Positions 1-64,000 of a stretch of 64,000 nt of DNA are shown in pieces (positions within the stretch are counted from its first letter, which is position 1; the number at the start of each line of letters is the position of its first letter). Below the pieces are notes generated by a model. The model was not told where the DNA came from, made no database searches, and saw only the letters and a list, made by a program, of their open reading frames with translations. Source of the DNA: Candidatus Brennerbacteria bacterium (lineage in GTDB: Bacteria > Patescibacteriota > Minisyncoccia > UBA6257 > GWB1-50-10); assembly GCA_016183535.1 (NCBI GenBank), contig JACPEK010000002.1:1382-65381 (forward strand), in the 5' to 3' direction. The translations under genes and the position numbers were made by a program.

Positions 1-9
1 TAATGTTTT

Positions 10-84
10 TGCGGGGAAGTGTAACGGTTGCACGTCTGGCTCATAACCAGAAGGCAGTGGGTTCAATTCCCGCCCCCGCAACAA
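10..84 (+). tRNA. tRNA-Met or Ile2 (anticodon CAT)
   Basis: Manual cloverleaf: acceptor TGCGGGG/CCCCGCA, anticodon stem TCTGG/CCAGA with loop CTCATAA, T-arm GTGGG-TTCAATT-CCCGC. No encoded CCA. Position 1 is U1:A72 and there is no U8. Confidence 0.6.
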
Positions 85-85
85 A

Positions 86-1225
86 ATGAGGAAAATAAAT
101 ATAGATTTTCCGGAAGCGCAAGAACTTGGCGCAGAACTTTTAAAACGCACGGATCCCGAAGGACTCCGCCTGGCACGCTTTCTCGCGATGCCGGATCTTT
201 CGCGGAAGGAAGGAAATCCCATTGCGGAGATTGTGAATCGGATATTGGCGAGTCCGTACTTTAAAGATTTAGACCTCATCAAAACGCCCGAGATCGTGCC
301 GGCCTCCGTGAGTTTTGATCTCTTCGATTTTCCCGCCGATCACCCCGCCCGGAGCCCTTCCGACACCTACTACGTGAATCATGAGCGCATCTTGCGCCCT
401 CACACTACCGTGATGTGGTATTACTACCTTCTTGATGAGGAAGTGAAACAACGCATCGCCGCCAACAAACCCGTCGGATGTTTCAGCTTCGGGAAAGTAT
501 ATCGCCGTGACGAGATAGATCGTAATCACATGAACGTGTTCCATCAGATTGACGGGTGGTATTTGGCTCCTCAAGCAGTGAAGACAATAGGCGTGAAAGA
601 GCTCGAAGAGGCACTCGGCGCTATCGCAACGGCGGTGTTCGGGTCGAGTGTGAGATATCGCCTGAACGAGGACACCTTCCCGTACACCCACCCTTCTCGC
701 GAGATGGAGGTGGAGATTAAAGGGAAGTGGGTGGAGGTGGTCGGATGCGGCGTGGTGAAGGGAAGTGTACTCGAAAAACTCGGGGTCGACCCCTCGAACT
801 ACACGGGATGGGCGTTCGGGTTCGGATTGGAGCGGCTCGCGATCGCGAGTATGGAGCTTCCGGATATCCGTCTCTTGTGGTCCGAAGATCCGCGGGTAAC
901 GCGTCAGCTGAAACTGGGGAATGAATACAAGGAAGTGAGTAAATTTCCCCCCATCACGCGCGATATCTCGTTCGTGGTGGGAAAGAATTTCGTGCCGAAC
1001 GATTATTTTGATCTCATCCGCGATATCGGCGGCGATTTAGTCGAAGAGGTGTCGCTTCTTGATAAGTACGAGGATGCCGGTAAGTTCGGCGCCGATAAAG
1101 TAAGCCATACCTATCGGACGGTATATCGCTCGAACGAGCGAACCCTCACCGCGGAGGAAATCAATGCGATACATGAGAACATTACGCGGGAAACGAAAGA
1201 ACGGTTCGGCGCGGAGGTGCGCTGA
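86..1225 (+). CDS. pheS: Phenylalanine--tRNA ligase alpha-type catalytic subunit with a C-terminal FDX-ACB-like anticodon-binding domain (monomeric, mitochondrial-type architecture)
   Basis: Class II motif 3 GWAFGFGLERLAI. C-terminal ~100 aa (FPPITRDISFVV...LLDKYED...KVSHTYRTVYRSNERTLTAEEI) resembles the ferredoxin-fold anticodon-binding domain normally found in PheT or mitochondrial PheRS. Confidence 0.8.
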   Translation: MRKINIDFPEAQELGAELLKRTDPEGLRLARFLAMPDLSRKEGNPIAEIVNRILASPYFKDLDLIKTPEIVPASVSFDLFDFPADHPARSPSDTYYVNHERILRPHTTVMWYYYLLDEEVKQRIAANKPVGCFSFGKVYRRDEIDRNHMNVFHQIDGWYLAPQAVKTIGVKELEEALGAIATAVFGSSVRYRLNEDTFPYTHPSREMEVEIKGKWVEVVGCGVVKGSVLEKLGVDPSNYTGWAFGFGLERLAIASMELPDIRLLWSEDPRVTRQLKLGNEYKEVSKFPPITRDISFVVGKNFVPNDYFDLIRDIGGDLVEEVSLLDKYEDAGKFGADKVSHTYRTVYRSNERTLTAEEINAIHENITRETKERFGAEVR

Positions 1226-1242
1226 AGGGCGAGCGTGAGACG

Positions 1243-1677
1243 ATGAAGTCATTCATGAAATTTTTCGACAGGGCGGAGGACAAAATGCGTGGTTGGTTGA
1301 GCCACTATCCGATCCTCTACGGTATCGTCGGCGGGGTCGGCACGGTGCTCATGTGGCGCGGTATCTGGCATACGGCCGATTTCTTTTCGGCGCGCTACGT
1401 GCACGGTGGTATGGAGGCCGGGCCCGGCACGGTAAGCTATCCGTTTTTGTGGGACGGTTTCCTCTCTCTCGTTGTGGGATTTATCATGTTGCTCGCGACC
1501 GGCCTTTTCGTCGCCAGTTTTATCGGTGATCACATCTTGATTTCCGGACTCCGCCGCGAGAAGAAAATTGCGGAGAAGACCGAGGAAGAAGTGGAGGAGG
1601 AAGCACAGAAGCTTGCGAGCATGAAGAACCAACTCGATCGCATCGAAAAGTCTCTCGAAGAGTTGAAGAAAAAATAA
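1243..1677 (+). CDS. Hypothetical membrane protein with a C-terminal charged coiled coil
   Basis: Two predicted TM helices followed by a K/E-rich helical tail. It is tightly packed between pheS and recG. Confidence 0.45.
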   Translation: MKSFMKFFDRAEDKMRGWLSHYPILYGIVGGVGTVLMWRGIWHTADFFSARYVHGGMEAGPGTVSYPFLWDGFLSLVVGFIMLLATGLFVASFIGDHILISGLRREKKIAEKTEEEVEEEAQKLASMKNQLDRIEKSLEELKKK

Positions 1678-1681
1678 CGTT

Positions 1682-3835
1682 CTATTCGAAATGCACCGTC
1701 CGGGCAAACGCCTCAAGACGGTTTTTGAGCGCGGGATAACGCGAGAGGGCTGGATCTTTTCCGGTGAGCGCTTCGGCGGCCGTGCGCGCTTTCGGTATGA
1801 GCGCGGGATGCTGGAGCGCTTTCATCGCAACATCCGGCATGCCGGTCTGTATGGTGCCGAGGAATTCACCGGGGCCGCGGAGTTTTAGGTCTTCCTCCGC
1901 GAGTTCAAAACCGTTCTTTGCCCGCGTCACCGCTTCGAGGCGTTTTTTCGTCGCCTCGGACGGTGAGCCGGTGAAGAGGAAAAAGAAAGACTGGTGAGTG
2001 CCGCGTCCCACGCGTCCGCGGAACTGGTAGAGTTGGGCGAGACCGAAACGTTCCGCGCTCTCCACCACCATAATGGTCGCGTTCGGCACGTCGACGCCGA
2101 CCTCGATGACGGCGGTCGAAACAAGAATGTCGATGGCGCCCTTCGCAAAGCGATCCATGATCTCGATCTTCTCCTTCGCTTTAAGCTTTCCGTGGAGCAT
2201 GGTAACTCGGAGATCGGGGAACACCTTTTCTGAAAGTTTTTCGTATTCCTCGGTTACATTTTTCATCTCTAATAACGAATATTCACGAATGCGCGCACGA
2301 ATTTCACGAATGTCATTCGTGGTATTAGCGTCCAATTCGTGTTCATTTGTAATCCTAGGGCAGACGACGAATACTTGCCGCCCGCGTTTCACGAATTCCT
2401 TAATGAACGCGTAAGCCTTCAAGCGGTCTGCGGGCGCCACAACCTTCGTTGTTATCTCTTTCCTTCCCTTCGGGAGCTCCGTTATCTGCGAAACGGCAAG
2501 ATTTCCGAAAAGGGTAAGCGCGAAGGTGCGCGGGATAGGCGTCGCGGACATAGAGAGGAAGTGTGGCGTCATGCCCTCCCGCGCGAGCGCCGCACGTTGC
2601 GAAACGCCGAATCGGTGTTGTTCGTCGACGACAACAAGCGCAAGGCGCGGAAATGCAACGTTTTGAGCTATGAGTGCATGGGTTCCTATCACGATTGCTA
2701 TCTCACCGTGTTTCAGCATGCTTCGCATTTCCTCTTTTTTCGCGTTGCGCTCCAGTCCGTCGCCGAGGAAGATGCGCGCGCCGCTCCCTGTGAGGAGTCC
2801 GATGCCGCCCTCGAAGTCGGCAAAGAATCCTTTGAGGGTCGTGTAGTGCTGGCGGGCGAGTATTTCGGTCGGTGCCATGAACGCGGTTTGATATTCCGTT
2901 TCCGCCGCCGCCCGTGCCGCGATTGCGGCGACGACAGTCTTCCCCGATCCGACGTCGCCCTGCAGAAGCCGGTTCATTGGATGCGGGCGGGCGATGTCCG
3001 CGAGAATATCGTCGAGCGCCTTCGTTTGTGTTTCGGTGAGCGTGAAAGGAAGCGCGCCCATTAATTCTTTGCGGCGTTTTTCGGCGAGTGGAATGACAGG
3101 GGCGCGTTCTTTCGCGAGTCGCGCGCGCTCGCGCGCGTTTATAAGTTCGAGGAGAAAAAGATCTTCGAATGCGAACCGCCGCTTCGCGACCTCCGCTTCG
3201 GAAAGTTTGTCGGGGAAGTGAATAGCGTGGAGCGCGGAACCGAGTGAAGGGAACCCTTCTTGCTCCAAAAGCTCCTCCGAAAGGATGTCTTCTGCAGAGG
3301 TATTCTCAAGGATCGGTCGCAGGATGTAGCGGATACCCTTTGAAGTGAGTCCGTGGGTTTCGGGGTAGACCGGAACGATGCGTGCGGTGTGCGTGGGATC
3401 GTGTGGTGAGTAGTGGGTGGTGAGTAGTTCGTAGGCGGGATTCGAGAAATAAATCTCGCCGTTATCGTTTTCCGATACTTTGCCGGAAATATTTATCCGC
3501 ACGCCGGGTCGGAGCGTGTTTTTAAGATATGGCTGGTTCCACCACACCGCGCGAATGGAATTCTCGCCGTCGGTAATAATCGTTTCGGTCAGATAATGGG
3601 TGCGGCCCCACGTTTTCCGGCCGTTCACCTCGTAGATATCGCCTTGAATCGTCGCATCCTGACCGGGTTCGAGCTCTGCGATGCGGTACACACGTGAATA
3701 GTCCTCATAGCGAGAAGGGAAATGATAGAGAAGATCGCGGACGGTCGCAATTTTCAGACGCTTCAAGGCCGCGAGGTACCGCGGCGCGATGCCATGGATC
3801 GACGCGAGTGGGGTCTCGAGCGTGAGTACACCCAT
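1682..3835 (-). CDS. recG: ATP-dependent DNA helicase RecG
   Basis: 717 aa. N-terminal wedge/OB domain, Walker A GDVGSGKT, DEQHRFGV motif, helicase C domain. Confidence 0.92.
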   Translation of the reverse strand: MGVLTLETPLASIHGIAPRYLAALKRLKIATVRDLLYHFPSRYEDYSRVYRIAELEPGQDATIQGDIYEVNGRKTWGRTHYLTETIITDGENSIRAVWWNQPYLKNTLRPGVRINISGKVSENDNGEIYFSNPAYELLTTHYSPHDPTHTARIVPVYPETHGLTSKGIRYILRPILENTSAEDILSEELLEQEGFPSLGSALHAIHFPDKLSEAEVAKRRFAFEDLFLLELINARERARLAKERAPVIPLAEKRRKELMGALPFTLTETQTKALDDILADIARPHPMNRLLQGDVGSGKTVVAAIAARAAAETEYQTAFMAPTEILARQHYTTLKGFFADFEGGIGLLTGSGARIFLGDGLERNAKKEEMRSMLKHGEIAIVIGTHALIAQNVAFPRLALVVVDEQHRFGVSQRAALAREGMTPHFLSMSATPIPRTFALTLFGNLAVSQITELPKGRKEITTKVVAPADRLKAYAFIKEFVKRGRQVFVVCPRITNEHELDANTTNDIREIRARIREYSLLEMKNVTEEYEKLSEKVFPDLRVTMLHGKLKAKEKIEIMDRFAKGAIDILVSTAVIEVGVDVPNATIMVVESAERFGLAQLYQFRGRVGRGTHQSFFFLFTGSPSEATKKRLEAVTRAKNGFELAEEDLKLRGPGEFLGTIQTGMPDVAMKALQHPALIPKARTAAEALTGKDPALSRYPALKNRLEAFARTVHFE

Positions 3836-4037
3836 AAATGGCGGATAGTATAGCTGATTTTCTGTTTCTTTTCCATAAAAAACGGGTAGCGTGAATTTTC
3901 ACGCTACCCACCGAGAACATCCTTCATCGCAGTGTGCAACTGCGCGCAACATCCACTTGCGGGCCCATCTCATTTCAACCACCTCCTCCTTCCCAAGGTT
4001 CTGTGTTTACTCTAGCAAACGCGTCAAGAGCGTCTTT

Positions 4038-4110
4038 GTCCGCCCCCTGGGAGTCGAACCCAGAACCTTATCGTTAAGAGCGATCTGCTCTGCCAGTTGA
4101 GCTAGGGGCG
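4038..4110 (-). tRNA. tRNA-Lys (anticodon CTT)
   Basis: The reverse complement folds as acceptor CCGCCCC/GGGGCGG, D-arm GCTC-AACTGGCA-GAGC, anticodon loop CTCTTAA, T-arm CTGGG-TTCGACT-CCCAG. The tRNA begins with an unusual C1:G72 pair. Confidence 0.7.
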
Positions 4111-4230
4111 GGACGGAAAACAGTATATCCGATATACTGGAATCAGTTCAACTTTTGTGGTGAGCAATATCTGTGAATGTGGCTTTTTATTTTGCCGCCC
4201 GCGATTTTTGGGGATACAATCCATTTATAG

Positions 4231-4305
4231 GCCCCTGTGGTGAAATGGATATCACGACTGCCTTCGAAGCAGTTATTGGGGGTTCGAATCCCTCCGGGGG
4301 CACCA
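4231..4305 (+). tRNA. tRNA-Arg (anticodon TCG), CCA encoded
   Basis: GCCCCTG...CGGGGGC acceptor stem, anticodon loop CTTCGAA, T-loop TTCGAAT, 3-prime CACCA. It ends 5 nt before the cca start codon. Confidence 0.75.
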
Positions 4306-4310
4306 CCCAT

Positions 4311-5822
4311 ATGAAATTCACTATTCCGCACGAGGTGAAAACCATTGCGGAGACGCTCAAAAAGAACGGCCACCAGGCGTACTTGGTGGGCGGGTGTCTT
4401 CGTGATCTTCTCCTGAAGCGCGCGCCCAAAGACTGGGACGTGGCGACCAACGCACTACCCGACGAAATACAGAAAATCTTTTCTCGAACCGAAGACGAGA
4501 CCCCGACCGGCAACGGAGGGGCCGGAACCGTGTATGAAAACACGTTTGGCACGGTGGGCGTGAAGACAGAATCCGACGATCCGACGTTGAAGATTGTGGA
4601 GATTACCACCTTTCGTGTCGAAGGGCGTTATACCGATTTGCGACACCCCGATGAGGTGAGGTTTGCAAGGACGATTGAGGAGGATCTTGCCAGGCGCGAC
4701 TTCACGATAAATTCAGTCGCGCTGGAATTACCAATTACCAATTACCAATTACTAAAAATTGTTGATCCTTTCGGCGGCCAAGAGGATTTGAAAAATAAAA
4801 CTATTCGCGCCGTCGGTGATCCCGCGAAGCGCTTCGAAGAAGATGCACTCCGCCTTATGCGCGCGGTGCGGCTTGCCACGGAGCTCGGGTTTGAGATTGA
4901 GGCGAGGACAAAAGAAGCAATCCGTCGGCGCGCGGCGCTTCTCGAGGCGATTGCGAAAGAGCGTATCCGAGACGAGTTTGTAAAACTTATAATGAGCGAC
5001 CGCGCGGCCGAGGGCGTCATAGCGATGGAAGATCTCGGGCTTTTGAGGTTTGTGGCGCCTGAACTCCGCGAGGGGATAGGATGCGGCCAGAACAAGCATC
5101 ATATCTACACCGTGTTCGATCACAACGTGCGCGCCCTGAACTACGCGGCAGAGAAGAAATATTCATTCGAGGTGCGCCTCGCCTCGCTCCTCCACGATGT
5201 AGGGAAGCCGAAAACGAAGCGTGGCGACGGGCCGGACTCCACGTTCTACAACCACGAGGTCGTAGGCGCAAAGATGGCGGCGGTAATTATGGATCGTTTG
5301 CGGTTCGGGAATGATGTTGCGGAGCGCGTGGTGCACCTCGTGCGACACCATCTTTTCTACTACAACGTGGGTGAAGTGTCGGAGGCGGGCGTGCGGCGAT
5401 TTATCGCGCGGGTGGGGCCGGAGTACATTGAGGATCTTCTGAAAATTCGGGAGGCGGATCGCATCGGTTCCGGCGTGCCGAAGGCGTTTCCCTACAAGCT
5501 CCGCCATCTCCTTTTTATGATGGAGAAAGTGAAAAAAGATCCCATCCACCCGAAGATGCTCGCGGTGAAAGGGGACGACATAATGGCGATTCTCGGTATC
5601 CCGCCGGGGCCGAAAATCGGGAAAATTCTTGGGGTGCTTCTCGAAGAAGTGCTCGACGATCCAAAGCACAACGCGCGCGAATACCTTGAGCCCCGCGTAA
5701 AAGAACTCGCCGCGCTGAAAGATGAGGAATTGGAAACTCTTGCGCGTACCGCCCGCGAGAAAAAGAACGAATTCGAAAGCGGACTTGAGGAAGAGATGAA
5801 AAAAAGATACTACGTGAAATGA
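4311..5822 (+). CDS. cca: CCA-adding tRNA nucleotidyltransferase (class II head domain plus HD domain)
   Basis: GGCLRDLLL and DxD nucleotidyltransferase head; HD motif LLHDVGKP. The six-frame ORF starts at 4173 but overlaps the tRNA-Arg gene, so the start was moved to the ATG at 4311 (MKFTIP). Confidence 0.85.
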   Translation: MKFTIPHEVKTIAETLKKNGHQAYLVGGCLRDLLLKRAPKDWDVATNALPDEIQKIFSRTEDETPTGNGGAGTVYENTFGTVGVKTESDDPTLKIVEITTFRVEGRYTDLRHPDEVRFARTIEEDLARRDFTINSVALELPITNYQLLKIVDPFGGQEDLKNKTIRAVGDPAKRFEEDALRLMRAVRLATELGFEIEARTKEAIRRRAALLEAIAKERIRDEFVKLIMSDRAAEGVIAMEDLGLLRFVAPELREGIGCGQNKHHIYTVFDHNVRALNYAAEKKYSFEVRLASLLHDVGKPKTKRGDGPDSTFYNHEVVGAKMAAVIMDRLRFGNDVAERVVHLVRHHLFYYNVGEVSEAGVRRFIARVGPEYIEDLLKIREADRIGSGVPKAFPYKLRHLLFMMEKVKKDPIHPKMLAVKGDDIMAILGIPPGPKIGKILGVLLEEVLDDPKHNAREYLEPRVKELAALKDEELETLARTAREKKNEFESGLEEEMKKRYYVK

Positions 5823-5870
5823 GATCCGACCCCCGCACTCTTATGAGAAAATCGACAGGTTGGTTTGCTA

Positions 5871-6254
5871 CTAAAACCTGAACCATTCTCTCACTGATCG
5901 GGGCCATCCTACGATGAAAAGCAACGCCAAAGGCGTTCCCCAGTTCGCGGCTCGTTCTACAAAATCCAGCCATCCTACGCCCACGAGCGGTCTCACAAGC
6001 GCGGTCCAGAATGCCCAAAGAGTAGCACCAAGGAGAATTGCGGGGAATGGACGGAGAAGTATCACGAGCGCCGCCGTAACATCGAGAATTCCTATTGCGA
6101 GCAGGAGCTGTTTTGCAAGTATGGGATCAGCGACACCGAATTGCTGGATCCAGGCGATCCAGTCAGCTTTTCCGCCGACCGCGAGAAGTCCGTGGCCGAT
6201 GAATTCTCCCGCAACCGCTATTCGTAAAATCCACTCGACGGTTTTAGTACCCAT
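5871..6254 (-). CDS. DoxX-like small membrane protein
   Basis: 127 aa with 4 predicted TM helices and DoxX-type hydrophobic periodicity. Confidence 0.5.
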   Translation of the reverse strand: MGTKTVEWILRIAVAGEFIGHGLLAVGGKADWIAWIQQFGVADPILAKQLLLAIGILDVTAALVILLRPFPAILLGATLWAFWTALVRPLVGVGWLDFVERAANWGTPLALLFIVGWPRSVREWFRF

Positions 6255-6327
6255 ACATGAATTGTAACAAATCCCCGCATCTCCGATTGTGTTTTTTTAC
6301 GGAAAAAGGTTAAATAAGCATCGGTAG

Positions 6328-6401
6328 CGGGGCATAGTATAATGGCAGTACGCGGGGTTCGGGACTCCGTAGCTTGGGTTCGATTCCCAATGCCCCGACC
6401 A
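6328..6401 (+). tRNA. tRNA-Pro (anticodon CGG), CCA encoded
   Basis: C1:G72 acceptor CGGGGCA/TGCCCCG, which is the bacterial tRNA-Pro identity pair. Anticodon loop TTCGGGA with G37. T-arm TTGGG-TTCGATT-CCCAA. 3-prime ACCA. Confidence 0.75.
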
Positions 6402-6638
6402 TGGGTTTCGTATCGATTTCATCGATATCAACCCTCGTTCGGGAAAAAAAGAAGATAGCAGTATTTTCTTTTATTCTCGTTTTTGACCCTATAGTAAGGT
6501 GGTATTATGCGGTCCCGCCCACACTACTTTGTATAGCGGGATTGCGATTGGTAGATAGAAACCTTACGATTTCTATACCAATCGGAAACATTCGCACCGT
6601 GCCCCGCGCTCAATTTCGCCATAGCTCTTTCCAACGAA

Positions 6639-6712
6639 GGGCCTATGGTTCAGTGGTAGAACACGGCATTCGCATTGCCGGGACGGCGGTTCGATTCCGC
6701 CTAGGTCCACCA
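6639..6712 (+). tRNA. tRNA-Ala (anticodon CGC), CCA encoded
   Basis: Acceptor GGGCCTA/TAGGTCC with the G3:U70 Ala identity pair. Anticodon loop TTCGCAT. T-arm GGCGG-TTCGATT-CCGCC. 3-prime ACCA. Confidence 0.75.
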
Positions 6713-6897
6713 GAAGGCGAAATTTTAGTGCGGGGTTGCCGTCGAGTTCGCGAGGAAGTGGCGGGGCGATTATTGTCCGAGCGTACGATTTTGGTTAGAG
6801 TCACCACGCGCTTCACGCATGGAATGTCAGCCAGGATTCTACTGGAAGTAAATCCGAACTTTTTGGTATAATGACCACCAAAGTTTATTTACGCCAC

Positions 6898-7323
6898 ATG
6901 AATAAAAAAACTCTTCTGTTTGTTCTCGGCGGCGTGGTCGCGCTCGCCGCGCTCTATTTTATTTTCATGTATAGCACGAATGTGCGGACGCTCGCGGACG
7001 GATTGAAAATTGAAGATATTGTGGCGGGAACTGGGGTGGAAGCGGTTGCGGGGAAATTAATTTCCGTGCACTACACCGGCTGGCTTGCCGACGGGAAAAA
7101 ATTCGACAGCTCATACGACCACGGCGCACCGTTCTCGTTTCAGCTTGGGTCCGGGCAGGTCATTAAAGGTTGGGACGAAGGGGTGGCGGGCATGAAGGTC
7201 GGCGGGAAGCGAAAACTGACCATTCCGCCGGAATTGGGGTATGGTGGCGCGAATGTGGGCGGCGGCCTCATCCCGCCGAACTCCACGCTCGTATTCGAAG
7301 TGGAACTTTTGTCTCTAGAGTAG
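6898..7323 (+). CDS. FKBP-type peptidyl-prolyl cis-trans isomerase with an N-terminal membrane anchor
   Basis: FKBP core VHYTGWLADGKKFDSS...GQVIKGWDEG...TIPPELGYG. The ORF track starts at 6871, but that ATG overlaps a TATAAT box at 6860-6865, so the ATG at 6898 (MNKKTLLF) is preferred. Confidence 0.8.
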   Translation: MNKKTLLFVLGGVVALAALYFIFMYSTNVRTLADGLKIEDIVAGTGVEAVAGKLISVHYTGWLADGKKFDSSYDHGAPFSFQLGSGQVIKGWDEGVAGMKVGGKRKLTIPPELGYGGANVGGGLIPPNSTLVFEVELLSLE

Positions 7324-7349
7324 AGCAAGGCAATCTCTTGCTTTTTTTC
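7323..7349 (+). terminator. Rho-independent terminator after the FKBP gene
   Basis: AGCAAG-GCAATCT-CTTGCT hairpin followed by T7. Confidence 0.6.
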
Positions 7350-7482
7350 GTCGGGCATGGTACGATTTTCATGTCTTTCGTAAATATAAGCACTCCATAA
7401 TGGTGCGCGGTCGAACGAGAGAAGTAAGTTAAAAAAGCATTGCTTGAGCGCGTAGGATTCTTCTCAAAGTTTCACAGCGCAC

Positions 7483-7818
7483 TTGCAGCAGAAGGAAATG
7501 GCGAAACGACTTTATGTAGGGAACCTGCCCTACTCGACGAACGAGTCCGAACTCAAGGATATGTTCGCGGAGGCAGGAACCGTGTCGTCTGCCACCGTCA
7601 TCACCGACAAATTCTCCGGCCGTTCAAAAGGCTTCGGGTTTGTCGAGATGTCGTCCGACTCGGAAGCTGATGCCGCCGTTGAGAAACTCAATGGCCGGGA
7701 CATCGGCGGTCGGAAACTTACGGTCAACGAAGCTCGCCCCCGCGAGGAAGGAAGCGCCGGGGGTCGTGGTGGCTTTGGTGGTGGCCGTGGGTTCGGTGGA
7801 GGATACGACCGGGGTTAA
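7483..7818 (+). CDS. RRM-type RNA-binding protein with a glycine-rich tail
   Basis: RNP-2 LYVGNLPY, RNP-1 KGFGFVEM, C-terminal GGRGGFGGGRGFGGG. Confidence 0.85.
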   Translation: MQQKEMAKRLYVGNLPYSTNESELKDMFAEAGTVSSATVITDKFSGRSKGFGFVEMSSDSEADAAVEKLNGRDIGGRKLTVNEARPREEGSAGGRGGFGGGRGFGGGYDRG

Positions 7819-7835
7819 CCTAACCTCTATACTTA

Positions 7836-7876
7836 CCCCGCCTGTCCAATGGACAGGCGGGGTTTGTGTTTTTTAC
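7836..7876 (+). terminator. Rho-independent terminator
   Basis: CCCCGCCTGTCC-AAT-GGACAGGCGGGG hairpin followed by TTTGTGTTTTTT. Confidence 0.7.
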
Positions 7877-7900
7877 GATGCGGGCATTACACTCTAAACA

Positions 7901-9604
7901 ATGACGCGCGATGTGGAACGCCTCAAGGAGAAGCTCGATATTGTCGAGGTGGTGCGCGGTTATCTCCCGCTTCGGCCTGCGGGAAAAAATTTTTTGGCGC
8001 TGTGTCCTTTCCATTCGGAAAAAACCCCCTCGTTCATCGTATCGCCTGATCGGAAGTCATGGCACTGTTTTGGTTGCGGCGCGGGGGGCGACGCGATCTC
8101 CTTCGTGATGCGTTATGAGAATATGGAGTTCCCGGAGGCTCTTAAGTTTCTCGCGGAGAAGGTCGGGCTCACACTTCAGTCGCTCAATCCTGCCCATGAG
8201 CGCGAGTTTGGCGTGCTCTATACACTCCACGACGAGGCGCGTGCGTTCTATGAACGGGAACTCGTGAAATCCGAGGAGGCGAAACAGTATCTGAAATCGC
8301 GTGGATTGACAGGCGAAACCGCGAAGGCGTTCGGACTCGGATTTGCGCCAGGCGGCGAAACTCTTACGCTCCATCTGATCAAAAAAGGGTTCGCGGTAGA
8401 TGATATCGTCCGCGCAGGATTTGCGGTGAAGTCCGGCGGACTCCACCGTGATCGGTTCGAAAACCGCGTAATGTTTCCGCTCATGAACGCGGTGGGACGC
8501 GTGGTGGCGTTTACGGGTCGTATCCTTCCTTCAGGTGATAAGGAAGGGATAGGGAAATATGTGAATAGCCCCGAAACCCCTATTTTCTCCAAATCCAAAA
8601 TTCTCTACGGCCTGCATCTTACCAAGCACGAGATTGCGAAAAAACGCGAGGTGGTGTTTGTGGAGGGGCAAATGGATTTTCTGATGAGCTGGCAGGCGGG
8701 AATAAAGAACGTGGTGGCGGTATCGGGTACGGCCTTGACCGCTCATCACCTTGAGCGTTTACGGCGCATCGCGGACGCGGTAACGCTTTCTTTCGACAGC
8801 GACGAAGCGGGTCTCCGCGCGCTTGAGCGGGCGATGGATATTTTCCACGCATTTGATTTCCACGTGAAAGCTATGGATCTTGCGGGCGCAAAAGACCCCG
8901 CCGAGCTGGCGGTAAAAAATCCCTCGGCGCTTGTCGCCGCCGCGGCGCAGGCAGTGCCCGCTTTTCGCCTTCTCTTTGCTCATTATTTTCCCTCTCGCCC
9001 CTCGGAAAAAGGTGAGGGGCGCGACACGGCTGGTATGAAGCGCGTCATCCGCGCACTTTTGGGAAAGGTAAAGAAACTTCCGAGCGCGGTGGAACAGATG
9101 GCGACGATAAAAGAGCTTGCCGTCGCCTCTGATCTCTCCGAAACGGCGCTCCTCGAGGAATTCGAGTCTGTTCCGGTGGATGCGAAACCGGTGCCGGTTG
9201 CCGACCTGACGCCCGAACGGGAAGCGGAAGGGAGAGTGGAGATGCTTGCAAACCGCCTCGGCACAATCGCCTTTGCGGATCAGAATTTTTTTGCTATAAT
9301 TGCGGCGAACAAAGAATGGCTTCCGGACTATGTGCGCCGGGCCGTTGAAGAGCCGGCTTCCCAGTCGGCACACGCGTTCGAGATGCAGGCGTCGTATCTC
9401 GCCGCGAAGCTTCCGAAAGAAGCGCTTGATCGCGAATGTAATGAATTAGTGAAGCAACTCAAGATCGCCGTTTTGAAGCGGCGGCAGGAAAGCGCGCGGC
9501 GAGACGTGCGTCTCGCCGAAACCCGCGGCGATGAGAAAACGCTCGAGGAAGCGATGAAACATTTCCAGTCGCTCGCCGCGGAATTGCACGCGCTTGTTCT
9601 CTAG
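7901..9604 (+). CDS. dnaG: DNA primase
   Basis: Zn-finger [11 protein letters not shown]...[22 protein letters not shown]. It sits immediately upstream of rpoD in the conserved dnaG-rpoD arrangement. Confidence 0.92.
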
Positions 9605-9612
9605 TTTTTACC

Positions 9613-10872
9613 ATGAAGAAAAAAACCGCTGATAAAAAGAAAAAACTTGTAGCGAGACGCTCACCTTCCGGCACGCGGGTTCGCGCATTGCGCGGAGCAA
9701 AACCCGCGGCGCACCGTCCGGCGCGGAAAGATCCGCGGAATGCCGGCACAAAAAAAAACAAAAAGCAATCGTCGAAAAAGATTTCTCCCGAGGTTCTCAA
9801 AGAGTATGAAGCGCATCTCGACGAACTGGTGCGGCGCGGGAGGGGACGCGGGTTTGTCACGGACGCCGAGGTGTTGAACTATTTTCCCCATATCGAACAA
9901 CATCTCGGTTTTCTCGAGCGTGTTTACGAGCGGCTCGAGAAGGAGGGAATTAAGGTGCAGGAACCCGCGGGGCTTGTCACGAAGAAAGATCGTGAGGAAA
10001 TAAGCCTCGAGGAGCTTCGCAAGGCGACGGATATGGATGATATTCTACCCGATGCCGTACAGATGTATCTCAAGGAAATCGGGAAGACCGCACTCCTTAC
10101 GTCGAAGGAAGAAAAGGAACTCGCGAAGCGCATTGAGGCGGGCGACGAAACCGCGCGTCAAAAGCTTATCCAGGCCAACCTCCGGTTGGTGGTGAGTATC
10201 GCGAAGCGCTATGTGAACCGCTCGCCGCACCTTTCGATCCTCGACTTGGTGCAGGAGGGGAATATCGGGCTCTCGCGCGCGGTCGATAAGTTCGACTACC
10301 GCCGAGGATTCAAGTTTTCCACCTACGCCACCTGGTGGATCCGACAGGCGGTTACCCGCGCCTTAGCCGACTACTCCCGCACCATCCGCATTCCGGTTCA
10401 TATGGTGGAGACGATTACGAAGTATGCCCAGACAAAGCGGCGTCTGATGCAGGAGCTTGGCCGCGATCCGCTTCCCGAAGAAATTGCGACGGAGCTTGGC
10501 ATTGATGTGGAGAAGGTGCACTACATTCAGAAAATTTCCCAGGAAGTCATCTCGCTTGAAACTCCGATCGGTGATGACGATGACGACTCCATACTCTCGG
10601 ACTTTATTCCCGACGAGCGCGGCATGACCCCGGATCAACTTGCCTCGCACGCGCTCCTGCGCGACCAGATCAGGGAAATTCTCGCGGATTTGACCGAGCG
10701 GGAACAGAAAATTCTCTCGATGCGTTTTGGGCTTGAGGACAATATCCCGCACACCTTGGAGGAAGTGGGAAAAATCTTCGGCGTGACGCGCGAGCGCATA
10801 CGGCAGATTGAGGCGAAGGCGCTCGAAAAAATCAGAAGCCATGAAAAGGTGAAGAAACTCGAGGGATATTAA
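9613..10872 (+). CDS. rpoD: RNA polymerase primary sigma factor (sigma-70) with a K/R-rich N-terminal extension
   Basis: Region 2 [16 protein letters not shown] and [14 protein letters not shown], region 4 [22 protein letters not shown]. Confidence 0.93.
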
Positions 10873-12617
10873 TGAACGGCAACGACATTCGCGCCGAGTT
10901 TCTGAAGTTTTTTGCCGCGCGAGGGCATGCGGTGGTGCCCTCCTCTTCGCTCGTGCCGGATGATCCGTCGGTGTTGTTCACCACCGCCGGAATGCAGCAG
11001 TTCAAGAGGTACTACACCGGCGAGCTCGACGCGAAGAAGGATTTCAAGAGTCTCAATGCCGCGTCCGTACAGAAATGTTTTCGTACCTCCGATATCGACG
11101 AGGTGGGGGACGAGTCGCACCTCACGTTTTTCGAGATGCTCGGGAACTTTTCGTTCGGAGAGTATTTTAAAGAAGGAGCCATCCAATACGGGTACGAATT
11201 CATCACAAAGGTCATGAAGCTTCCCATCGACTACGTGACGGTATTTGATCCGGATAAGGTGCCGGAAGGCGATTGGCGAAAAGGGGTGCCGCGCGACGAC
11301 GAATCGCGCGTCATCTGGGAAAAACTCGGCGTGAAAGATGTGCGAGGCGACGGAATAGATGTGTTTTGGGGCCCTACCGGCGCCGAAGGTCCGTGCGGTC
11401 CGACGACCGAAATTTATGTGAAAAGCGCTGCGGGAAAAAGTCTGGAGGTGTGGAATATTGTATTCAACGAGTTCTACCGCGATACAGAGAAAAAGTTAAC
11501 AAAACTCCAGACGCGCGGCGTGGATACCGGCATGGGCTTGGAGCGGCTTGCGATGGTGTCGCAGGGCGTGCCGACGATTTTTGAGACCGACCTCTTCACA
11601 CCGCTCATGAAGCTTTTACCTTCCAACCTATCCGAAAGGACCCGGCGCATTCTCGCGGACCACGTGCGCGGTATCGCGTTCCTATTATCCGATGGCGTGC
11701 GGCCGTCAAACAAGGAAGCGGGCTACGTGCTTCGGCGGCTTATGCGACGCCTCATCACACACCTCCACATTGCTGGTAATCCTATTGATCCAGCGCATCT
11801 TTATTGGGAGGTTCGTGAGCATTATGAAAAATTTTATCCTAAGCTTAACACTCAAATCGTTCTCGAAGAGTTTACCGTTGAATGGGCGCGATTTGAAAAA
11901 ACGCTTGCGGTGGGTTTGAAAGAGCTTGCAAAAGTTGATTCGCTCGATGCAAAGCGCGCATTCACCCTCTACGAGAGCTACGGATTGCCGTACGAAATCT
12001 TAAAGGAGCTTGGCGGTGAGAAGGCGAAGAGACTAAACCGTGAGGAGTTCGACGAGGAATTTGCGAAGCACCAAGAGATATCCCGCGCGGGATCGGTGAA
12101 GAAGTTCGGTGGCCACGGGCTCATTTTGAACACCGGAGAGCTGAAGGCGGGGGATGAAGAGGAGTTGAAAAAAATGACGCGTCTCCACACCGCGACCCAC
12201 TTGCTTCAGAAGGCGCTCCGCGAAGTGCTGGGGTCCGAGGTCGCCCAGCGCGGGTCGGACATCACGCCCGAGCGTACCCGTTTCGATTTCTCGTTCCCGC
12301 GGAAGGTGGAGAAGGAGGAGCTGGAGGAGGCGGAGGAGCTGGTGAATAAAAAGATAAAAGAGGACTTGCCGGTGAACTTCAAGGAAATGTCCAAGGAAGA
12401 AGCGGAAAAGACCGGCGCGCTGTATTTCTTCAAGGAGAAATACCCCAACCGCGTAAAGGTGTATTACGTGGGCCACTCGCTTGAAGATGCATGGAGTAAG
12501 GAATTCTGTGGCGGCCCGCACGTCATGCATACAGGAGAAATCGGTCGTATAAAGATTACAAAAGAAAAGGCGGTCGGGGTGGGAGTGCGGAGAATTCGAG
12601 CGATACTCGTGGAATGA
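10872..12617 (+). CDS. alaS: Alanine--tRNA ligase, short form (catalytic, tRNA-recognition and editing domains; no C-Ala domain)
   Basis: N-terminal FFAARGH...SSLVP...FTTAGMQQFK; editing-domain HTATHLL and CGGPHV motifs. At 581 aa it is shorter than canonical ~870-aa AlaRS. Confidence 0.85.
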   Translation: MNGNDIRAEFLKFFAARGHAVVPSSSLVPDDPSVLFTTAGMQQFKRYYTGELDAKKDFKSLNAASVQKCFRTSDIDEVGDESHLTFFEMLGNFSFGEYFKEGAIQYGYEFITKVMKLPIDYVTVFDPDKVPEGDWRKGVPRDDESRVIWEKLGVKDVRGDGIDVFWGPTGAEGPCGPTTEIYVKSAAGKSLEVWNIVFNEFYRDTEKKLTKLQTRGVDTGMGLERLAMVSQGVPTIFETDLFTPLMKLLPSNLSERTRRILADHVRGIAFLLSDGVRPSNKEAGYVLRRLMRRLITHLHIAGNPIDPAHLYWEVREHYEKFYPKLNTQIVLEEFTVEWARFEKTLAVGLKELAKVDSLDAKRAFTLYESYGLPYEILKELGGEKAKRLNREEFDEEFAKHQEISRAGSVKKFGGHGLILNTGELKAGDEEELKKMTRLHTATHLLQKALREVLGSEVAQRGSDITPERTRFDFSFPRKVEKEELEEAEELVNKKIKEDLPVNFKEMSKEEAEKTGALYFFKEKYPNRVKVYYVGHSLEDAWSKEFCGGPHVMHTGEIGRIKITKEKAVGVGVRRIRAILVE

Positions 12618-12624
12618 GCAAATT

Positions 12625-12664
12625 CACAACATTCCAACATTCTATAGAATGTTGGAATGTTGTG
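12625..12664. repeat. Perfect 40-bp palindrome, repeat family copy A (CACAACATTCCAACATTCTA|TAGAATGTTGGAATGTTGTG)
   Basis: Read directly from the sequence. It starts 8 nt after the alaS stop codon. Related copies are at 16797, 61291, 61617 and 63393. Confidence 0.9.
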
Positions 12665-12777
12665 CTGGTGCCACTTTACGATTCTCGAGGATTGTTAAGT
12701 GGCAAGTATAGTAAGTTGAGAAAAATCATTTCCATGCTTGAGCGCGGTAAGATAGAGGAGGGTATATAATAAATCAC

Positions 12778-14769
12778 ATGGAAGACGCACCGGAGAAAAA
12801 CGTGGCCTATTTCGGCCGTGTGGACTTTCGAAATCAAAATAGGCTTTTTGGCATCAAGCGCATCGACCGGCGCCAGCATATGTATGTGATCGGGAAAACC
12901 GGCACCGGGAAAAGCGCGATGCTTCACAACCTTATCGTCCAGGATATCGCGAACGGTGAGGGGGTGTGTGTGGTGGATCCACACGGCGAGCTTGTGGAAT
13001 CGATCCTCACGAAGATTCCGAAGGAGCGGGTCGCCGACGTGGTGTATTTCAACCCTGCGGACAGCGAATATCCAATGGGATTCAACGTGCTCGAACTCCC
13101 CGACCCGAAATACAAACATCTTGTGGCGTCCGGTCTCATGGGGATTTTCACGAAGATTTGGGCGGGTACGTGGTCCGCGCGGATGGAGTACATTTTGAAC
13201 AACGCGGTCCTGGCGCTCCTTGATACGCCGAGCTCGACGCTTCTCGGCGTGAGCCGCATTCTCGTCGACAAGGAATACCGCCAACAAATTCTCGCGAACG
13301 TGAAGGATCCGGTGGTGCGGTCGTTCTGGCTCAACGAATACGAGGAGTGGCGTGACCAGTTCAGAAACGAGGCCATCGCCCCGATCCAAAACAAAGTGGG
13401 GCAATTTCTCTCGACCGCGATGATTCGGAACGTGGTGGGTCAGCCGCGGAGCACCATCGACATTTTCAAGATCATGAACGAGGGGAAAATTTTTCTCGTG
13501 AACGTGTCAAAGGGCCGCATCGGGGAGGACAACTCGGCGCTCTTGGGCGCCATGCTCATCACAAAAATCCAACTCGCCGCGATGGAGCGCGTGCGCATTT
13601 CCGAGGATGAGCGCGTGGATTTCTACCTCTACGTGGACGAGTTCCAGAATTTTGCGACCGATTCGTTCGCGGGCATCCTTTCCGAGGCGCGGAAATACCG
13701 CCTGAATCTTGTACTTGCGCACCAGTATATCGGTCAGCTGGTTACGGATATTTCCACAAAGGTGCGCGACGCGGTGTTCGGGAATGTGGGGACGATGATC
13801 GTGTTTCGCGTGGGAGCCGCCGATGCGGAATTTTTGGAGCAGGAATTCACGCCGGAACTCACGCAGGAAGATATTGTAAACCTTCCGAACTACACGATTT
13901 ATCTCAAGCTTATGGTGGACGGCATTACCTCGCGGCCGTTTTCCGCGCGCACCCTCCCGCCATTCAAAGTGGAAACTTCGGAAAGCGCCGCGGAGATGGT
14001 AATGATCGAATCGCGCCGGCGTTATGCGAAACCGCGGTATGCGGTGGAGGGAGAAATTACGCGGTGGGCGGGTGGCATGGTGGAAAATAATGGCGCGGCG
14101 GATGGATCCGACGAAAATCACTTTGGGGGCGCGGGGGGAGGTGAGGCGGGAAAATTCGAGGCGGTATGTTCCTCGTGCGGGAAAATCACCACCGTGCCGT
14201 TCAAGCCGCTCCCAGGGCGTCCCGTCTATTGCCAGGATTGTCTGAAAAAAATAAAAACCGGCGAGCTCCCGCCGGTGCGAGTGCCACGCCTGCCCGACCA
14301 GCAAGCGGGTGCGCTTTCGGAACGGGAAGAAACCGGCTCCATGAGCCATCTCGCAAAACTGGGAATAGAGTTCGGGGCTAATGTCCGTGGCGCCGAGAAT
14401 GCTCGTCATAAGCGTGAGGGGGAACATGCGCCGACACCGCGTCGGTTCACAGAAATAAGACCGCGTCCCGCGCCAGTCAACAAAAAGAATTTTGAAAAAC
14501 GCGAAACGCCTCCGCCTCTGCCGGTCGTAGCGGGCCTTAATGAAAAAAATCGCCAAGAGCACCAAGAAAGGCCGCGTCATCGCCCTTCCATCCTCCGCGA
14601 TGATCCTGCCATCCCCGTCTCTTCGGAGGAGGAGCAGGAACATAAACTTCGCTTGAGCGAGCTCCAACCGACGGAACTGAAGGAAACAAAAAAGCCGTCG
14701 TGGGACGACGGCGAGCCGGACATCAAGGGGTTGCAGGATGCGCTCCGCGACGCGCTCAAAAATATTTAA
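12778..14769 (+). CDS. TraG/VirD4/TrwB-like (T4SS coupling-protein-like) P-loop ATPase with a C-terminal CxxC-x17-CxxC zinc ribbon and a long disordered K/E/P-rich tail
   Basis: Walker A IGKTGTGKS, VVDPHGE, Walker B YLYVDEFQNF, AHQYIGQL. CSSCGK...YCQDC ribbon near aa 460. The last ~200 aa are low complexity. TATAAT lies 7 nt upstream of the ATG. Confidence 0.6.
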   Translation: MEDAPEKNVAYFGRVDFRNQNRLFGIKRIDRRQHMYVIGKTGTGKSAMLHNLIVQDIANGEGVCVVDPHGELVESILTKIPKERVADVVYFNPADSEYPMGFNVLELPDPKYKHLVASGLMGIFTKIWAGTWSARMEYILNNAVLALLDTPSSTLLGVSRILVDKEYRQQILANVKDPVVRSFWLNEYEEWRDQFRNEAIAPIQNKVGQFLSTAMIRNVVGQPRSTIDIFKIMNEGKIFLVNVSKGRIGEDNSALLGAMLITKIQLAAMERVRISEDERVDFYLYVDEFQNFATDSFAGILSEARKYRLNLVLAHQYIGQLVTDISTKVRDAVFGNVGTMIVFRVGAADAEFLEQEFTPELTQEDIVNLPNYTIYLKLMVDGITSRPFSARTLPPFKVETSESAAEMVMIESRRRYAKPRYAVEGEITRWAGGMVENNGAADGSDENHFGGAGGGEAGKFEAVCSSCGKITTVPFKPLPGRPVYCQDCLKKIKTGELPPVRVPRLPDQQAGALSEREETGSMSHLAKLGIEFGANVRGAENARHKREGEHAPTPRRFTEIRPRPAPVNKKNFEKRETPPPLPVVAGLNEKNRQEHQERPRHRPSILRDDPAIPVSSEEEQEHKLRLSELQPTELKETKKPSWDDGEPDIKGLQDALRDALKNI

Positions 14770-15341
14770 GCCTTTTCGACGCGCTCGGCATAAGCGCCGG
14801 TCGCGGTGTTGATGCGGACGATGTCGCCCTCGCCGATGAAGAGGGGAACATTCACCTTGCCGCCGGTTTCGAGCGTGACCGACTTCGTGCCGCCGGTCGC
14901 GGTGTCGCCTTTCACGGCGGGCGGCGCCTCGATAACCTTGAGATCTATTTTCACGGGGAGTTCGATCGAGATGATAGCGTCCTTGAATTTAAAGGCTTTC
15001 ACCTCCGTGTTTGTTTTCAAGAATTGGCCCGCATCTCCGATGAGTTCGTCGGTGAGGCTGAAACGTGCCGCAGGTTTTCCTTTCTCGTGAAACCAATACT
15101 CGCCCTTGGCGTGGTAGATAAAATTAACCAGCGCGGTCTCGATCTCCACCTCGTAAAAACTCTCGTTCTGGTGTGCGGCATAGTCGAGCACCTTCCCGGT
15201 GAGGAGGTTTTTGATCTTGAGCTGGGTTACCGGTTTCCGCTGTTGCATGCGGATGAACGCGTACTCCATCACCTTGTAGGGGTTTGGGTCCTCGTTCTTG
15301 GTGAAGATGGTGCCAACTTTCAATTCGTTATAGGAAAGCAT
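14766..15341 (-). CDS. efp: Elongation factor P
   Basis: 191 aa with KOW-like N-domain plus two OB domains; LLTGKV...GDIVRINTATGAYAERV. Confidence 0.88.
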   Translation of the reverse strand: MLSYNELKVGTIFTKNEDPNPYKVMEYAFIRMQQRKPVTQLKIKNLLTGKVLDYAAHQNESFYEVEIETALVNFIYHAKGEYWFHEKGKPAARFSLTDELIGDAGQFLKTNTEVKAFKFKDAIISIELPVKIDLKVIEAPPAVKGDTATGGTKSVTLETGGKVNVPLFIGEGDIVRINTATGAYAERVEKA

Positions 15342-15356
15342 TGCTCGTAGATTCTA

Positions 15357-16610
15357 TTGAAGGATGTGCGTTTTTGCAAGTATGATGGGGGTGCTATGGC
15401 GACTAAGCGAAAAGTATTCGTTGCAATGTCCGGGGGTGTTGATTCGTCGGTCGCGGCATTGTTGCTCAAACAGGCTACACCAAATAATTTCTCGAAATTA
15501 TTTAGTCGCCCGACCCCGAAGGGGTTTAGAGGCTACGACGTGACCGGCGTTTTCATGCGTTGCTACAACATCGACGGGTGCGCGGAGCGCGACGCCGAGG
15601 ATGCCCGCCGCGTCGCGGAGCATATCGGCATTCCTTTTTATGTTTTTGATTTTGAGGAGGAATACAAGAAGCGCGTGGTGGTGTACATGGTGGAAGGGTA
15701 TCGTGCGGGACTCACGCCGAACCCGGATGTGATGTGCAACCGCGAGATAAAGTTCGGCCTGTTTTTCAAAAAAGTGATGGCGCTCGGAGCGGATTACGTG
15801 GCGACGGGGCATTATGCGAGATTGAAGAATTACAAAATTGAAGGATTGAAAAATTCCATTTCTGGAGATAATAAAAAATCTTTCAATTATTCAATCTTTC
15901 AATCCAAGGATTTGAACAAGGACCAGTCGTATTTCCTGTGGACGCTCACACAAAATGAATTGTCGCGCACGTTTTTCCCGGTCGGCGATCTTCTGAAGCC
16001 CGAGGTGCGCGCGATCGCGAAGAAAGCGGAACTCCCGACCGCGGAGAAAAAGGATTCACAGGGCATTTGTTTCTTGGGTGATGTGTCGCTTATGGATTTT
16101 CTCTCGCAATATCTTCCGCGCGAGCGTGGCGCGGTCTTCAACATTGAGGGGAAAAAAATAGGGGAGCATGAAGGCGCGCACTTCTACACCATCGGCCAGC
16201 GGCATATCGGCGTTGCCTCGCTTAAGAAAGGAGGCGGCGCCAAGCCGCACTATGTAGTGGAGAAGGATATCGAGACGAACGCGGTTGTGGTGGCGGAAGG
16301 TTCCGATCACCCCGCGCTTTATAGGAATGAAATTGTGCTCACAGACGTGAATTTTGTAAATCCTCCCATGTCTTCTTTGATGCGTAGGAATAAGCGAATA
16401 GAGGTGATGGCACGGGTAAGATATCGCCAGCCGCTCGCGCCCGCGGTTTTTAAAATTGCCCCGACCTCGTCGCGGATTCGCAATGAAATTGGAAAAAACG
16501 GGAAATGGAAAATTGAATTTGACCAGCCGGTCAAATTCGTCGCTCCCGGCCAATCCGCGGTCTTTTATTCGAAGAGGGGAGAATTACTGGGCGGAGGAAT
16601 CATCGTTTGA
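15357..16610 (+). CDS. mnmA: tRNA-specific 2-thiouridylase MnmA (with an insertion)
   Basis: PP-loop SGGVDSS; catalytic Cys motifs (CNREIKFG, GICFLG). An alternative start exists at 15396 (MATKRK). Confidence 0.85.
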   Translation: MKDVRFCKYDGGAMATKRKVFVAMSGGVDSSVAALLLKQATPNNFSKLFSRPTPKGFRGYDVTGVFMRCYNIDGCAERDAEDARRVAEHIGIPFYVFDFEEEYKKRVVVYMVEGYRAGLTPNPDVMCNREIKFGLFFKKVMALGADYVATGHYARLKNYKIEGLKNSISGDNKKSFNYSIFQSKDLNKDQSYFLWTLTQNELSRTFFPVGDLLKPEVRAIAKKAELPTAEKKDSQGICFLGDVSLMDFLSQYLPRERGAVFNIEGKKIGEHEGAHFYTIGQRHIGVASLKKGGGAKPHYVVEKDIETNAVVVAEGSDHPALYRNEIVLTDVNFVNPPMSSLMRRNKRIEVMARVRYRQPLAPAVFKIAPTSSRIRNEIGKNGKWKIEFDQPVKFVAPGQSAVFYSKRGELLGGGIIV

Positions 16611-16650
16611 AACGACGTCGGGGAGAGACCAGTTGGCTATACTGGACCTA

Positions 16651-18138
16651 ATGCGAGCGTACGACGCGTTTTTCTTCGGGGCGCTTTTCTTTCTCCTCGG
16701 AGTGCTGGTTGCCAGTATGGGATGGCATGAAGCGGTGTGGTGGATCGTCGGAGGCGGGATTGCGCTCTCGATCGCGTTCCAGCTTTGCCACCGTAAAAAA
16801 CATTCTAACATTCTATCGAATGTTAGAATGTGGTGGTGGGGGGAGGGGTGGCTCGTCGTGGCCGTTCTTCTTTTTTTCATTCCCGCAGGCGCGTTTTACT
16901 ATAGAACGGATGATGCGCATTTTAGTCGCGCGCCGCTCCCGGAAGACGAACGGACGTTTCGTGTCGCGGTGGTGTCGCATCCGACGGTGAAAGAAGGGAC
17001 GCAGGAGGCCGTGTTCGCGCTTGAAGGGTACAATATCCGCGTTCTCGCAAAACTCCCGGCCTATCCTGCGTTCTCGTACGGCGATCGCGCGATGTTCGAG
17101 GGGCGTATCGAGAAACCGTTTTCCGATTCGTATCGCACCTACCTCGCGAAAGAACGGATACGCGGGGTGATGGCGTTTCCTAAAATTTTCGCGCACGAAT
17201 CCGGAAACTTATCGTTCCGCGCCGCACTCTATATGTTCCGTGATAAAATCGTTGATGCTTTCCGCCGGACGCTTCCCGCGAAAGAAGCCGCGCTCATGGC
17301 GGGCGTTACGGTCGGGGCGCGCGAGGATTTCTCGGAAGAATTCCGCGCCGCGATGGCGAAGAGCGGCACCACGCATATCACCGCGCTTTCGGGTTACAAC
17401 ATTTCGGTGGTCATTCAATACGTGATGTGGTTTTTGCTTTTCGTATTCCCGCGCCGCAGCGCGTTTATCGCTACGCTCGGGGTGGTGCTTGCGTTCGTGC
17501 TTATGACGGGCGCCGAGGCTTCGGTGGTGCGCGCGGCGGTAATGGGGGCGATCGCGCTTCTCGCGTCTCATGTGGGACGTCGCGCAAGCACGAGAAATAT
17601 AATCATACTCGCGGCGCTCGCGATGGTGCTCGTAAATCCGAAGGTGCTCGCATTTGACCTCGGATTCCAACTTTCATTCCTCGCGCTTCTCGGGATTGTA
17701 TATCTCAAGCCCGCGCTCGACCGGTTTTTTGGATGGGGAAGGGATCATGGGCGGGGTGTTTTCTCGTGGCGTGAAAACCTCACGACGACCGCGTCGGCGC
17801 AATTTGCGGTCGCGCCACTCCTCATCCATACCTTCGGGAGTGTGAGCGTTACCTCGCTCGCCGCGAACCTTCTGGTTCTTGAAGTGGTGCCGCTCACGAT
17901 GGGGCTTGGTTTTATCCTCGCGGGAGTTTCGCTTGTTTCGCTATTTCTTTCAAAACTCATTGCGCTTGTGGCGCTCCTCTTCCTCAAATTTCAGACGTTC
18001 GTAATCGAATTATTTGCAACCCTCGCCATACCGGTGGGGCCGACGTTTTCTCTCGGCACAGTCTTGCTTTACTACGGGGCGATCGTCGTATTTGTGTATT
18101 ATGTTCGCCGAAATCGCTTCATTCCTCGAAAAATCTAG
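16651..18138 (+). CDS. comEC: ComEC/Rec2 competence channel protein, N-terminal part (TM helices, DUF4131-like OB domain, competence domain)
   Basis: Multi-TM; SGTTHITALSGYNISVV competence motif. The start was moved to the first ATG after the mnmA stop. The MBL domain is in a separate overlapping ORF (next feature). Confidence 0.75.
   Translation: MRAYDAFFFGALFFLLGVLVASMGWHEAVWWIVGGGIALSIAFQLCHRKKHSNILSNVRMWWWGEGWLVVAVLLFFIPAGAFYYRTDDAHFSRAPLPEDERTFRVAVVSHPTVKEGTQEAVFALEGYNIRVLAKLPAYPAFSYGDRAMFEGRIEKPFSDSYRTYLAKERIRGVMAFPKIFAHESGNLSFRAALYMFRDKIVDAFRRTLPAKEAALMAGVTVGAREDFSEEFRAAMAKSGTTHITALSGYNISVVIQYVMWFLLFVFPRRSAFIATLGVVLAFVLMTGAEASVVRAAVMGAIALLASHVGRRASTRNIIILAALAMVLVNPKVLAFDLGFQLSFLALLGIVYLKPALDRFFGWGRDHGRGVFSWRENLTTTASAQFAVAPLLIHTFGSVSVTSLAANLLVLEVVPLTMGLGFILAGVSLVSLFLSKLIALVALLFLKFQTFVIELFATLAIPVGPTFSLGTVLLYYGAIVVFVYYVRRNRFIPRKI
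16797..16830. repeat. Palindrome repeat family copy B (ACATTCTAACATTC-TATC-GAATGTTAGAATGT), in frame inside comEC
   Basis: 14-bp stem with a 4-nt loop, one substitution relative to the copy A core. It encodes KKHSNILSNVRMW between TM2 and the OB domain. Confidence 0.85.
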
Positions 18139-18997
18139 ACGACGCACGTTCCTCGTGCTTGTGGCGCTCATTATCCTCGACGCCTTCCTTTTCGGTGTGC
18201 TTGGCGCGGAAGGCGGGGAAAATGGCGGTGCTTCGGTTTCATTCCTCGACGTGGGACAGGGCGACGCATCACTCATCGAGCTGGAGCGCGGCGTGCAGAT
18301 TCTGATTGATGGTGGGCCGCCGAACGGGCGGCTCCTCGCGGCGCTCGGGGAAATCATGCCACCGATTGATCGCACGATTGAACTCGTGGTGCTTACCCAT
18401 CCCGAACTTGACCACTATGGTGGGTTTATTGATCTCCTCACGCGCTACGACGTTGGCGCGTTTCTTGAAACCGGCGTAACGAAAGAAGTTGATGCCTACT
18501 CGACGTTGGCGCGAATTCTCGAGGAACGCGGCGTGCGCCGCATCACACTCCGCGCCGGCGACCGTGTTCGATATGCGGAAAATATTGTTACCGTGCTCTC
18601 GCCCGACGAAGCGCTCGCGCACGCGAAGGAGAAGAATGACACGGGGTTTGTGCTTGCATTCGAGTCGGATCCGTCCGCCGGCGGCGCGCGCTTTCTTTTC
18701 ACCGCGGACATCGGGGCGGAGGTGGAACGGGCGGTCGCAAAAATTATCGACGTTCCCTTCGATGTGCTCAAAGTTTCACACCACGGATCGAAATTTTCTT
18801 CCGATGCGCAATTCCTCGCCACGGTGCGGCCGGCGCTTGCCGCAATTGAGGTCGGGAAGAATTCCTACGGCCACCCAACCAAAGAGGCACTCGCGCGCCT
18901 TGAAGCGGTGGGGACAAAAATCTACCGCACGGACCGCGATGGGACAATCACGGTACGGGTAGAAAATGGCCGCCTACGCGTTTTTGATGAAAGGTAA
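18101..18997 (+). CDS. Metallo-beta-lactamase fold domain protein (ComEC C-terminal domain encoded as a separate ORF)
   Basis: LDVGQGDASLIEL...ILIDGG, HPELDHYGG, KVSHHGS motifs. It overlaps the end of the comEC N-terminal ORF by 38 nt in a different frame. Confidence 0.75.
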   Translation: MFAEIASFLEKSRRRTFLVLVALIILDAFLFGVLGAEGGENGGASVSFLDVGQGDASLIELERGVQILIDGGPPNGRLLAALGEIMPPIDRTIELVVLTHPELDHYGGFIDLLTRYDVGAFLETGVTKEVDAYSTLARILEERGVRRITLRAGDRVRYAENIVTVLSPDEALAHAKEKNDTGFVLAFESDPSAGGARFLFTADIGAEVERAVAKIIDVPFDVLKVSHHGSKFSSDAQFLATVRPALAAIEVGKNSYGHPTKEALARLEAVGTKIYRTDRDGTITVRVENGRLRVFDER

Positions 18998-19031
18998 CGG
19001 GCGGGGTACAATAGTGATAACGTAATCAACC

Positions 19032-20441
19032 ATGGAACGGACGCTCGCGCGGGATATTCCAGAAAGAGAGGGCAAAGAAGTAACGCTCAAAGGATGGGCG
19101 GACACGCGTCGCGACCACGGTAAACTTGTATTTATTGATCTCCGCGACCGGAGCGGGATCGTGCAGGTGGTGCTCAAAGAGGAAATCACGAACGCGGGAG
19201 AGATACGAGGAGAAGACGTGATCGAGGTACGCGGGATCGTAAAAGCGCGTCCCGCGGGGATGGTGAACGAAAAGTTGCCGCACCGGCTTGGCTACTACGA
19301 GGTGCAGGTCACGTCGTTCACATTCTTGAATCAAATAAGAGGGGAGGGAATCCCCATTCCCATTCAAGGCGACGGGTACGAGGTCAACGAAGAGACGCGA
19401 ATGTTGCTTCGCTATCTCGACCTTCGGCGCGCGCGGCTCCAGAAAAACCTCCGGCACCGAGCAAACATAACGCAATTTATAAGGAATTTTCTTGCGGAGC
19501 GGGATTTTACGGAGATAGAAACGCCGATTCTCACAAAGTCCACGCCCGAGGGCGCGCGTGATTATCTTGTGCCCTCCCGTATTGAAAAAGGGTGGTTTTA
19601 TGCGCTCCCGCAATCACCCCAGCAGTACAAACAGCTTTTGATGGTGGCGGGATTCGAGCGATATTTCCAGATCGCGCGGTGTTTCCGCGACGAGGACACG
19701 CGCGGCGACCGTCAGCCGGAATTTACCCAGCTCGATCTCGAGATGAGTTTTGTGGAGCGCGAGGACGTAATGGCGCTCAACGAAGAAGTTTTGATCGCGA
19801 TCGTGGAGAAGCTTTATCCGGAAAAGAAAATACAAGAAAAGCCGTTCCCGCGTCTCACGTATGCGGAGGCGATGGAAAAATATAGCACCGACCGGCCCGA
19901 CCTCCGGAATGATAAAAACGATCCGAATCTTCTCGCGTTCGCGTGGATCGTGGATTTCCCGTTCTTTGAAAAGACCGACAAAGGCGGGTGGACTTTCACC
20001 CATAATCCATTCTCCGCGCCGAAGGAGGAGTTCATGGAAGATCTTCTCGCGAGGAAAAATATCGGCGACATTCTCACGTCGCAGTACGACGTGATACTGA
20101 ACGGATGGGAGATCGGCGGCGGGAGTATTCGCAATCACACGGCGGAGGGGCTTATCGCGGTTCTCAACATTATCGGCCACAAAGATCCGCAGGGCTTCAA
20201 ACATATGTTTGACGCTCTTGCGCGCGGCGCGCCGCCGCACGGCGGTATCGCGTGGGGCCTCGATCGGTTGGTGATGATCCTTGAGAACGAGCCGAACATC
20301 CGCGAGGTGATCGCGTTTCCAAAAACCGGCGATGGGCGCGATCTTATGATGCGTGCACCTTCGGAGGTTGTGAAGGAACAATTAGATGAGTTAGGGTTGG
20401 AAATAAAAAAAGAGTCCGCAAAAAAGAAAAATGGCAAATAA
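19032..20441 (+). CDS. aspS: Aspartate--tRNA ligase, short (archaeal-like) type without the GAD insertion
   Basis: N-terminal OB fold; class II motifs FRDEDTRGDRQPEFTQLDLEMSF and GGGSIR...GLDRLVM. 469 aa. Confidence 0.88.
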   Translation: MERTLARDIPEREGKEVTLKGWADTRRDHGKLVFIDLRDRSGIVQVVLKEEITNAGEIRGEDVIEVRGIVKARPAGMVNEKLPHRLGYYEVQVTSFTFLNQIRGEGIPIPIQGDGYEVNEETRMLLRYLDLRRARLQKNLRHRANITQFIRNFLAERDFTEIETPILTKSTPEGARDYLVPSRIEKGWFYALPQSPQQYKQLLMVAGFERYFQIARCFRDEDTRGDRQPEFTQLDLEMSFVEREDVMALNEEVLIAIVEKLYPEKKIQEKPFPRLTYAEAMEKYSTDRPDLRNDKNDPNLLAFAWIVDFPFFEKTDKGGWTFTHNPFSAPKEEFMEDLLARKNIGDILTSQYDVILNGWEIGGGSIRNHTAEGLIAVLNIIGHKDPQGFKHMFDALARGAPPHGGIAWGLDRLVMILENEPNIREVIAFPKTGDGRDLMMRAPSEVVKEQLDELGLEIKKESAKKKNGK

Positions 20442-21006
20442 AAAAGAACGCACGCTTGTGATCGTAAAACCGGACGGCGTCCAGCGCGGATTAATCGGTG
20501 AAGTCGTGGGGCGTTATGAACGCACCGGCTTAAAACTTGTGGGGCTCAAAATGATGACCGCGGATGAATCGCTCGCGGAGCGACATTATCTTCTGGACCC
20601 AGATTGGAAACGGAAGTCAGGACAGAAAACCATTGATTCCTACCAAAAGAAGGGGCTCACGCCTCCTTCTAAAAATCCTTTGGAAGTGGGAGAGATTACA
20701 CTCGCGAAATTAAGAAAATTTATGACGTCGGGACCCGTTGTTGCCATGGTGTGGCAAGGGATGCACGCGGTAGGGGTGGTCCGGAAGATCACCGGAGGGA
20801 CGGAACCTCTCACTTCGGACGTGGGGACCATCCGCGGAGACTTCACCATTGATTCCTATGAGGTTTCGGATGAGGATAACCGCGCCACGCGGAACATCGT
20901 GCATGCCTCGGGGTCTGCGGAAGAGGCGGAAGCCGAGATTGTGCTGTGGTTCAGACCTGAAGAGATCTTGAATTACCGGCTCGTAGGCGACGCTATTCTC
21001 TATTAG
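20431..21006 (+). CDS. ndk: Nucleoside diphosphate kinase (with an insertion)
   Basis: ERTLVIVKPDGVQRGLIGEV, active-site NIVHASGS. Confidence 0.85.
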   Translation: MANKKERTLVIVKPDGVQRGLIGEVVGRYERTGLKLVGLKMMTADESLAERHYLLDPDWKRKSGQKTIDSYQKKGLTPPSKNPLEVGEITLAKLRKFMTSGPVVAMVWQGMHAVGVVRKITGGTEPLTSDVGTIRGDFTIDSYEVSDEDNRATRNIVHASGSAEEAEAEIVLWFRPEEILNYRLVGDAILY

Positions 21007-21063
21007 AGGCGAGGTCAAATACTTATCCACTTTCACGGGTTGTGGTGGGGGTATAATAGGGAT

Positions 21064-21228
21064 AGGAAGTCCTGCTTTTAGATTCCGGATCAAATTAATT
21101 TGAAAAGGGATTCTTAATCGTTCCGGTTCGTGAATCGGAATTGCGGAAACCCACGTAGGTCAGACGCCGGGAATCATGAGGCAGAACTTCCGATCAAAAA
21201 CCACCTCGCGCGAGGTGGTTTTTGATTT
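21064..21228 (+). ncRNA. Putative ~165-nt structured ncRNA of unknown class
   Basis: TATAAT at 21052-21057. 5-prime GGAAGTCCTGC (21068-78) pairs with 3-prime GCAGAACTTCC (21187-97), closing a multi-hairpin body (TCAAATT/AATTTGA, TTCCG...CGGAA). It ends in the CCACCTCGCGCGAGGTGG + T-tract terminator. No CDS is present. Confidence 0.35.
21195..21228. terminator. Bidirectional intrinsic terminator
   Basis: An A5 run, an 18-nt perfect hairpin CCACCTCGCGCGAGGTGG (21200-21217), then TTTTTGATTTT. It can serve the + strand ncRNA and the - strand tRNA-Pro. Confidence 0.7.
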
Positions 21229-21280
21229 TCTGTCGGCACCTTCACACTCTCGTGTTCAACGCCTCCTTCACTTCGTTCAG

Positions 21281-21351
21281 TCGGGGAGCCGGGAATCGGA
21301 CCCGGGCTACAAGACCCCCAGCCTTGCGTACTGCCACTATACGACTCCCCG
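21281..21351 (-). tRNA. tRNA-Pro (anticodon GGG)
   Basis: The reverse complement folds with a C1:G72 acceptor CGGGGAG/CTCCCCG, anticodon loop CTGGGGG and T-arm CCGGG-TCCGATT-CCCGG. Confidence 0.7.
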
Positions 21352-21584
21352 TCTATCCAAGAGTGGATTTGCAACTCTATTTATTTCTTTGCTCCCGCTC
21401 CCTTCCGGGTGAGCGTTTTGATGCAATTTGTGCAGAGTAGTTTCCGCGTGCCGCCCATCACGCGACTCCACTGGAGGTTCGCTTTCTCCCCCCCATGATG
21501 AAAGATTTTTTACAGCGCGCGCAGGCTCTCATGACCTAGTAATTAGTAATTGGTAATTTTGAATCGGTCAAGTATGATGATGGC

Positions 21585-22202
21585 ATGGAAGTTGTTTTTT
21601 CCGTCATCGTGCTCATCTTCTCGGTGGTGATCCACGAGGTGTCGCACGGAGCAATCGCGGAACGTTTAGGTGATCCGACCGCGCGACTCGCGGGGCGGCT
21701 TACCTTGAATCCGCTCAAGCATCTTGATCTTTTCGGTTCGGTGATACTCCCCTTGATGCTCTCGCTTCTGCCGGGCGGGGTTGTCTTTGGATGGGCGAAG
21801 CCGGTGCCGTACGATCCGCGGAACCTCAAGCGTCCGGTGCGCGATGGCGCGCTGGTTGCCGCGGCGGGGCCGGTCTCGAATCTTCTCCTCGCACTCGTGT
21901 TCGGACTTCTCTTCCGATTTTTCTCTTCCGGTGAAGGGATGAATGCGGTGGGTGAACTTTTCCCGTCACTCATCGCGCAGGTGGTGGTGGTGAACGTATG
22001 GCTCGCGATTTTCAATCTTATGCCCATTCCACCCCTCGACGGCTCAAAGGTGCTTTTTTGGCTTTTGCCGCAGAGTGCGTACGAACTGCGCGCGTTCCTT
22101 GAACGCTATGGGTTCTTTGTCTTGCTCTTTTTTATATTTTTCGGCATCGAGATCATCATCCCGATTATTCGAGCCGTCGCGGGGTTCTTTCTCGGCGTTT
22201 GA
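21585..22202 (+). CDS. Site-2 protease family (M50) zinc metallopeptidase
   Basis: HEVSHG zinc motif inside TM1, multi-TM, LDGSKV motif. 205 aa. Confidence 0.8.
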   Translation: MEVVFSVIVLIFSVVIHEVSHGAIAERLGDPTARLAGRLTLNPLKHLDLFGSVILPLMLSLLPGGVVFGWAKPVPYDPRNLKRPVRDGALVAAAGPVSNLLLALVFGLLFRFFSSGEGMNAVGELFPSLIAQVVVVNVWLAIFNLMPIPPLDGSKVLFWLLPQSAYELRAFLERYGFFVLLFFIFFGIEIIIPIIRAVAGFFLGV

Positions 22203-22259
22203 TTGACTCTCCCGCGCTTCCTTGGTACACTCTTGTCGCGTGCAGGCACGCATTTTTTA

Positions 22260-22679
22260 ATGCCTACCGTAAACCAACTTATCAAGCGAGGTCGCGCGAG
22301 AACTGCGGGGAAGGACAAAACCCCCGGGCTCGGTTTTTATTTCAATTATCTGAAGAATCGGCCGGTGAATTCGCCGTCGCCCTTCAAGCGGGGCGTGTGT
22401 GTGAAGGTATTCACCACGACGCCGAAGAAACCGAACTCGGCCTTGCGGAAAGTCGCGCGCGTCCGCCTTACGAATGGTATGGAGGTAACTGCCTATATTC
22501 CAGGGGAGGGACATAACCTACAGGAGCATTCGGTGGTCGTAATTCGCGGAGGCCGCGTGAAGGATTTGCCCGGTGTGCGGGATCATATTGTCCGCGGTGT
22601 TCTCGACACGGGCGGTGTCCAGAATCGGAAACAGCAGAGGTCGAAGTACGGCGCAAAAACGCCCAAGGAGGTCAAGTAG
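22260..22679 (+). CDS. rpsL: 30S ribosomal protein S12 (with a ~20-aa internal insertion)
   Basis: [12 protein letters not shown]...[39 protein letters not shown]...[12 protein letters not shown]. Confidence 0.93.
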
Positions 22680-22682
22680 GGT

Positions 22683-23153
22683 ATGAGACGAAAAAATTTC
22701 AAGCGTCCCGCGCGCACCGCCGATCCTGAATACAACAGGCTCGACATCGGCCGTTTTGTAAACTACCTCATGAAAGACGGGGAAAAATCTGTTGCGGAGA
22801 AACTGATGCGCGGAACGTTCGCGAAGGTGCAAGAAACAGCGAAGGAGGATCCCGTAAAAGTCTTTGAACGCGCGCTCGAGAACGCCACCCCCCTCGTTGA
22901 GGTGGTGTCGCGGCGCGTGGGAGGCGCGAATTATCAAATTCCGCAGGAGGTGCGTCCCGAGCGGAAGTTTTATCTCGCAACCCGATGGATCATCGCGGCG
23001 GCGCGCGGGAAGAAAGGGAAGCCGATGGCGGAGCGACTCGCCGAAGAACTTATCCTTGCCGCGAAGAACGAAGGGAGCGCGATTAAAAAGAAACAGGACA
23101 TGCATCGTATGGCGGAAGCGAACAGAGCGTTCGCTTCGCTCCTGCGAAGATAG
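22683..23153 (+). CDS. rpsG: 30S ribosomal protein S7
   Basis: 156 aa, S7 signature; position in the str operon. Confidence 0.92.
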   Translation: MRRKNFKRPARTADPEYNRLDIGRFVNYLMKDGEKSVAEKLMRGTFAKVQETAKEDPVKVFERALENATPLVEVVSRRVGGANYQIPQEVRPERKFYLATRWIIAAARGKKGKPMAERLAEELILAAKNEGSAIKKKQDMHRMAEANRAFASLLRR

Positions 23154-23252
23154 CGGTATGCATAGCAATTGTTTCGCAGGAAAATTTTACAGGTCGTGCG
23201 TTCGCCTCTCGGCGGGCGGATTTGATTCGTTTTGGCGACGGTAATCCGTTAT

Positions 23253-25391
23253 ATGCCACGACTATATCCAATCGAAAGAGTCCGCGATATAGGAATTATC
23301 GCTCACATTGACGCGGGGAAAACCACCGTGTCCGAGCGGGTGCTTTTTTATACCGGCGTCTCGCACAAGATCGGCGAGGTGCACGAAGGCGACACCGTGA
23401 TGGACTGGATGGAGCAGGAGCGTGAGCGCGGGATTACCATCACCTCTGCGGCCACCACTTGTTTCTGGACCCCGACTTATGTAGTGGGCGATCCCTCGAC
23501 GAGCTCGGTACAAGTAAATCATAAGGAACGGGAGCACCGCATCAACCTTATCGACACGCCGGGCCACATCGACTTCACGGTCGAGGTGAAGCGGTCGCTT
23601 CGCGTGCTGGACGGCGCGGTGGTGGTATTCGACGGCGTGGCGGGCGTGGAACCGCAGTCCGAAACCAACTGGCGCTATGCGGATGAGTACCATGTGCCAC
23701 GCGTCTGTTTTATTAATAAACTCGATCGGATGGGCGCAAATTTCGAGCATGACATCCAATCTATCCGCGAGCGGCTCACCACAAATCTTGCGATCCTTCA
23801 GCTTCCCATTGGCATCGAAGGAACGTTCGAGGGGGTGGTGGATTTGCTTACGCGCACCGCATACCGTTTCGAAGGAGAGCGGGGCGAGCGGATCGTAAAA
23901 GGAGAAATTCCCGCAGATATGAAAGAATCGGTGGAGCGGTATCGCCACGAGCTCATCGAAAAAATAGCGGAGACCGACGACGCGCTTCTCCACGAATATT
24001 TGGAAGGAAAGGAACCCTCTCTCGAAGCGCTCAAGAAAGCGCTTCGAGCCGCAACCTTGAAGGTACGCTTGGTGCCGATTCTTTGCGGCTCGGCGCTCAA
24101 GAACAAGGGCGTCCAGCTTGTCTTGGACGCTGTGGTGGATTACCTCCCGTCTCCCGTTGATCTTCCGCCGGTCAAAGGAACACATCCTGATACGCATGCT
24201 GAAGAAACGCGCATGCCGTCCGACGATGAACCGTTCGCGGCCTTAGCGTTCAAGATCGCCGCGGATCCGTTCGTGGGGTCCTTGACCTATTTCCGCGTTT
24301 ATTCGGGCATCATGAAACGGGGAAGCTACATTTTGAACGCGACGAAGGGATCGCAGGAACGGGTGGGGCGCATCATGCGGATGCACGCGAACCATCGCGA
24401 AGAGGTGGAAGAGATTTATGCGGGAGATATTGGCGCCATTGTGGGGCTCAAGAACACCACGACGGGGGACAGTTTGGTGGATCCCGCGAAACCCATCGCG
24501 CTCGAGCGCATCACGTTCCCCGAGCCGGTTATCACTATTCGTATCGAGCCGAAAACGAAAGCCGACCAGGAGAAGATGGGTGTTGCGCTCCGGCGTCTCG
24601 CCGAGGAGGATCCCACGTTCCGCGTGTCGGGCGACGCGGAAACGGGCGAGACTCTCATTGCGGGCATGGGTGAACTGCATCTCGAGATCATCGTGGATCG
24701 CATGAAGCGCGAGTTCAATGTGGAAGCGAATGTAGGGCGTCCGCAGGTGGCGTACAAGGAAACCATCAAGGGGAAAGCCGATGCGGAAGGCAAATATATT
24801 CGCCAGTCGGGTGGTCGCGGTCAGTACGGTCATGTGAAGATCAGAGTGGAACCTATGGAACGCGGGAAGGGGTATGAGTTTGTGGACGAGATCAAGGGCG
24901 GCGCGATTCCGCATGAATTCATCGCGCCCGTAGAGAAAGGTTTGGAGGAGGCTACCGGGAAGGGTGTGCTTGCGGGGTACCCGATGACGGACTTGAAAGT
25001 GACGCTCTACGACGGGTCGTACCATGACGTTGATTCTTCGGAATTTGCTTTCAAAATCGCGGCTTCGATGGCGCTCCAAGAAGCCACTAAAAAGGCAAAG
25101 CTCGTGCTGCTTGAGCCGGTGATGAAGGTGCAGGTTATCGCGCCCGACCAGTTTTTGGGAGACGTGACAGGTGATCTCTCCTCGCGGCGCGCGAAGATTA
25201 CCGCAATGGGAGAGCGTGGCATGGCGCGTGTAGTGGACGCGGACGTGCCATTAGCCGAGATGTTCGGCTATGTGACAAATTTGCGTTCAATGACGCAGGG
25301 ACGCGGATCGTTCACGATGGAATTTAGTCATTATGACGAAGTTCCCGGAAACGTTGCCCAGCAGGTAATCGAAGGAAGAATCAAGAAGTAG
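23253..25391 (+). CDS. fusA: Elongation factor G
   Basis: G1 [10 protein letters not shown]3 DTPGH, domains II-V (GELHLEI, EPVMKV). Start set at MPRLYP (23253); the ORF track begins at 23232. Confidence 0.93.
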
Positions 25392-25513
25392 GGAATAAAC
25401 TCCATCGCGTATCATGTTCAGGGAATGCCGGCGCAGGAAGCGCGCCGGCGCTTTGTTATTGACGGGCGGCGCAGAGATGTTATTTTTCTTCTTAGTAATT
25501 TTGGGAGGTTTTC

Positions 25514-25900
25514 ATGGAAGATCAACTTGCGCGCATGCATTATCTGCGCGCCTTGCACCGCGCGAAGACCGCGGCGCGTATTTTGGAACTTCTCGCGCAA
25601 GGGAACGCGCTCAAGCGTTTCGAGGCGTGGGATTGCGGCGGAAAGAACGGAGCCGCAATAAAAAACCGCGTGGCGACGGTATTCGAAACGTCCCGCACGC
25701 GCGTGTTCATTAGGCTGGCTCATGCGACCTCGTTACGGCGAATTTCCATCACGCTCCGTTGCGTGGGAACGGGTACGCGCCGCATCCGCTGGAGGAAAAT
25801 CCACAAACTCTCCTCTCGTAACGTATTTTTTTGGAACGCTTCCGTGGACTTTTTCACGAAGGTGTATGCGGAGGCGGTCCGGAGCCATTTCAGTTGTTGA
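25514..25900 (+). CDS. Hypothetical small protein encoded in the fusA-tuf spacer
   Basis: GGGAGG Shine-Dalgarno 7 nt upstream of the ATG. 128 aa, basic, no recognisable domain. An intrinsic terminator follows immediately. Confidence 0.3.
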   Translation: MEDQLARMHYLRALHRAKTAARILELLAQGNALKRFEAWDCGGKNGAAIKNRVATVFETSRTRVFIRLAHATSLRRISITLRCVGTGTRRIRWRKIHKLSSRNVFFWNASVDFFTKVYAEAVRSHFSC

Positions 25901-25903
25901 GTT

Positions 25904-25934
25904 GCGCCATCCCGAAAAAGGGATGGCGTTTTTT
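25904..25934 (+). terminator. Rho-independent terminator
   Basis: GCGCCATCCC-GAAAAA-GGGATGGCG followed by TTTTTTG. Confidence 0.7.
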
Positions 25935-26089
25935 GAATGGGGTTGACAGTTTTTCGCGGATACGCGAGTATGGAGTGGCCAACGCAAACGTTCCCCTTTA
26001 CAGTCGAAAAGGGAGTGAATATGAATCAGTTGTTAGCGATTAGTTTGAGGGGTTGAAAACTAAAAGCTAAAAACGAGAAACTAATTTTT

Positions 26090-27289
26090 ATGGCAGAGAA
26101 AGCGAAGTTTGAACGGACGAAGCCTCACGTGAATGTGGGGACCATCGGGCACGTCGACCACGGCAAGACCACCTTGACGGCGGCGATGACGCACGTGCTC
26201 TTTATGAAAGGTCTGACGAAGAAGGAGGAGAAGGTAGACATGATCGACAACGCGCCCGAAGAAAAGGCGCGCGGCATCACGATCGCCCTCCACCACTCCG
26301 AGTATGAATCCGAGAAGCGTCACTATGCGCACGTGGATGCGCCCGGTCACGCGGACTACATCAAGAACATGATCACGGGCGCCGCGCAGATGGACGGCGC
26401 GATTCTCGTGGTTTCGGCCGCGGACGGCCCTATGCCGCAGACGCGCGAACACATTCTTTTGGCGCGTCAGGTTGGCGTGCCGGCCATCGTGGTGTTTCTC
26501 AATAAAGTTGACATGGTGGACGACAAGGAGCTTGTTGACCTCGTGGAATCCGAGGTGCGGGAACTCTTGAAAAAATATCAGTTTCCGGGCGACACGACCC
26601 CGGTGATCCGGGGATCAGCCTTAAAGGCGCTCGAATCAAATTCGGCGGACTCGGAAGAGGCAAAGCCGATCTTGGAACTCGTGAAAGCAATCGATGAGTT
26701 CATTCCCGAGCCGGTTCGCGACAAAGATAAGCCGTTCCTCATGCCGATCGAAGATATTTTCTCCATCGAGGGCCGCGGTACCGTCTGCACGGGCCGCGTC
26801 GAGCGGGGGATTTTGAAGGTGAACGACGAGATGGAAATTATCGGTCTCAAGCCGACCCAGAAAACAGTAGTGACGGGCGTCGAGATGTTCCAAAAGACTT
26901 TGGATGAAGCGCAGGCGGGCGACAACGTGGGTATTCTCCTCCGTGGATTGAAGAAGGAAGATGTGGAGCGCGGGCAGGTTATCGCAAAACCGGGATCGGT
27001 CACGCCCCACACGGAGTTCGAAGCGGAGGTATATGTACTCTCGAAGGAAGAGGGCGGCCGACACACACCGTTCTTCAAGGGTTACAAGCCGCAGTTCTAC
27101 ATTCGCACGACTGACGTGACAGGCGAGGTGATTCTTCCCGCGGGTGTCGAGATGGTGATGCCGGGCGATACCGTGTCAATCACCGTGAAACTTATCGCGC
27201 CCGTCGCGCTCGAGGAAAAGCAGCGTTTTGCGATCCGCGAGGGAGGCAAGACGGTGGGTGCGGGTGCGGTGACGAAGATTCTTAAATAA
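26090..27289 (+). CDS. tuf: Elongation factor Tu
   Basis: [28 protein letters not shown]. 399 aa. Confidence 0.97.
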
Positions 27290-27348
27290 ACACTAACGTC
27301 GCGAACCGTTCGTGATATTCGTGGGGTTGTTCGTGAACATTCACGGTA

Positions 27349-27681
27349 ATGAAAAAGAAAGAAGCTGAAGTTCATAAGGAACGCATCCGCCTTCGGGTGA
27401 AATCTTACGACGCGAAGCTCATCGACAATTCGGTGCGCCAAATCATCGAGGCTATTCGGCGGCAGGGAGGCGAAGTGATTGGGCCCACGCCGCTCCCCAC
27501 CGAATTTAAGAAGTACACCGTGAACCGCTCGACTTTCGTGCACAAGAAATCGCGCGAAGCTTTCGAACTGCGGGTCCATAAGCGTATTCTTGACATTCTG
27601 AATCCCGATCCAAAAACGGTTGAATCACTCTCCGATCTTAATTTACCTGCCGGGGTGGATGTTGAGATTAAAATGAGTTGA
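27349..27681 (+). CDS. rpsJ: 30S ribosomal protein S10
   Basis: IRLRVKSYDAKLID...GPTPLPT...VHKKSREAFELRVHKRILDI. Confidence 0.93.
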   Translation: MKKKEAEVHKERIRLRVKSYDAKLIDNSVRQIIEAIRRQGGEVIGPTPLPTEFKKYTVNRSTFVHKKSREAFELRVHKRILDILNPDPKTVESLSDLNLPAGVDVEIKMS

Positions 27682-27879
27682 TCGTTTTGCGACATTGTTC
27701 TGAACAACTCCGACCTTAGGTTGGAGTCGTTCTTTTTTGAGAAGTAGGGCTTGACGGTATCACCTCTTTCGGATAGGATAATGAGGCTTTAGGAGGCACT
27801 CGTGAAACATCGAAACCACCCGCCTGAAGCGCGGGTATTTTTATTCGGTTCGGGAAATTTCGCGAGCCGGGGTGGAAGT

Positions 27880-28317
27880 ATGGTAAAAATAGCGGCTACC
27901 AAAGTGAACATGACGACGATTTGGAAAAGCGACGAGGCAATACCCGTCACGGCTCTTATGATTTCCGCGACGGTCGCACCGGAGACCTGGGATGATCTTC
28001 AAGAAGGGAAGCGGATCGCGGTCGCGGGTACGAGCAAGGGTAAGGGATTTCAGGGCGTCGTGAAGCGTCACGGGTTCCACGGCGGGCCGAAGAGCCACGG
28101 TCAAAAAGACCGACTTCGCGCGCCCGGTTCTTTGGGCCCCACCGCGCCACAGCGCGTTCTTCCCGGGCGTAAAATGGCCGGGCACATGGGAAACGCGCGA
28201 GTGACGACGAAGAATCTCTCCATTGTTGAGAGTAAGAAAGACGCTCGTCTTCTTTTTGTGCGGGGCGCGGTGCCGGGTCCGCGGGGAGGAAAGGTGGAAA
28301 TCAAGATAGTGCAATAG
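27880..28317 (+). CDS. rplC: 50S ribosomal protein L3
   Basis: [12 protein letters not shown]...[17 protein letters not shown]. An alternative GTG start at 27802 with an AGGAGG RBS would add a 26-aa extension. Confidence 0.9.
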
Positions 28318-28324
28318 TCACGGT

Positions 28325-28954
28325 ATGACGACAACGGCGGACATATTCAATCAAGCGCATGAGAAAGTGGGAACGGTGGAACTCCCCGCCGGCCTCTTTG
28401 GCGCACGGTGGGCCCCACGTACGGTGCACCAGGTGGTGACGGCGTTTATGGCAAACCAGCGCAACGTAGTCGCGCACGCGAAGGGGCGGAGCGAAGTCGC
28501 GGGCGGAGGAAAGAAACCGTGGAAACAGAAGCACACCGGTCGCGCGCGGCACGGATCCCGCCGGTCTCCATTGTGGCGGGGTGGGGGCGTCACCCATGGG
28601 CCTCTTACGTCGCGCGATTTTTCAAAAAAAGTGAACGGTGGCATGAAGCGCGCGGCGCTTCGTGCCGTACTTTCGAAAAAAATGAAGGACGGGGAGATAA
28701 TGATACTCGATACGCTCGCCTTGCCGGCGGCGAAGACTAAAACAGTCGCAGGGCTCATAAGGAATTTCGGTGCAAACTCCACGCTTTTCGTTTCCGCAAA
28801 ACCCGCCCCGGCGCTCGCGCGCGCCAGCCGGAACATCGGGAAAGTTGATGCGATAAGTGCCGCCGATCTGCACGCCTATGTGTGTGTGGCGCACCGTACG
28901 CTTCTTGTCGAAAAACATGCATTGGAAGTCTTAAAAAAGCGTTTGGGAAAATAA
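28325..28954 (+). CDS. rplD: 50S ribosomal protein L4
   Basis: GGGKKPWKQKHTGRARHGSRRSPLWRGGGVTHGP. Confidence 0.93.
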   Translation: MTTTADIFNQAHEKVGTVELPAGLFGARWAPRTVHQVVTAFMANQRNVVAHAKGRSEVAGGGKKPWKQKHTGRARHGSRRSPLWRGGGVTHGPLTSRDFSKKVNGGMKRAALRAVLSKKMKDGEIMILDTLALPAAKTKTVAGLIRNFGANSTLFVSAKPAPALARASRNIGKVDAISAADLHAYVCVAHRTLLVEKHALEVLKKRLGK

Positions 28955-28969
28955 AAATTTTAGAAAAGT

Positions 28970-29383
28970 ATGGGAATTTTTTCCAAGAAAACAAAAAAAG
29001 ATGAAGCTCGTCCCGTTCAGGGTCGCGCGCGCGATTCCGTTGCACACGCCTCCGGGACCGCTTCCGCGCCCGCCCGCCGAAACGTCGGCACGGGCGGCGC
29101 TCCTTTGAGCGAAATGCGTCGTGTGTTGGTTCGCCCGCGCGCGAGTGAAAAAAGCACGCGGCTTGAAGGAAAGAATGTCTACGTGTTCGTGGTGCGTGAC
29201 GAGGCGAACAAGCGGTCGGTAAGAGAAGAAGTGGAGCGCCGGTATGGCGTGAGAGTGACGCGTGTGAACATTGTGCGGCGCCGCGCGGCGCGCCGATTTT
29301 TCCACGGGCGGACTCACGAAGGAATTATTACGAAGAAAGCGTTGGTGACCCTCGTGAAGGGTGCCGTCATTAATCTTAAATAA
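28970..29383 (+). CDS. rplW: 50S ribosomal protein L23 with a ~45-aa N-terminal extension
   Basis: L23 core VLVRPRASEKSTRLEGKNVYVFVVRDEANKRSV. Confidence 0.85.
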   Translation: MGIFSKKTKKDEARPVQGRARDSVAHASGTASAPARRNVGTGGAPLSEMRRVLVRPRASEKSTRLEGKNVYVFVVRDEANKRSVREEVERRYGVRVTRVNIVRRRAARRFFHGRTHEGIITKKALVTLVKGAVINLK

Positions 29384-29384
29384 T

Positions 29385-30209
29385 ATGAAGACCTACCATC
29401 CCACCACGCCTTCGCGCCGCCACATGCAGGGGATCGACTACCGGATCCTCACCGTGACAGAGCCGTGGAAACCGCTTACCAAGCGCCTTGTTGCTCGCGC
29501 AGGTCGCAACCATCATGGCCGCATCACCATGCGTCACCAAGGAGGTGGCAACAAGAAACTCTACCGCGTGGTGGATTTTAAAATGGAAAAGCGGAACATT
29601 CCCGCGCGCGTTGAAACCATCGAATACGATCCGTACCGCACCGCGTTTATCGCGCGGATTATCTACCGCGATGGGGCGCGTCGCTATATTCTCGCGCCAC
29701 AAGGACTCGCGGTGAGGGATACGATCGTCGCGGCTCCCGAAGCTCCTTTGAAACCGGGGAATCGGTTGGAGCTTCGGCGCATTCCGGTCGGCACTTTCAT
29801 CCATAACGTGGAAATATTTCCCGGCCGCGGAGGCGCGCTCGCCCGCTCTGCGGGCGCCTCATTGCAGGTACTCGCGAATGAAGATCGATATACCCACCTC
29901 AAGATGCCTTCGGGCGAGGTTCGAAAAGTGCTCGCGCGCGGATATGCCTCCGTGGGGGCGGTCTCAAATCCCGAGCATTCGTTCGTCGCGATAGGCAAGG
30001 CGGGGCGTTCCCGATGGCTTGGCGTGCGTCCTACCACCCGCGCAAAAGCCATGAACCCGCGCGATCACAAATATGGCGGCGGTGAAGGAAGCACTCAACG
30101 CGGCACCAAGCGTCCAAAGGATAAATGGGGTAATATTACGGGCGGGCGGAAAACCCGCAACAAGAAAAAGTGGTCGCGCGCGCTCATTGTTTCCCGCCGC
30201 CGGCGATAA
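29385..30209 (+). CDS. rplB: 50S ribosomal protein L2
   Basis: MKTYHPTTPSRRH..., GRNHHGRIT, K/R-rich C-terminus. Confidence 0.95.
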   Translation: MKTYHPTTPSRRHMQGIDYRILTVTEPWKPLTKRLVARAGRNHHGRITMRHQGGGNKKLYRVVDFKMEKRNIPARVETIEYDPYRTAFIARIIYRDGARRYILAPQGLAVRDTIVAAPEAPLKPGNRLELRRIPVGTFIHNVEIFPGRGGALARSAGASLQVLANEDRYTHLKMPSGEVRKVLARGYASVGAVSNPEHSFVAIGKAGRSRWLGVRPTTRAKAMNPRDHKYGGGEGSTQRGTKRPKDKWGNITGGRKTRNKKKWSRALIVSRRRR

Positions 30210-30218
30210 TTTTCAGCC

Positions 30219-30533
30219 ATGACTCGTCCTCAACGAAAAGGTCCGTGGGTGGACCCAAAACTCGTAAAAAAGATTGCCGGGAAAAACCCGGGAGAAGCCG
30301 CGCCGATTAAGACTTGGTCGCGGGATTCGGAAATCGCTCCGGAGATGGTGGGCTTTACTTTTCTCGTCCACAACGGGAAAGAGTTCCTCCCCGTCCCCGT
30401 TTCCGAAGATATGGTCGGTCATCGCTTGGGCGAATTCTCGCCAACGCGCAAATTCGTGAAGCACGGCGGAAAAATGCAACGCGAGCTTGAAACCTCCGCG
30501 GCGCAGAAAGCTGCCCCGGCCGCGAAAAAATAA
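30219..30533 (+). CDS. rpsS: 30S ribosomal protein S19
   Basis: [14 protein letters not shown]...[30 protein letters not shown]. Confidence 0.93.
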
Positions 30534-30548
30534 AATCATATCATTATC

Positions 30549-31058
30549 ATGACTTCTTCCGCACACGCCTATCTTCGCTATCTTCGCGCCGCGCCGCGCA
30601 AAACGCGCGCGGTAGCTGATGTCATTCGCGGTCTCTCGGTTTCAGAAGCCGAAGCCCAGCTTTTACTCATGTCCCGCAGCGCCGCGATGCCAATTCTAAA
30701 ACTCCTCCGTTCCGCGGCGGCGAACGCACGAGTGGTTTTAAAACGGGAACCGCACGCGCTTTTCGTGAAGGAGATAAGAGTGGATCAAGGGCCAAAATCG
30801 AAGCGGTGGATGCCCCGCGCGCGCGGCGCCATGAGCCCCATTGAACGAAAAACAAGTCATGTATCTATCGTGCTCGGCATGCTCGCCGCGCCAAAACCCG
30901 CGCGATTCACAATCAAGGAAGCGGTGAAACCGCAGGAAAAAACGGGCGGGAAAAAGACGGGTACGCGGGAGCATGACCATGTCCATGAGGAGCGCGAGGG
31001 ACAAGAGAGCGAAAAAAGAGGTTTTGCGAAGCGCGTATTTCGCCGGAAAGCTGTATGA
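30549..31058 (+). CDS. rplV: 50S ribosomal protein L22 with a C-terminal extension
   Basis: L22 fold AHAYLRYLRAAPRKTRAVADVIRG; lysine-rich tail. Confidence 0.88.
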   Translation: MTSSAHAYLRYLRAAPRKTRAVADVIRGLSVSEAEAQLLLMSRSAAMPILKLLRSAAANARVVLKREPHALFVKEIRVDQGPKSKRWMPRARGAMSPIERKTSHVSIVLGMLAAPKPARFTIKEAVKPQEKTGGKKTGTREHDHVHEEREGQESEKRGFAKRVFRRKAV

Positions 31059-31166
31059 CGAATATTCACGAATTATGAACACGAATATCACAAATAATTA
31101 TCGCCCATCGCCCATGCCCGTTCGCGGCATTCGTGGAAGCCATTCGTGTACATTAGTGTTTTAAAC

Positions 31167-31895
31167 ATGGGACAAAAAGTAAAACCGAACGCTTATCGTA
31201 TTGGCATCAGTCTCCCGTGGCAGAACCGCTGGTTCTACCACAAAAACCTCCGCTACTTTTTGGAGGAGGATTTTCATATTCGCCGCTACCTTCGCGAGAA
31301 AGTGCTCCAGGCGGGTATTGCATCGATCGAGATAGAGCGGACGAGTGGCGCGATCCGGGTTATAGTCCGTGCCGCGCGTCCCGGACTCATCATCGGCCGC
31401 GGCGGAAAGGGCATTGAGGAATTGCGGGCGGGACTTTTGGAAACCATTAAGAAATGCCGGCGCGGCGCGAAAATCGGCGTAGTGCCCGCCCGCGCATCAG
31501 GATCGGGCGGCACGGCGGTTTTGAATCTCAACCTTAACATCGAAGAGTTGAAACGATCCGATGTTTCCGCGGCGGTAGTCGCCCAGCAGGTGGCGTTCGA
31601 CATCGAAAAGCGACTCCCATTCCGGCGGGTTATGAGACGAACTCTTGAGACGACTATGCAGAACCGCGAAGCGCAGGGAGCGAAAATCCGTCTCTCGGGC
31701 CGCCTGAATGGCGCGGAAATATCGCGTAACGAATGGCTCGCGAAAGGGCGCATGCCGCTCCAGACGCTCCGTGCAAACGTTGATTATGGGGAGGCCACCG
31801 CCTTCAACACCTACGGCACGATTGGGGTGAAGATATGGATTTATAAAGGCGATGTATTTGAAAAGAAAAATGATCGCGAATCGGCGCGAATGTGA
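31167..31895 (+). CDS. rpsC: 30S ribosomal protein S3
   Basis: MGQKVKPNAYRIGISLPWQNRWF, KH domain. Confidence 0.95.
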   Translation: MGQKVKPNAYRIGISLPWQNRWFYHKNLRYFLEEDFHIRRYLREKVLQAGIASIEIERTSGAIRVIVRAARPGLIIGRGGKGIEELRAGLLETIKKCRRGAKIGVVPARASGSGGTAVLNLNLNIEELKRSDVSAAVVAQQVAFDIEKRLPFRRVMRRTLETTMQNREAQGAKIRLSGRLNGAEISRNEWLAKGRMPLQTLRANVDYGEATAFNTYGTIGVKIWIYKGDVFEKKNDRESARM

Positions 31896-31916
31896 CCATT
31901 GTGAATATTGGTAAAC

Positions 31917-32330
31917 ATGTTACAGCCAAAGAAACAAAAATTTCGCAAACAGCAAAAAGGACGCTCGCGCCGCCGCCTTGTCGAGACGCGCGGCACCACG
32001 CTTGGTTATGGGCGTTTCGGGCTTCAGGCCACTTCCGCCGCGTGGGTAACCGGCAATCAGATTGAAGCGGCGCGCAAAGCGGTGAGCCACACGCTCGCGA
32101 AGGAAGGTAAGATGTGGATCCGTATTTTTCCCGACAAACCCATTACCAAGCTCCCGCCCGAGGTTACCTTAGGAGGAGGCAAGGGTGAGGTGGATCACTA
32201 TGTGTTTCCGGTGAAGCCGGGTCGCATCCTTTTCGAAATTGACGGCGTGAAAGAAGAAACTGCGCGCGCGGCGTTGAGACGCGCAGGGTTTAAACTTCCG
32301 GTCGGTACCCGGGTGGTGGTCAAATCTTGA
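31917..32330 (+). CDS. rplP: 50S ribosomal protein L16
   Basis: MLQPKKQKFRKQQKGR...; an alternative TTG start exists at 31908. Confidence 0.93.
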   Translation: MLQPKKQKFRKQQKGRSRRRLVETRGTTLGYGRFGLQATSAAWVTGNQIEAARKAVSHTLAKEGKMWIRIFPDKPITKLPPEVTLGGGKGEVDHYVFPVKPGRILFEIDGVKEETARAALRRAGFKLPVGTRVVVKS

Positions 32331-32333
32331 GCT

Positions 32334-32546
32334 ATGAAAACGAAGGAACTCATCGCTCGCCGCGGGAAGAATGCGGAGGATCTCATGAAAGAGATTCGCG
32401 AGCTTGCGGCGCGGAAAGAAACGCTCCAATTTGACTTAGCGGCGGGCAAAGTGAAGAATATACGCGAAATTCGGCAAGTGAAGAAAAGCATCGCTCAACT
32501 CAAAACACTCCTCAAGGAGGGGCGAGTGATAAAAATTAAAACATGA
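32334..32546 (+). CDS. rpmC: 50S ribosomal protein L29
   Basis: 70 aa helical hairpin, ELRELAARKETLQFDLAAGK. Confidence 0.9.
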   Translation: MKTKELIARRGKNAEDLMKEIRELAARKETLQFDLAAGKVKNIREIRQVKKSIAQLKTLLKEGRVIKIKT

Positions 32547-32791
32547 GAACGCTCATCGGCATCGTTGTTTCCGATAAAATGAAAAAAACCCGCGTGGTGG
32601 AAGTGACGCGGATCAAACAACACCCTCGTTACGAAAAACGGTATGAAGCAACGGCGAGCTTCAAGGCGCACGACGAACGCGAAGAATACCATGCGGGGGA
32701 CAAGGTGGTTATTAAAGAAATCCGGCCGATGAGCAAGGACAAACGTTGGGTAATTATAGGAAAATCCGAAGCACAAAACCCTAAATCTTAA
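32543..32791 (+). CDS. rpsQ: 30S ribosomal protein S17
   Basis: GIVVSDKMKKTRVVEVTRIKQHPRYEKRY...GDKVVIKEIRP. Confidence 0.92.
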   Translation: MRTLIGIVVSDKMKKTRVVEVTRIKQHPRYEKRYEATASFKAHDEREEYHAGDKVVIKEIRPMSKDKRWVIIGKSEAQNPKS

Positions 32792-32929
32792 ACAAACCAT
32801 AATGACCAAAGCCCGAAATCCCAAACCGTTTGGAACATTCGAATTTCGAATTTGTCCCGACTGCGTCGAGGATACTCGATAAAATCGGTATTTAGGGTTT
32901 AGATATTAGAATTTAGGATTTACCTCAAT

Positions 32930-33295
32930 ATGATTCAAGAAAGAGCGATATTGAAAGTAGCGGACAACAGCGGAGCGAAAACCGTGCGTTGTTTTCGTGT
33001 GCTCGGCGGTTCGCGCAAGCGCTACGCGCGTATCGGCGAGGTATTCGTGGCGTCAGTTCAGACCGCGGAACCGCGGAAGCAGGTGAAGAAAAAAGATGTG
33101 GTGCGGTGCGTGTTGGTGCGGAGCCGTGCGCCGATTCGGCGCCGAGACGGCACCGTGGTTCGTTTCGACGACAATGCCGCGGTCATTATTGAAAAGCAGG
33201 AACCGAAAGGCACCCGCATTTTTGGACCTATCCCGCGCGAGATAAAAGAAAAAGGATACCACACGATCGCGTCGCTTGCCGAGGAACTTGTATAA
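32930..33295 (+). CDS. rplN: 50S ribosomal protein L14
   Basis: MIQERAILKVADNSGAK...; 121 aa. Confidence 0.95.
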   Translation: MIQERAILKVADNSGAKTVRCFRVLGGSRKRYARIGEVFVASVQTAEPRKQVKKKDVVRCVLVRSRAPIRRRDGTVVRFDDNAAVIIEKQEPKGTRIFGPIPREIKEKGYHTIASLAEELV

Positions 33296-33385
33296 CGAAT
33301 GACCACGAAGAGCCGCACGGATATCACGAATTATTCAATCATTAGCAAAATTAGTGGATTTATTCGTGTAAATTAGTAAATTTTT

Positions 33386-33697
33386 ATGAAACTAAAAATA
33401 AAAAAAGGCGATACCGTCGTCGTGCTTCGGGGCAAGGATCGCGGGAAGTCGGGTAAAGTGCTCCAGACGGCGCCCTCTCTTGGTCGCATTGTGGTGGAGG
33501 GTTTGAATCTTGCGAAAAAGCACGTGCGGCCGCGGCGGCAGGGAGAAAAAGGAGAAATGGTTTCCGTTCCCCGCGCCGTGCCGGTCGGCGCGGTGGCCCT
33601 CTTCTGCGGAACGTGCAACCGTGGCGTGCGGTTTGGAGTGAAAAAAGAAGAGAAAGATCGCGTCCGCGTGTGTAAGCGTTGCGGGAATTCCATATAA
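33386..33697 (+). CDS. rplX: 50S ribosomal protein L24, variant with a four-Cys (CxxC...CxxC) C-terminal hairpin
   Basis: KOW motif KIKKGDTVVVLRGKDRGKSGKV. The C-terminal FCGTCNRGVRFGVKKEEKDRVRVCKRCGNSI aligns to the usual L24 C-terminal beta-hairpin but carries 4 Cys. Confidence 0.9.
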   Translation: MKLKIKKGDTVVVLRGKDRGKSGKVLQTAPSLGRIVVEGLNLAKKHVRPRRQGEKGEMVSVPRAVPVGAVALFCGTCNRGVRFGVKKEEKDRVRVCKRCGNSI

Positions 33698-33725
33698 GAC
33701 TCATAAGTCCTCTACGTCCCATACA

Positions 33726-34232
33726 ATGACAAAACAATTTCGCAAAGACAATGATTTGGAAAAAATCGTCGTAAATATCGGCGTGGGTCGCGCGCGCACA
33801 CTCCCGCAGTTCGATGAGAAGGTGTTGCCGGAAGTTGCCGCATCGCTTGCGGCCGTTACCGGACAGAAAGCGGCATCGCGCGCCGCCCGGAAAGCGGTGG
33901 CAAGTTTTAAGACGCGGGCGGGTGACGTAGTGGGACTTCAGGTGACGCTTCGGGGCGTTCGTATGCGCGAGTTTCTCACAAAACTTATCCGCATCGTGCT
34001 CCCGCGCGTGAAGGATTTTCGAGGTCTCGACCGCTCGAACGTGGATGCGCGCGGTAATCTCAATGTCGGCATCCGCGAGCAGTATGTGTTTCCCGAGATC
34101 AATCCCGAGAAGTCGAAGGTGTCGTTTGGGTTGCAGATCACAGTTGTGCCGCGGATGCAGAATCGCGCGCGCGCGATCGCATTCTATGAATCTATCGGTA
34201 TGCCATTGAAAAAGGAGGGGGTAAAAGGTTAA
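33726..34232 (+). CDS. rplE: 50S ribosomal protein L5
   Basis: 168 aa L5 signature; position in the spc operon. Confidence 0.93.
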
Positions 34233-34243
34233 TATCAATCGCC

Positions 34244-34429
34244 ATGGCAAAAACATCCGTTGTTGCACGTTCCAAGAAAACACCGAAATATTCCACGCGC
34301 ATAGTGCGCCGCTGTTTTCGGTGCGGGCGCGGGCGCGGCTATCTGCGGGATTTTAACATGTGTCGCATCTGTTTTCGTGAGCTCGCGAGTCGCGGCGAGA
34401 TTCCGGGGGTGAAGAAAGCGTCATGGTAA
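34244..34429 (+). CDS. rpsZ: 30S ribosomal protein S14 type Z (zinc-binding)
   Basis: 61 aa with [20 protein letters not shown]. Confidence 0.93.
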
Positions 34430-34529
34430 GTTACAAATGAGCACGAAATGGACACAAATATCACGAATAGTATTGCGATAGAAACAGTCATTCGTGCCAT
34501 TTGTGGGATTATTCGCGAAGATTAGTACG

Positions 34530-34901
34530 ATGTATATAAATTTTCTCATCCAACTCAAAAACGCGGTGCGCGCGGGCAAAAAATCCGCGAAGTTGCCGTA
34601 CACGGTCACGGATCTTGAAATCGCTAAGACGCTCGCGCGCTATGGATTTCTGCAAAACATTGAAGTGAAGGGCCGCGCGATGAAAAAAATTATCGAGGTT
34701 GAGTTTAACGCCTCTCGCCCCATTCGCGACGTGAAGTTCAAAAGTACGCCTTCTGTGGCGCGTTATGTCGGATATCGCGACGTGAAATCGGTAAAGCAGG
34801 GTCATGGACTGCTTGTAATGACGACCCCGAAGGGAATTCTTGCGGGGCACGAAGCACGGAAGGAACGAGTCGGCGGAAAACTTTTATTTGAAATTTGGTA
34901 A
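34530..34901 (+). CDS. rpsH: 30S ribosomal protein S8
   Basis: MYINFLIQLKNA...LVMTTPKGILAGHEAR. Start moved to the ATG at 34530. Confidence 0.9.
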   Translation: MYINFLIQLKNAVRAGKKSAKLPYTVTDLEIAKTLARYGFLQNIEVKGRAMKKIIEVEFNASRPIRDVKFKSTPSVARYVGYRDVKSVKQGHGLLVMTTPKGILAGHEARKERVGGKLLFEIW

Positions 34902-34927
34902 GGACTCGATTCAAAATCACGACTCAT

Positions 34928-35479
34928 ATGTCAAAAATAGGCAAACAACCAATCATTATTCCCGAGAATGTTACCGCGATGGTCGCGGATGGCGCAGTTC
35001 TGATAAAAGGAAAAAGTGAATCCGTCGCCATCCGGACACTTCCGGGAACCGAGGTAAAAATCAAGGAGGATGCGATTGTGGTTTCCTCCGTCGGGGCCGG
35101 CAAGCAGGCGCGGGCGAACTGGGGTACGCTTCGCGCACTTATCGCGAACGCCATCAAGGGGCAAGTGGAAGGGTTTTCGAAGACGCTCATCCTTGAAGGT
35201 GTGGGGTTCCGCGCCGCGAAAGAAGGAGAAGGACTGGTTTTGAGTCTCGGGTTTTCGCATCCGGTCAATTTTCCCGCGCGCACAGGCATCTCGTTCGAAG
35301 TGGGAAAAAACAACGCCATCACGGTGAAGGGAACCGATAAAGCGCTGGTGGGTCAGGTGGCGGCGGAGATTCGCGCACTTAAGAAGCCGGAACCGTACAA
35401 AGGGAAGGGGTTTCACTACTCGGATGAGGTCGTTCCGAGGAAGGCGGGAAAGAAGGCCGCCGCGTCCGCGGGAAAATAG
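34928..35479 (+). CDS. rplF: 50S ribosomal protein L6
   Basis: MSKIGKQPIIIPENVT...; two L6 alpha/beta repeats. Confidence 0.93.
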   Translation: MSKIGKQPIIIPENVTAMVADGAVLIKGKSESVAIRTLPGTEVKIKEDAIVVSSVGAGKQARANWGTLRALIANAIKGQVEGFSKTLILEGVGFRAAKEGEGLVLSLGFSHPVNFPARTGISFEVGKNNAITVKGTDKALVGQVAAEIRALKKPEPYKGKGFHYSDEVVPRKAGKKAAASAGK

Positions 35480-35482
35480 ACT

Positions 35483-35851
35483 ATGCGCAGAAAGAAACAC
35501 ACGCTCCAAACCGTCCGCGCGCGCCGCGCCTCCCGCGTGCGGAACAAAATAAGGGAAATTAGCGGTCGGGCGCGCCTCTCCATATTCCGGAGCAATCGTT
35601 TTACCGTTGCCCAGCTTATTGACGACGCGACGGGACGCACGTTGGTGTCGGTTTCTTCGCGTGAATTCTCTGCGGGAAACAAAACTTCAGGGACAAAAAC
35701 TGCGATGGCTACCATGGTCGGAAAAACCCTCGCCGATCGCGCGAAAGCGGCCGGTATCGCACAGGCGGCGGTGGATCGGGGAGGATATCGGTACCATGGA
35801 CGAATAAAAGCGCTTGTGGAAGCGGTGCGGGCGGGTGGGCTTTCGGTGTAG
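35483..35851 (+). CDS. rplR: 50S ribosomal protein L18
   Basis: RLSIFRSNRFTVAQLIDD...GGYRYHGRIKALVEAVRAGGL. Confidence 0.92.
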   Translation: MRRKKHTLQTVRARRASRVRNKIREISGRARLSIFRSNRFTVAQLIDDATGRTLVSVSSREFSAGNKTSGTKTAMATMVGKTLADRAKAAGIAQAAVDRGGYRYHGRIKALVEAVRAGGLSV

Positions 35852-35879
35852 AGCATCTCTCTTCGTGTAAATTAATGTT

Positions 35880-36386
35880 ATGCAGAGAACAATGATGAAA
35901 AAAAAGAGCGAGTACGACGAACGCCTCCTTGAAGTGCGGCGGGTGGCGCGCGTGATGGCGGGAGGCAAGCGATTTAGCTTTCGGGCTTCGGTTGTGGTGG
36001 GAGATCGACGCGGAAAAGTGGGATTCGGGATCGGTAAGGGTCTTGATGTGATGAGCGCGGTCGAGAAGGCGAAGCGGCAGGGGGAGAAACGCCTCATTGT
36101 GGTGCCTTTGGTGGAACATCGCACCATTCCGCATGAAATCGACGCAAAGTATGGCGCGGCGCGTGTGCGTCTCAAACCGGCGAAGAAAGGTCACGGACTC
36201 ATCGCGGGTTCGGCGGCCCGCGCGGTGCTAGAACTTGCCGGCGTTCGTGATGTGTCAGCGAAGACCACCGGGCGCACCAAAAATAAAATCGCGAACGCGC
36301 TCGCGGCGCTCGCGGCGCTCGCGGCGCTCCATCCACGAAAGATTCGGAAGGAAGAGACGGCAAATCCGAAATTTGAAACGGTCTGA
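35880..36386 (+). CDS. rpsE: 30S ribosomal protein S5 (in-frame ALAALAALAAL repeat near the C-terminus)
   Basis: VVVGDRRGKVGFGIGKG, GSAARAVLELAGV. The C-terminus contains a 9-nt tandem repeat GCGCTCGCG x3 (36295-36330). Confidence 0.92.
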   Translation: MQRTMMKKKSEYDERLLEVRRVARVMAGGKRFSFRASVVVGDRRGKVGFGIGKGLDVMSAVEKAKRQGEKRLIVVPLVEHRTIPHEIDAKYGAARVRLKPAKKGHGLIAGSAARAVLELAGVRDVSAKTTGRTKNKIANALAALAALAALHPRKIRKEETANPKFETV

Positions 36387-36415
36387 AGAATAGAATTTAA
36401 ATTTTTTACGAACAT

Positions 36416-36832
36416 ATGCAACTTCATCAATTATCTCCTCAATTGAGGAGAAAAAAAGAAAAGCGGGTGGGTCGCGGCGGCAAGCGCGGAAAAACCGCCG
36501 GCCGCGGCGAGAAAGGGCAGGGTGCTCGTGCGGGACATCGCATTCGGCCCGCCGAGCGGGATCTCATCCAGCGGATTCCGAAACTGCGCGGCATGAAAAA
36601 TCGCCGCATTTCAAACCCGCCGTCGGTGGTAAAAACAGGCGACTTGACCCGTTTTGAGGGGAATGAAGTGACGCGCGCGGCGCTCGCGGCGCAAGGGTTC
36701 ATTCCGCGGGCGGGTGAGAGGGTGAAAATCGTGCGTGGCGGCAGGCTTGTACGAGCGCTTATCATAAAAGACATTCCGGTTTCGGCGGGCGCGAAGGAGG
36801 CGATCGAAACGGCGGGCGGAAAAGCGGCATGA
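36416..36832 (+). CDS. rplO: 50S ribosomal protein L15
   Basis: RRKKEKRVGRGGKRGKTAGRGEKGQ. It directly follows rpsE, so no rpmD (L30) gene is present. Confidence 0.92.
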   Translation: MQLHQLSPQLRRKKEKRVGRGGKRGKTAGRGEKGQGARAGHRIRPAERDLIQRIPKLRGMKNRRISNPPSVVKTGDLTRFEGNEVTRAALAAQGFIPRAGERVKIVRGGRLVRALIIKDIPVSAGAKEAIETAGGKAA

Positions 36833-38100
36833 ATAGGATTCTACAAATATTCAAAATACCGGACCTTCGCAAGAAAGTACTTGCGGTACTGGGGCTTCTC
36901 GTGGTGTTTCGCGCGCTCGCCGCGATTCCGATTCCCGGCATCGACGCGACGCGGCTCGAGGAATTTTTTTCTTCGAACCAACTCTTTGGATTTCTGAATA
37001 TCTTCTCGGGCGGAGGACTTGACAATCTTTCCATTATGATGCTTGGTGTTACTCCCTATATCACGGCGACCATCATTATGCAACTTCTCACCATCATCTT
37101 TCCGAATCTCAAAAAGTATTACTACGAGGAGGGTCCCGAGGGTCGCGCCAAATTCAATCGCATCTCACGCTGGCTCACGGTGCCCTTGGCGGTGCTCCAA
37201 GGATATGGATTTTTGAACCTTTTGAAATCGCAGGGTGTGTTGGGCGAGCTTTCCTTGTTCGAGCTTATAACGAACGTGGTGGTGATCAGCGCGGGGAGCG
37301 TGGTGTTGATGTGGCTCGGCGAGCTCATCACGGAATATAAGATCGGCAACGGCATTTCTTTCCTTATCTTTGCCGGCATCGTGTCGGGTCTCCCGCAGGC
37401 GGTGATTTCCGCGGCGGTGAACTACCAATCTTCGATGATCCCGACTTATCTTGCGTACGTTATCCTCGCGGTGATTGTCGTGGCGGGCGTGGTGTTTGTG
37501 AACGAAGCGGAACGGAAGATTCCGGTCGCGTACGCAAAGCAGGTGCGCGGGAACCGCATGTACGGCGGCGCCCAGACCTACCTGCCGCTCAAGGTGAACC
37601 AGGCGGGTGTAATTCCTATCATCTTCGCGGTTTCCCTACTCCTCTTCCCGCAATTTTTGGCGCAGGCGGCGGCGATTTTCTCGCCCGATCTCTCGATTCG
37701 TTTGAACGAGCTTGTGGGCAGATTCCTCGGGAGCGTAACGGTGTATAGCGCTTTATATTTTGTGCTCGTGGTGCTCTTCACATATTTCTACACCGCGGTA
37801 ACGTTCGATCCGGAGGAAATTGCGAAGAATCTTCAGAAGAGCGGGGGATTCATTCCGGGCATCCGTCCGGGTGAACAGACTTCTGCCGCGATCGGGAAGG
37901 TGGTCCATCGCACGACGCTCTTCGGCGCGCTTTTCTTGGGTGTGGTTGCCATCCTTCCGAATCTCACCCAGATTGTAACGGGGATCCAGGCCCTGACGAT
38001 CGGTGGCACCGCGCTCCTCATTGTGGTGGCGGTGGCGCTCGAGGTGTTGAAGCAGGTGGAAAGTCAGCTTACGGTGCGCGAGTACGAGGGGATTTTTTAG
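36829..38100 (+). CDS. secY: Protein translocase subunit SecY
   Basis: 423 aa, 10 TM helices, GITPYITA and GNGISFLIFAGIV motifs. Confidence 0.95.
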   Translation: MNRILQIFKIPDLRKKVLAVLGLLVVFRALAAIPIPGIDATRLEEFFSSNQLFGFLNIFSGGGLDNLSIMMLGVTPYITATIIMQLLTIIFPNLKKYYYEEGPEGRAKFNRISRWLTVPLAVLQGYGFLNLLKSQGVLGELSLFELITNVVVISAGSVVLMWLGELITEYKIGNGISFLIFAGIVSGLPQAVISAAVNYQSSMIPTYLAYVILAVIVVAGVVFVNEAERKIPVAYAKQVRGNRMYGGAQTYLPLKVNQAGVIPIIFAVSLLLFPQFLAQAAAIFSPDLSIRLNELVGRFLGSVTVYSALYFVLVVLFTYFYTAVTFDPEEIAKNLQKSGGFIPGIRPGEQTSAAIGKVVHRTTLFGALFLGVVAILPNLTQIVTGIQALTIGGTALLIVVAVALEVLKQVESQLTVREYEGIF

Positions 38101-38212
38101 CTCGCTCGGCACCCCTCCTCATCAGGCGGCCTTCTCCGGGGCGACGCCCAAATCTCAGCCTTCTTCGTAGGGACTTTGATGGGATACTGAAGTTATATAG
38201 AATATATCCACC

Positions 38213-38914
38213 ATGCATAAACAAGCGGTGATTCTCTACGGGCCTCCCGGGGCGGGAAAGGGGACGCAGGCGGAGCTTCTCGCGCGCCGGTATGGATTCG
38301 TCCATTTCGACGGCGGGCGTGTTATTGAGGCCATCGTCCATGCGCCGGGAGCGGAAAAGAGCTCGGTGCTTCGGCGGCAGCGCGCGCTTTTCGACTCCGG
38401 CAAAATGTGCGACCCCGAATGGTTTTTGGGCACGGTGAAAGAAATGTCCGCACGCATCGCAGGGTCCGGCTCAAGCGTGGTTTTCAGCGGTGCGTTCCGT
38501 ACCGACTTTGAGGTATTCGGCGGGAATGGCCGAAAGGGTCTTCTCGAGACACTCATCAAGCTTTATGGAAAAAAGAACGTGCATGTGGTGATGCTCTCCA
38601 TTCCGCCCAAAGATTCCATCCACCGGAACTCGCTCCGCAAGGTATGCACGGTGTGCGGCCTCCAGCAACTTCCGGGAAGCAAGCATCCGCGCTGCCTTTT
38701 CTGCGACGGGCCTATGCGGGTGCGAAGTTTGGATAGTCCCTCGGTCATCAAAGAGCGTTTGAAGGTGTATCACGCGAAGGCGGTGCCGATTCTTACGAAG
38801 CTCAAGCGCCATGGTGTGCGCGTCGTAACGGTGCGCGGCACGTCCGCGCCGTACAAGGTTTTCCAGGGTGTACTGAAAGCGTTGAAACTTCCGCCACTCC
38901 AACTTAAAAAATAA
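38213..38914 (+). CDS. adk: Adenylate kinase (long-lid form with a Cys4 zinc knuckle)
   Basis: P-loop GPPGAGKGTQ; lid CTVCG...CLFCDG. Confidence 0.9.
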   Translation: MHKQAVILYGPPGAGKGTQAELLARRYGFVHFDGGRVIEAIVHAPGAEKSSVLRRQRALFDSGKMCDPEWFLGTVKEMSARIAGSGSSVVFSGAFRTDFEVFGGNGRKGLLETLIKLYGKKNVHVVMLSIPPKDSIHRNSLRKVCTVCGLQQLPGSKHPRCLFCDGPMRVRSLDSPSVIKERLKVYHAKAVPILTKLKRHGVRVVTVRGTSAPYKVFQGVLKALKLPPLQLKK

Positions 38915-39672
38915 TGCGGTTGAAGACGAAAAAAGATATCGCGGCGCTCCGTGTCTCGGGGCGTATTCTTGCGGAGACGCTCCATTCGCTAGCGAAAGAA
39001 TGCAAACGGGGAGTTTCGCTCGAATATTTGGATGATCTCGCGCGGGAGCGTATCAGAGTACAAGGAGCAAAGCCGGCATTCTTGGGATATCAACCGGCAT
39101 GGGCGGACGAGCCATACCCGGCGGCAATCTGCGCTTCCCTGAACGAACAGATCGTCCATGGTCTTCCTTCGGCCTATGTGATGCGGGATGGCGATGTGGT
39201 GAAGCTTGACTTAGGTGTGGACTATCGGGGTTATTTTACCGATGCGGCGATCACGGTTGCGGTAGGGAAGATTCCGGCGCGGAGCGCGCGTCTCATTGTG
39301 GCGACAAAAAAAGCGCTTATGGCGGGTATTCGCGCGGCGCGGCCGGGAAACCGTCTGGGCGATGTGGGGTACGCGATAGCGCGCGCGATAGAGGGCGCAG
39401 GGTTTCGTATCGTGAATGGTCTCACGGGTCATGGTGTGGGGTTCGCGCCGCACGAGGATCCGGAGGTTTTGAATTATGGCGAGAGGGGAACAGGTTTGGA
39501 GATCAAGCCGGGACTCGTGATCGCGATAGAGCCGATGGCGAGCGCGGGGACGCCCGAGGCGAGAGAAAATCCCGACGGGAGTTTCTCGACGGCGGACGGT
39601 TCGGTTGCGGCGCATTTCGAGCATACGGTATACGTGGGCGAGAAAGGGCCCGAGATATTGACTTCTGCGTAG
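38914..39672 (+). CDS. map: Type I methionine aminopeptidase
   Basis: Pita-bread fold; metal ligands D...D...H...E...E (GHGVGFAPHE, VIAIEPM). Confidence 0.92.
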   Translation: MRLKTKKDIAALRVSGRILAETLHSLAKECKRGVSLEYLDDLARERIRVQGAKPAFLGYQPAWADEPYPAAICASLNEQIVHGLPSAYVMRDGDVVKLDLGVDYRGYFTDAAITVAVGKIPARSARLIVATKKALMAGIRAARPGNRLGDVGYAIARAIEGAGFRIVNGLTGHGVGFAPHEDPEVLNYGERGTGLEIKPGLVIAIEPMASAGTPEARENPDGSFSTADGSVAAHFEHTVYVGEKGPEILTSA

Positions 39673-39733
39673 CGGCTGGGGTATAGTGGCCCGCGGATCT
39701 TTTTATTTTATTTTTCCAACGAAAGGAGTCTTC

Positions 39734-39991
39734 ATGGAAGAAAAAGAACTGGCGCTCGGACTTGTCGCGTTCGTAATTTCGGCGCCCATCAGTCGCTTTC
39801 TTATAGGACGTACGTTTCTTGCGGATAGCGCGGAGAAGCGAAAAAAAAGCGCGTTCGCGCTTTTCATTTTTGTTCTTGCCGCATCGGTGGCCGCTCTTTC
39901 GGGCGACATTCTGCCGAGTATCGGTTTCGGTTCCCTTGCGGGGATCGTAATCGGGGCGCTCATTGCGCCACTCGACCGAACGCGAAAATAA
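39734..39991 (+). CDS. Hypothetical small membrane protein
   Basis: AAAGGAG Shine-Dalgarno 6 nt upstream of the ATG. 85 aa with 2-3 TM helices. Confidence 0.4.
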   Translation: MEEKELALGLVAFVISAPISRFLIGRTFLADSAEKRKKSAFALFIFVLAASVAALSGDILPSIGFGSLAGIVIGALIAPLDRTRK

Positions 39992-40028
39992 AAAAACTCG
40001 CCTCCCCTTCATAGTGGGGGCGTTTTTA

Positions 40029-42296
40029 TTATTTCCGAAGTGCGTCCTCGCTTTTCAATTTATGGGGGTTGTGCGCGGGACAGGATTTATTCGAACATCG
40101 TTCGGGGATGGTCTTTGTGCCCTCCATCATCAAAGCCCCGCAGATATCGCACGTATTTCCCGTGGGGCGGGATTTCATGATGAATTTGCACTTCGGGTAG
40201 TTTTTACAGCTGTAGAACGGGCCGAAGCGGCCGCGTCGCGCGACGATCTCTCCGCTATCTTCAGGGCATTTCACGCCGGTGCCGTTCGAGTTGTTTTCGC
40301 TCTCCTTCACATATTTGCATTTCGGATAATTCGAGCATGCGATGAAGAAACCAAATCGTCCCTCGCGCTCAACAAGTTTTCCTCCGCCCGCCGGCGGATT
40401 TGCGCCCCCGCATCGCGGGCACACCTCCCCGATTTCTTTTGGCGGCTCCATTACACTCCCGTCGGCTTTACGGGCGCCGAGACATTCGGGAAACCGCTTG
40501 CAACTCAAAAATTTTCCCGTGCGGCCGAGTTTCACCACCATAGGACCTCCACAGAGCGGGCATACGTGCGCGGCATCCGCTTCGCCGAGCGTTGTGGCTT
40601 TTTCTATTTTTTCTTTTGCTTTGACGTCTTTCGCGAAGGGGCTGTAGAAATCTTTGAGCGTTTTCACATAGTTACGTTTTCCATCTGCAATCTCGTCCAG
40701 ATCATTTTCCATTTCCGCAGTGAAGGAGTCGCTGATGTAATGACCGAAGTGTTGCTCGAGGAACCCGGAAACCACCTCGCCGGTGTCGGTGGGTTTCAAA
40801 GACCGGCCGAGCTTTTCGACGTAGCCGCGCTTTTGAAGGGTGGTGATGATGGAGGCGTAGGTCGAGGGGCGGCCGATCTCCCGCTTCTCGAGCTCCTTCA
40901 CGAGTCCCGCTTCGGTGTAGCGCGGCGGCGGCTCGGTTTGCTTCTCCTCCTCCGTGATATTTTTGAGGGTGAGCGGTTCGCTCTCTCTTACCTCCGGGAG
41001 TTCCGTATCTTCGCCTCGGGCGCGCGGGTCGCCGGCAAGCCAGCCGGGAAACTGCACAATACTTCCCGTTGCAGAAAAATCGGGGCTAGAAATCGCGGAG
41101 CGATTTCGCCCGACCGCGCCTTCGGTGCGATTTAGGGAATGGCTACCGCTTATGACATTTGCCGTCACGGTGGTACGCAGGAGCCGCGCCTCCGCCATTT
41201 GCGATGCGAGCGTGCGTTCGCGGATCAAAGTGTAGAGTTTTTTTTGTTCCTCGTTCGCACCTGCGGATTTTTTTCGCGCATCCGTCGGGCGTATTGCCTC
41301 GTGCGCCTCCTGCGCGGTCTTGGATCGCGTTGCGTACGTGCGCGGCGCGAGATATTCTTTTCCGAACGTCTGTTCGATCACGCCGTAGATTACAGGAAGC
41401 ACTTCCTTGCTTAAATTCAAACTATCAGTGCGCATGTAGGTGATGAACCCCTGCTCGTAGAGTTTTTGCGCGACGGCCATCGTGCGGGAAGGCGCGAAGC
41501 CGAGGCGGGAACTTGCGGTTTGCTGGAGCGTCGAGGTGATAAAGGGCGGGCGTGGCGACCGTTTCACCTCGGTCTGTTTCACACCCGTCACGCGCCACGG
41601 ATGTTTTTTTGCGGTGGCAAGGATGGCGTCCGCTTCGGCGCGATCGCGCGGTTCTTTGGTGCAGGTGAGAATAATCGATTTCTTCCCTTCGGTAAGAAAT
41701 TCGCCGGTGATCACCCAGAACGTCTCTGGCGCGAATTTTTGTATCTCGCGCTCGCGCTCGACAAGGATCCGGAGCGCGGGGGACTGTACGCGGCCCGCCG
41801 AGAGACCGTACCGCACTTTTTTCCAGATGAGGCCCGAGAGGTCATATCCGAAGAGGCGATCAAGAACTCTTCGCGCCTCCTGCGCTTTCACGAGATGTGG
41901 ATCTACGTCGCGCGGATGCGCGATCGCCTCGCGCACGGCGGGTTCCGTGATCTCATGGAAAACCACTCGTTTCGCTTTCTCGCCCGGTTTCAGAAGTTCC
42001 GCAATGTGCCAGGCGATTGCCTCGCCCTCGCGGTCGGGGTCGGTGGCGAGGTAGACGGTCTCGGCTTTTTTCGCGAGTTTTGCGAGCTCGGCGACGATTG
42101 CGTCCTTGCCCTTCACCACCTCGTAGCGGGGGACGAAGCCGCCCGGAACATCAATCGCCTCCCGGTTGCTTTTCGGAAGGTCGCGCACATGCCCCACGCT
42201 CGCCTTGATGGTGAACGATTTGTCGAGATATTTCGAAATAGTCCGCGCTTTTGTTGGAGATTCAACTATTACCAAGTTCATATTTCGACTACTCAC
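40029..42296 (-). CDS. topA: DNA topoisomerase I with multiple C-terminal zinc ribbons
   Basis: TOPRIM LVIVESPTKA, active-site region YTEAGLVKELE...; 4 C-terminal CxxC...CxxC modules. Confidence 0.93.
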   Translation of the reverse strand: MSSRNMNLVIVESPTKARTISKYLDKSFTIKASVGHVRDLPKSNREAIDVPGGFVPRYEVVKGKDAIVAELAKLAKKAETVYLATDPDREGEAIAWHIAELLKPGEKAKRVVFHEITEPAVREAIAHPRDVDPHLVKAQEARRVLDRLFGYDLSGLIWKKVRYGLSAGRVQSPALRILVEREREIQKFAPETFWVITGEFLTEGKKSIILTCTKEPRDRAEADAILATAKKHPWRVTGVKQTEVKRSPRPPFITSTLQQTASSRLGFAPSRTMAVAQKLYEQGFITYMRTDSLNLSKEVLPVIYGVIEQTFGKEYLAPRTYATRSKTAQEAHEAIRPTDARKKSAGANEEQKKLYTLIRERTLASQMAEARLLRTTVTANVISGSHSLNRTEGAVGRNRSAISSPDFSATGSIVQFPGWLAGDPRARGEDTELPEVRESEPLTLKNITEEEKQTEPPPRYTEAGLVKELEKREIGRPSTYASIITTLQKRGYVEKLGRSLKPTDTGEVVSGFLEQHFGHYISDSFTAEMENDLDEIADGKRNYVKTLKDFYSPFAKDVKAKEKIEKATTLGEADAAHVCPLCGGPMVVKLGRTGKFLSCKRFPECLGARKADGSVMEPPKEIGEVCPRCGGANPPAGGGKLVEREGRFGFFIACSNYPKCKYVKESENNSNGTGVKCPEDSGEIVARRGRFGPFYSCKNYPKCKFIMKSRPTGNTCDICGALMMEGTKTIPERCSNKSCPAHNPHKLKSEDALRK

Positions 42297-42311
42297 TGCT
42301 TTTTTTGCCGC

Positions 42312-43193
42312 TCAATGAATTCTGAATTTTCCATTTTCTTCCGTGATCGTGCCTTCGAGTGTAAGCATCGTAAGATGGGTGAGCACGATATTGGGCTCCA
42401 GTGTAGTGAGTGCCGCTATTTTGTCAACGGAAAGAGGTTCGCGTGCCGTGATGAGCGCCGCGAAAACGGGGTTCGAAACGGCGCGGGGTTCGGTGAGACG
42501 TTCGGCGCGCGCGGACTTGCTCGCCAAAGCTTCCGCGACGGCGGGGAGGTCTTCTAAGAGATCTTTCGCGTTTCGTATGAGCCGCGCTCCTTCGCGAATG
42601 AGCATATGCGATCCTTCGTAGTGCGGGTGATCGGCGGGACCCGGCATGACGAACACTTCGCGTCCTTGGTTTGCGGCATGGCGCGCGGTCGCCAAAGCGC
42701 CCGAGGCGATCGGAGCTTCGACGATTATGACGGCGTCCGCGAGTCCGCTGATAATACGGTTCCGTGCGAGAAACTGGTTCGGGTAGGCGGGAGTTCCCGC
42801 GGGATATTCGGAAATAATCGCGCCGCGCACTTCAATGCGCCGCCCCAACGATTCGTGGGAAGAGGGATAGATCGTATCGGCGCCACACCCGAGGACCGCC
42901 ACCGTGATTCCTTCGGCGTCCAACGCTCCTTCGTGCGCGGCGGCGTCGACACCGAGCGCGAGGCCAGAGACGATCACCGCGCCGCGATTTCCGAGCTCGC
43001 GGGCGAGCGTACGTGCGCGCGCCCGCCCCTCATGGGTGGCTTTTCGCGTGCCGACTATCGCGATCACAGGGACGTCGTCTTGCGGAAGCGTGCCGCGCAC
43101 ATAAAGCGTGGTTGGTGGATCGGCGATTTCCTTGAGTCGAGTGGGATAAACGCTGTCATAGCGTGAAACAGCGTATATGTTTTTTACCTCCAT
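42312..43193 (-). CDS. dprA: DNA processing protein DprA (Smf)
   Basis: Rossmann-like DprA domain GLALGVDAAAHEGAL...; C-terminal winged-helix-like tail. Confidence 0.88.
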   Translation of the reverse strand: MEVKNIYAVSRYDSVYPTRLKEIADPPTTLYVRGTLPQDDVPVIAIVGTRKATHEGRARARTLARELGNRGAVIVSGLALGVDAAAHEGALDAEGITVAVLGCGADTIYPSSHESLGRRIEVRGAIISEYPAGTPAYPNQFLARNRIISGLADAVIIVEAPIASGALATARHAANQGREVFVMPGPADHPHYEGSHMLIREGARLIRNAKDLLEDLPAVAEALASKSARAERLTEPRAVSNPVFAALITAREPLSVDKIAALTTLEPNIVLTHLTMLTLEGTITEENGKFRIH

Positions 43194-43268
43194 ACGGATT
43201 AAACCGGTTATCTTAGTCGCCTTCCATACTATATAATGATAGCATTGCGGGGGATACCTTGTATTTTT

Positions 43269-43799
43269 ATGACATCATTCAAGAACAAACTCTTCGTGGA
43301 AATTGGCATTGGGGGAGGTATAGTGATTGCGCTTGGCATCGCGCTTGCCATGCTCGGCGGATCTATGAAAACCGCGAGCGGGCGCGTCGTAACGACTCGG
43401 ACGGAACTTCTCGAACGCTCTGCCTCGGTAGGATCTCTTGCGGCGCTCCGCGAGACATGGAAAACCAGAGCAGAGACGAGTTTGAACGTACTACGGAACG
43501 TGGTGCCGGAGAAAGATACGCTCATTAATGTTTCGCGTGATTTCCAGTCGCTCGCGTCGCAAACCCGCACCGAGTATTCATTCGGGTTCGTCGGGGAGAC
43601 GCCGGCGGGTGCGGCGGGCGATATCGGCGCGCTAAACTTTCGGCTTACGCTCCGCGGAGATCTCCCGAACATCTACTCGTTTATCGAGAAGTTTAGAGAA
43701 TTTCCGTATTTCTCCATGATTGACAGTTTTGTCATCGAGCGAAAAGGATCCGAAGCGCGAAGCGAACTCGTTGCGAATGGGAGGATATTCTACCGCTGA
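43269..43799 (+). CDS. PilO-like type IV pilus / competence pilus assembly protein
   Basis: N-terminal TM, a coiled coil, then a C-terminal ferredoxin-like region LRGDLPNIYSFIEKFREFPYFSMIDSFVIERKG...VANGRIFYR resembling PilO C-domains. It is divergent from dprA. Confidence 0.5.
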   Translation: MTSFKNKLFVEIGIGGGIVIALGIALAMLGGSMKTASGRVVTTRTELLERSASVGSLAALRETWKTRAETSLNVLRNVVPEKDTLINVSRDFQSLASQTRTEYSFGFVGETPAGAAGDIGALNFRLTLRGDLPNIYSFIEKFREFPYFSMIDSFVIERKGSEARSELVANGRIFYR

Positions 43800-43821
43800 C
43801 CATCAACTATTTTCATCTGCC

Positions 43822-44052
43822 ATGGATCGTCTCAAACGCGCCTTGGACGGCATTCAAAAAATAAAGCTGACGCGACGCACCCTCTTTTCCGCTTTGGGGA
43901 TGGTGATGGCGGTAGTAGTAGTGGGCGTTATCGTATGGCTCTCTACGTTTCTCGCAAACCAAATCAACGAGGCTTTGACCGCTGACCCGCATGCCGCTCC
44001 CTCGGTGCGGTTTGACATCGAAGGTTTTGAGAAGTTACAACTAACGAAGTAG
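43822..44052 (+). CDS. Hypothetical small membrane protein (possible pilus-assembly partner)
   Basis: 76 aa with a single TM helix VMAVVVVGVIVWL; it follows the pilO-like gene. Confidence 0.35.
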   Translation: MDRLKRALDGIQKIKLTRRTLFSALGMVMAVVVVGVIVWLSTFLANQINEALTADPHAAPSVRFDIEGFEKLQLTK

Positions 44053-44055
44053 CGG

Positions 44056-44130
44056 TGGTGGGTGTGGAAGGAATCGAACCTTCGACCTCTGTCTTATCAG
44101 GACAGCGTTCTACCACTGAACTACACACCC
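44056..44130 (-). tRNA. tRNA-Ile (anticodon GAT), CCA encoded
   Basis: The reverse complement folds as GGGTGTG...CACACCC-A-CCA with anticodon loop CTGATAA and T-loop TTCGATT. Confidence 0.75.
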
Positions 44131-44184
44131 GAACGGATTCTATCGTGCCATTGTCGTCGTATTTTTTCAAGCGAAATAGTTATC

Positions 44185-44414
44185 GGGCCGTTAGCTCAGC
44201 GGTAGAGCACTTCATTGGTCCCGATATTGTTCAAATTTTCAATTTGATTACAATATCGAGGATCCCGTATGACTTTGGTGGGCCTATAGCTTAATGGTAG
44301 AGCACCCGGTTTGCATCCGGGAGACGCGGGTTCGATTCCCACTAGGTCCACAGGTCCACCAAAGTTATCGGGACAATGAAAGGGTCGCCGGTTCAAATCC
44401 GGCACGGTCCACCA
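44185..44414 (+). tRNA. Interrupted tRNA-Thr (anticodon GGT): 5-prime exon 44185-44219, a 155-nt intervening sequence, and a 3-prime exon 44375-44414 with CCA
   Basis: Exon 1 GGGCCGT-TA-GCTC-AGCGGTA-GAGC-A-CTTCA-TTGGT joined to exon 2 AA-TGAAA-GGGTC-GCCGG-TTCAAAT-CCGGC-ACGGTCC-A-CCA gives a canonical 75-nt cloverleaf with G3:U70 and loop TTGGTAA. The exact junction is ambiguous by 1-2 nt. Confidence 0.5.
44280..44350 (+). tRNA. tRNA-Ala (anticodon TGC)-like sequence embedded in the intervening sequence (possibly a pseudo-tRNA)
   Basis: GGGCCTA/TAGGTCC acceptor with G3:U70; anticodon loop TTTGCAT. The T-stem GCGGG/CCCAC has one C-A mismatch. There is no CCA after the discriminator; it is followed by a duplicated GGTCCACCA. 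Confidence 0.45.
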
Positions 44415-44462
44415 AAGTTATACACAAACTCCTGCGGGAGCGGGCGATATAATTAAAGAGAA

Positions 44463-44723
44463 ATGAATCGGTCTACCATCATCGCGATTGTAATAGCCCT
44501 TATTGCCGTTGCGGTAGGCGTCTATTACTTTACGGCCGATCTCGATACGACGCCGGAGGAGCGCGCGCTTACCGAAGCGGCGGATCTCCTCGCGGGAGAC
44601 GAGTCGAGCAACTTGTCGTCCGTGGTGGATACGAGCGTGAATCCGGTGGGGGAAACGCCCGACGTGAATCCGGTGGAGCGCGCGAATCCCTTTAGCGGCG
44701 TGAAGACTAATCCGTTCGAATAA
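44463..44723 (+). CDS. Hypothetical small secreted or membrane-anchored protein
   Basis: 86 aa with an N-terminal TM/signal anchor and an acidic, Pro-rich C-terminus. Confidence 0.4.
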   Translation: MNRSTIIAIVIALIAVAVGVYYFTADLDTTPEERALTEAADLLAGDESSNLSSVVDTSVNPVGETPDVNPVERANPFSGVKTNPFE

Positions 44724-44725
44724 AT

Positions 44726-46582
44726 ATGAAACGAGAACTTATCGCGAGCGCGTTGATACTCTTTGTCGGCATCGTGGTCGCGGGAGCGGTGGCGGTCGTG
44801 CCGGCACTCGCGCAAGAAGGGAATGTGGCGAAGATCGAGTTTCCCGTCGCGGAGCTTGGCAATTGCGGGAGCGAGCAGGCGTGCAAAACCTATTGCGACG
44901 ATCCTGCGCACATCAAAGCGTGTGTGAATTTCGCGGAGCAGAACGGTCTCATGTCGCGCGCGGAAGCCGCGACCGCGCGGAAGTTCGCGGAAGGCGCATT
45001 CAAAGGCCCCGGCGGATGCACGTCGCGAGAATCGTGCGAATCGTACTGCGACGACGTGAGTCGCATTAATGAATGTGTGGCGTTCGCTGAATCGCAGGGG
45101 TTTCTCCCTCCCGAAGAATTAGCGGAGGTAAAACAGGTGCAATCCGCCATTGCGCGGGGCGTGGTGCCGCCCGCGTGCGGGAACAAGCGCGCGTGTGAAA
45201 GTTACTGCCGCGCGCCCGCGCACATGCAGGAATGTATCGCGTTCGGCGAAGCGGCTGGCTTCATCAAGGGGCAGGAATTGGAAGATGCGAAGAAAGTTTT
45301 GGGCGCGATAGAGAAAGGCGTAACCCCGCCCCCGTGCGGCGGGAAAAAAGAGTGCGATACCTACTGCGGAGAGGAAGCGAATTTCCCGCAGTGTATCGCG
45401 TTCGCGGAGGCCGCGGGGTTCATGTCGAAGGAAGAAGTTGCAATAGCAAAGAAGACGGGCGGGAAAGGCCCTGGCGGGTGCCGCGGCGAAGAATGTAAAA
45501 CCTATTGCGACAATCCCGCGAATCAGGGAATATGCTTCGCCTTCGCGAAGGAACATGGCCTCTTGAAACAGGAGGATCTTCAAAGGATGGAGGAGGGGAA
45601 GGCAAAGTTTGCGGAAGGGCTCCGGCAGGCGCCGCCCGAGGTGGCGGAGTGCTTGAAATCAACGGTAGGCGAAGAAGTATTGAACAAGCTTGCCACGGAG
45701 GGCGGTATGCCCCCGCGGGACCTGGGCGAGAAAATGCGCGCGTGTTTCGAGAATTTCAGACCTCGCCCGTCCGAAGAGTTCCGCGAAGGTGGGCCCTCGC
45801 AGGGGAATTTTCAAGGGCCGCCCTCGTTCGGAGAAGGTTTTGGTGAATCGCAGGGCGCATTCAGCGGCCCGGGCGGATGCACGAGTCCGGAAGAGTGCCG
45901 TTCCTACTGCGAATCGAATCCGGAGGCGTGCGCTAACTTTGGCGGCGGGATGATAAGGGAAGGAAGAGAAATTCCGCGTCCCGGCGAAGTTCCTCATTTC
46001 GAAGACGGGTTTCAAAGGGGTCAGTTCCCTGCATGTTCATCGCCCGAAGAGTGCAAACAGCAGTTCGAGGGTCGGGGCGGTTTCCCGGGCGGAACATCGG
46101 AGGGAGCGTTTCCGGTTCCTCCCAACAACATGATGCCGCAGGAGTTTCAAAAACAGTTTGGTGATCAATACCGCGCGGAATTTGAAAAACAATATCAACA
46201 AGGAAATATGCTGCCTGCGGGTCTTTCTCCGCAATATCCGCAAGGAGCGATGCCGTCTGGTGTGATGATGCCGCAGTCGCCGATGCGGGAGTTTCAGGGC
46301 GCGCCGTATCCCGCGCCGGGCGCGTATCCGCAACCGACCGGCGGAACCTATCCCTCACCGAGCGCTTATCCTTCAGGTGCAGAAAGTTTCCAGCAGTATC
46401 AGCAGTATCAAGGAACGACCGGCGGCTATCCGCCTGCCCCGACCGGAGCGTCGGGACCGCCACCTTCTGGTGAATTTAACGCGCCGCCGCCCGAGTTTCA
46501 AAGCGCGCCGCCGCCGCCTCCTTCAAGCTTGGGTCCGCAGACGCTCCTCGGTCTCTTCCTCAACATCTTCCGCGGCGAGTAG
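44726..46582 (+). CDS. Secreted cysteine-rich repeat protein (at least 6 repeats of ~50 aa, C-x4-C-x3-C-x8-9-C) with a C-terminal Q/P/Y/G low-complexity tail
   Basis: Signal peptide ending ALAQEG. Repeat units include GxCxSxExCxxYCDxPxHxxxCxxFAExxGF. The last ~200 aa are proline/glutamine rich. Confidence 0.7.
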   Translation: MKRELIASALILFVGIVVAGAVAVVPALAQEGNVAKIEFPVAELGNCGSEQACKTYCDDPAHIKACVNFAEQNGLMSRAEAATARKFAEGAFKGPGGCTSRESCESYCDDVSRINECVAFAESQGFLPPEELAEVKQVQSAIARGVVPPACGNKRACESYCRAPAHMQECIAFGEAAGFIKGQELEDAKKVLGAIEKGVTPPPCGGKKECDTYCGEEANFPQCIAFAEAAGFMSKEEVAIAKKTGGKGPGGCRGEECKTYCDNPANQGICFAFAKEHGLLKQEDLQRMEEGKAKFAEGLRQAPPEVAECLKSTVGEEVLNKLATEGGMPPRDLGEKMRACFENFRPRPSEEFREGGPSQGNFQGPPSFGEGFGESQGAFSGPGGCTSPEECRSYCESNPEACANFGGGMIREGREIPRPGEVPHFEDGFQRGQFPACSSPEECKQQFEGRGGFPGGTSEGAFPVPPNNMMPQEFQKQFGDQYRAEFEKQYQQGNMLPAGLSPQYPQGAMPSGVMMPQSPMREFQGAPYPAPGAYPQPTGGTYPSPSAYPSGAESFQQYQQYQGTTGGYPPAPTGASGPPPSGEFNAPPPEFQSAPPPPPSSLGPQTLLGLFLNIFRGE

Positions 46583-46675
46583 AAAATTCCCGAAGAATAT
46601 CGTCGGGAATTTTCTATTATCATGATCCCGTCGAGGCTTGTCTCGAGCGAAGCCGAGGGATAGGATGGTTCCGCC

Positions 46676-47170
46676 ATGACAAGGAAAGGGGTAAAACTAT
46701 TGAACGTAAAACCGTTCCGGGAGACCTCGGGGTTCTGCGGACCCGCGTCGCTCAAAATGGTACTCGCGTATTACGGTGTGCGGAAGTCCGAGCGCGCGCT
46801 CGCACGCCTTGCGGGTGCCACGCGAAGTCAGGGCGTGGAAGCGCCGGGTCTCGTGAAAGCGGCGCGACGGCTGGGGTTTATCGCGCGCATCAAGGACCGC
46901 GCGACGCTCGCGGACATCAAAAAGTACATAAGGAAGTGCATCCCCGTTATCGTGGACTGGTTTTCTAATGACGACGGCCATTATTCGGTGGTGGTCGGCA
47001 TCACAAAGAGCACTATCTATCTCCAGGATCCGGAAATCGGGCGGGTGCGGGCAATGGACACGAAGACATTCAAGCGGGTGTGGTTTGATTTTCCCGGCGA
47101 CATCCTCCGCTCCAAAAACGCGGTGGTTCTTCAGCGTATGCTCGTGGTCCGCCGTTCGGGCAAAAATTAA
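46676..47170 (+). CDS. Standalone peptidase C39-like (papain-fold) domain protein
   Basis: Catalytic Cys context SGFCGPASLKMVLAYYG and His context DGHYSVVVG. 164 aa with no ABC-transporter domain. Confidence 0.65.
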   Translation: MTRKGVKLLNVKPFRETSGFCGPASLKMVLAYYGVRKSERALARLAGATRSQGVEAPGLVKAARRLGFIARIKDRATLADIKKYIRKCIPVIVDWFSNDDGHYSVVVGITKSTIYLQDPEIGRVRAMDTKTFKRVWFDFPGDILRSKNAVVLQRMLVVRRSGKN

Positions 47171-47195
47171 AATGATCCCGCCAAGGGGAAGATTT

Positions 47196-47909
47196 TTAAT
47201 GAAGCGCTTCCTTGATTTGTTCGCGGACTTCTTTGCTGGCACGCAGGACGGGATTTTTCGAGGCGACCGCTATGACTCTTCCTTTTGCGTCGAAAACGTA
47301 ATCGTCCAGATACACGCCATTGCACACCTGACATTGCGGTATCGTGTTCGAGAGGGCGAGAGGTTTATGCGGATCCATATGCCCCTGTTGGAGCGCTGTT
47401 GTTTTGCCGGGCTCAAGAAAATTTGGCTTGTGTTCTTGTGAGCCGCACGTGGCGCAACGGAACCCGTACACTACTTTAAGTTGTGCAAAATCTTTTGCGG
47501 CAATACGCCCCGCGCGTTTCAGCGATTTGAAGAGAAACGTAGGCTTCGGACTTTCGGTAGTGATGAGAATATGGTAGCCGCTCGGCACCACTTCTTTTTT
47601 GTTCTGATATTTGTCGCCTTTATTAAGCACATACCATCCGTCGCTCGCCAGATGACGAACTTGCTGGTCTTTGCCCGCTTTCGGATTTACGCTCGCTACA
47701 AATGACGAAATGGTGTCTTTGTGGACGAGCGCGCCCTTGTTCTTCCGCAGGAAAATGAGCCACAAGGCTTTTATACTGTTCCTCGCCGGGAACTTCACGC
47801 TGTACGGCGAGAGGTGGGTTTTGTGTTCTGCTTCGAGTTTTCGGTACCAACTTTCTATTTCATCGGGGGACATATACACATGCCCTCCTTGCTTATCCAG
47901 TTTTTTCAT
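47196..47909 (-). CDS. HNH (His-Me finger) endonuclease, putative Type II restriction enzyme
   Basis: CATCGS...QQGHMDPHKP...NTIPQCQVCN (CxxC - H-x-DPH - N - CxxC). It overlaps the upstream methyltransferase gene by 17 nt in an AT-rich island. Confidence 0.6.
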   Translation of the reverse strand: MKKLDKQGGHVYMSPDEIESWYRKLEAEHKTHLSPYSVKFPARNSIKALWLIFLRKNKGALVHKDTISSFVASVNPKAGKDQQVRHLASDGWYVLNKGDKYQNKKEVVPSGYHILITTESPKPTFLFKSLKRAGRIAAKDFAQLKVVYGFRCATCGSQEHKPNFLEPGKTTALQQGHMDPHKPLALSNTIPQCQVCNGVYLDDYVFDAKGRVIAVASKNPVLRASKEVREQIKEALH

Positions 47910-49431
47910 AGTTTTTTAAACGCTTCTCCGCAATGGCGAAGTATTTTTTCTCTATTTCAAAACCGATGAATTTCCTATTTTTTCTCAAGGCGGCGACTCC
48001 TGTAGTGCCGCTTCCCATGAAGGGGTCGAAAACCGTTTGTTTCGGGGAGGTGAATATCTCAATCAGCCGCTCCATAAGGTCTATCGGTTTTATAGTCATG
48101 TGGTCAATGAGTTTTCTTGAGTTCGGTTTTTTATAGTTCAGCACGGTCGTTTGTTGCGATTCGGGAAAATCCGTTTGGATAAGTCCCGTGCGCCATGTGA
48201 GCCAGTTTTCGACGAATGTCCCTTCTTTCGGCTTGTGCGCGAGCAGAATCGCCTCGAATTTCGGTCGTAGTTGAGGGGTTTTTCTGTTTTCAAGGCTCTT
48301 GATAATCTGCTCTTTTTCGTGCGCGGGGATCTTCATCTTTTTCACGAAGTGGTTTTGAGTGAACGCTTTTCCTTGCCCGCCGTTATGCTCCCATATCAGC
48401 ATATCCCGTATTTCAAAACCGGCGTTTTCGGCCGCGAGCGCGAGACGGTGGAAGAGTCTTCCCTGCGAAAATGAGATCATAAATCCTCCGGGCTTGAGCA
48501 CTCGTAACGCTTCGTGGAAAACTTTGGTGAAAAATTTTTCGAGCTTTTTTCCTTGTTCAGGATCGAATTTCATGCCTACCGGGAGGCCTTGTATCGCTCC
48601 GGCCCTTGCCGATTTTTGTTTCAGTTTGGCATCCGACCACTCGTTGTCCATCCCATCAAGAAAATAAGGGGGATCGGTGGCGATAAAATCTACGCTGTTC
48701 GTGTCAATACTTTTGAATGCGTCCAAGCAGTCAGCGAGATAAATTGAGACGTTACGCCAAGTTTTTTTATCAACGATCTTTTTCCCGCTCGTTTTCTCGG
48801 CGACGCGTTCCGGTGTTATTGCGGGCGCGGATTTTTTGTTTCGGATAACGTCGACAAAAACACCTTGGATTGCAAAGTCCTTTTTTCCCCACTTGACGAT
48901 GATCGGCTCGAAGTTTTTGTTCGCGGGCTGAAGGCGAATTTGGTTCCTCTCCTTGTAGTAAGTTTTCAAAGTAGTGTCATAGTTATCGATGAGCGCGACC
49001 ACCTTCTGCCCGTTCTCCGCGACCGATTGATGGCGAACCAATATGATGTCGCTGTCATTGATATTTTCTTCGACCATACTCTCGCCTTGCACGCGCAACG
49101 CGTACACGTTGCCCGCATTCGGAATCCGGTTCGCGGGGACGGCGATCGTTTCGGTGGGTGTATCGAAGAGCGTGAGCGGTTGTCCGGCAACGATGGTGCC
49201 GAGTAGGGGAATTTGAACCATGGAGGTTGCTTCAAATATCTGCACCCCTCTTCGTTGGTTTTTGTTCAGCTGAAGGTATCCCGCGTCCTCCAAATTTTGG
49301 AGATGTTCATGCACAGTGCCGACCGCTCGCTTGAGGCCGGCGGCTATCTCGGGGATGGAAGGGGAGTATCCGCGCCTCCGCGCGTATTTAGTAACAAAGT
49401 CGAGCACCTCTTTTTTCTTATCGGTGAGCAT
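47893..49431 (-). CDS. Fusion protein: full-length LexA-like repressor (wHTH plus S24 autopeptidase) joined to a beta-class N6A/N4C DNA methyltransferase
   Basis: aa 1-205 form a LexA domain (MLTDKKKEVLDFV...PSIPEIAAGL; IPLLGTIVAGQP; GESM Ser and KTYY Lys). From aa ~225 onward it is an MTase (SVDFIATDPPYF motif IV, FDPFMGSGTT motif I). It is a single 512-codon ORF with no internal stop. Confidence 0.65.
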   Translation of the reverse strand: MLTDKKKEVLDFVTKYARRRGYSPSIPEIAAGLKRAVGTVHEHLQNLEDAGYLQLNKNQRRGVQIFEATSMVQIPLLGTIVAGQPLTLFDTPTETIAVPANRIPNAGNVYALRVQGESMVEENINDSDIILVRHQSVAENGQKVVALIDNYDTTLKTYYKERNQIRLQPANKNFEPIIVKWGKKDFAIQGVFVDVIRNKKSAPAITPERVAEKTSGKKIVDKKTWRNVSIYLADCLDAFKSIDTNSVDFIATDPPYFLDGMDNEWSDAKLKQKSARAGAIQGLPVGMKFDPEQGKKLEKFFTKVFHEALRVLKPGGFMISFSQGRLFHRLALAAENAGFEIRDMLIWEHNGGQGKAFTQNHFVKKMKIPAHEKEQIIKSLENRKTPQLRPKFEAILLAHKPKEGTFVENWLTWRTGLIQTDFPESQQTTVLNYKKPNSRKLIDHMTIKPIDLMERLIEIFTSPKQTVFDPFMGSGTTGVAALRKNRKFIGFEIEKKYFAIAEKRLKNYEKTG

Positions 49432-49537
49432 AACTTTCGTCTTCTTTCAGTATGTTATAATTCTACTAAACCGACCCGAAAGAAAACCGAAAGTCTGTGG
49501 ATAACTAAAAGGTCGTTTAGATTAAAGCATTATTAAC

Positions 49538-49660
49538 ATGGTTGAAGAAAATGATACCATTGGTGAACTTCGTCAGCAGTTCAATGAACTCGAAAAGCGA
49601 GTAGTAACTATTGAGGAAAAGTTGGCTGAATTAGAGAAGGAGGGACAATCTCAAAACTGA
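49538..49660 (+). CDS. Hypothetical 40-aa coiled-coil peptide (not in the ORF track, below 60 aa)
   Basis: MVEENDTIGELRQQFNELEKRVVTIEEKLAELEKEGQSQN. AT-rich, just beyond the R-M operon on the opposite strand. Confidence 0.25.
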   Translation: MVEENDTIGELRQQFNELEKRVVTIEEKLAELEKEGQSQN

Positions 49661-49769
49661 TCACCTACGTTAAAACCTCGCCCCACGGCGAGGTTTCGGT
49701 TGAAATTTTTCCGAAAACGAGGTATAATCAGAAAAAAGTAGGGGATTCGCGTCCCAACCTGAAAGCCGT

Positions 49770-50078
49770 TTGACTTCCAAGCCGGGGCAGCCCGGAATTT
49801 GTTCTATGTCACAAGGAATCGACCTGAAAACAGCTGCATATAGATACGCTAAGAATTCTATAAGAACGTTTGTGGAGGGAGGGAAATACGCCCGTGACAA
49901 AAAACCAAGGAGTATAGCTTGGTTGTTAGGAGTTGTTGGAGAATCTGGAGTCAGTAGGGATGATTTGGTGAGAATTTTTTCGGAGTTAAGCACTTACCCT
50001 ATGGACGCAGAAGGGAGAATTAGGTTTGAAGAGGGCAAACGAAAGATCGAAGAAATGATCGAAAGGCGAACTCGATGA
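49770..50078 (+). CDS. Hypothetical protein
   Basis: 102 aa ORF (alternative start 49806, MSQGIDLKT) with no recognisable domain, inside the AT-rich island. Confidence 0.35.
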   Translation: MTSKPGQPGICSMSQGIDLKTAAYRYAKNSIRTFVEGGKYARDKKPRSIAWLLGVVGESGVSRDDLVRIFSELSTYPMDAEGRIRFEEGKRKIEEMIERRTR

Positions 50079-50398
50079 ATTCGACAATCACAGTTTGTGA
50101 GAATTGCAAAAAGGAAACCGACCAGGTTATCCTCACCGCTTTTGTGGGTGACAAGAAGTTAATCGAACCTCTTGAAAGTGCGCCGTTTAGGTGTGGTCGT
50201 TGCAAGCGGTCTCTGGCACCGAATGAGAAGTTCTTTAGAGTTACTGCGACTATTTTATATGTTTGCAAAAATGGCCACACCGGTGATCATCCAGACGTTG
50301 AGGCTAAAATGGATGAGGATTCAAGAGAGTGGGAAGGGCATTTTGTGTGTGAAGAATGTGGAGAGGAAATGAAAATCGATGGAGAAAGAGTAGGGTAA
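50075..50398 (+). CDS. Zinc-ribbon protein with four CxxC pairs
   Basis: CENC...CGRC...C-x8-H...CEEC; 107 aa. Its start overlaps the previous stop (ATGA). Confidence 0.45.
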   Translation: MNSTITVCENCKKETDQVILTAFVGDKKLIEPLESAPFRCGRCKRSLAPNEKFFRVTATILYVCKNGHTGDHPDVEAKMDEDSREWEGHFVCEECGEEMKIDGERVG

Positions 50399-50515
50399 GA
50401 AAAATTCATGCCCTCCCACGGCGCGATCATCGAAGAAAGCCCGTAGCCCTCATTCGCCAATTCGCGCGAATAAGCGAATAGTTCCCGCCGTCCAGTTTTG
50501 AGGTAGAATGTGGTC

Positions 50516-51100
50516 ATGCTGAAAGCCGTCATCTTTGATCTTAATGGAGTTTTCGTAAAAAGCCGTAAGTTGAGCGAACGCTTTCATGAGCGATTCGGCG
50601 TTGCACCCGAAGAATTCTTTTCCGCACTGAACGTCATTATGGCAAAAGTGCGCATGCCGAATGCCGGCGACTCCTTTGCATACTGGGAGCCGTATTTTGA
50701 GAAGTGGGGCGTGGGACTCACGAAGGAGGCATTCCTCGATTTTTGGTTTTCGGGCGAGGAGGAAGTGCCCGAGATGGTATCGCTCGCCCGCGAGCTAAAA
50801 GCAAAAGGAGTAAAGCTATTCATTCTTTCCAACAATTTTTCCGAGCGCACCGTGTTTTATCAGGAGCATTTTCCGTTCCTTCGGGAACTTTTTGATAAGG
50901 TGTATTACTCTTGGCAAACGGGCTTTCGGAAGGATAGCGAGAAGGCGTATCAGAATCTTCTCACGGAGAACAGCCTCGCGCCGGGGGACTGCGCGTTTTT
51001 TGATGATTCACCGGAGAATATTGAAATAGCCCGCCGCCTCGGCATCCAGGCGTACCCATTTGAAAACCCCGAGCGCACCCGCAGTATTTTAGTGAAATAA
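50516..51100 (+). CDS. HAD-superfamily hydrolase
   Basis: Motif I FDLNGV(F), motif II SNN, motif IV FFDDS. Start set at the ATG 7 nt after a TAGAAT box; the ORF track's GTG at 50510 overlaps the -10 box. Confidence 0.75.
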   Translation: MLKAVIFDLNGVFVKSRKLSERFHERFGVAPEEFFSALNVIMAKVRMPNAGDSFAYWEPYFEKWGVGLTKEAFLDFWFSGEEEVPEMVSLARELKAKGVKLFILSNNFSERTVFYQEHFPFLRELFDKVYYSWQTGFRKDSEKAYQNLLTENSLAPGDCAFFDDSPENIEIARRLGIQAYPFENPERTRSILVK

Positions 51101-51221
51101 CCCATGTTCCACGGCGCCATCATTGAAGAAAGCTTGTGATTGGGATTGACAAATAGCACGGAAACGTGCTACTTTGTTTTCAGTTCTAATTCACTGTTTT
51201 CTCACTTCAACGGAGGTTGTG

Positions 51222-51557
51222 ATGACAACCAAAATAGTGACGGCATTAACACTTGGGTTCGTGGTCGGTGTCCTGGTCGGTGTTTTTCTCATCCAGAAAG
51301 ATCCGTCCGCTCAGGTGGGCACTCAAGAGGACGTGGCGATGCTCCGCTTCCTCGTGAACATGGAGAAGGGACAGGCAAAACCGTTCGATGATCTTGAACT
51401 GGGGACATACCGAATCGGTGCCCTCGTCGACGACTACACAATGGTGCTAATCCAGCCGGTCCCGAAAGGACACATCCCGATTCTGGTCCGGAACGTTCCT
51501 TTGCATGCCATTCGGAACGGTTTCGTTTACAAATATTATCCTTTTGAGCCCTCTTGA
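51222..51557 (+). CDS. Hypothetical small membrane protein
   Basis: GGAGG RBS; a single N-terminal TM helix; 111 aa. Confidence 0.5.
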   Translation: MTTKIVTALTLGFVVGVLVGVFLIQKDPSAQVGTQEDVAMLRFLVNMEKGQAKPFDDLELGTYRIGALVDDYTMVLIQPVPKGHIPILVRNVPLHAIRNGFVYKYYPFEPS

Positions 51558-51570
51558 ATGGTTTATCGCG

Positions 51571-51606
51571 CGGGTGCTTCGATTAATCGAAGCACCCGTT
51601 TTTTGT
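51571..51606 (+). terminator. Rho-independent terminator (duplicated element, copy 1)
   Basis: CGGGTGCTTCGA-TTAA-TCGAAGCACCCG perfect hairpin followed by TTTTTTGTTG. A near-identical copy lies at 52945-52977. Confidence 0.75.
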
Positions 51607-51627
51607 TGTCCGGAGTATAATAGGTGT

Positions 51628-51819
51628 ATGTCACACCGAAGCTTTGCGCGCGCGGCGGGAGTGGTGTTTGCGTTCGTGTTCATCGTCCACCTTCTGCGGC
51701 TCGTGCTCGGTTGGGAGGCGGTGATCGGGGGGGTCGTGATACCCATGTGGGTGAGCGGGCTCGGGCTTATCATCGCCGGCATCCTTGGCTACTACGGTTT
51801 CCGTCATCAGCGGCAATAG
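51628..51819 (+). CDS. Hypothetical small membrane protein (63 aa, two TM helices)
   Basis: TATAAT at 51616-51621 sits 6 nt upstream of the ATG, so the mRNA is probably leaderless. Confidence 0.45.
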   Translation: MSHRSFARAAGVVFAFVFIVHLLRLVLGWEAVIGGVVIPMWVSGLGLIIAGILGYYGFRHQRQ

Positions 51820-51821
51820 GC

Positions 51822-52937
51822 ATGAACTATCAATTGACGGTGGAACGGCTCCTCGCGCGTGCGGGGATAACGATAAACGGCGATGAGCCATGGGACATTC
51901 GGGTTGCGAACGAAGGTTTCTACCGGCGGGTAATCCGTAAAGGATCGCTTGGTCTTGGCGAATCGTACATGGACGGTTGGTGGGATGCGCCGAAGCTCGA
52001 CGAATTTTTCTTTCGGGCGCTCCGCACAAATCTTAGGAAAGAAGTCGGTATTTCTTTCGCGCAATTCGTGCTGTTCCTGCGGAGCGTTATCCTGAACCCC
52101 CAGCGTCATTCGCGGGCGTTCATCATCGGCAAACGGCACTATGACCTCGGGAACGATTTCTATACCGCGATGCTTGACCAACGTATGGCATACAGCTGTG
52201 GATACTGGAACGGCGCGAAAAACTTAGACGAGGCACAGGAGGCGAAGTTGGACCTCATCTGTAGAAAGCTTGGGCTTCAGCCGGGGATGAACGTGTTAGA
52301 TATCGGATGCGGATGGGGAAGTTTCGTGAAATATGCGGCGGAGCATTATAACGTGAAAGTTCTCGGCATTACGGTTTCCAAGGAGCAAGCGGTGTACGGC
52401 GCGAATCTTTGCGAGGGACTTGCGGGTTCTACTGTCCGTTATGCAGACTACCGCACATTAAACCGCCAATTCGACCGCATTGTGTCGGTCGGGATGTTCG
52501 AGCATGTGGGGCGCAAGAACTACCACACCTTTATGGAAGTGGTGCACCGAAATCTTGCACCGGACGGGCTTGCACTTCTCCACACGATTGGCGGGAACGC
52601 CTCGGTCTGGTGCAACGATATATGGATCGACAGATATATTTTCCCGAACTCCATGCTACCATCAGTCGCACAGATCAGTCGCGCCATCGAGGGGCTCTTC
52701 GTGATGGAGGACTGGCATAGCTTCGGCGCCGATTACGACCGAACACTCATGGCGTGGTTTCAAAACTTCGACGCGCACTGGGGCCGACTCCAAACGAAAT
52801 ACGGCGATCGCTTCTACCGCATGTGGAAATACTACTTGCTTTCATGCGCCGGCTCGTTTCGGGCGCGGCGCAACCAGCTCTGGCAGGTGGTGCTTTCAAA
52901 GAAGGGCGTGCCGGGCGGATATCGCTCGGTACGATGA
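51822..52937 (+). CDS. cfa: Cyclopropane-fatty-acyl-phospholipid synthase family SAM-dependent methyltransferase
   Basis: VLDIGCGWGSF SAM motif; LHTIG, YRMWKYYL C-terminal motifs. Start at MNYQLTV directly after the previous stop. Confidence 0.8.
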   Translation: MNYQLTVERLLARAGITINGDEPWDIRVANEGFYRRVIRKGSLGLGESYMDGWWDAPKLDEFFFRALRTNLRKEVGISFAQFVLFLRSVILNPQRHSRAFIIGKRHYDLGNDFYTAMLDQRMAYSCGYWNGAKNLDEAQEAKLDLICRKLGLQPGMNVLDIGCGWGSFVKYAAEHYNVKVLGITVSKEQAVYGANLCEGLAGSTVRYADYRTLNRQFDRIVSVGMFEHVGRKNYHTFMEVVHRNLAPDGLALLHTIGGNASVWCNDIWIDRYIFPNSMLPSVAQISRAIEGLFVMEDWHSFGADYDRTLMAWFQNFDAHWGRLQTKYGDRFYRMWKYYLLSCAGSFRARRNQLWQVVLSKKGVPGGYRSVR

Positions 52938-52944
52938 TATGAAC

Positions 52945-52977
52945 GGGCGCTTTGATTCATCGAAGCACCCGTTTTTT
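52945..52977 (+). terminator. Rho-independent terminator (duplicated element, copy 2)
   Basis: CGGGCGCTTTGATTCATCGAAGCACCCG imperfect hairpin followed by TTTTTTGTTG. Confidence 0.6.
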
Positions 52978-53001
52978 GTTGGGTTAGGGTAGAATGAAAG
53001 T

Positions 53002-53478
53002 ATGAATATTCGAAAGGGGATTGCGCTTGTGGTGGCGGTGGGGGCGTCGCTTCTCGCGGGCGCTATCGGTTCCATATTCACCGCATCCTCAGTCTCCTTG
53101 TGGTACCCGACACTCATGAAACCGGCGCTCAACCCTCCCTCGTGGGTTTTTGGCCCCGTGTGGACCGTGCTCTACGTGCTTATGGGTATTGCGGCGTTCC
53201 TCGTGTGGAGGCAAGGGTGGGAGCGGCGCGACGTAAAAGACGCGCTCAAGATATTTGCGCTCCAGCTCGTGCTGAATGCGCTTTGGTCCGTACTCTTCTT
53301 CGGGCTCCAAAGCCCGCTTCTCGCGCTCGTGGGCATCGTGCTCTTGTGGGGCGCAATACTCTGGGTTATATCTGCGTTCGCACGCATTTCACGCCCTGCG
53401 GCGTGGCTTTTGGTGCTCTACCTCGCGTGGGTTACCTTCGCGACATATCTCAATGCCGCCATCTGGCTCTTGAACTAG
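53002..53478 (+). CDS. tspO: TspO/MBR family tryptophan-rich sensory protein
   Basis: 158 aa, 5 TM helices, W-rich (PSWVFGPVWTVLY, LNALWSVLFF). GGGTAGAAT box 8 nt upstream of the ATG. Confidence 0.85.
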   Translation: MNIRKGIALVVAVGASLLAGAIGSIFTASSVSLWYPTLMKPALNPPSWVFGPVWTVLYVLMGIAAFLVWRQGWERRDVKDALKIFALQLVLNALWSVLFFGLQSPLLALVGIVLLWGAILWVISAFARISRPAAWLLVLYLAWVTFATYLNAAIWLLN

Positions 53479-53559
53479 GTGCTCGGAGTTTTTGCCGGTT
53501 AATTGACGATGTCTTGCGTTCGGGCGTAGGGTTTCGTTGTGTTGGGGTAGAATGAAGAT

Positions 53560-53652
53560 ATGAACACGAGCCTCGCAACGACAAAGGCTTATGACAAGAT
53601 CGCGCCGCGCTACAATCCGGCCGGTCGCCGGAAAAGCGCGGCAACGGTCTGA
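53560..53652 (+). pseudogene. Truncated N-terminal fragment of a UbiE/MenG-like class I methyltransferase (copy 1)
   Basis: MNTSLATTKAYDKIAPRYN then an early stop. It is preceded by the GGGTAGAATGaAGAT promoter cassette and is ~85% identical to copy 2. Confidence 0.5.
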
Positions 53653-53814
53653 AATTGGTTCGGGAAGTGGTACTTGCTAATCCGATAGATTTATTTTTCG
53701 AGAGCGGTGACGCGGAAGTGCACCTCAAAGGCGACGATAAATATTTTCGGGTTACGCGCGGTCCCAATGTAGTTCGGGGTTGTATGGCAAAAATTAATTT
53801 TTAGCTAATACAAT

Positions 53815-54108
53815 ATGAAAATACCATTAGAAAAATTCGGCACCACTCTTATCTCACGCGAACTGGGTAGCGAGGCGTTCAAGGCGTTTCAGCCCACCTT
53901 GTTGGAACTGCCGCCCCATGAAGAGTTGGAAATCGATTTTTCCGGAATATTAACGTTGTCACCTTCGTGGGCGGATGAATTTTTAAGCCCTCTCCTTGAG
54001 CGATTCGGTGAACGGCTGGTGTTGTTGCCTTCCGACAATCTCTCGGTGCACGCAACTTTGAAAATTCTGCAAGAGGCGAATAAACGCCCGTTCAAATTTA
54101 GGCAGTGA
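53815..54108 (+). CDS. DUF4325-like (STAS-like) small protein
   Basis: 97 aa; the ELEIDFSGILTLSPSWADEFLSPL pattern matches STAS-like DUF4325. An AT-rich promoter lies upstream. Confidence 0.5.
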   Translation: MKIPLEKFGTTLISRELGSEAFKAFQPTLLELPPHEELEIDFSGILTLSPSWADEFLSPLLERFGERLVLLPSDNLSVHATLKILQEANKRPFKFRQ

Positions 54109-54244
54109 GCCTCTCGGTCACTTCGCACCCTCGCCTTGCTTGCTTCGGAGCAACGGGGGAGTGTAGCACCGTTAATCCCTCATTCGCCAATTCGCGCGAA
54201 TTGGTGAATGATTCCCGCTGTGCGTTTTAGGGTAGAATGGAGAT

Positions 54245-54316
54245 ATGAACACGAACCTTGCGACGACAAAGGCGTACGATAAGATGGCACCGCACTACAG
54301 TAAGATTCATTTTGAT
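54245..54316 (+). pseudogene. Truncated N-terminal fragment of a UbiE/MenG-like methyltransferase (copy 2)
   Basis: MNTNLATTKAYDKMAPHYSKIHF then a stop. The upstream 70 nt duplicate the cassette found before the HAD gene (ATTCGCGCGAAT palindrome plus GGGTAGAATG). Confidence 0.5.
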
Positions 54317-54478
54317 CCGAATGAGCAGAGGATGATTCGCCGATCAGTTGAAGCATCGGGCGTTCTATAAGGCGTCTTACCGAGCTTTTTGTGAGACAAA
54401 TTGCGGCCTTTTGTGGTTGTCCACAGGCAGAGACGACAGTGGGGAGTAAGATAAAAGAGAAGTAATAAAGAACAGCTC

Positions 54479-54546
54479 GGCGTTTCGAGAGTACACATAG
54501 TGTGAGACCACGCGGTCTTGTGTGTTCTCGAAACGCCGTTTTTGTT
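54479..54546 (+). terminator. Long compound hairpin terminator
   Basis: GGCGTTTCGAGAGTACACA...TGTGTTCTCGAAACGCC with an inner AGACC/GGTCT stem, followed by TTTTTGTTTG. Confidence 0.6.
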
Positions 54547-54586
54547 TGCGCGCGAAGCGCAAAAAGGTCAGTTAATCTCAAAAATT

Positions 54587-55180
54587 ATGGATGAACAAAA
54601 TCAAAATCAATTTGGCGCAGGTCCGGCGAATGTTCCGCCTGTGGTGAGCCAGCCCGCAGTGAACCGATCGAATCTGCCGAACCCACCCGTGACAGAACCC
54701 TCAAATCCACGGAAATCGAAGTTCTGGAAATTCGTGGCGTGGTTTGTTGCGATTGTGATCGTGGCGGCTGCAGGACTGTGGGCGATTGGGGATTATCAGT
54801 ATTCGGAGGGTATTAAAGCTTTTGAGAAATGGGCGGAGGATACAAAGCGCGCGACGGAAGAGTTTGAGGCGAGAAAGGCGGCGGACACCTTCGGCGGCGC
54901 GACGCCGCAGGAAACGCTCCGTGTGTACATTGAAGCGGTTGAGAAAGGTGATTACGAATTGGCGAGTAAGTATTTTGTATTTGATCGCCAGGAGAAGGAA
55001 TTAAGAAGTCTCACTAATTCGCCACCAGATAATGTCGTAAACGTAACGCGACTTCTAAGGGAGGCACTGAATAATGAGGGAAGTTATTCGGCTGACAGAA
55101 AAGAATTCGCAATTAGAAGACCAATCCTCGTGGACTTTATTCTCTATCCTAGCGGCCTTTGGAAAATTGTAGAGATCTAA
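54587..55180 (+). CDS. Hypothetical membrane-anchored protein (Q/N/P-rich N-terminus, one TM helix, alpha/beta periplasmic domain)
   Basis: 197 aa; TM WKFVAWFVAIVIVAAAGLWAI. It lies immediately upstream of the giant surface protein. Confidence 0.5.
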   Translation: MDEQNQNQFGAGPANVPPVVSQPAVNRSNLPNPPVTEPSNPRKSKFWKFVAWFVAIVIVAAAGLWAIGDYQYSEGIKAFEKWAEDTKRATEEFEARKAADTFGGATPQETLRVYIEAVEKGDYELASKYFVFDRQEKELRSLTNSPPDNVVNVTRLLREALNNEGSYSADRKEFAIRRPILVDFILYPSGLWKIVEI

Positions 55181-55190
55181 AAAATTCGCG

Positions 55191-58100
55191 ATGCGTAGGG
55201 CCACCGTATCACTCATTGTACTTGCGGTTACGATAGGAATTGTTTTTCCTGCTCGGGCACTCGCGTACGATCAAGAAACTACTCACGCCGCACTCACGGA
55301 TGAGGCGGTGGATTTCTACAACCTTCTCTATCCGGACGAACCACTCACCGCCGAGCAAAAAGAATGGATTGTAGAGGGAAGCATCAACGAGGATGAATTT
55401 CCGCGGTGGCTGAACCACTTCTATGACCCGATAAGGAAAATTGGATGGAATGGTGAACATCAAGGGATCGCGAGCGCCGGGGCAACGCGCGCGGTAGCGT
55501 ATGCAACATTAGTGCCGATCGGCGGCGCAGTTCTCCCCACGACAGCGTGGGTGCACGATCACGCCATGCAAGCCGGCCCCTACGCGAATATGGGAGGCGA
55601 CCGCACGTGGGAGCAGGCGCTTAAATACTACGTGGATGGAAACAAGGAAGAAGCATACCGGACGCTCGGCCACGCCCTCCATCTTCTTCAAGACATGACG
55701 GTACCCGACCACAGCCGGAATGATTCGCATGCGCCGCTTGCCGGTGACGACGGATCGCCTCTTGAGGATTATCTGGAAAAATGGAATCGCGGGAATATCG
55801 GGGAGTTGGATTTGGTCGGTAATCTTACTGCACAAAATACGCGGCCGCCCTCGTTCAATAAAATCGAGGACTATTTTACAAACACGGCAGAGTACAGCAA
55901 TAAACATTTCTTCTCAAAGGACACTATAATTAGTGATGTATACACTTTTCCAGAAATAGTCAAGGATAATGGAAATTTTGGATATGGAATTGATGAGAAC
56001 GGAAATGAATTTCCACTTGCGGGTGTTGATTTTATAACCGATGAAAGTAAAAAAGTTTCGAAAATATTTTTAATTGGGAACAAAAAAGAGTACTACCCCA
56101 TCCTCAACGCATATTTCTCCCGCCTCGCGCCAAAAGCAGTGCTTTATGGCGCAGGTGTCATCGAACTGTTTGAAAAGCAGGCGCGCGACGCGCTTGAGTT
56201 CAAGGATATCGCTCCCCATGCTACGCGTTTGGATTTATCGCGCGTAACTTCACTCTTCTCATTTTCGCTTGGCGCATTGGGAAAAAATATTGTAACCGGT
56301 GTTGCTTCTTTACCCTCTTTGATTGGTCGAGTATTTTCTACCGCGGTGGGTGGCGTAAAAAACGCCGCGAGCGATGTGGCGGCGTTCACGCAGAATATTA
56401 TCTCGAAGATTCAGAATAATCCTAAGCGTGCCGCGGAGATCGCGACGGAAAGCGCGGAGCAAATAGAAAATCTCCTCGCGGGGGATCCGACGGACGGCGT
56501 CGTGATCGACACCGAGGAAGAACGGGCACAACTCAAGGAGCTCCAGAATCAACTCGACGATATCGCGGATCAAGTAGACGACTTCACGTATCAAGTGGAT
56601 AAGGCGGCGGGGAACGAGGGAAGGGGAGGAGCGCAGGAAACCGCTGGTGGCGCTGACGAAACGGAGGACGCGCAGAAGAAGACTGGTAGTGTGGACAAAA
56701 GCGTTGATACGAAAGAGAAAACGAATAACACGGGAAGTAAGAAAAATATTTCAAGTGGGGGAGGCGGTGGTGTGGCGGCGAGTGCACCGAATCTCGCGAT
56801 TACCGAGATTATGTATAACGCGTCCGGCACCGACGACGGGCGCGAATGGATTGAAGTGAGGAATGATGGGGCCTCCTCCGCAAGTTTTGATGACGTGCGG
56901 TTTCTTGAGGGTGGCACAAATCATCGGCTCGTGTTTGCGCGTGGCGCCGCGGCGCTCGCGGCGGGCGCCTATGCGATTATCACCGATGATGCTGATCGGT
57001 TTATCATTGATTATCCATCATTCGCGGGGAGTCTCTTCGATAGTTCGTTCTCCCTCTCGAACGACGGCGAGACGCTCGCGCTCACGTTCAATGGCAGTAC
57101 CTTTCATTCGGTTTCATACAGCTCGAGCACGGGCGCGCATGGCGACGGGAACTCTCTCCAATTGATCGGGGCGGCATGGCAAGCGGCGACACCGACGCCG
57201 GGTGTGGTGAATGTCGCGGGGTCATCCGGCGGCGGATCTTCAGGTGAGGGTTCTTTAAGCGCCACTTCGACCGCAACCTCCTCGCCGCCCACGTCAGGGT
57301 TCGGCGCCTCCCACGTGGTGATAAGTGAGGTACAGGTGGCGGGCGCGGATGCGGGCGACGAGTTTATCGAACTTTACAATCCGACGGATCAGGCGGTGGA
57401 TATGTCAGGCTGGTCGCTCCAGTACGCGGGCGGCAACACCGTCGTTACGTCTTCCACAGTAAGCAAGAAGAATTTTCTCGCGACGAGTTCCATTGTGGCG
57501 AAAAGCTTTTACCTTGTGGGGCGCGGACTCGACGAAGCAGGCGGAGACGGCTATCGCGGGAGCGTCGTATCTGATATGGCCCACCGCACGTTTTCGCTTT
57601 CGGGCGCCTCGGCGGGTGCCAAGCTTTTCCTTGTGCCAAGCTCTACATTAATAGAAAGCGAAACCGATCCGATTATTCTCGACACGCTCGATTACACCTC
57701 GACCACCGTGGTGGACGCGGGTCAAAGTTTCGAGCGGCGCGCGTGGAGCAATAATCTTTGCCACTCGGCGATCGCGGGCGGCACGGGAGAATTTCTAGGG
57801 AACGGGTGCGATACTGGTACCTTTGCGGAAGACTTTGAGATACGGGCGGCGGCGAATCCACAAAACAGCGGGAGCTTCAAAGAACCACGCACGGCGCCCT
57901 CGGTGCTCCAGGCCCCGACGGGGACTACGGCACTCGCCGTCTATAACCGCAATGCGATCGCCATCAACTTTGCATGGCAAGCCTCAAGTGATTTCGAGGG
58001 TGCAACCTCCACCGTTACCTACCGCGTTACGAATGCGTCAACCTCCGCGATTATTTTCAATACGACCTCAACATCGTTTTCGAAACAAATAACCGAGGTG

Positions 58101-59615
58101 GGACGCTCATATTCATATATCTTCCAAGCATTTGATCGCGACGGCATGGGATCCGCGACAAGCTCCGTTACGGTGGAAGCGCCGAGTTTTTTGAGCGCGC
58201 TCTATCTCTATCCCGATCCGTTTGCTACGAGCAGTCGTTATGTGATTGACCTCTACTATGATTCATATCCATTCATCCCGCATCGCTGGAGTTCGGGCGG
58301 CGCGTGGCGCCTGCCGCTGTTCTACTTGAACCGCGTTGCGCCGGGGAGTACGAGCACACACGTCTATGATCCTGAACCGATTTCCGCGGCGCTTGCCAAC
58401 GGCATCGTCGCGATGAAATTTCGCGACTGCGGTGGTCAACCGGACGAGGTGAATGTACGGGTGCGCCTGCCCGACACCGCCGCGCAGTGTGTATCCTCCG
58501 GCGCGGGCGTGGACGACATAGCCTTCTCACTATTGGAGGATCCCCACCTGCGGCTCACGCTCGCCTCGTCAAGCGACGCGCTTCCGCTTTCAACATCTGA
58601 TTATCTCACCGTCGCCTTCTATGATTATTCGACGCCCACCTTGGTATACGGTGGCGGCCGCGCGTTCTCGCTCGTCGCGACCGACACGAATCAATACCAT
58701 TTCAGTGTTTCCGCCCCCGCCTTCATCGCTCCGCACATTCCCGATTCGTTCACCGTAGAATTTGACGCCACAAGCTCGCGCCTCATCGCGCGATGGGCGA
58801 CCTCGACCGACGTAGACACTTTGGATAACCTTCTCACCTACGAAGTTGCATTTTCGACGAGTACCTCTCCCGCGGAGTCTGACTGGCAGTCTGCAGGGTC
58901 CCAGCCGCACGCGGATGTGGATGACCAGACGTTTATCTCCCATCGCTACCTGCGGCACGTGGCGCCGGGCGACGCATTCACCATAGGCGTGCGCGCGAAG
59001 GACGAATTTGGCGTAACCTCGACGCCGCGCACCGCGGCGTGGCAATATCAGGCCGCCACGGAGGTGTTTTTACAGGCAACGAGCACCGGGTGGAGTAACG
59101 TGTGGGGTCAAAAGGATTCGGGGCACCCGCAATATCCTGCTCGGGCATCCCTCCAAAGCATTGTTCCTGCGAGCGCGCTTATATTCGATGTTGCGACGAT
59201 ACGGGCGTGGGAAGAGGTAATAGGAAGAAGCGTGCTGACCACGCTCCGGCTCGGTGTGTTCGTGGATGACGGCGCGAACCGACCGCTCCTCACAAACAAA
59301 CTTGGCGAGGCCACGGTCGATCAACTTGGAAATTTCGCAACCTCCACCGATCTCGCGTTTGTGTTTACCTCTCCTATAACGCTTGCCACAAGTACAAAAT
59401 ATTGGTTTGCACTCGACGTGGGGAGCGTGAGCGACAACGCGGCATATTTTGAAAATCAGTGGCGGAACGCGATCGCGACCGGCGACCCCTATTCCGCGGG
59501 GCAGGCAGGGAGAGGCGCGGTGGAGGAATGCGCCAACAACGACTATTGCGGCACGAGTATTCCCTCGCCCTCGGCCGACGCGGATTGGTATCTGAAACTG
59601 TATTTGCGGCAGTAG
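55191..59615 (+). CDS. Giant secreted surface protein: zinc-dependent phospholipase C / P1-nuclease-like N-domain, two lamin-tail domains (LTD), and a ~900-aa beta-rich C-terminal region
   Basis: Signal peptide ARALA|YDQ. PLC/S1-P1 fold motifs NHFYDP and GHALHLLQDMTVPDH. LTD1 LAITEIMYNASGTDDGREWIEVRN, LTD2 VVISEVQVAGADAGDEFIELYNPTDQAVDMSGWSL. 1474 aa. Confidence 0.7.
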   Translation: MRRATVSLIVLAVTIGIVFPARALAYDQETTHAALTDEAVDFYNLLYPDEPLTAEQKEWIVEGSINEDEFPRWLNHFYDPIRKIGWNGEHQGIASAGATRAVAYATLVPIGGAVLPTTAWVHDHAMQAGPYANMGGDRTWEQALKYYVDGNKEEAYRTLGHALHLLQDMTVPDHSRNDSHAPLAGDDGSPLEDYLEKWNRGNIGELDLVGNLTAQNTRPPSFNKIEDYFTNTAEYSNKHFFSKDTIISDVYTFPEIVKDNGNFGYGIDENGNEFPLAGVDFITDESKKVSKIFLIGNKKEYYPILNAYFSRLAPKAVLYGAGVIELFEKQARDALEFKDIAPHATRLDLSRVTSLFSFSLGALGKNIVTGVASLPSLIGRVFSTAVGGVKNAASDVAAFTQNIISKIQNNPKRAAEIATESAEQIENLLAGDPTDGVVIDTEEERAQLKELQNQLDDIADQVDDFTYQVDKAAGNEGRGGAQETAGGADETEDAQKKTGSVDKSVDTKEKTNNTGSKKNISSGGGGGVAASAPNLAITEIMYNASGTDDGREWIEVRNDGASSASFDDVRFLEGGTNHRLVFARGAAALAAGAYAIITDDADRFIIDYPSFAGSLFDSSFSLSNDGETLALTFNGSTFHSVSYSSSTGAHGDGNSLQLIGAAWQAATPTPGVVNVAGSSGGGSSGEGSLSATSTATSSPPTSGFGASHVVISEVQVAGADAGDEFIELYNPTDQAVDMSGWSLQYAGGNTVVTSSTVSKKNFLATSSIVAKSFYLVGRGLDEAGGDGYRGSVVSDMAHRTFSLSGASAGAKLFLVPSSTLIESETDPIILDTLDYTSTTVVDAGQSFERRAWSNNLCHSAIAGGTGEFLGNGCDTGTFAEDFEIRAAANPQNSGSFKEPRTAPSVLQAPTGTTALAVYNRNAIAINFAWQASSDFEGATSTVTYRVTNASTSAIIFNTTSTSFSKQITEVGRSYSYIFQAFDRDGMGSATSSVTVEAPSFLSALYLYPDPFATSSRYVIDLYYDSYPFIPHRWSSGGAWRLPLFYLNRVAPGSTSTHVYDPEPISAALANGIVAMKFRDCGGQPDEVNVRVRLPDTAAQCVSSGAGVDDIAFSLLEDPHLRLTLASSSDALPLSTSDYLTVAFYDYSTPTLVYGGGRAFSLVATDTNQYHFSVSAPAFIAPHIPDSFTVEFDATSSRLIARWATSTDVDTLDNLLTYEVAFSTSTSPAESDWQSAGSQPHADVDDQTFISHRYLRHVAPGDAFTIGVRAKDEFGVTSTPRTAAWQYQAATEVFLQATSTGWSNVWGQKDSGHPQYPARASLQSIVPASALIFDVATIRAWEEVIGRSVLTTLRLGVFVDDGANRPLLTNKLGEATVDQLGNFATSTDLAFVFTSPITLATSTKYWFALDVGSVSDNAAYFENQWRNAIATGDPYSAGQAGRGAVEECANNDYCGTSIPSPSADADWYLKLYLRQ

Positions 59616-59616
59616 A

Positions 59617-61020
59617 ATGCGCTATGATTTGCCCATGACGCAAGAACAAGCGCTTTTGGTTTTAAAAAGCGGTGCCAATGTCTTTCTCACCGGCGAGCCG
59701 GGATCGGGAAAAACACACACCGTGACCCGCTACGTGGCCTATCTGCGGGAGTACGGTATCGAGCCCGCGATCACCGCCTCGACCGGCATCGCGGCGACGC
59801 ATGTAGGAGGCATGACCATTCACGCGTGGAGCGGCATCGGCGTGCGGAAATCGCTCTCGCGCGACGAGGCGGAATCTCTGGCGGACAACGATCGACTCGC
59901 CGCGCGGGTCGCGCGCGCCACGGTACTCATTATTGACGAAATCTCGATGCTCGACGCCGCGACGCTCTCTGCGGTGGACCTTGCGTGCCGCGCGCTCCGC
60001 CGACGCGAGTCGCCGTTCGGCGGTTTGCAGATCGTGCTCGTGGGGGATTTTTTCCAACTGCCGCCCGTCGCGCGCGAGGACGAGCCGCCGGCGCAATTTG
60101 CGTTCCATTCCTCCTCGTGGGAGGATGCAAACCTCTCCGTATGCTACCTCTCGGAGCAATACCGGCAAGACGACCCGGCCTTCCTTTCGTTCCTTGCAAC
60201 CCTGCGGCGTGGCGCGGCAAACCATGAAACGTCCGCGGCGCTCCGCGCGGGCGTAAAGGAGGGCGTCCGCGACGCGCACGACACACACCTTTACGCGCAC
60301 AACGTTGATGTCGATCGTATGAACGAGAATCATTTAACGGCGCTCCCCGGGGAATCCCATGCGTTTGTGATGGAATCGCACGGCGCAAAGGCGCTCGTCG
60401 AGCAATTGAAACGCGGGTGTCTTTCGCCCGAACGGCTCTCGCTTAAAACCAGTGCGCGCGTGCTCTTCACAAAAAATAATTTTGAAAATGGATTTGTGAA
60501 CGGCACGCTCGGCGAGGTGGAAGATTTTGCCGAGGATGGCTATCCGTTGGTGCGTACGCGCACGGGGCGCCTCATCCACGCGCTTCCCATGGAATGGTCC
60601 ATCATGGACGGTGCACGTGCGCTCGCCCGCATCCGGCAGGTGCCCTTGAAGCTCGCATGGGCGATTACCATGCATAAAAGTCAGGGGATGACGCTCGATG
60701 TCGCCACGGTGGACCTCTCTCGCGCGTTCGAGTACGGGCAGGGATACGTAGCGCTCTCCCGCGTGCGCTCTTTTGCGGGTCTCTCCCTCCTCGGCTGGAA
60801 TGAACGCGCGCTCGAAGTGCATCCCGACATTCTCGCGCGCGACGAAGATTTTCGGGCGCACGCGGCGCGTACCGCGGCCGCGCTTGCAGGGCGCGCACCC
60901 GCCGCACAAAATGGGCTCGAAAAAAAATTCATTACCGCGTGCGGCGGGAAAATGAAGAAATCAAACGCGGCGCGGAGGGGTAGGTGGCGTACGCGGAGAA
61001 AATTTTCTACCCGCGGCTAA
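59617..61020 (+). CDS. Pif1/RecD2-family ATP-dependent DNA helicase with a basic C-terminal tail
   Basis: Walker A GEPGSGKT, Walker B LIIDEISM, VLVGDFFQLPPV, MHKSQGMT..VALSRV motifs. It starts 2 nt after the giant protein's stop. Confidence 0.8.
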   Translation: MRYDLPMTQEQALLVLKSGANVFLTGEPGSGKTHTVTRYVAYLREYGIEPAITASTGIAATHVGGMTIHAWSGIGVRKSLSRDEAESLADNDRLAARVARATVLIIDEISMLDAATLSAVDLACRALRRRESPFGGLQIVLVGDFFQLPPVAREDEPPAQFAFHSSSWEDANLSVCYLSEQYRQDDPAFLSFLATLRRGAANHETSAALRAGVKEGVRDAHDTHLYAHNVDVDRMNENHLTALPGESHAFVMESHGAKALVEQLKRGCLSPERLSLKTSARVLFTKNNFENGFVNGTLGEVEDFAEDGYPLVRTRTGRLIHALPMEWSIMDGARALARIRQVPLKLAWAITMHKSQGMTLDVATVDLSRAFEYGQGYVALSRVRSFAGLSLLGWNERALEVHPDILARDEDFRAHAARTAAALAGRAPAAQNGLEKKFITACGGKMKKSNAARRGRWRTRRKFSTRG

Positions 61021-61053
61021 TCCCTACCTACGGCAAGGCACGTTTTTGTTTTT

Positions 61054-61290
61054 TTGGAGTACAATGAACGTATGAGATTCTTCGTGCGCGTGAAGCCGAA
61101 CGCGAAGGAGGAGAAAGTGACGGGCGAGGGGACGAATTTTACGGTAGCGGTGAAAGCGCCGCCGCGCGAGGGCAAGGCAAACACGGCGGTCATCGCGGCG
61201 CTCGCCGCGCATTTCAACGTGCCAAAATCGCAGGTCAACATTGTTGCCGGCCACGTTGCACGCCACAAAGTCATTGAAATTTCTCCCTAG
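61054..61290 (+). CDS. DUF167 (YggU-like) small protein
   Basis: RFFVRVKPNAKEEKV...VAVKAPPREGKANTAVIAALAAHFNVPKSQVNIVAGHVARHKVIEI. Confidence 0.75.
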   Translation: MEYNERMRFFVRVKPNAKEEKVTGEGTNFTVAVKAPPREGKANTAVIAALAAHFNVPKSQVNIVAGHVARHKVIEISP

Positions 61291-61330
61291 CACAACATTC
61301 CAACATTCTGCAGAATGTTGGAATGTTGTG
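61291..61330. repeat. Perfect 40-bp palindrome, family copy C (CACAACATTCCAACATTCTG|CAGAATGTTGGAATGTTGTG)
   Basis: It starts immediately after the DUF167 stop and overlaps the -35 position of the TATAAT (61347-61352) promoter of the ArsR-like gene. Confidence 0.9.
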
Positions 61331-61358
61331 GAAAAAGTCGGTGCGGTATAATGAAACT

Positions 61359-61625
61359 ATGAAAACGCCACAGCAACTGGAGCGATATTTCAAGGGGGCG
61401 GCGAACCATTGGCGTATCTCAATTTTGACCGCCGTCGGGAAACACAACGGCATTACGCTCGATGGAGTCGCGCGAGCGCTCGGCGGCAATTTCAAGACCG
61501 TTTCACAACATACCCGTCAGCTGGTGCGCGCGGGGCTTCTTAATAAGCGATATCAAGGACGCTGGGTCACTCATTCGCTTTCGCCCTACGGCCGCCGATT
61601 TCTCACCTTTATGAGAACATTCTAA
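61359..61625 (+). CDS. ArsR/SmtB-family winged-helix transcriptional regulator
   Basis: 88 aa; HTH GITLDGVARALGGNFKTVSQHTRQLVRAGLL. Start set at MKTPQQ, 6 nt after the TATAAT box (leaderless). The ORF track's 61323 start lies inside the palindrome. Confidence 0.65.
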   Translation: MKTPQQLERYFKGAANHWRISILTAVGKHNGITLDGVARALGGNFKTVSQHTRQLVRAGLLNKRYQGRWVTHSLSPYGRRFLTFMRTF

Positions 61626-61652
61626 TATTCTGCAGAATGTTAGAATGTTGTA
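61617..61652. repeat. Palindrome family copy D (ACATTCTAATATTCTG|CAGAATGTTAGAATGT, one mismatch)
   Basis: It overlaps the ArsR-like stop codon. Confidence 0.85.
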
Positions 61653-61692
61653 AGAAGGAAAAGAAAGCTTAACGATACGACGGTGCGGGGCG

Positions 61693-62439
61693 GTGTGTAT
61701 ACTTTCCATGCTTCGCAAAGGAAAGAAAAAGAGCGAGCGCGACGTCGTGCTCGTGGCGGTTCTCAAAGATCCGCGCGATCTCCGCATCCTGCGGCGAAAG
61801 CGCTGGTATCGGATCCCGCTCGCGTTTCTGCCGAAGCGGAAGTTCCACTACCTCGCGTTTTATCAACCCGCGATCTTCGGAAAGAACGGAACGCGCATCG
61901 CATACTACGGGCGGGTGGCACGGCAGAGAGTCGCGGAACGCGTGAAACTCCTGCCGTGCGAAGTGAGCCACCCGCGGGCGCATCATTTATACGCACAGAT
62001 ATTTTTGAAGCGGATCGAAACGCTCCCGCGTCCGATACGGAATGTCGCGCCGCGCCGAGTCTCCTTTGGCTTCACCACGCTCGCGAAGCTCCGCACGGCC
62101 AAAAATCTCCTTGCGCTCTATGGGGTGCCGCCGACCGAAGACATTATGGCGCGCGCACTTCGGCGCGAAAATCTCCGCGCGCTCCGTGAATTCCCCGTTT
62201 CACTCGCGGGGAAACGTTTTCGGTTGGACTTCGCGGTGCTCGCGGGTGGGCGGCGGATCGCGATCGAGTGTGACAACGAAAAGGCGCATGCAAATAAAAT
62301 CCAACGACGCCGGGATCGGGCCAAAAACATTGTCCTCCGCCGCGCGGGTTGGCGCGTGATTCGTCTCGGGGAGCACGATATTACGGAGCACCTCGACGTG
62401 TGTATGGAAAGAATCCGCATCAACATAGAAAAGATATGA
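61693..62439 (+). CDS. DUF559 (Vsr-like endonuclease fold) domain protein with an unknown N-terminal domain
   Basis: C-terminal RLDFAVLAGGRRIAIECDNEKAHANKIQRRRDRAKNIVLRRAGWRVIRLGEHDI matches the DUF559 pattern. Confidence 0.6.
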   Translation: MCILSMLRKGKKKSERDVVLVAVLKDPRDLRILRRKRWYRIPLAFLPKRKFHYLAFYQPAIFGKNGTRIAYYGRVARQRVAERVKLLPCEVSHPRAHHLYAQIFLKRIETLPRPIRNVAPRRVSFGFTTLAKLRTAKNLLALYGVPPTEDIMARALRRENLRALREFPVSLAGKRFRLDFAVLAGGRRIAIECDNEKAHANKIQRRRDRAKNIVLRRAGWRVIRLGEHDITEHLDVCMERIRINIEKI

Positions 62440-62654
62440 AATATGGAACGGACAACCCGCATCCGCCCCTGCGGAGCGAGATCAAGGTGGGCGACGCGGT
62501 GTGGGTCATAGAAAAAGCCAACTACGGCACGACGAACTACACGCAGGGCATCGTGGCGGCTATCCTCTCGCCCGGCGGTGTCCATCCGAGGGGCATCAAA
62601 GTGCGCCTCACCGACGGTATCATCGGCAGGGTGCAGTGGAAGATAGAGGGTTAG
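62436..62654 (+). CDS. YwbE-like (DUF2196) small protein
   Basis: GDAVWVIEKANYGTTNYTQGIVAAILSPGGVHPRGIKVRLTDGIIGRV. Its start overlaps the upstream stop (ATGA). Confidence 0.7.
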   Translation: MKYGTDNPHPPLRSEIKVGDAVWVIEKANYGTTNYTQGIVAAILSPGGVHPRGIKVRLTDGIIGRVQWKIEG

Positions 62655-62674
62655 TTGTTTATAATAAAAGGAAG

Positions 62675-63394
62675 ATGAAGGCAATAGGGATAGATGTAGG
62701 CGGTTCGAAGATACGCGCGGTGCGGGTTCGGCTGGCTCACCGCGAGCGGTGGAACGGCACGAGGGTAGAGAAGCTCGTCGTCGCGAAAACTCCGCGGAGC
62801 GCCGCGGCGCTCACCAAGATTCTCCGGCGGATAATCGTGTCGCTTGAAGAACATGAAGCGTTTTCTGTGGGAATAGGATTTGCAGGCGTCGTTCAGGACC
62901 GGAAGATCGTTATGAGCCCCAATAACCGATTTTTAAAACACTATGATCCTTCGCGCGCGCTTGGTCGTGCGGTGACAATAGACAACGACGCGCGTGTGTT
63001 TGCCAGAGCTGAATATGCCATGGGTGCGGCGAAGGGAGCTCAACGCGCGCTCTTTCTTACATTCGGCACGGGTGTGGGTCGCGCGTACGGTATTGGAAGT
63101 GAGGTAAAGCGCGTGAAGCGATTCGAGTACCCGGAGCAATGGGAGAAACATTATCAACACGTGAAGGGTGTTGCGGCGCTCGCGCCGTTCCTTGCGGAAA
63201 AACTTCAGCCGCTCATCCGTGCATACCAGCCGGCAGTTATCGTCGCGGGCGGCGCAGTTGCCGAGAAAAAAGGATTTATTGCCGCGTTCCGTGCGGAATT
63301 AAAGAAGCGGGGGTTTAAAGACGTTGTTGCGGGCGCCAAGCTTGGCACGCTTGCGGGCGCGATCGGCGCGGCGATGACTGCACGTGCAAAATAA
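62675..63394 (+). CDS. ROK-family sugar kinase (glucokinase-like)
   Basis: N-terminal IGIDVGGSKIRAV ATP-binding motif; sugar-kinase fold. AAAAGGAAG RBS. Confidence 0.7.
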   Translation: MKAIGIDVGGSKIRAVRVRLAHRERWNGTRVEKLVVAKTPRSAAALTKILRRIIVSLEEHEAFSVGIGFAGVVQDRKIVMSPNNRFLKHYDPSRALGRAVTIDNDARVFARAEYAMGAAKGAQRALFLTFGTGVGRAYGIGSEVKRVKRFEYPEQWEKHYQHVKGVAALAPFLAEKLQPLIRAYQPAVIVAGGAVAEKKGFIAAFRAELKKRGFKDVVAGAKLGTLAGAIGAAMTARAK

Positions 63395-63429
63395 CATTCC
63401 AACATTCTGCAGAATGTTGGAATGTTGTG
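63393..63429. repeat. Palindrome family copy E (AACATTCCAACATTCTG|CAGAATGTTGGAATGTTGTG)
   Basis: It overlaps the ROK stop codon and ends 1 nt before the GH1 start codon. Confidence 0.9.
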
Positions 63430-63430
63430 A

Positions 63431-64000
63431 ATGATGAATAATAATAAAGTGGAAAAATTCTATTTTGGAGCTTCGTCGAGCGCTCACCAAGCGGAGGGAG
63501 GGCAGAGGAATGATTGGTCGGAATGGGAAATAAGAACCGCAACAGGCAAAGCGCACAACGCAAGGAACCGTCCGCCGACCGGCGGATGGCCGGCATACAT
63601 CCTCGAACGCCATCCCAATCCGCTCGAAGAGACAAATTACGTTGCGGGGCGTGCGGCGGATCACTGGCATCGCTATGAAGAGGATTTCGACCTCGCAAAA
63701 GAACTCGGCCACACCGCGCACCGCTTTTCGATCGAGTGGTCGCGCGTGGAGCCGGAAGAAGGCAGGTTCGACGAGCGCGCCCTCGCGCATTACCGCGACG
63801 TCGTCCGTGCCCTCCGCGCGCGTGGCATGGAGCCTTTCGTCACGCTGTGGCATTGGCCTTTACCGCTCTGGCTTGCGCGAAAGGGTGGATGGGAATCCTC
63901 CGCGGCTATCGGCGCTTTTGCAAAGTATGCGGGGCGCGTTGCGGCGTATCTTAAAGACGACGTGAAGTTCTGGATTCCACTCAACGAGCCGGAAATCTAT
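63431..64000 (+). CDS. Glycoside hydrolase family 1 (beta-glucosidase), N-terminal part; continues past the window end
   Basis: Manual translation from the ATG at 63431: ...KFYFGASSSAHQAEGG...FSIEWSRVEP...TLWHWPLPLWL...IPLNEPEIY. These GH1 signatures include the catalytic NEP glutamate. Confidence 0.8.
   Translation, partial: MMNNNKVEKFYFGASSSAHQAEGGQRNDWSEWEIRTATGKAHNARNRPPTGGWPAYILERHPNPLEETNYVAGRAADHWHRYEEDFDLAKELGHTAHRFSIEWSRVEPEEGRFDERALAHYRDVVRALRARGMEPFVTLWHWPLPLWLARKGGWESSAAIGAFAKYAGRVAAYLKDDVKFWIPLNEPEIY

What the first reader, a model, noticed from the sequence alone, without database searches (positions are those of the whole stretch)
44177..44420. Composite tRNA locus: tRNA-Thr(GGT) split by a 155-nt intervening sequence that contains a tRNA-Ala(TGC)-like element
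Joining 44185-44219 to 44375-44414 yields a textbook 75-nt tRNA-Thr with anticodon loop TTGGTAA, a G3:U70 pair and an encoded CCA. The intervening 155 nt carry a strong hairpin (CGATATTG...CAATATCG) and a near-complete tRNA-Ala(TGC) (44280-44350). The flanks are duplicated: AGTTATCGGG occurs at 44177 and 44362, and GGTCCACCAAAGTTAT at 44352 and 44405. The intervening sequence is far too short for a group I intron, and bacterial tRNAs are not known to carry BHB-type introns. The alternatives are a novel small tRNA intron in the anticodon loop, a mobile tRNA-borne insertion, or a rearranged tRNA array in which a pseudo-Thr or pseudo-Ala remains. In any of these cases the organism needs a functional tRNA-Thr(GGT) from somewhere.
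Basis: seen in the sequence. Interest (0 to 1): 0.75.

Follow-up and report, generated by a model that had tools for sequence, protein, structure and literature searches.

The report
Broken tRNA-Ala gene carrying its replacement
The supposed split tRNA-Thr is really a tRNA-Ala gene cut open in its anticodon by a small mobile DNA element that brings its own working tRNA-Ala gene, and related bacteria carry the same element with a nuclease gene, sometimes nested three deep.

Summary
The sequence features are real, with coordinates off by one base. The tRNA-Thr reading comes from an arbitrary choice of splice register. Three equally long (155-nt) excisions give Val(GAC), Ala(GGC) or Thr(GGU). The two outer halves (44185-44218 and 44374-44414) match intact tRNA-Ala(UGC) genes of relatives at 67 of 72 positions and carry the alanine identity pair G3:U70.

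The 155-nt insert (44219-44373) lies between anticodon positions 35 and 36. It is not a group I or bulge-helix-bulge intron. It is an ORF-less copy of an element bounded by inverted repeats (TCCCGAT...ATCGGGA). In relatives this element encodes an 83-128-aa GIY-YIG nuclease and always carries a complete tRNA-Ala of the same isoacceptor as the gene it interrupts.

In L074 the element is nested three levels deep. In L088 a CGC version sits in a tRNA-Ala(CGC) gene. In L079 the same element occurs with no tRNA nearby. In at least four of the other loci the outer halves are broken further, so they look like dead remnants rather than exons.

Best reading: a nuclease-driven insertion that supplies its own replacement tRNA gene. 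This is a new variant of known mobile-element biology. The mechanism is inferred, not shown.

The parts
44185..44218 (+). Outer tRNA-Ala gene ('Y'), 5' half: positions 1-35, ending at anticodon nucleotide 35
   Evidence: It is identical to the 5' half of the intact tRNA-Ala(UGC) genes of L006, L039 and L066 except at D-loop nucleotide 16 and anticodon nucleotide 34, which is G here and T there. It matches the interrupted Y of L070 at 32 of 34 positions.
44219..44373 (+). 155-nt insertion: an ORF-less derivative of a GIY-YIG element bounded by inverted repeats (TCCCGAT...ATCGGGA)
   Evidence: The boundaries come from comparison with intact orthologues. The insert is 91.7% identical to insert E2 of L074, while the flanking host halves are 61.8% and 55.3% identical. 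The same 5' end lies at the same site in L057/L070, followed there by a GIY-YIG ORF.
44219..44262 (.). Unit A: hairpin TCCCGATATTGTTCAAAT...ATTTGATTACAATATCGAGGA, the collapsed arms that flank the nuclease ORF in full-length copies
   Evidence: It aligns to the 5' UTR and the last ~25 nt of the ORF region of L070 and L074-E1. It is 93.5% identical to unit A of L074-E2. It is the only strict TCCnCGAT..ATCGnGGA unit of 250 nt or less in the window.
44263..44279 (+). Leader: left arm of unit B (TCCCGTATGACTTTGGT). Together with the first bases of the inner tRNA it pairs with the trailer.
   Evidence: It forms a duplex of about 22 bp with the trailer at -37.4 kcal/mol. The centre of the duplex covaries among four elements.
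44280..44351 (+). Inner tRNA-Ala(UGC) 'X': complete and presumably the functional gene
   Evidence: ARAGORN calls it and Rfam RF00005 gives 69.3 bits. It matches X of L074 at 70 of 72 positions.
44344..44359 (+). Tandem 8-nt duplication AGGTCCAC AGGTCCAC at the 3' end of X. It creates a second acceptor-3'-strand copy followed by CCA.
   Evidence: Read directly from the sequence.
44352..44373 (+). Trailer: right arm of unit B (AGGTCCACCAAAGTTATCGGGA), ending in the right terminal repeat ATCGGGA
Evidence: Its reverse complement begins GTCCCGAT, the same as the element's 5' end. It pairs with the leader.
44374..44414 (+). Outer tRNA-Ala gene 'Y', 3' half: positions 36-76 including the encoded CCA
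   Evidence: It matches L039 and L006 tRNA-Ala(UGC) except for G43A, which creates a C27-A43 mismatch, and one compensated T-stem pair.
44178..44187 (+). Direct repeat AGTTATCGGG (the other copy is at 44363-44372): the leader of Y resembles the 3' end of the element
   Evidence: repeat family D7. Its origin is unresolved.
44406..44421 (+). Direct repeat GGTCCACCAAAGTTAT (the other copy is at 44353-44368): the 3' end and trailer of Y are mimicked by the element's trailer
   Evidence: repeat family D4.

Best explanation
The locus is the resident tRNA-Ala(UGC) gene of a Candidatus Brennerbacteria genome (Patescibacteria). A small mobile DNA element has interrupted it exactly between anticodon nucleotides 35 and 36 (TTxG^CAA).

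Full-length copies of the element consist of two tandem units, each bounded by inverted repeats:
- Unit A (TCCnCGAT...ATCGnGGA) holds an 83-128-aa GIY-YIG (UPF0213-like) nuclease gene.
- Unit B (TCCnCGAT...ATCGGGA) holds a complete tRNA-Ala gene at the tip of a stem of about 22 bp.

The window's copy has lost the nuclease ORF, so unit A has collapsed to a hairpin, but it keeps the tRNA.

Inferred mechanism:
1. The nuclease cuts the DNA of the tRNA-Ala anticodon loop.
2. The element is copied into the break, by homing or a transposition-like repair.
3. The resident gene is destroyed.
4. The cargo tRNA-Ala takes over its function, which makes the insertion tolerable and hard to lose.
5. Because the cargo recreates the target site, it can be invaded again, which gives nested genes.

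The outer halves are then dead remnants, not exons.

Shown: the anatomy, the shared insertion site, the mobility of the insert between different host tRNAs, the match between cargo and target isoacceptor, the nesting, and the decay of outer halves. Inferred: cleavage specificity, the copying mechanism, and that X is the expressed gene.
For: - Orthology. The joined outer halves match L039 tRNA-Ala(UGC) at 67 of 72 positions and carry G3:U70 and A73.
- Same site and same 5' end with a nuclease ORF. L057/L070 read ...CATTTG|TCCCGAT..ATG, followed by a GIY-YIG ORF. L074 has an intact 91-aa ORF, P0009, with Pfam PF01541.
- Nesting. L074 has three levels, each junction being TTTG|TCCCGAT...ATCGGGA|CA, and only the innermost tRNA is intact.
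- Mobility. The insert is 91.7% identical between the window and L074, but the host halves are 62% and 55% identical. Third codon positions of the neighbouring gene are about 50% identical.
- Isoacceptor match. L088 has a tRNA-Ala(CGC) cut at TTCG|...|CAT by an element that carries an intact tRNA-Ala(CGC).
- DNA element rather than tRNA intron. L079-L086 have the same element with its ORF in an intergenic site with no tRNA.
- Decay of outer halves. L005, L075, L087 and L088 have extra insertions or missing parts, and L074 has C6-A67 mismatches.
- Empty sites exist in L006, L039 and L066.
- ORF loss is visible. In L075 the ORF was deleted between ATTTAATAAAT repeats, and the window's unit A aligns to both ORF flanks.
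- No group I signal.
- Published context: GIY-YIG genes in CPR rRNA insertions lie in sequences that resemble neither group I nor group II introns (PMC11270868).
Against: - No nuclease gene lies in or near the window's copy, and no cleavage data exist for this GIY-YIG family.
- Only one strict unit is present in the 64-kb window, so activity in this genome is unproven.
- The window's outer halves are nearly intact, with one stem mismatch and one anticodon change. They are much better conserved than neighbouring neutral sequence, which could mean recent insertion or retained function.
- The 22-bp leader/trailer stem covaries, which would also fit a selected RNA structure.
- No target-site duplication is seen, and no donor/recipient pair with identical flanks was found, so homing and transposition cannot be told apart.
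- Independent assemblies of the same organism (Logan contigs) break at 44087 and 44383/44386 and do not span the locus.
Confidence: 0.78

Rival explanations
1. It is a genuine, new kind of bacterial tRNA intron. The 155 nt would be removed from the RNA and the halves ligated, giving tRNA-Ala(GGC) in this genome. The inner tRNA-Ala(UGC) would be released from the excised piece by RNase P and RNase Z, with the leader/trailer duplex holding the halves together.
For: - Excision between positions 35 and 36 gives a canonical 7-nt loop UUGGCAA on a body with alanine identity.
- The outer arms are almost intact.
- The anticodon stem, the terminal repeats and the leader/trailer stem form one long nested helix with z = -7.4.
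- The leader/trailer stem covaries.
- The outer 5' half is 94% conserved against L070, compared with about 74% for the adjacent spacer.
- Self-splicing introns at 35/36 do exist in Patescibacteria tRNAs (PMC13011429).
Against: - No group I match.
- For the register that restores an alanine anticodon, the 5' exon ends in G and the insert ends in A. Group I introns need U and G (rule as stated in PMC13011429).
- Only about 83 nt are neither tRNA nor exon, which is too little for a catalytic core.
- The two junctions lie directly opposite each other in a helix, so there is no BHB motif.
- The same element sits in a site with no tRNA.
- The outer halves in L005, L075, L087 and L088 are irreparably broken.
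- The window's outer gene has a C27-A43 mismatch.
Confidence: 0.07
2. It is a local rearrangement of a tandem tRNA-Ala array by duplication, deletion or recombination between similar genes. No mobile element would be involved, and a pseudo-tRNA would be left around a live one.
For: - Tandem tRNA-Ala genes exist in relatives. L039 has Val(GAC), Ala(GGC) and Ala(UGC) with no spacer between them.
- Direct repeats link the flanks of Y with the trailer of X.
- There is an 8-nt tandem duplication at 44344-44359.
- tRNA-Ile is inverted relative to L005, L006 and L073, which shows that the locus has rearranged.
Against: - The same insert, with the same ends, occurs in different host tRNAs and different species at the same phosphodiester bond.
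- It has terminal inverted repeats, and full-length relatives encode a nuclease.
- It also occurs away from tRNAs.
Confidence: 0.05
3. It is a remnant of site-specific integration: attachment-site scars of an integrase-bearing island that used the tRNA-Ala gene as its target.
For: - In L005 a 529-aa large serine recombinase (Resolvase plus Zn_ribbon_recom domains) runs antisense into the tRNA-Ala gene.
- tRNA genes are classic integration sites.
- The genes downstream in the window include a methyltransferase and a possible restriction enzyme.
Against: - No integrase lies near the window's locus.
- No repeat of the tRNA fragments occurs elsewhere in the 64 kb.
- Only 155 nt lie between the halves.
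- The boundaries are inverted repeats, not direct attachment-site cores.
Confidence: 0.04
4. It is an assembly chimera caused by the short direct repeats.
For: Logan contigs of the same organism end at 44087 and start at 44383/44386, so none spans the locus.
Against: - The repeats are only 10 and 16 nt long.
- The complete insert with both junction types is reproduced at 91.7% identity in an independent NCBI MAG (L074). Homologous architectures occur in JGI, ENA and Logan assemblies.
Confidence: 0.03

Closest known systems
Free-standing GIY-YIG homing endonucleases in tRNA gene clusters (phage T4 SegB; 'intronless homing')
   Same: Both involve a small GIY-YIG nuclease gene lying among tRNA genes. 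In both, the nuclease gene and the flanking tRNA sequence are inherited together. For T4 SegB this is driven by a cut in the rival tRNA allele (PMC2330249); here such a cut is only inferred. The exchange of outer-half types between L074 (Z) and the window (Y) behind a shared upstream spacer looks like co-conversion.
   Different: - This nuclease belongs to the short UPF0213/YhbQ-like branch. Its nearest solved relatives are 1zg2 and 1ywl.
- The element has terminal inverted repeats.
- It sits inside the anticodon loop.
- It carries a whole replacement tRNA.
- It nests.
- It is chromosomal, in Patescibacteria, not in a phage.
Group I introns at position 35/36 of Patescibacteria tRNA genes (Nakagawa et al. 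2026, PMC13011429)
   Same: Same phylum, same unusual insertion position (35/36), and the same annotation problem: ARAGORN shifts the boundary and names the wrong amino acid.
   Different: [quoted passage not shown] This insert has no group I match, has G/A junctions, is too short, contains a tRNA, and its host halves decay.
GIY-YIG-encoding insertion sequences in CPR rRNA genes that are neither group I nor group II introns (PMC11270868)
   Same: Both are non-intron insertions that encode GIY-YIG proteins inside structural RNA genes of the same radiation.
   Different: Those are in rRNA, scattered over sites, and no cargo gene is reported. I could not compare sequences, so it is untested whether they are the same element family.
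Integrative elements that restore the tRNA gene they integrate into
   Same: The insertion repairs the damage it causes to a tRNA gene by bringing tRNA sequence with it.
   Different: Those elements duplicate only the 3' part, use tyrosine or serine integrases, and leave direct repeats. This one brings a complete second gene, has inverted repeats, and uses a GIY-YIG nuclease.
MITEs and ORF-less derivatives of autonomous elements; nested introns (twintrons)
   Same: The ORF-less copy keeps the terminal repeats of the full element (window, L074-E2, and the mini-dimers of L075, L087 and L088). Nesting by re-insertion resembles twintrons.
   Different: No transposase and no target-site duplication are present. 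The nesting is of genes within dead genes, not of spliced introns.

Membership tests
tRNA-Thr(GGU) gene | Orthology to tRNA-Thr and threonine identity elements (C2:G71, anticodon G35 U36) | tested here: not met
   The body matches tRNA-Ala(UGC) of L039 at 67 of 72 positions. The 2:71 pair is G:C, and G3:U70 with A73 is present. GGU arises in only one of three equally valid registers. The identity rules come from established knowledge.
tRNA-Ala gene (outer halves) | G3:U70 in the acceptor stem, and sequence orthology to intact tRNA-Ala genes at the syntenic position | tested here: met
   G3:U70 was seen. The syntenic pair tRNA-Ile then tRNA-Ala(UGC) is present in L005, L006, L008-L010 and L073.
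Group I intron | Match to the group I covariance model or catalytic core | tested here: not met
   No Intron_gpI hit was found at the gathering threshold in the window, at E<=10 in 43900-44700, or at E<=1 in the L074 nested locus.
Group I intron | 5' exon ends in U and the intron ends in G, in the register that restores the orthologous anticodon | tested here: not met
   The junctions are G35|UCCCGAU...AUCGGGA|C36. The rule is as stated in PMC13011429.
Archaeal-type BHB intron | Two 3-nt bulges separated by a 4-bp helix at the splice sites | tested here: not met
   In the predicted fold the two junctions face each other across a near-continuous helix with a single bulged base.
Archaeal-type BHB intron | A splicing endonuclease and ligase encoded in the genome | not testable with these tools
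   Only 64 kb of the genome is available.
Homing-endonuclease mobile element (GIY-YIG) | Encodes a GIY-YIG nuclease | tested here: inconclusive
   The ORF is absent from the window's copy: tblastn found no GIY-YIG in the window. It is present at the homologous position in L070, L074, L075, L087 and L088 (PF01541). The window's copy is an ORF-less derivative.
Homing-endonuclease mobile element (GIY-YIG) | Occupied and empty alleles of one conserved target site | tested here: met
   Occupied: window, L070, L074 (twice), L075, L087 and L088. Empty: L006, L039 and L066.
Homing-endonuclease mobile element (GIY-YIG) | The nuclease cleaves the empty target site | not testable with these tools
   This needs biochemistry.
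TIR transposon / MITE | Terminal inverted repeats | tested here: met
   GTCCCGATA and TATCGGGAC match at 9 of 9 positions (pair I9). The same ends occur in L074, L075, L079 and L088.
TIR transposon / MITE | Target-site duplication and a transposase | tested here: not met
   No duplication is seen at any of the junctions examined. The only ORF is a GIY-YIG nuclease.
Integrase-mediated island in a tRNA gene | An integrase, plus direct repeats of the tRNA fragment bounding an island | tested here: not met
   No second copy of the tRNA fragments occurs in the window, and no integrase lies next to the locus. A serine recombinase is present only in L005.

The most novel reading that the evidence does not exclude
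The insertion could be removed at the RNA level by a mechanism that is neither group I nor BHB. For example, cuts across the terminal helix could be followed by ligation, with the leader/trailer duplex holding the halves together after RNase P and RNase Z release the inner tRNA. One transcript would then yield two or more tRNA-Ala species, here UGC from the inner gene and GGC from the outer. That would be a new class of bacterial tRNA intron that carries a tRNA.
Probability: 0.06. Interest if true: 0.9.

Novelty: new variant of a known kind. Interest (0 to 1): 0.66.

Why it matters
- **A different solution to an old problem.** It shows a way for a selfish element to live inside an essential single-copy RNA gene without splicing. 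The element brings a spare copy of the gene it breaks. The host can then lose the element only by precise excision, and the element recreates its own target, so insertions can stack like nested dolls.
- **Annotation.** tRNA finders run with intron options will report phantom intron-containing tRNA-Val, tRNA-Thr or tRNA-SeC genes at such loci in Patescibacteria. Standard runs will silently miss the remnants.
- **A role for an uncharacterised protein family.** The short UPF0213-like GIY-YIG proteins gave 4877 cluster representatives at E<=0.001. This finding suggests a concrete, testable role and target, the tRNA-Ala anticodon-loop DNA. It may also link to the unexplained GIY-YIG insertions in CPR rRNA genes.

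Tried and rejected
- **Rfam scans.** A gathering scan of the window and permissive scans of 43900-44700 and of L074 5700-6700 gave only tRNA hits plus chance matches. No intron, tmRNA or other family was found.
- **tmRNA-like idea.** I considered this because of the G3:U70 acceptor and the long arm in place of the anticodon stem. I dropped it because there is no tag ORF, no pseudoknots and no Rfam hit.
- **Metagenome scan.** The scan with the outer 5' pattern returned 30 loci. Of these, 27 were unrelated tRNA-Val(CAC) genes and only L039, L057 and L066 were informative.
- **Viral-contig scans.** The two junction patterns gave 183 matches, none in a tRNA context, so they are chance hits. The core-palindrome pattern gave one mini-dimer, in L089.
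- **Promoter and terminator scan.** Nothing beyond chance was found in 43950-44600, so my idea that unit A supplies a promoter is unsupported.
- **Failed look-up.** The 110-aa ORF was not on record because the gene is called as 76 aa.
- **Logan contigs of the same organism.** None spans the locus.
- **MAFFT alignment of leader and trailer.** It misplaced a gap, so I scored the duplexes per element instead.
- **Origin of the two direct repeats.** The origin of the repeats that link Y's own flanks to the element's trailer remains unexplained. It could be gene conversion, or the trailer may derive from an old tandem tRNA junction.

Full report
**1. What is in the sequence**

- Bases 44185-44218 and 44374-44414 form an acceptor stem GGGCCGT/ACGGTCC with G3:U70, discriminator A73 and an encoded CCA. 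They also form intact D and T arms.
- Between them lie 155 nt. These contain a hairpin (44222-44230 with 44250-44258) and a complete tRNA-Ala(TGC) at 44280-44351. ARAGORN calls this tRNA, and Rfam gives 69.3 bits against a threshold of 29.
- The direct repeats are at 44178/44363 (10 nt) and 44353/44406 (16 nt).
- The whole locus folds at -105.4 kcal/mol, with z = -7.4 against shuffles.

**2. The tRNA-Thr reading is a register artefact**

ARAGORN with introns allowed finds the outer gene with a 155-nt insert but calls it tRNA-Val(GAC). Removing 155 nt in three neighbouring registers gives Val(GAC), Ala(GGC) or Thr(GGT). The sequence alone therefore cannot name the anticodon.

**3. Orthology settles the identity**

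The window comes from a Candidatus Brennerbacteria MAG. Relatives were found through the neighbouring DprA gene. They carry tRNA-Ile(GAT) followed by tRNA-Ala(UGC) at the syntenic place.

The intact tRNA-Ala(UGC) genes of L006, L039 and L066 match the joined outer halves almost exactly. Against L039, 67 of 72 positions are identical. The differences are:
- one D-loop base;
- anticodon base 34 (G here, T there);
- G43A, which creates a C27-A43 mismatch;
- one compensated T-stem pair.

The outer gene is therefore an interrupted tRNA-Ala. The insert occupies 44219-44373, between anticodon positions 35 and 36.

**4. The insert is a mobile element**

*L057/L070.* This is the closest syntenic relative. 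It has the same two upstream ORFs and the same inverted tRNA-Ile. Its outer 5' half is the same and is followed, at the same bond, by TCCCGAT, a short UTR and a GIY-YIG ORF. That ORF carries one in-frame TAG. The contig ends at ...ATCGAGGATCC, exactly where the window continues into the leader of the inner tRNA. The window's 44-nt 'hairpin' aligns to the sequences on both sides of that ORF, so it is what remains after ORF loss.

*L074.* This is an NCBI MAG labelled Jorgensenbacteria, and it shares gene order with the window from TopA to the C39 peptidase. It holds the complete picture:
- The outer tRNA-Ala 5' half ends in TTTG.
- Element E1 follows, with an intact 91-aa GIY-YIG gene (P0009, 82% identical to the L070 ORF).
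- A second tRNA-Ala 5' half follows, also ending in TTTG.
- Element E2 follows. It has no ORF and is 157 nt long.
- The intact tRNA-Ala(UGC) comes next.
- Then come the E2 end ATCGGGA, the second 3' half, the E1 end ATCGGGA, and the first 3' half.

E2 of L074 and the window's insert are 91.7% identical, while the host halves around them are 61.8% and 55.3% identical. Third codon positions of the adjacent gene are about 50% identical, and the adjacent spacer is 80% identical. A discrete unit has therefore ended up in different host tRNAs, either recently or under strong constraint.

**5. The pattern is general**
- L088 has a tRNA-Ala(CGC) cut at TTCG|TCCCGAT. The element there carries a GIY-YIG gene and an intact tRNA-Ala(CGC), so cargo and target are the same isoacceptor. 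The outer 3' half has decayed.
- L087 has an outer tRNA-Ala 5' half with a mini-element in the D loop and the nuclease element at 35/36. The 5' half of its inner tRNA is identical to the outer one.
- L075-L078 are four independent assemblies. They show an intact tRNA-Ala surrounded by halves broken again in the D stem, D loop and T loop. They also show an ORF-less copy formed by deletion between ATTTAATAAAT repeats.
- L079-L086 have the same element in an intergenic site with no tRNA. It consists of GTCCCGAT, the ORF, ATCGTGGATCCACGAT, a small hairpin and ATCGGGAC.
- L005, the nearest GTDB relative, has only a 5' remnant of the Y-type gene with a 31-nt palindrome in its D loop. A different GIY-YIG gene (Pfam E = 1.6e-12) follows, then an intact tRNA-Ala. 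A large serine recombinase lies on the far side.
- The common architecture is two tandem inverted-repeat units joined at GGATCC. Unit A holds the ORF, and unit B holds the tRNA or a small hairpin.

**6. The stem around the cargo tRNA**

In four elements the leader, together with the first bases of the tRNA, pairs with the trailer over about 22 bp (-37 to -43 kcal/mol). The central bases differ between elements:
- ATGACTTTGG (window E2)
- ATAACTCTGG (L074 E2)
- ATTAATCTTGG (L074 E1)
- ATATTCTTGG (L088)

Each version is matched on the other arm. The constraint could act on the DNA (inverted repeats or a cruciform) or on the RNA (a processing stem). I cannot tell which.

**7. Why it is not an intron**
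- No group I model matches.
- In the register that restores an alanine anticodon, the junctions are G|U...A|C. The published Patescibacteria 35/36 introns have U...G junctions (PMC13011429).
- Only about 83 nt of the insert are not tRNA.
- The junctions face each other in a helix, so there is no bulge-helix-bulge motif.
- The element also lives outside tRNAs.
- In at least four of the other loci the outer halves could not make a tRNA even if the 35/36 insert were removed.
- In L074 both outer acceptor stems carry a C6-A67 mismatch.

**8. Most likely mechanism (inferred)**

The GIY-YIG nuclease cuts the DNA of the tRNA-Ala anticodon loop. The site TTG^CAA is a palindrome and the element's ends extend it. 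The element is then copied into the break, and the cargo tRNA replaces the destroyed gene. Because the cargo carries the same site, it can be invaded again, which explains the nesting. ORF-less copies such as the window's persist because they hold the working gene.

Behind a conserved upstream spacer, L074 has a Z-type outer 5' half and the window has a Y-type one. This looks like the co-conversion of flanks that accompanies homing.

**9. Relation to known work**
- The closest working analogue is T4 SegB, a GIY-YIG nuclease in a tRNA cluster that drives inheritance of neighbouring tRNA genes (PMC2330249).
- The same phylum has true group I introns at 35/36, with the same mis-annotation problem (PMC13011429).
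- GIY-YIG proteins in CPR rRNA insertions were reported to lie in sequences 'not similar to either intron' (PMC11270868).
- My literature searches found no description of a tRNA-carrying, nesting element of this kind. This library does not cover most subscription journals.
- The nuclease belongs to the UPF0213-like branch. Its nearest solved structures are 1zg2 and 1ywl. The search of cluster representatives gave 4877 hits at E<=0.001 and 403 at E<=1e-10.

**10. Caveats**
- The window's copy has no nuclease, and only one strict unit occurs in the 64 kb.
- No contig from the independent Logan assemblies spans the locus.
- The mechanism of insertion is unproven.
- The window's outer halves are well preserved, so the intron reading keeps a small probability.

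**Verdict**

It is a tRNA-Ala gene interrupted by an ORF-less member of a GIY-YIG element family that carries its own replacement tRNA-Ala. This is a new variant of known mobile-element biology and of moderate to high interest.

Noticed in passing
window 6485-6735: A second, more decayed instance lies next to tRNA-Ala(CGC) (6639-6712). In order it contains: a pseudo tRNA-Ala-like 5' part (6485-6512); two small hairpin units, TCCCGCC..GCGGGA and TTGCGAT..ATCGGAA; an anticodon-loop remnant, ACATTCGCACC; and a leader (about 6603-6621) complementary to a trailer (6716-6735) that together enclose the intact tRNA. ARAGORN with introns mis-calls 6485-6712 as tRNA-SeC with a 133-nt intron.
   Followed up: partly
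window 44056-44130: tRNA-Ile(GAT) is inverted relative to L005, L006 and L073. There, Ile and Ala lie on the same strand, 8 to about 360 nt apart. The window's orientation is shared with L070 and L074, so the inversion marks the sub-lineage that carries the anticodon-loop element.
   Followed up: partly
window 47893-49431 (-) and 47196-47909 (-): A 512-aa ORF fuses a LexA DNA-binding domain and an S24 peptidase domain to an N6/N4 DNA methyltransferase. Next to it is a 237-aa ORF with Cys/His motifs and no Pfam match, possibly the cognate nuclease. This would be an SOS-type repressor fused to a methylase.
   Followed up: partly
window 44726-46582 (+): A 618-aa secreted-looking protein is built of repeated Cys-rich modules (C..C..YC....H...C..FAE) with a Pro/Gln/Tyr-rich tail. 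It has no Pfam match. A 500-aa counterpart occupies the same position in L074, followed by the same C39-type peptidase.
   Followed up: no
L005 1561-3150: A 529-aa large serine recombinase (Resolvase plus Zn_ribbon_recom) has its C-terminus translated from the antisense strand of the tRNA-Ala gene. This suggests a second kind of mobile element using the same tRNA-Ala locus in the nearest GTDB relative. The contig ends 1.5 kb beyond it.
   Followed up: partly
L073 about 2200-2300: Upstream of the intact tRNA-Ile(GAT) is a 9-nt copy of its 5' end (GGGCGCATA) followed by a small palindrome (TATCGACTCTGTCGATA). This hints that tRNA-Ile also suffers fragment-plus-hairpin events.
   Followed up: no
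L057/L070 (GIY-YIG ORF): There is an in-frame TAG after ...YYVGSCENV in an otherwise conserved nuclease ORF. It is identical in two JGI samples. It is either a recent inactivation or a read-through or recoding site.
   Followed up: no
L039 1592-1812: tRNA-Val(GAC), tRNA-Ala(GGC) and tRNA-Ala(UGC) are packed head to tail with no spacer, and another pair (Arg, Ser) likewise. Processing must cut exactly between the discriminator base of one tRNA and +1 of the next.
   Followed up: no
L089 14500-14560 (IMG/VR contig): A mini-dimer of the same repeat family (GGATCCCGAT..ATCGCGGATCCACGAT..ATCGGGAC) lies just after an ORF whose C-terminus resembles the L005-type GIY-YIG protein, on a contig classified as viral.
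   Followed up: no

Follow-up and report, generated by a model that had tools for sequence, protein, structure and literature searches.

Several described systems resemble parts of the locus analyzed here. The HcpA, HcpB, and HcpC proteins of Helicobacter, which are Sel1-like, are secreted and consist of tandem short alpha-helical units with disulfide-type Cys pairs that stack into an elongated solenoid; extended peptides are common ligands of such solenoids. The 618-aa repeat protein encoded at this locus is predicted to be like them in its export, its helical units, its Cys pairs, and its elongated shape. Gram-positive surface proteins of the LPXTG type offer another parallel, in that they combine an N-terminal signal peptide, folded repeats, a Pro-rich spacer near the C terminus, and, at the very end, a hydrophobic stretch whose last residue is often basic. 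Unlike these, the repeat protein has no LPXTG or other sortase motif, its C terminus (...SSLGPQTLLGLFLNIFRGE) has a hydropathy below transmembrane level, and we propose that it is anchored through a separate small membrane protein. Plant AtDEF-like proteins (PF25052) likewise carry a signal peptide followed by C-x5-C-x3-C-x8/9-C, but they have a cysteine-stabilized alpha-beta fold, whereas the repeat protein is predicted to be all-alpha and its domain is repeated 6 to 9 times in bacterial proteins of 500 to 750 aa. Membership in PF25052 was rejected, as only 2 of 20 homologues matched it, over one unit each, and we regard the likeness as one of Cys pattern.

The gene downstream of the repeat gene encodes a 164-aa protein that aligns with ComA and PCAT1, which, with LahT, represent the C39 peptidase domains of ABC transporters. 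The alignment includes the Cys/His/Asp triad, but the protein is a standalone domain, and no ABC transporter is encoded in the window, by which we mean the whole 64-kb stretch of DNA analyzed. An earlier sequence-only reading of this DNA had proposed the repeat protein and the peptidase as a functional pair. Both open reading frames are present exactly as it described them (Table 1), but the analysis below separates them and assigns the repeat gene a different partner.

Table 1. Features of the repeat-protein locus, in window coordinates
Feature	Coordinates	Strand	Basis or remark
86-aa small membrane protein gene	44463..44723	+	ORF list; true conserved partner of the repeat gene
618-aa Cys4 helical-repeat protein gene (MAG Candidatus Brennerbacteria HYU81_00905)	44726..46582	+	
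Predicted Sec signal peptide, residues 1-30, cleavage between ALA and QE	44726..44815	+	Predicted from hydropathy and homologue alignment
Five ~52-aa Cys4 three-helix units, residues ~38-280	44837..45565	+	Alignment, AF2 model
Conserved non-repeat helical domain, residues ~281-345	45566..45760	+	Two invariant Cys (309, 340)
Truncated sixth unit GPGGC-x5-C-x3-C-x6-C, residues ~379-405	45860..45940	+	Within low-complexity segment
P/G/Q/Y-rich low-complexity segment, residues 445-600	46058..46525	+	Length and sequence variable between species
Conserved C-terminal motif PPPxSSLGPQxLLGLFLNIF	46526..46579	+	Tails of 60 among 120 scanned homologues
Hairpin	46578..46618	+	Overlaps the repeat-gene stop codon, then UUUUCUAUUAU; probable intrinsic terminator
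164-aa standalone C39-family cysteine peptidase gene	46676..47170	+	Neighbor, outside the two-gene module

The repeat protein and its family

The signal peptide that had been claimed for the 618-aa protein is supported by its N terminus, where a hydrophobic core at residues ~5 to 25 (Kyte-Doolittle 15-aa maximum, 3.0) is followed by a conserved AxA/Q site at Ala29-Gln30; Ala29 is invariant in 20 homologues, and Gln comes next in most of them. The protein is therefore very probably exported. The Cys4 units that follow have their first Cys at residues 47, 98, 151, 204, 252, and 385, and a C-x5-C two-Cys remnant lies at residues 437 to 443. The sequence-only reading had counted at least six repeats of ~50 aa. 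The repeats are real, but only five are full units, accompanied by one truncated unit and the remnant. Their spacing also differs from the C-x4-C-x3-C-x8-9-C given there: C-x5-C-x3-C-x8-C is the commonest form, found in four units, while C-x4-C-x3-C-x8-C and C-x5-C-x3-C-x6-C occur in one unit each. Pairwise local BLOSUM62 scores were 71 to 141 among the five full units and 45 to 84 for pairs that included the truncated sixth; since all of these exceed the maximum of 42 obtained with shuffled sequences (24 ± 4.6), the similarity between units is far above chance. Most relatives have six N-terminal units, and the clade of the window protein lacks the ancestral unit 4. The units are ancient and position specific: those of the window match units of equal ordinal position in other species and are orthologues of them.

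The low-complexity tail, correctly described as rich in Q, P, Y, and G, is 21% P, 14% G, 13% Q, and 6% Y over residues 445 to 600. The conserved motif after it ends in a few variable residues, the last often R or K (RGE in the window copy). This motif is short and hydrophobic or amphipathic, with a stretch of ~10 to 14 residues and a Kyte-Doolittle 15-aa maximum of 1.2. Because it is too short and too weakly hydrophobic, we assign no transmembrane helix or membrane anchor to the C terminus of the repeat protein. We defined the family by 5 to 6 N-terminal C-x5-C-x3-C-x8-C units in fixed order, with truncated units in a Pro-rich spacer, and the window protein fits all of the proposed family features (signal peptide, ordered units, two-Cys helical domain, Pro-rich spacer, and LLGxxLxxF end).

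AF2 models of the protein were all-helical, with pLDDT values of 84.6 for a 415-aa model and 90.1 for a two-unit model, and pLDDT was mostly above 90 over the five-unit array. On this basis, each unit is confidently predicted to form a module of three helices, and the modules to stack into a long array that is helical throughout. In the model, the first Cys lies in the loop before helix 1, the second and third (CxxxC) in helix 1, and the fourth in helix 2; the helices of the central domain, at model positions H252-313, correspond to protein residues ~282 to 343. All four Cys are invariant in each full unit, and 103 of 120 homologues have an even number of Cys in total.

The repeat could not be placed in a known family by the sequence-only reading, and our searches bear this out. 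The protein matched no Pfam family at an E value of ≤1, gave no meaningful NCBIfam match and no PADLOC match, and showed no significant profile match to EGF, anaphylatoxin, Sel1/TPR, or defensin-like families. When a profile built from 20 sequences was searched against PDB sequences, no match was returned, nor did a fold search of the confident model against the PDB give a significant one. More than 1,800 homologues of 470 to 750 aa, all annotated as hypothetical, come from Jorgensen-, Wolfe-, Yanofsky-, Nealson-, Kaiser-, Lipton-, Magasanik-, and Azambacteria, among other lineages, and the family was matched in 328 species-level genomes. At 50% identity it falls into 1,961 clusters, of which 1,162 have an E value of ≤1e-30; the family is therefore sharply bounded. 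Literature searches found no description of it. As judged from these matches, this is a large unnamed protein family that is spread across the Parcubacteria and restricted to them.

Over residues 31 to 345, the window protein is 79% identical to its orthologue in the close relative L081, compared with 79% for TopA, 78% for MAP, 69% for DprA, and 58% for ADK. By this measure, the folded part of the repeat protein evolves as slowly as housekeeping enzymes such as TopA. Surface proteins are seldom so strongly conserved, which could hint at a function as an enzyme or as part of a machinery.

The small gene upstream and the end of the operon

The conserved partner of the repeat gene is the 86-aa gene immediately upstream, which the sequence-only reading had missed. 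The two are separated by 2 nt in the window, and in relatives they lie a few nucleotides apart or overlap. At the species loci, the small gene occupies position -1 in 79 of 80 cases; the remaining locus has no upstream sequence, so that the gene is present in 79 of 79 testable loci. Clustering found it in 62 of 74 loci, antisense miscalls accounted for 4 more, and the remainder were recovered by motif search. It also lies upstream of the repeat gene in L081, L083, L087, and L090 and precedes a divergent family member that contains a LamG domain. Between positions -5 and +5 around the repeat gene in the species loci, nothing else is conserved.

The encoded protein, ~90 aa long in the family, starts with a transmembrane anchor (residues ~5 to 24), followed by an acidic linker and finally by a conserved tail at the C terminus (...VNP..PDVNP...ANPF...KTNPFE). 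The family has an invariant NP..NP..NPF..TNPF peptide in this tail, and in 67 of 67 members NPF followed by 0 to 3 residues forms the C-terminal end. By the positive-inside rule, whose outcome is ambiguous in some homologues, this C terminus would lie outside the cell. All homologues are annotated as hypothetical, and the protein has no Pfam, NCBIfam, or PADLOC match. The long family members were considered as possible fusions of the two proteins, but this was rejected, as their N-terminal extensions are a different domain of ~100 aa.

Downstream, the repeat gene ends in a hairpin that a scan for consensus promoters and terminators did not call and that folding revealed (dG, -22.2 kcal/mol; z, -5.5); none of 200 shuffled sequences folded equally well. 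Canonical terminators with a GC stem and T run occupy the matching place after the repeat gene in L081, L083, and L087. The hairpin is thus probably an intrinsic terminator that marks the end of a two-gene operon.

The C39 peptidase gene downstream

That the 164-aa protein is a standalone C39-like peptidase with a catalytic Cys and His was confirmed. It matched Pfam Peptidase_C39 (PF03412) with 64.3 bits (cutoff, 22; E value, 1.3e-17), has no ABC module, and gave only partial, domain-level NCBIfam matches, to PCAT models. Cys21, His102, and Asp118 align with the ComA triad of Cys17, His96, and Asp112 and are invariant in 22 homologues. The oxyanion-hole Gln upstream of the catalytic Cys is absent from the window protein, which has Arg15 and Glu16 in the segment KPFRETSGFC; where it reads PFRET, relatives read PFQET.. 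or PFRQT... Its family is tight (~155 aa, 2,351 matches, 65% mean column identity) and occurs in CPR bacteria and DPANN archaea. The sequence contains no signal peptide and no transmembrane segment, and the peptidase is accordingly predicted to be cytoplasmic.

If the peptidase were dedicated to processing the repeat protein, it might, for example, cut after the GPGG motifs that lie before the first Cys of several units, or between repeats. The two genes are on the same strand and only 93 nt apart, a C39 gene lies 0 to 2 genes downstream in the close relatives L081, L083, and L087, the catalytic triad is intact, and GPGG/C motifs are almost invariant in units 2, 5, and 6. However, no C39 match was found within 10 kb at the repeat loci of 80 other species (1.23 Mb), where downstream coverage reached at least one gene in 72 of 76 loci and five genes in 58. 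Adjacency is confined to the Brenner/Jorgensenbacteria clade, and even in that clade the pair is separated by other genes in two of the four genomes (L083 and L087). A failure of the genes to co-occur in relatives was the outcome that the sequence-only reading had itself named as speaking against the pair, and co-occurrence did not extend beyond a few close relatives. Moreover, L081 has another C39 gene at a different place, no repeat gene adjoins the closest C39 homologue (L088, 87% identity), and more distant homologues are found in unrelated contexts. A terminator separates the two genes in four genomes, and the peptidase lacks a signal peptide and a transmembrane segment, whereas the repeat protein is very probably exported. 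No amphipathic leader of the kind that marks double-glycine substrates accompanies the GPGG motifs. Dedicated processing is therefore very unlikely.

The region downstream of the repeat gene is a variable island of defense- and mobile-type genes (AbiEii, Fic, R-M, RadC, and an SLFN-type helicase), and in the window the C39 gene has an R-M pair, HAD, CMAS, and TspO as neighbors. We conclude that the peptidase is a chance neighbor, a local accident of synteny next to this island, and that the label "processing protease" therefore does not belong in annotations. A split bacteriocin system around the C39 gene was also looked for, and none was recognized. The two small ORFs upstream of the L088 C39 gene do not look like double-glycine precursors; inspection by eye of the small ORFs around the C39 gene in the window and in L088 recognized no such precursor, and a tblastn search of the 64-kb window with the L088 ABC exporter gave no match.

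Candidate roles of the two-gene operon

We favor, with a probability of roughly 55%, the joint reading that 44463 to 46582 is a conserved two-gene operon, with an unrelated and separately transcribed C39 gene downstream, and that it encodes a Parcubacteria-specific extracytoplasmic envelope module, in which an NPF-tail anchor tethers a helical rod stapled by disulfides. The repeat protein would be exported by Sec and its signal peptide cleaved, and the Cys pairs would form two disulfides per unit and yield a rigid rod. The Asn-Pro-rich tail of the small membrane protein would dock onto the helical array, in the way that TPR, ARM, and Sel1 solenoids dock peptides, and so tether the array to the membrane, while the Pro-rich spacer of the repeat protein would cross the wall zone. 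The Laminin_G_3 and Kazal_2 domains of longer family members also speak for an extracellular location, and the disulfide machinery reported for CPR speaks for the Cys pairing. Given such export, rod formation, tethering, and wall crossing, the module would be a structural or presenting envelope scaffold rather than an enzyme, a toxin, or a protease substrate.

Parcubacteria account for much of bacterial diversity, and the envelope and host interface of these cells have hardly been characterized at the molecular level; to our knowledge, pure cultures do not exist for any of the lineages in question. An apparently exported, Parcubacteria-restricted family with housekeeping-like conservation and a domain without a Pfam or PDB relative, encoded together with a very small NPF-tail membrane protein in one operon, offers a concrete and testable handle on this architecture.

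A more specific and more tentative proposal is that the two proteins form an undescribed complex found throughout the Parcubacteria, in which a new disulfide-stapled alpha-solenoid captures the NPF-tail peptide and serves these ultra-small cells as a core organizer of the wall or surface layer or as a host-contact scaffold. If the complex were a core envelope element, this would explain its housekeeping-like conservation.

Less probable is an adhesin through which an episymbiont contacts its host, with the helical array as a stalk that binds ligands on the host cell surface or presents them to it. A predicted extracellular location, the repeats, and the Pro-rich spacer fit this role, as do the lectin-type Laminin_G_3 (E values of 1e-25 to 1e-27) or Kazal_2 domains carried by longer family members and the view that CPR bacteria are host dependent. 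Host-contact proteins, however, usually diverge fast and vary in copy number, while the repeat family keeps its unit order and evolves like TopA, and its species loci show no linked genes for pili or secretion.

The four Cys of a unit might just as well coordinate a metal, in which case the units would be Zn or Fe-S sites in an extracellular metal-binding or electron-transfer array. Four invariant Cys within a compact span and the life of these bacteria in anoxic groundwater are compatible with this, and the unit spacing is, we presume, comparable to that of some helical Fe-S loops, such as the C-x6-C-x2-C-x5-C loop of endonuclease III. Cofactor-loaded exported proteins, however, normally use Tat, and the signal peptide is of the Sec type, with no twin-arginine motif. 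The units also lack CxxC knuckles and any His or Asp that could act as a co-ligand, and the two invariant Cys in the central domain and the two in the remnant suggest pairs rather than tetrads. Disulfide machinery, in the form of DsbA-like proteins and VKOR, has in addition been reported to be widespread in CPR (10.1101/335083). Taken together, these points make metal binding an unlikely role, somewhat more so than that of an adhesin.

Hardly credible is a polyprotein precursor cut into defensin-like antimicrobial peptides of ~50 aa: although two homologues reach the PF25052 threshold over the signal peptide and unit 1, and the unit spacing resembles what we take to be the C2-C5 spacing of plant defensins, the window protein has no PF25052 match, the homologue alignment contains no conserved dibasic or other cleavage site between units, linked immunity or export genes are lacking, the all-helical model has no beta-sheet and so no cysteine-stabilized alpha-beta fold, and the units are position-specific orthologues rather than interchangeable copies.

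The Cys4-repeat protein and its family

Both ORFs lie where the sequence-only reading had placed them. The repeat protein begins with a hydrophobic stretch followed by ALA/QE, and Ala29, invariant in an alignment of 20 homologues, fits cleavage by signal peptidase I; we infer that the protein is exported, in keeping with the signal peptide proposed earlier. Cys4 units start at residues 47, 98, 151, 204, 252, and 385. They are followed by a two-Cys remnant (residues 437 to 443) and by a P/G/Q/Y-rich stretch (residues 445 to 600), which corresponds to the low-complexity tail already described. Four units are spaced C-x5-C-x3-C-x8-C, one x4-x3-x8, and one x5-x3-x6; the pattern first assigned to them (x4, then x8-9) needs slight correction. 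Likewise, of the at least six ~50-aa repeats claimed, six Cys4 units do start, but only five are full ~52-aa repeats. Pairwise local scores were 71 to 141 among the five full units and 45 to 84 with the truncated sixth; because these exceed the scores of shuffled sequences (24 ± 4.6; maximum, 42), the repeats are not due to chance.

Features of the window and of related contigs
Feature	Position	Strand	Remarks
Overlapping ORFs between dprA and tRNAs	43236-44052		187 aa and 110 aa
tRNA-Ile(GAT) and tRNA-Ala(TGC)	44056-44351	- and +	back to back
NPF-tail protein gene	44463..44723		2-nt gap to repeat gene
Repeat-protein ORF	44726..46582	+	618 aa
C39 peptidase ORF	46676..47170	+	164 aa; Pfam E 1.3e-17
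LexA-methylase	47196-49431	-	512 aa; range includes the overlapping 237-aa ORF
Low-GC region	48000-56000		GC 0.47-0.50
Lamin-tail protein	55191-59615		1,474 aa
Two C39 copies, L081 (Jorgensenbacteria contig)	9461-14144		4 kb apart
C39 homologue and exporter, L088 (relative's locus)	4276-7561		exporter 592 aa

The protein is identical to a hypothetical protein from a Candidatus Brennerbacteria MAG, and over 1,800 homologues of about its length, none of them named, occur across many Parcubacteria lineages. Among 1.84 billion cluster representatives, a profile search found 1,961 members (1,162 at E<=1e-30) and no fringe of remote relatives with other architectures; the family is large yet sharply bounded. 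Two peptide patterns alone sufficed to detect it in 328 species when one genome per species was scanned. Across the alignment its architecture is fixed. A signal peptide leads into six N-terminal units, or five in the Brenner/Jorgensenbacteria clade; next come a helical domain with two invariant Cys and a Pro/Gly/Gln-rich spacer that differs in length and bears one to three truncated units. The C-terminal motif (S-S-L-G-P-x-x-L-L-G-x-x-L-x-I-F) is conserved, and the few residues after it vary, often with R/K last. Each window unit finds its best cross-species match in the unit of equal ordinal position, indicating that the units are old, non-interchangeable modules; ancestral unit 4 was lost in the window clade. 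Over the folded part, the protein shares 79% identity with its L081 orthologue, on a par with TopA (79%) and with methionine aminopeptidase (78%) but above DprA (69%) and adenylate kinase (58%).

Some family members have accreted lectin-type and Kazal domains. A subfamily of 700 to 1,130 aa (P0369, P0390, P0352, P0318, P0340, P0373, P0377, and P0392) carries an extra N-terminal domain of ~100 aa with a conserved motif (GLFTLT..DP.GI.SF.L), and Laminin_G_3 or Kazal_2 occurs C-terminally in some of its members.

An AlphaFold2 model built from a 120-sequence alignment was confident and all helical (mean pLDDT, 84.6; units mostly >90; two-unit model, 90.1). The model places C1 in the loop that precedes helix 1, C2 and C3 (CxxxC) within helix 1, and C4 within helix 2, which is followed by a longer linker helix. 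Sequence profile searches of Pfam, NCBIfam, and the PDB found no family for the protein, and Foldseek against the whole PDB gave nothing below E 1.6, bearing out, across these databases, the earlier remark that the repeat could not be placed in a known family. The sole named match was PF25052 (AtDEF-like), hit by two homologues over the signal peptide and unit 1; the window protein did not match it and the predicted fold is not that of a defensin, leaving a resemblance in Cys spacing only. The protein is thus a slowly evolving, all-helical Cys4 array of fixed unit order, presumably exported.

The NPF-tail partner and the two-gene operon

Clustering of all ORFs at 80 loci identified a single conserved neighbor of the repeat gene, encoding a protein of ~90 aa at position -1; nothing else recurred from -5 to +5. 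After correction of antisense miscalls and a motif search of the remainder, this gene was present at 79 of the 80 loci, and the one locus without it has only 100 nt of upstream sequence. The intergenic gap is mostly -8 to +10 nt, which suggests that the two genes are co-translated from one mRNA. Its product, annotated as "hypothetical" in all homologues, has a basic N-terminus, one hydrophobic helix serving as membrane anchor, an acidic linker that varies, and a tail that is conserved (GVLPSI..NPLEN.PD.NP..K.NPFK.IKTNPF); NPF plus zero to three residues forms the C-terminal end in all 67 aligned proteins. Flanking charges favor an N-in, C-out orientation for the window copy. The pairing is kept even in a divergent 1,129-aa family member bearing Laminin_G_3. 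Together the NPF-tail and repeat genes make up an obligate operon of two genes, which ends in a probable terminator: a strong hairpin over the repeat-gene stop codon (dG -22.2 kcal/mol; z -5.5) precedes a U-rich stretch, and canonical terminators of differing sequence occupy the same position in L081 and in two further relatives, L083 and L087.

Directly upstream of the operon, the tRNA-Ile/tRNA-Ala pair lies outside any rRNA operon; in most bacteria this pair is found within the rRNA spacer. The two overlapping ORFs beyond it each encode one hydrophobic segment, have no family match, and are syntenic in L081 (70% and 58% identity).

Proposed envelope architecture and alternatives

We read the protein as probably a secreted, Cys-stapled helical-repeat envelope protein with an unclassified domain and a previously unrecognized partner. 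The four Cys of each unit would form two disulfides. In support, 103 of 120 repeat proteins have an even number of Cys, the invariant Cys of the central domain number exactly two, the signal is of the Sec rather than the Tat type, and disulfide machinery is reported to be widespread in CPR bacteria (Meheust et al., bioRxiv 10.1101/335083). The small protein, by docking its Asn-Pro-rich tail onto the resulting rigid rod much as peptides bind to helical solenoids, may tether the rod to the membrane, and the Pro-rich spacer would cross the wall zone. We give this reading, of a disulfide-stapled rod with a docked tail and a wall-spanning spacer, a probability of roughly 0.55. A host-contact adhesin could share this architecture, but housekeeping-like conservation is hard to square with that role, and we consider it unlikely. 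Binding of a metal or Fe-S cluster by the Cys tetrads is more doubtful still, and a defensin-like polyprotein is highly improbable.

The nearest known functional analogues are the Helicobacter cysteine-rich (Sel1-like repeat) proteins, secreted solenoids with one disulfide per helical unit; this is analogy rather than membership, as they match the repeat protein in neither sequence nor fold. Gram-positive wall-spanning surface proteins have a similar overall layout, whereas the repeat protein lacks a sortase signal. No account of the family, of its fold, or of its operon partner turned up in the literature; the sequences are already public, but as hypothetical proteins. Among the many CPR-specific unknown families, this one stands out by its conservation and its confident structure model, and it can be tested directly.

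The C39 peptidase and the downstream region

By profile and by alignment of Cys21, His102, and Asp118 with the ComA triad, the downstream ORF encodes a C39 peptidase, standalone as previously proposed. Arg15/Glu16 replace the usual oxyanion-hole Gln of its relatives. Its own family, distinct and tightly conserved (~155 aa, standalone; 2,351 hits in CPR bacteria and DPANN archaea), shows 65% mean column identity and an invariant WFDF motif in its alignment. Members, including one from a Woesearchaeota archaeon, occur in variable gene contexts with no evident substrate.

The sequence-only reading had suggested that this peptidase could be the dedicated processing enzyme of the repeat protein. 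A tblastn search with the peptidase, covering one locus in each of 80 other species (1.23 Mb in total, with at most 10 kb per side; at least one downstream gene in 72 of 76 and five downstream genes in 58), found no C39 at E<=1e-3, the best chance match being E 0.79. Adjacency is restricted to the closest relatives and is loose even there: the peptidase directly follows the repeat gene in L081, with a second copy further on, but is separated from it by an opposite-strand gene in L083 and by a 351-aa regulator-like gene in L087. The closest homologue (L088; 87% identity) adjoins no repeat gene; its neighbors are instead an ABC exporter gene and a type III R-M system, and more distant homologues have yet other contexts. 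Downstream of the repeat gene, relatives carry a variable island (AbiEii, Fic, GIY-YIG, RadC, MazG-like, SLFN-type helicase, and R-M genes), where the window has the 237-aa ORF and the LexA-methylase gene. The compartments also disagree: the peptidase is predicted to be cytoplasmic, because its family begins directly at the catalytic domain with no hydrophobic segment, whereas its supposed substrate would be exported. Five independent lines of evidence, the terminator separating the genes among them, thus speak against the pairing. Conserved genomic linkage is excluded, and processing of the repeat protein by this peptidase is very improbable; the pairing as first put forward was incorrect.

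In L081 the two C39 copies share 85% and 84% identity with the one in the window, and AbiEii, adh_short, RadC, MazG-like, and SLFN-type helicase genes lie both between them and on either side; the peptidase gene may have been duplicated or moved within the variable island. At L088 and L089, the closest C39 homologue adjoins a divergently oriented exporter with ABC_membrane and ABC_tran but no peptidase domain; the two could form a split peptidase/exporter system. Two small ORFs next to this homologue (109 and 104 aa) do not resemble double-glycine precursors.

The LexA-methylase combines a LexA DNA-binding domain, an S24 self-cleaving peptidase, and an N6/N4 DNA methyltransferase, and its gene overlaps by 17 nt the Cys-rich 237-aa ORF, which has no family match. 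They probably make up a type II restriction-modification pair in which the methylase bears an SOS-type repressor module; the pair recurs in L087 (78% and 68% identity). GC content falls from ~0.56 to 0.47-0.50 in the low-GC region, which is possibly acquired DNA. Its genes include those for a HAD hydrolase, a cyclopropane-fatty-acid-synthase-type methyltransferase, and a TspO/MBR protein; further on come the gene for a protein with two lamin-tail domains and a PIF1 helicase gene.

What the first reader, a model, noticed from the sequence alone, without database searches (positions are those of the whole stretch)
47196..49431. AT-rich island: a full-length LexA fused in frame to a DNA methyltransferase, followed by an HNH endonuclease
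The 512-codon minus-strand ORF has no internal stop. Its N-terminal half is a complete LexA: a winged HTH, a hinge, and an S24 autopeptidase with a GESM Ser and a downstream Lys. Its C-terminal half is a beta-class amino-methyltransferase (DPPY motif, then FxGxG). A 237-aa His-Me/HNH nuclease gene overlaps its 3-prime end by 17 nt, which is typical R-M operon architecture. The whole block is much AT-richer than its ~60% GC flanks, so it was probably acquired horizontally. Controller HTH domains fused to methyltransferases are known, but I know of no example with an entire self-cleaving LexA (inference). RecA-stimulated autocleavage would couple methylase DNA binding and dimerisation, or operon repression, to the SOS signal. 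That would make this a candidate DNA-damage-responsive restriction or abortive-infection switch.
Basis: partly seen in the sequence, partly recalled or inferred. Interest (0 to 1): 0.85.

Follow-up and report, generated by a model that had tools for sequence, protein, structure and literature searches.

The report
LexA-fused methyltransferase restriction-modification operon
A candidate-phyla-radiation bacterium encodes a complete, apparently self-cleaving SOS repressor (LexA) fused to the DNA methyltransferase of a restriction-modification system, and the same fusion recurs in dozens of related species with many different restriction enzymes, which suggests DNA-damage-responsive control of restriction-modification.

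Summary
ORF 47893-49431(-) encodes 512 aa: a full LexA (TIGR00498 above cut-off; Ala82-Gly83, Ser118, Lys156 intact), a disordered ~30-aa linker, and a beta-class DPPY amino-methyltransferase. The next gene encodes a winged-helix + HNH-fold nuclease.

It is not an assembly artefact. The identical ORF occurs in two independent assemblies. 72 of the 80 best LexA loci in species-representative genomes are such fusions, all from Patescibacteria-type MAGs.

The fusions carry 18 methyltransferase families. Each pairs almost 1:1 with an abutting partner gene family, several of them known type II endonucleases (TaqI, MamI, HindIII, EcoO109I, PvuII, MutH-like, HNH).

Every promoter carries a direct-repeat operator, here TTTCGG-N5-TTTCGG at 49476-49492. 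Its half-site co-varies with the LexA recognition helix.

Best reading: a LexA module autorepresses the M(-R) operon, and RecA-stimulated cleavage would detach its DNA-binding domain, coupling modification and restriction to the SOS signal. Binding and cleavage are inferred, not shown.

- The GC dip is modest (49% versus a 55% window mean).
- The nuclease gene probably starts at 47873, so the genes do not overlap.
- Hundreds of such fusions already sit unremarked in databases.
- I found no paper describing them.

Verdict: a new variant of a known kind.

The parts
47893..49431 (-). 512-aa LexA-methyltransferase fusion gene (stop codon 47893-47895)
   Evidence: ORF. Pfam and NCBIfam domains. 100% identical protein P0001 in an NCBI MAG and two Logan assemblies. 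AF2 model pLDDT 81.7 with three folded modules.
49234..49431 (-). LexA winged-helix DNA-binding domain (residues 1-66). The recognition helix includes G38-T-V-H-E42-H.
   Evidence: PF01726 over residues 2-62. Residue 42 co-varies with bases 5-6 of the operator half-site in 81 loci.
49183..49188 (-). Codons for Ala82-Gly83, the LexA autocleavage site (IVAGQP)
   Evidence: Aligned to E. coli LexA Ala84-Gly85. Invariant in 75 of 75 fusions.
48844..49209 (-). S24 autopeptidase / dimerisation domain (residues 75-196). Ser118 codon 49078-49080; Lys156 codon 48964-48966.
   Evidence: PF00717 E=2e-24. Ser and Lys invariant in 75 of 75 fusions.
48757..48843 (-). Variable linker (residues 197-225) between LexA and the methyltransferase
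   Evidence: AF2 pLDDT <50 for residues 201-217. Only 21% identity to the closest ortholog, against 80% for the methyltransferase. Not alignable among fusions.
47896..48756 (-). Beta-class N6/N4 amino-methyltransferase domain (residues 226-512). DPPY 48664-48675; FMGSGTT 48001-48021.
   Evidence: PF01555 E=4e-38. PADLOC MTase_II E=7e-52. PDB sequence hits to DpnA-type, CcrM and MboIIA adenine methyltransferases. 65-79% identity to many stand-alone ~290-aa methyltransferases.
47196..47909 (-). Partner gene: winged-helix + HNH (beta-beta-alpha-Me, Cys4 zinc) nuclease, the putative restriction endonuclease. The longest ORF is 237 aa; the likely start is ATG 47873 (225 aa).
47883..47888 (-). GGAGGG Shine-Dalgarno sequence 9 nt upstream of ATG 47873 of the nuclease gene
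   Evidence: Read directly from the sequence. An independent gene call in L002 uses this start.
49476..49492 (-). Operator O1: direct repeat TTTCGG-TTTTC-TTTCGG (11-bp period), just upstream of and overlapping the promoter
   Evidence: The only exact copy in the 64 kb. It scores 37.2 bits on the PWM, against 12.6 for the next site. The same motif lies within 90 nt upstream of the start codon in 80 of 83 loci. 46 of 80 metagenomic contigs with the exact 18-mer have lexA directly downstream.
49434..49450 (+). Operator O2: an imperfect inverted copy (CTTTCGTCTTCTTTCAG on the + strand) between the -10 region and the start codon
   Evidence: Read from the sequence. The equivalent inverted copy ACCGAAAGTAAACCGAAA occurs in L005, L007, L008 and L010-L013.
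49454..49465 (-). Candidate -10 hexamers TAGAAT (49460-49465) and TATAAC (49454-49459)
   Evidence: Position is equivalent to the TATAAT of homologous promoters. The consensus scanner did not call them, because there is no canonical -35.
49496..49504 (-). TTATCCACA, a perfect DnaA-box-like 9-mer immediately upstream of O1
   Evidence: The only exact copy in the window. Exact in 55 of 78 homologous upstream regions: 5.7 per kb against 0.028 per kb elsewhere in the loci.

Best explanation
The block is a type II restriction-modification operon. Its methyltransferase, a beta-class DPPY enzyme that is probably N6-adenine-specific, is made as the C-terminal part of a complete LexA repressor.

Proposed mechanism:
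1. The fusion dimerises through the S24 domain.
2. Its two winged-helix domains bind the 11-bp-phased direct repeat TTTCGG-N5-TTTCGG (O1, plus an inverted imperfect O2) that brackets the -10 region of its own promoter.
3. The protein therefore autorepresses the M gene and, in this window, the co-transcribed HNH endonuclease gene.
4. When RecA filaments form on single-stranded DNA (DNA damage, self-restriction, possibly phage replication), the S24 Ser118/Lys156 dyad cuts Ala82-Gly83.
5. The DNA-binding domain is released, an S24-linker-methyltransferase fragment remains, and the operon is derepressed.
6. The net effect is an SOS-inducible rise in modification capacity, and here also in restriction. 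The LexA module also serves as a built-in controller, doing the job of a C protein or of the N-terminal HTH of SsoII-type methyltransferases.

The gene belongs to a large Patescibacteria-wide family in which closely related LexA modules, each with its own operator specificity, are joined to at least 18 unrelated-to-distant methyltransferase families. Each of these carries its cognate endonuclease gene. The fusion is probably also the only LexA of the cell.

Shown: architecture, conservation of catalytic residues, recurrence, cognate M-R pairing, operator conservation and helix-operator covariation.
Inferred: DNA binding, self-cleavage, co-transcription and the physiological outcome.
For: Architecture and catalytic residues.

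Real and recurrent:
- Identical ORF in independent assemblies.
- 72 complete fusions among the 80 best LexA loci, from 80 different species-representative assemblies.
- 28 fusions against 3 stand-alone LexA among full-length Patescibacteria-type ORFs found through the operator alone.
- Most of the top ~55 hits of an exhaustive phmmer search are 390-840 aa with LexA at residues 1-198.

R-M identity:
- Nearly every fusion has an abutting 190-345-aa partner gene.
- Partners fall into >=21 sequence clusters, including RE_TaqI, RE_MamI, RE_HindIII, RE_EcoO109I, PvuII, MutH-like and HNH.
- Methyltransferase clusters map almost 1:1 to partner clusters.

Module shuffling:
- The window's LexA half is 72-79% identical to fusions whose methyltransferase halves are only 30-37% identical, and the reverse also occurs.
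- A syntenic relative has 87% identical flanks, an 80% identical methyltransferase, but a 37% identical winged helix and a different operator.

Operator:
- Position and conservation.
- Residue 42 is E/Q/D with GG half-sites (27 loci) and F/Y/H with TA or GA half-sites (54 loci). The only departures are one AG/GG site and the L003 call, which is a chance match.
- L013 (CTACGG) and L003 (TCCTGG) have matching helix changes.
- The same box precedes a PHP-domain polymerase gene in a clade with stand-alone LexA.
- PMC7739468 states that the Patescibacteria LexA motif is a direct repeat.

Split version: a separate S24-repressor gene sits directly upstream of orthologous M+R cassettes in L213 and L215.

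Precedent: methyltransferases that autorepress through an N-terminal HTH are an established mode of R-M regulation (PMC3874152).
Against: - No experiment or expression data: DNA binding, cleavage and co-transcription are all inferred.
- The operator-helix covariation is phylogenetically structured, so the counts are not independent events.
- The loci search used peptide patterns (AENGQK.., SM..ENI) that may favour the fused subfamily. The exhaustive search, which is clustered at 50% identity, over-counts fusions because each methyltransferase type forms its own cluster.
- In this window the endonuclease is co-directional, so derepression would raise the toxin as well as the antidote. The protective logic fits the convergent majority better than this locus.
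- I could not check whether the genome holds a second LexA or other LexA boxes outside the 64 kb.
Confidence: 0.6

Rival explanations
1. Housekeeping LexA with a hitch-hiking cassette. The N-terminal half is simply the cell's SOS master repressor. R-M cassettes have repeatedly inserted at the 3' end of lexA, a recombination hot spot or safe harbour that gives the selfish cassette expression and an indispensable partner. The covalent link has no regulatory meaning for restriction-modification.
For: - Equivalog-level LexA score.
- One LexA locus per assembly among 80 assemblies.
- Stand-alone 200-aa Patescibacterial LexA genes share the same DnaA-box + operator promoter (L149, L159).
- A published Patescibacteria SOS network with a direct-repeat motif is cited in PMC7739468.
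- The window context is core chromosome: recG, dnaG, alaS, fusA, topA.
Against: - In-frame fusion is maintained with 18 methyltransferase families and with a variable but always open linker. Random insertion would mostly give separate genes.
- Operator specificity and the winged helix diverge fast, even between syntenic relatives (37% against 87% flanks). That is hard to reconcile with a multi-target regulator.
- In Patescibacteria-type contexts the exact operator was found only at lexA promoters. In the clade with stand-alone LexA it also occurs at other genes.
- The unit, including its LexA part, is 3-5.5 GC points below its flanks in 57 loci.
- This rival overlaps with the best explanation rather than excluding it.
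Confidence: 0.25
2. Non-cleaving scaffold. The S24 domain serves only as a dimerisation module for an HTH-methyltransferase autoregulator. There is no SOS coupling, as in LexA-like proteins that have lost RecA-dependent cleavage.
For: - Dimeric operator binding alone would explain autoregulation.
- Beta-class methyltransferases often act as dimers (general knowledge).
- No experimental evidence of cleavage exists.
Against: - Ala-Gly, Ser and Lys are invariant in 75 of 75 fusions, although overall identity falls to about 50%. A pure scaffold would not conserve the scissile bond and the dyad.
- The full equivalog score is reached.
Confidence: 0.08
3. SOS-triggered suicide (abortive infection). 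Cleavage of the repressor mainly unleashes the HNH nuclease, which kills the damaged or infected cell.
For: - In this window the nuclease gene lies directly downstream in the same orientation, with no detectable terminator or separate promoter. Derepression should therefore raise it.
- Some family members sit among defence genes such as a Septu-like AAA_15+HNH pair, Mrr and Fic.
Against: - The methyltransferase is induced in the same transcript and upstream of the nuclease.
- In most family members the nuclease is convergent and lacks an operator. Stronger M transcription would, if anything, interfere with R.
- The M/R cluster pairing is that of ordinary cognate type II systems.
Confidence: 0.07
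4. Artefact: a missed stop, frameshift or chimeric assembly joins two separate genes.
For: - Metagenome-assembled genome.
- A split arrangement (S24 gene, then M, then R) does exist elsewhere (L213, L215).
Against: - The identical 512-aa ORF occurs in three independent assemblies.
- There are orthologs at 66-68% identity with the same architecture.
- There are 72 further complete fusions in different species.
Confidence: 0.01

Closest known systems
LexA (SOS repressor; TIGR00498, MEROPS S24)
   Same: - Complete winged-helix domain, hinge with Ala-Gly, Ser/Lys autopeptidase and dimerisation domain.
- Scores above the equivalog cut-off.
- Has a box in its own promoter.
- The direct-repeat box agrees with what a citing paper says of the Patescibacteria LexA motif (PMC7739468). 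From my own knowledge it also resembles the alphaproteobacterial GTTC-N7-GTTC box, which has the same 11-bp period.
   Different: - Carries about 315 extra C-terminal residues: a linker plus a DNA methyltransferase.
- Operator specificity varies between close relatives (TTTCGG, TTTCTA, TTTCGA, CTACGG, GTTCGG, TCCTGG).
- No second target was found in the 64 kb.
- Control of an SOS regulon was not demonstrated here.
Type II methyltransferases with an N-terminal HTH that autorepress (SsoII/Ecl18kI/EcoRII/MspI type; reviewed in PMC3874152)
   Same: - A DNA-binding domain is fused N-terminally to the methyltransferase.
- The operator overlaps the methyltransferase promoter.
- It replaces a separate C protein.
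   Different: - Those are C5-cytosine methyltransferases with a short HTH extension, palindromic operators and usually divergent R genes (my knowledge plus the review).
- Here a whole LexA, including a self-cleaving protease domain, is interposed. The methyltransferase is a beta-class amino-methyltransferase and the operator is a direct repeat.
- The DNA-binding domain would be removable by the SOS signal.
C-protein-controlled R-M systems (PvuII, BamHI, Esp1396I)
   Same: - A dedicated small-regulon transcription factor with a private operator specificity times M and R expression.
- Specificities diversify between systems.
- The split S24-repressor | M | R version (L213, L215) has the gene order of a C-M-R operon.
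   Different: - C proteins are ~80-100-aa Xre-type HTH proteins encoded separately. They usually activate R and are not proteolytically switched.
- No C-box or C gene is present here.
SOS-linked restriction alleviation of type I systems (EcoKI HsdR proteolysis by ClpXP) and LexA-repressed toxin-antitoxin genes
   Same: The concept is shared: DNA damage and repair create unmodified sites, so cells adjust restriction against modification. LexA-controlled toxin systems are known (PMC3874152 mentions symE and others).
   Different: Those act post-translationally on the nuclease, or through an ordinary LexA box in trans. None uses a LexA-methyltransferase polypeptide. The restriction-alleviation point rests on my own knowledge, not on a test here.
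HNH type II endonucleases with zinc ribbons (PacI, KpnI, Hpy99I) and McrA/TagI
   Same: Beta-beta-alpha-Me core with a catalytic His and Asn, flanked by two CxxC pairs. Adjacent to a methyltransferase.

Membership tests
LexA (TIGR00498 equivalog) | Whole-protein HMM score above the curated cut-off, covering the full model | tested here: met
   160.4 bits against a cut-off of 110.95; model positions 4-202 of 203, residues 2-199.
LexA (TIGR00498 equivalog) | Ala-Gly scissile bond between the DNA-binding and catalytic domains | tested here: met
   Ala82-Gly83 aligns with E. coli Ala84-Gly85 and is invariant in 75 of 75 fusions.
LexA (TIGR00498 equivalog) | Ser/Lys catalytic dyad of the S24 peptidase | tested here: met
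   Ser118 and Lys156 align with E. coli Ser119 and Lys156 and are invariant in 75 of 75 fusions.
LexA (TIGR00498 equivalog) | Autoregulation through a LexA box in its own promoter | tested here: met
   Computational only. A perfect direct repeat lies at 49476-49492. It is conserved in 80 of 83 loci and co-varies with the recognition helix.
LexA (TIGR00498 equivalog) | RecA*-stimulated or alkaline-pH self-cleavage | not testable with these tools
   Needs biochemistry.
LexA (TIGR00498 equivalog) | Represses a multi-gene SOS regulon (recA, repair and translesion genes) | tested here: inconclusive
   - No significant second site in the 64 kb. The best secondary PWM hits, 12.6 and 12.4 bits, fall within the shuffle range.
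- No enrichment in 537 kb of flanks.
Type II restriction-modification system | Methyltransferase with a catalytic (D/S/N)PP(Y/F) motif and an FxGxG AdoMet motif | tested here: met
   DPPY at 253-256 and FMGSG at 471-475. PF01555 E=4e-38; PADLOC MTase_II E=7e-52.
Type II restriction-modification system | Tightly linked endonuclease gene that co-occurs with the methyltransferase | tested here: met
   - The 237-aa partner is found next to methyltransferase orthologs on many contigs.
- Methyltransferase clusters map almost 1:1 to partner clusters across 75 fusions.
- Partners of other fusions are named REase families.
Type II restriction-modification system | Sequence-specific cleavage blocked by the cognate methylation | not testable with these tools
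   Needs enzymology or methylome data.
Beta-class (N6_N4) amino-methyltransferases | Circular permutation with motif IV (DPPY) N-terminal to motif I (FxGxG) | tested here: met
   Motif order DPPY (253), then FMGSG (471). The best PDB relatives are DpnA-type, CcrM, MboIIA, PvuII and RsrI methyltransferases.
HNH / His-Me finger nucleases | Match to an HNH-family sequence profile | tested here: not met
   No Pfam, NCBIfam or PADLOC hit, and no PDB sequence hit.
HNH / His-Me finger nucleases | Beta-beta-alpha-metal fold with a conserved His and Asn and (in the zinc-ribbon subclass) two CxxC pairs | tested here: met
   - The AF2 model (pLDDT 91.8) has a beta-hairpin followed by a helix at about residues 172-199.
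- Fold hits: Cas9 HNH, PacI, McrA, TagI and ZRANB3 HNH. Scores are moderate.
- Cys152, Cys155, His177, Asn188, Cys193, Cys196 and Asn197 are invariant.
HTH-methyltransferase autoregulators (SsoII type) | N-terminal DNA-binding domain on the methyltransferase, with the operator overlapping its own promoter | tested here: met
   Domain order and operator position. Binding itself is inferred.
HTH-methyltransferase autoregulators (SsoII type) | C5-cytosine methyltransferase with a short HTH extension and no protease domain | tested here: not met
   This is a beta-class amino-methyltransferase, and the extension is a full LexA with an S24 domain.
C-protein-controlled R-M systems | Separate small Xre-type C gene and C-box | tested here: not met
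   No such ORF lies between 47196 and 49700. The only nearby small ORF is a divergent 40-aa coiled-coil peptide.

The most novel reading that the evidence does not exclude
Across the Patescibacteria, the SOS repressor has been turned into a swappable, self-cleaving controller cassette for type II restriction-modification systems. Each LexA module has a private direct-repeat operator and is covalently joined to whichever methyltransferase it controls. DNA damage (RecA*) then directly resets the modification/restriction balance, giving a type II equivalent of restriction alleviation or an anti-autoimmunity circuit. In many of these reduced genomes this fusion would be the only LexA, so the 'SOS response' would be largely or wholly an R-M control circuit.
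Probability: 0.35. Interest if true: 0.85.

Novelty: new variant of a known kind. Interest (0 to 1): 0.74.

Why it matters
R-M systems must keep nuclease and methylase in balance. The known solutions are C proteins, HTH-bearing methylases, antisense RNAs and, for type I systems, proteolysis of the nuclease after DNA damage.

A methyltransferase built onto a cleavable LexA would be a new solution. It would wire a type II system directly to the RecA/SOS signal. It would also show that a master stress regulator can be recruited as a modular controller by selfish or defence genes.

The fusion is the predominant LexA form in a very large, uncultivated bacterial radiation that relies heavily on R-M for phage defence. 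It therefore bears on how these reduced genomes sense DNA damage, and on what the 'SOS response' means there.

It is directly testable with one recombinant protein through EMSA, self-cleavage and methylation assays. The diversified helix/operator pairs could also supply orthogonal, protease-switchable repressors for synthetic biology.

Tried and rejected
- Palindromic LexA-box search upstream of 81 fusion genes (half-sites of 4-5 nt, spacers 0-12). It gave only AT-rich noise. The real motif is a direct repeat, seen by eye and then quantified.
- Phage or plasmid origin. No record in 50,697 phage or 72,556 plasmid genomes covers >=80% of the fusion. Only two IMG/VR contigs carry a fusion. I rejected a mainly phage- or plasmid-borne element.
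- Operators in front of the partner (endonuclease) genes or elsewhere in the flanks: 15 sites against 17 in the reversed-sequence control. No support.
- Other LexA boxes in the window: the top secondary hits are within shuffle range.
- ncRNA in the block: Rfam finds only tRNAs in the window. The sigma-70 and terminator scanner found nothing useful on the minus strand.
- Literature: nine searches found no description of LexA-methyltransferase fusions. The key Patescibacteria SOS paper (Sanchez-Osuna et al. 2017, doi 10.1111/1462-2920.13826) is not held, so I cannot exclude that it mentions them.
- The artefact hypothesis (frameshift or chimera) is rejected on recurrence.


Full report
**1. What is in the sequence**

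The 512-aa protein has three Pfam domains in order: LexA_DNA_bind (2-62), Peptidase_S24 (75-193) and N6_N4_Mtase (247-503). Its first 199 residues score 160 bits against the NCBIfam LexA equivalog TIGR00498, whose cut-off is 111, and they cover the whole model.

Aligned with E. coli LexA:
- the scissile Ala-Gly is Ala82-Gly83 (IVAGQP);
- the nucleophile is Ser118 (GESM);
- the general base is Lys156.

An AF2 model (pLDDT 81.7) shows a winged helix, an S24 beta-domain, a disordered linker (residues 201-217, pLDDT <50) and a well-folded methyltransferase. DPPY (253-256) precedes FMGSG (471-475), which is the beta-class motif order. The nearest solved relatives are adenine methyltransferases of the DpnA, CcrM and MboIIA type.

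**2. Corrections to the observation**

- GC of the block is 49.2%, against 54.6% for the window. That is the 5th percentile of 2.2-kb windows. The right-hand flank is lower still.
- Within the fusion gene, the LexA part is 52.0% GC and the methyltransferase part 46.4%.
- The 17-nt overlap depends on ATG 47909, which has no ribosome-binding site. ATG 47873 has GGAGGG 9 nt upstream and was the start chosen in an independent assembly. The conserved part of the protein family also begins there.
- The rest of the window is ordinary core chromosome of a CPR bacterium: recG, cca, dnaG, alaS, comEC, fusA, topA and tRNAs.

**3. The fusion is real and common**

- The identical protein is in an NCBI MAG, where it is labelled 'repressor LexA [Candidatus Brennerbacteria]', and in two independent Logan assemblies.
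- A syntenic relative has the same LexA-M-R arrangement. Its flanking C39 peptidase is 87% identical.
- I searched one genome per species (GTDB representatives) with an alignment of LexA halves. The 80 best loci came from 80 different assemblies, all of them Patescibacteria-type MAGs:
  - 72 are complete 433-1129-aa fusion ORFs;
  - 3 more are fusions cut by contig ends;
  - only one is a clear stand-alone LexA.
- That search used peptide patterns that might favour the fused subfamily, so I ran two independent samples.
  - An exhaustive phmmer search of 1.84 billion cluster representatives with residues 1-200 found that most of the top ~55 hits are 390-840 aa with LexA at residues 1-198. Stand-alone ~200-aa LexAs dominate only below about 43% identity.
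  - Metagenomic contigs selected only by the exact 18-nt operator gave 28 full-length fusions against 3 stand-alone LexAs in Patescibacteria-type promoter contexts.
- The architecture is absent from 50,697 phage and 72,556 plasmid records and is almost absent from IMG/VR.

**4. These are restriction-modification systems**

- Of the 74 complete fusions examined (72 genome loci and two IMG/VR contigs), 67 have a tightly abutting ORF of at least 120 aa, mostly 190-345 aa. It is usually convergent with a 3-19-nt overlap. In about nine cases it is co-directional, as in the window.
- The partners fall into at least 21 sequence-unrelated clusters.
- Pfam recognises RE_TaqI (6), Endonuclease_7/His-Me (6), RE_MamI (4), MutH-like (3), RE_HindIII (2), EcoO109I, PvuII and HNH among 52 of them.
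- The methyltransferase halves form 18 clusters (DPPY 31, SPPY 29, DPPF 8, and variants such as DPDY and DIPY). These map almost one-to-one onto partner clusters. That is the signature of cognate M-R pairs.
- The window's own M+R pair is also widespread as a plain two-gene cassette with a ~290-aa stand-alone methyltransferase.
- In two of the four long contigs of such M+R cassettes, a separate winged-helix + S24 repressor gene sits immediately upstream of M (L213, L215). This is a split version of the same arrangement.

**5. Modules are shuffled**

- The window's LexA half is 72-79% identical to fusions from Jorgensenbacteria whose methyltransferase halves are only 30-37% identical. Its methyltransferase orthologs (76-79%) carry LexA halves that are only 58-64% identical.
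- Against the syntenic relative, identity is 80% for the methyltransferase, 69% for S24, 21% for the linker and 37% for the winged helix.
- In 57 loci the whole unit, LexA part included, is 3-5.5 GC points below its flanks.

**6. The operator**

- The 106-nt region upstream of the fusion gene contains, in gene orientation:
  1. TTATCCACA (49496-49504);
  2. TTTCGG-TTTTC-TTTCGG (49476-49492);
  3. candidate -10 hexamers (49454-49465);
  4. an inverted imperfect copy, CTGAAAGAAGACGAAAG (49434-49450), just before the ATG.
- The perfect repeat is the only one in the 64 kb. On a PWM it scores 37.2 bits, against 12.6 for the next site.
- The same layout is found upstream of 80 of 83 LexA loci.
- Half-sites differ between lineages: TTTCGG, TTTCTA, TTTCGA, CTACGG, GTTCGG and TCCTGG.
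- They track the recognition helix. Residue 42 is E/Q/D in the 27 loci with GG half-sites and F/Y/H in all 54 loci with TA or GA half-sites. The only departures are one AG/GG site and the L003 call, which is a chance match. L013 and L003 show matched changes on both sides. These counts are phylogenetically structured, but the partition is clean.
- In a GC-rich clade with stand-alone LexA bearing the same helix (STVHEH), the identical box also precedes a PHP-domain polymerase gene and another non-lexA gene. This supports its identity as a LexA box.
- A citing paper states that the Patescibacteria LexA motif is a direct repeat (PMC7739468). I could not read the primary paper.

**7. How it most likely works**

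- Shown: the architecture, the conserved cleavage machinery (Ala-Gly, Ser and Lys invariant in 75 of 75 fusions), the cognate R-M pairing, and the promoter-embedded operator that co-varies with the helix.
- Inferred: the dimeric fusion represses its own promoter. RecA-stimulated self-cleavage at Ala82-Gly83 releases the DNA-binding domain and derepresses the operon, leaving an S24-methyltransferase fragment.
- This adds an SOS-cleavable switch to a known regulatory principle, namely methyltransferases that autorepress through an N-terminal HTH (PMC3874152).
- In the convergent majority, stronger M transcription should also interfere with R. That would amount to damage-induced restriction alleviation.
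- In this window R is co-directional, so both genes would rise. I hold the physiological outcome loosely.
- Whether the fusion is also the global SOS repressor is open.
  - For: equivalog score, one locus per assembly, and a promoter shared with stand-alone LexAs.
  - Against a large regulon: rapid change of helix and operator between syntenic relatives, no secondary sites in the flanks or the window, and Patescibacteria-type exact operators found only at lexA.

**8. Comparison and novelty**

- The parts are known: LexA, beta-class methyltransferases, HNH endonucleases and HTH-methyltransferase autoregulation.
- The combination is a whole self-cleaving LexA covalently joined to R-M methyltransferases, as a phylum-wide, modular family with diversified private operators. 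I did not find it in nine literature searches.
- The sequences themselves are in public databases under generic names.
- I rate it a new variant of a known kind. It is of high interest to R-M and SOS specialists and can be tested directly with one recombinant protein.

Noticed in passing
window 49496-49504 (minus strand TTATCCACA); L007-L086 upstream regions: A perfect DnaA-box-like 9-mer sits immediately upstream of the LexA operator. It is exact in 55 of 78 homologous lexA-fusion promoters (5.7 per kb against 0.028 per kb elsewhere in the loci, about 200-fold). It occurs in either orientation, and many promoters have a second near-copy after the -10. This suggests co-regulation by DnaA or replication status. 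What binds it is unknown.
   Followed up: partly
window 49538-49660 (+): A divergent 40-aa ORF (MVEENDTIGELRQQFNELEKRVVTIEEKLAELEKEGQSQN, coiled-coil-like) was called as a gene in both independent assemblies. It shares the 106-nt operator-containing intergenic region with the fusion gene and could be co-regulated with it.
   Followed up: no
window 42326-42346 (+) and 3857-3877 (+): The two best secondary PWM hits for the operator (12.6 and 12.4 bits, inside the shuffle range whose maximum is 13.9) lie 30-50 nt upstream of the topA start codon and 22 nt upstream of the recG start codon. They are not statistically significant, but their position in front of two DNA-metabolism genes is suggestive of weak LexA sites.
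   Followed up: partly
L003 (syntenic relative, protein P0002), upstream 110 nt and residues 1-70: Flanking C39 peptidase is 87% identical and the methyltransferase 80% identical, but the LexA winged helix is only 37% identical. The operator has changed to TCCTGG-N5-TCCTGG (ACCAGGA repeated with an 11-bp period). The DNA-binding module and its operator appear to have been replaced together between close relatives.
   Followed up: partly
L213:4192-4869 and L215:2943-3494: A separate winged-helix + S24 repressor gene (225 and 183 aa) lies directly upstream of stand-alone orthologs of this M+R cassette. Its putative cleavage site is Cys-Gly (ANCGP), as in UmuD. This is an unfused counterpart of the LexA-M fusion. 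Two other long contigs (L216, L217) have M+R without it.
   Followed up: partly
L101, L106, L120, L122, L138, L141, L144, L150, L153, L168, L169 (metagenome contigs): A GC-rich, non-Patescibacteria clade has a canonical TTGACT...TAAACT promoter built around the identical TTTCGG-TTTTC-TTTCGG box. The box lies upstream of stand-alone 201-213-aa LexA genes (same STVHEH helix), of a PHP-domain (DnaE2-like) gene and of a 190-aa gene. This would be a direct-repeat SOS box in another lineage. The taxon was not identified.
   Followed up: partly
L079:4001-7390: An 1129-aa protein combines LexA, a beta-class methyltransferase and a second NPPW (gamma-type, type IIG-like) methyltransferase region. Representatives of 600-840 aa in the exhaustive search (P0399, P0402, P0412, P0457) suggest further LexA fusions with larger partners.
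   Followed up: no
L005 and L006 (Jorgensenbacteria fusions P0098, P0104): These fusions sit at a shared chromosomal site (NUDIX upstream, Fic downstream) among variable defence-like genes. These include an AAA_15 ATPase + HNH pair (Septu-like), Mrr_cat and a PIF1 helicase. The site looks like a defence island around lexA.
   Followed up: no
window 44726-46582 (+) and 46676-47170 (+): A 618-aa protein carries repeated Cys-rich units (C..YC..P.....C..FAE..GF) and a Pro/Gln/Gly-rich tail. It is followed by a 164-aa C39/C70-type cysteine peptidase. The pair is conserved next to the R-M block in the syntenic relative. It could be a secreted or processed repeat protein. No function was assigned.
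   Followed up: no
window 50075-50398 (+): A 107-aa protein with four CxxC pairs gives only sub-threshold zinc-ribbon matches in Pfam (best is LIM, E 7.5e-5, with no stretch passing on its own; also double zinc ribbon, E 0.0055). It lies in the low-GC stretch (44%) just beyond the operator region, so the GC dip extends to about 51250, beyond the R-M block.
   Followed up: no
L011 (Woesebacteria MAG) and L012 (Wolfebacteria MAG): Two MAGs assigned to different candidate phyla have identical promoter sequences and 481-aa fusion proteins of the same length. This points to either very recent horizontal transfer or a binning or contamination problem.
   Followed up: no
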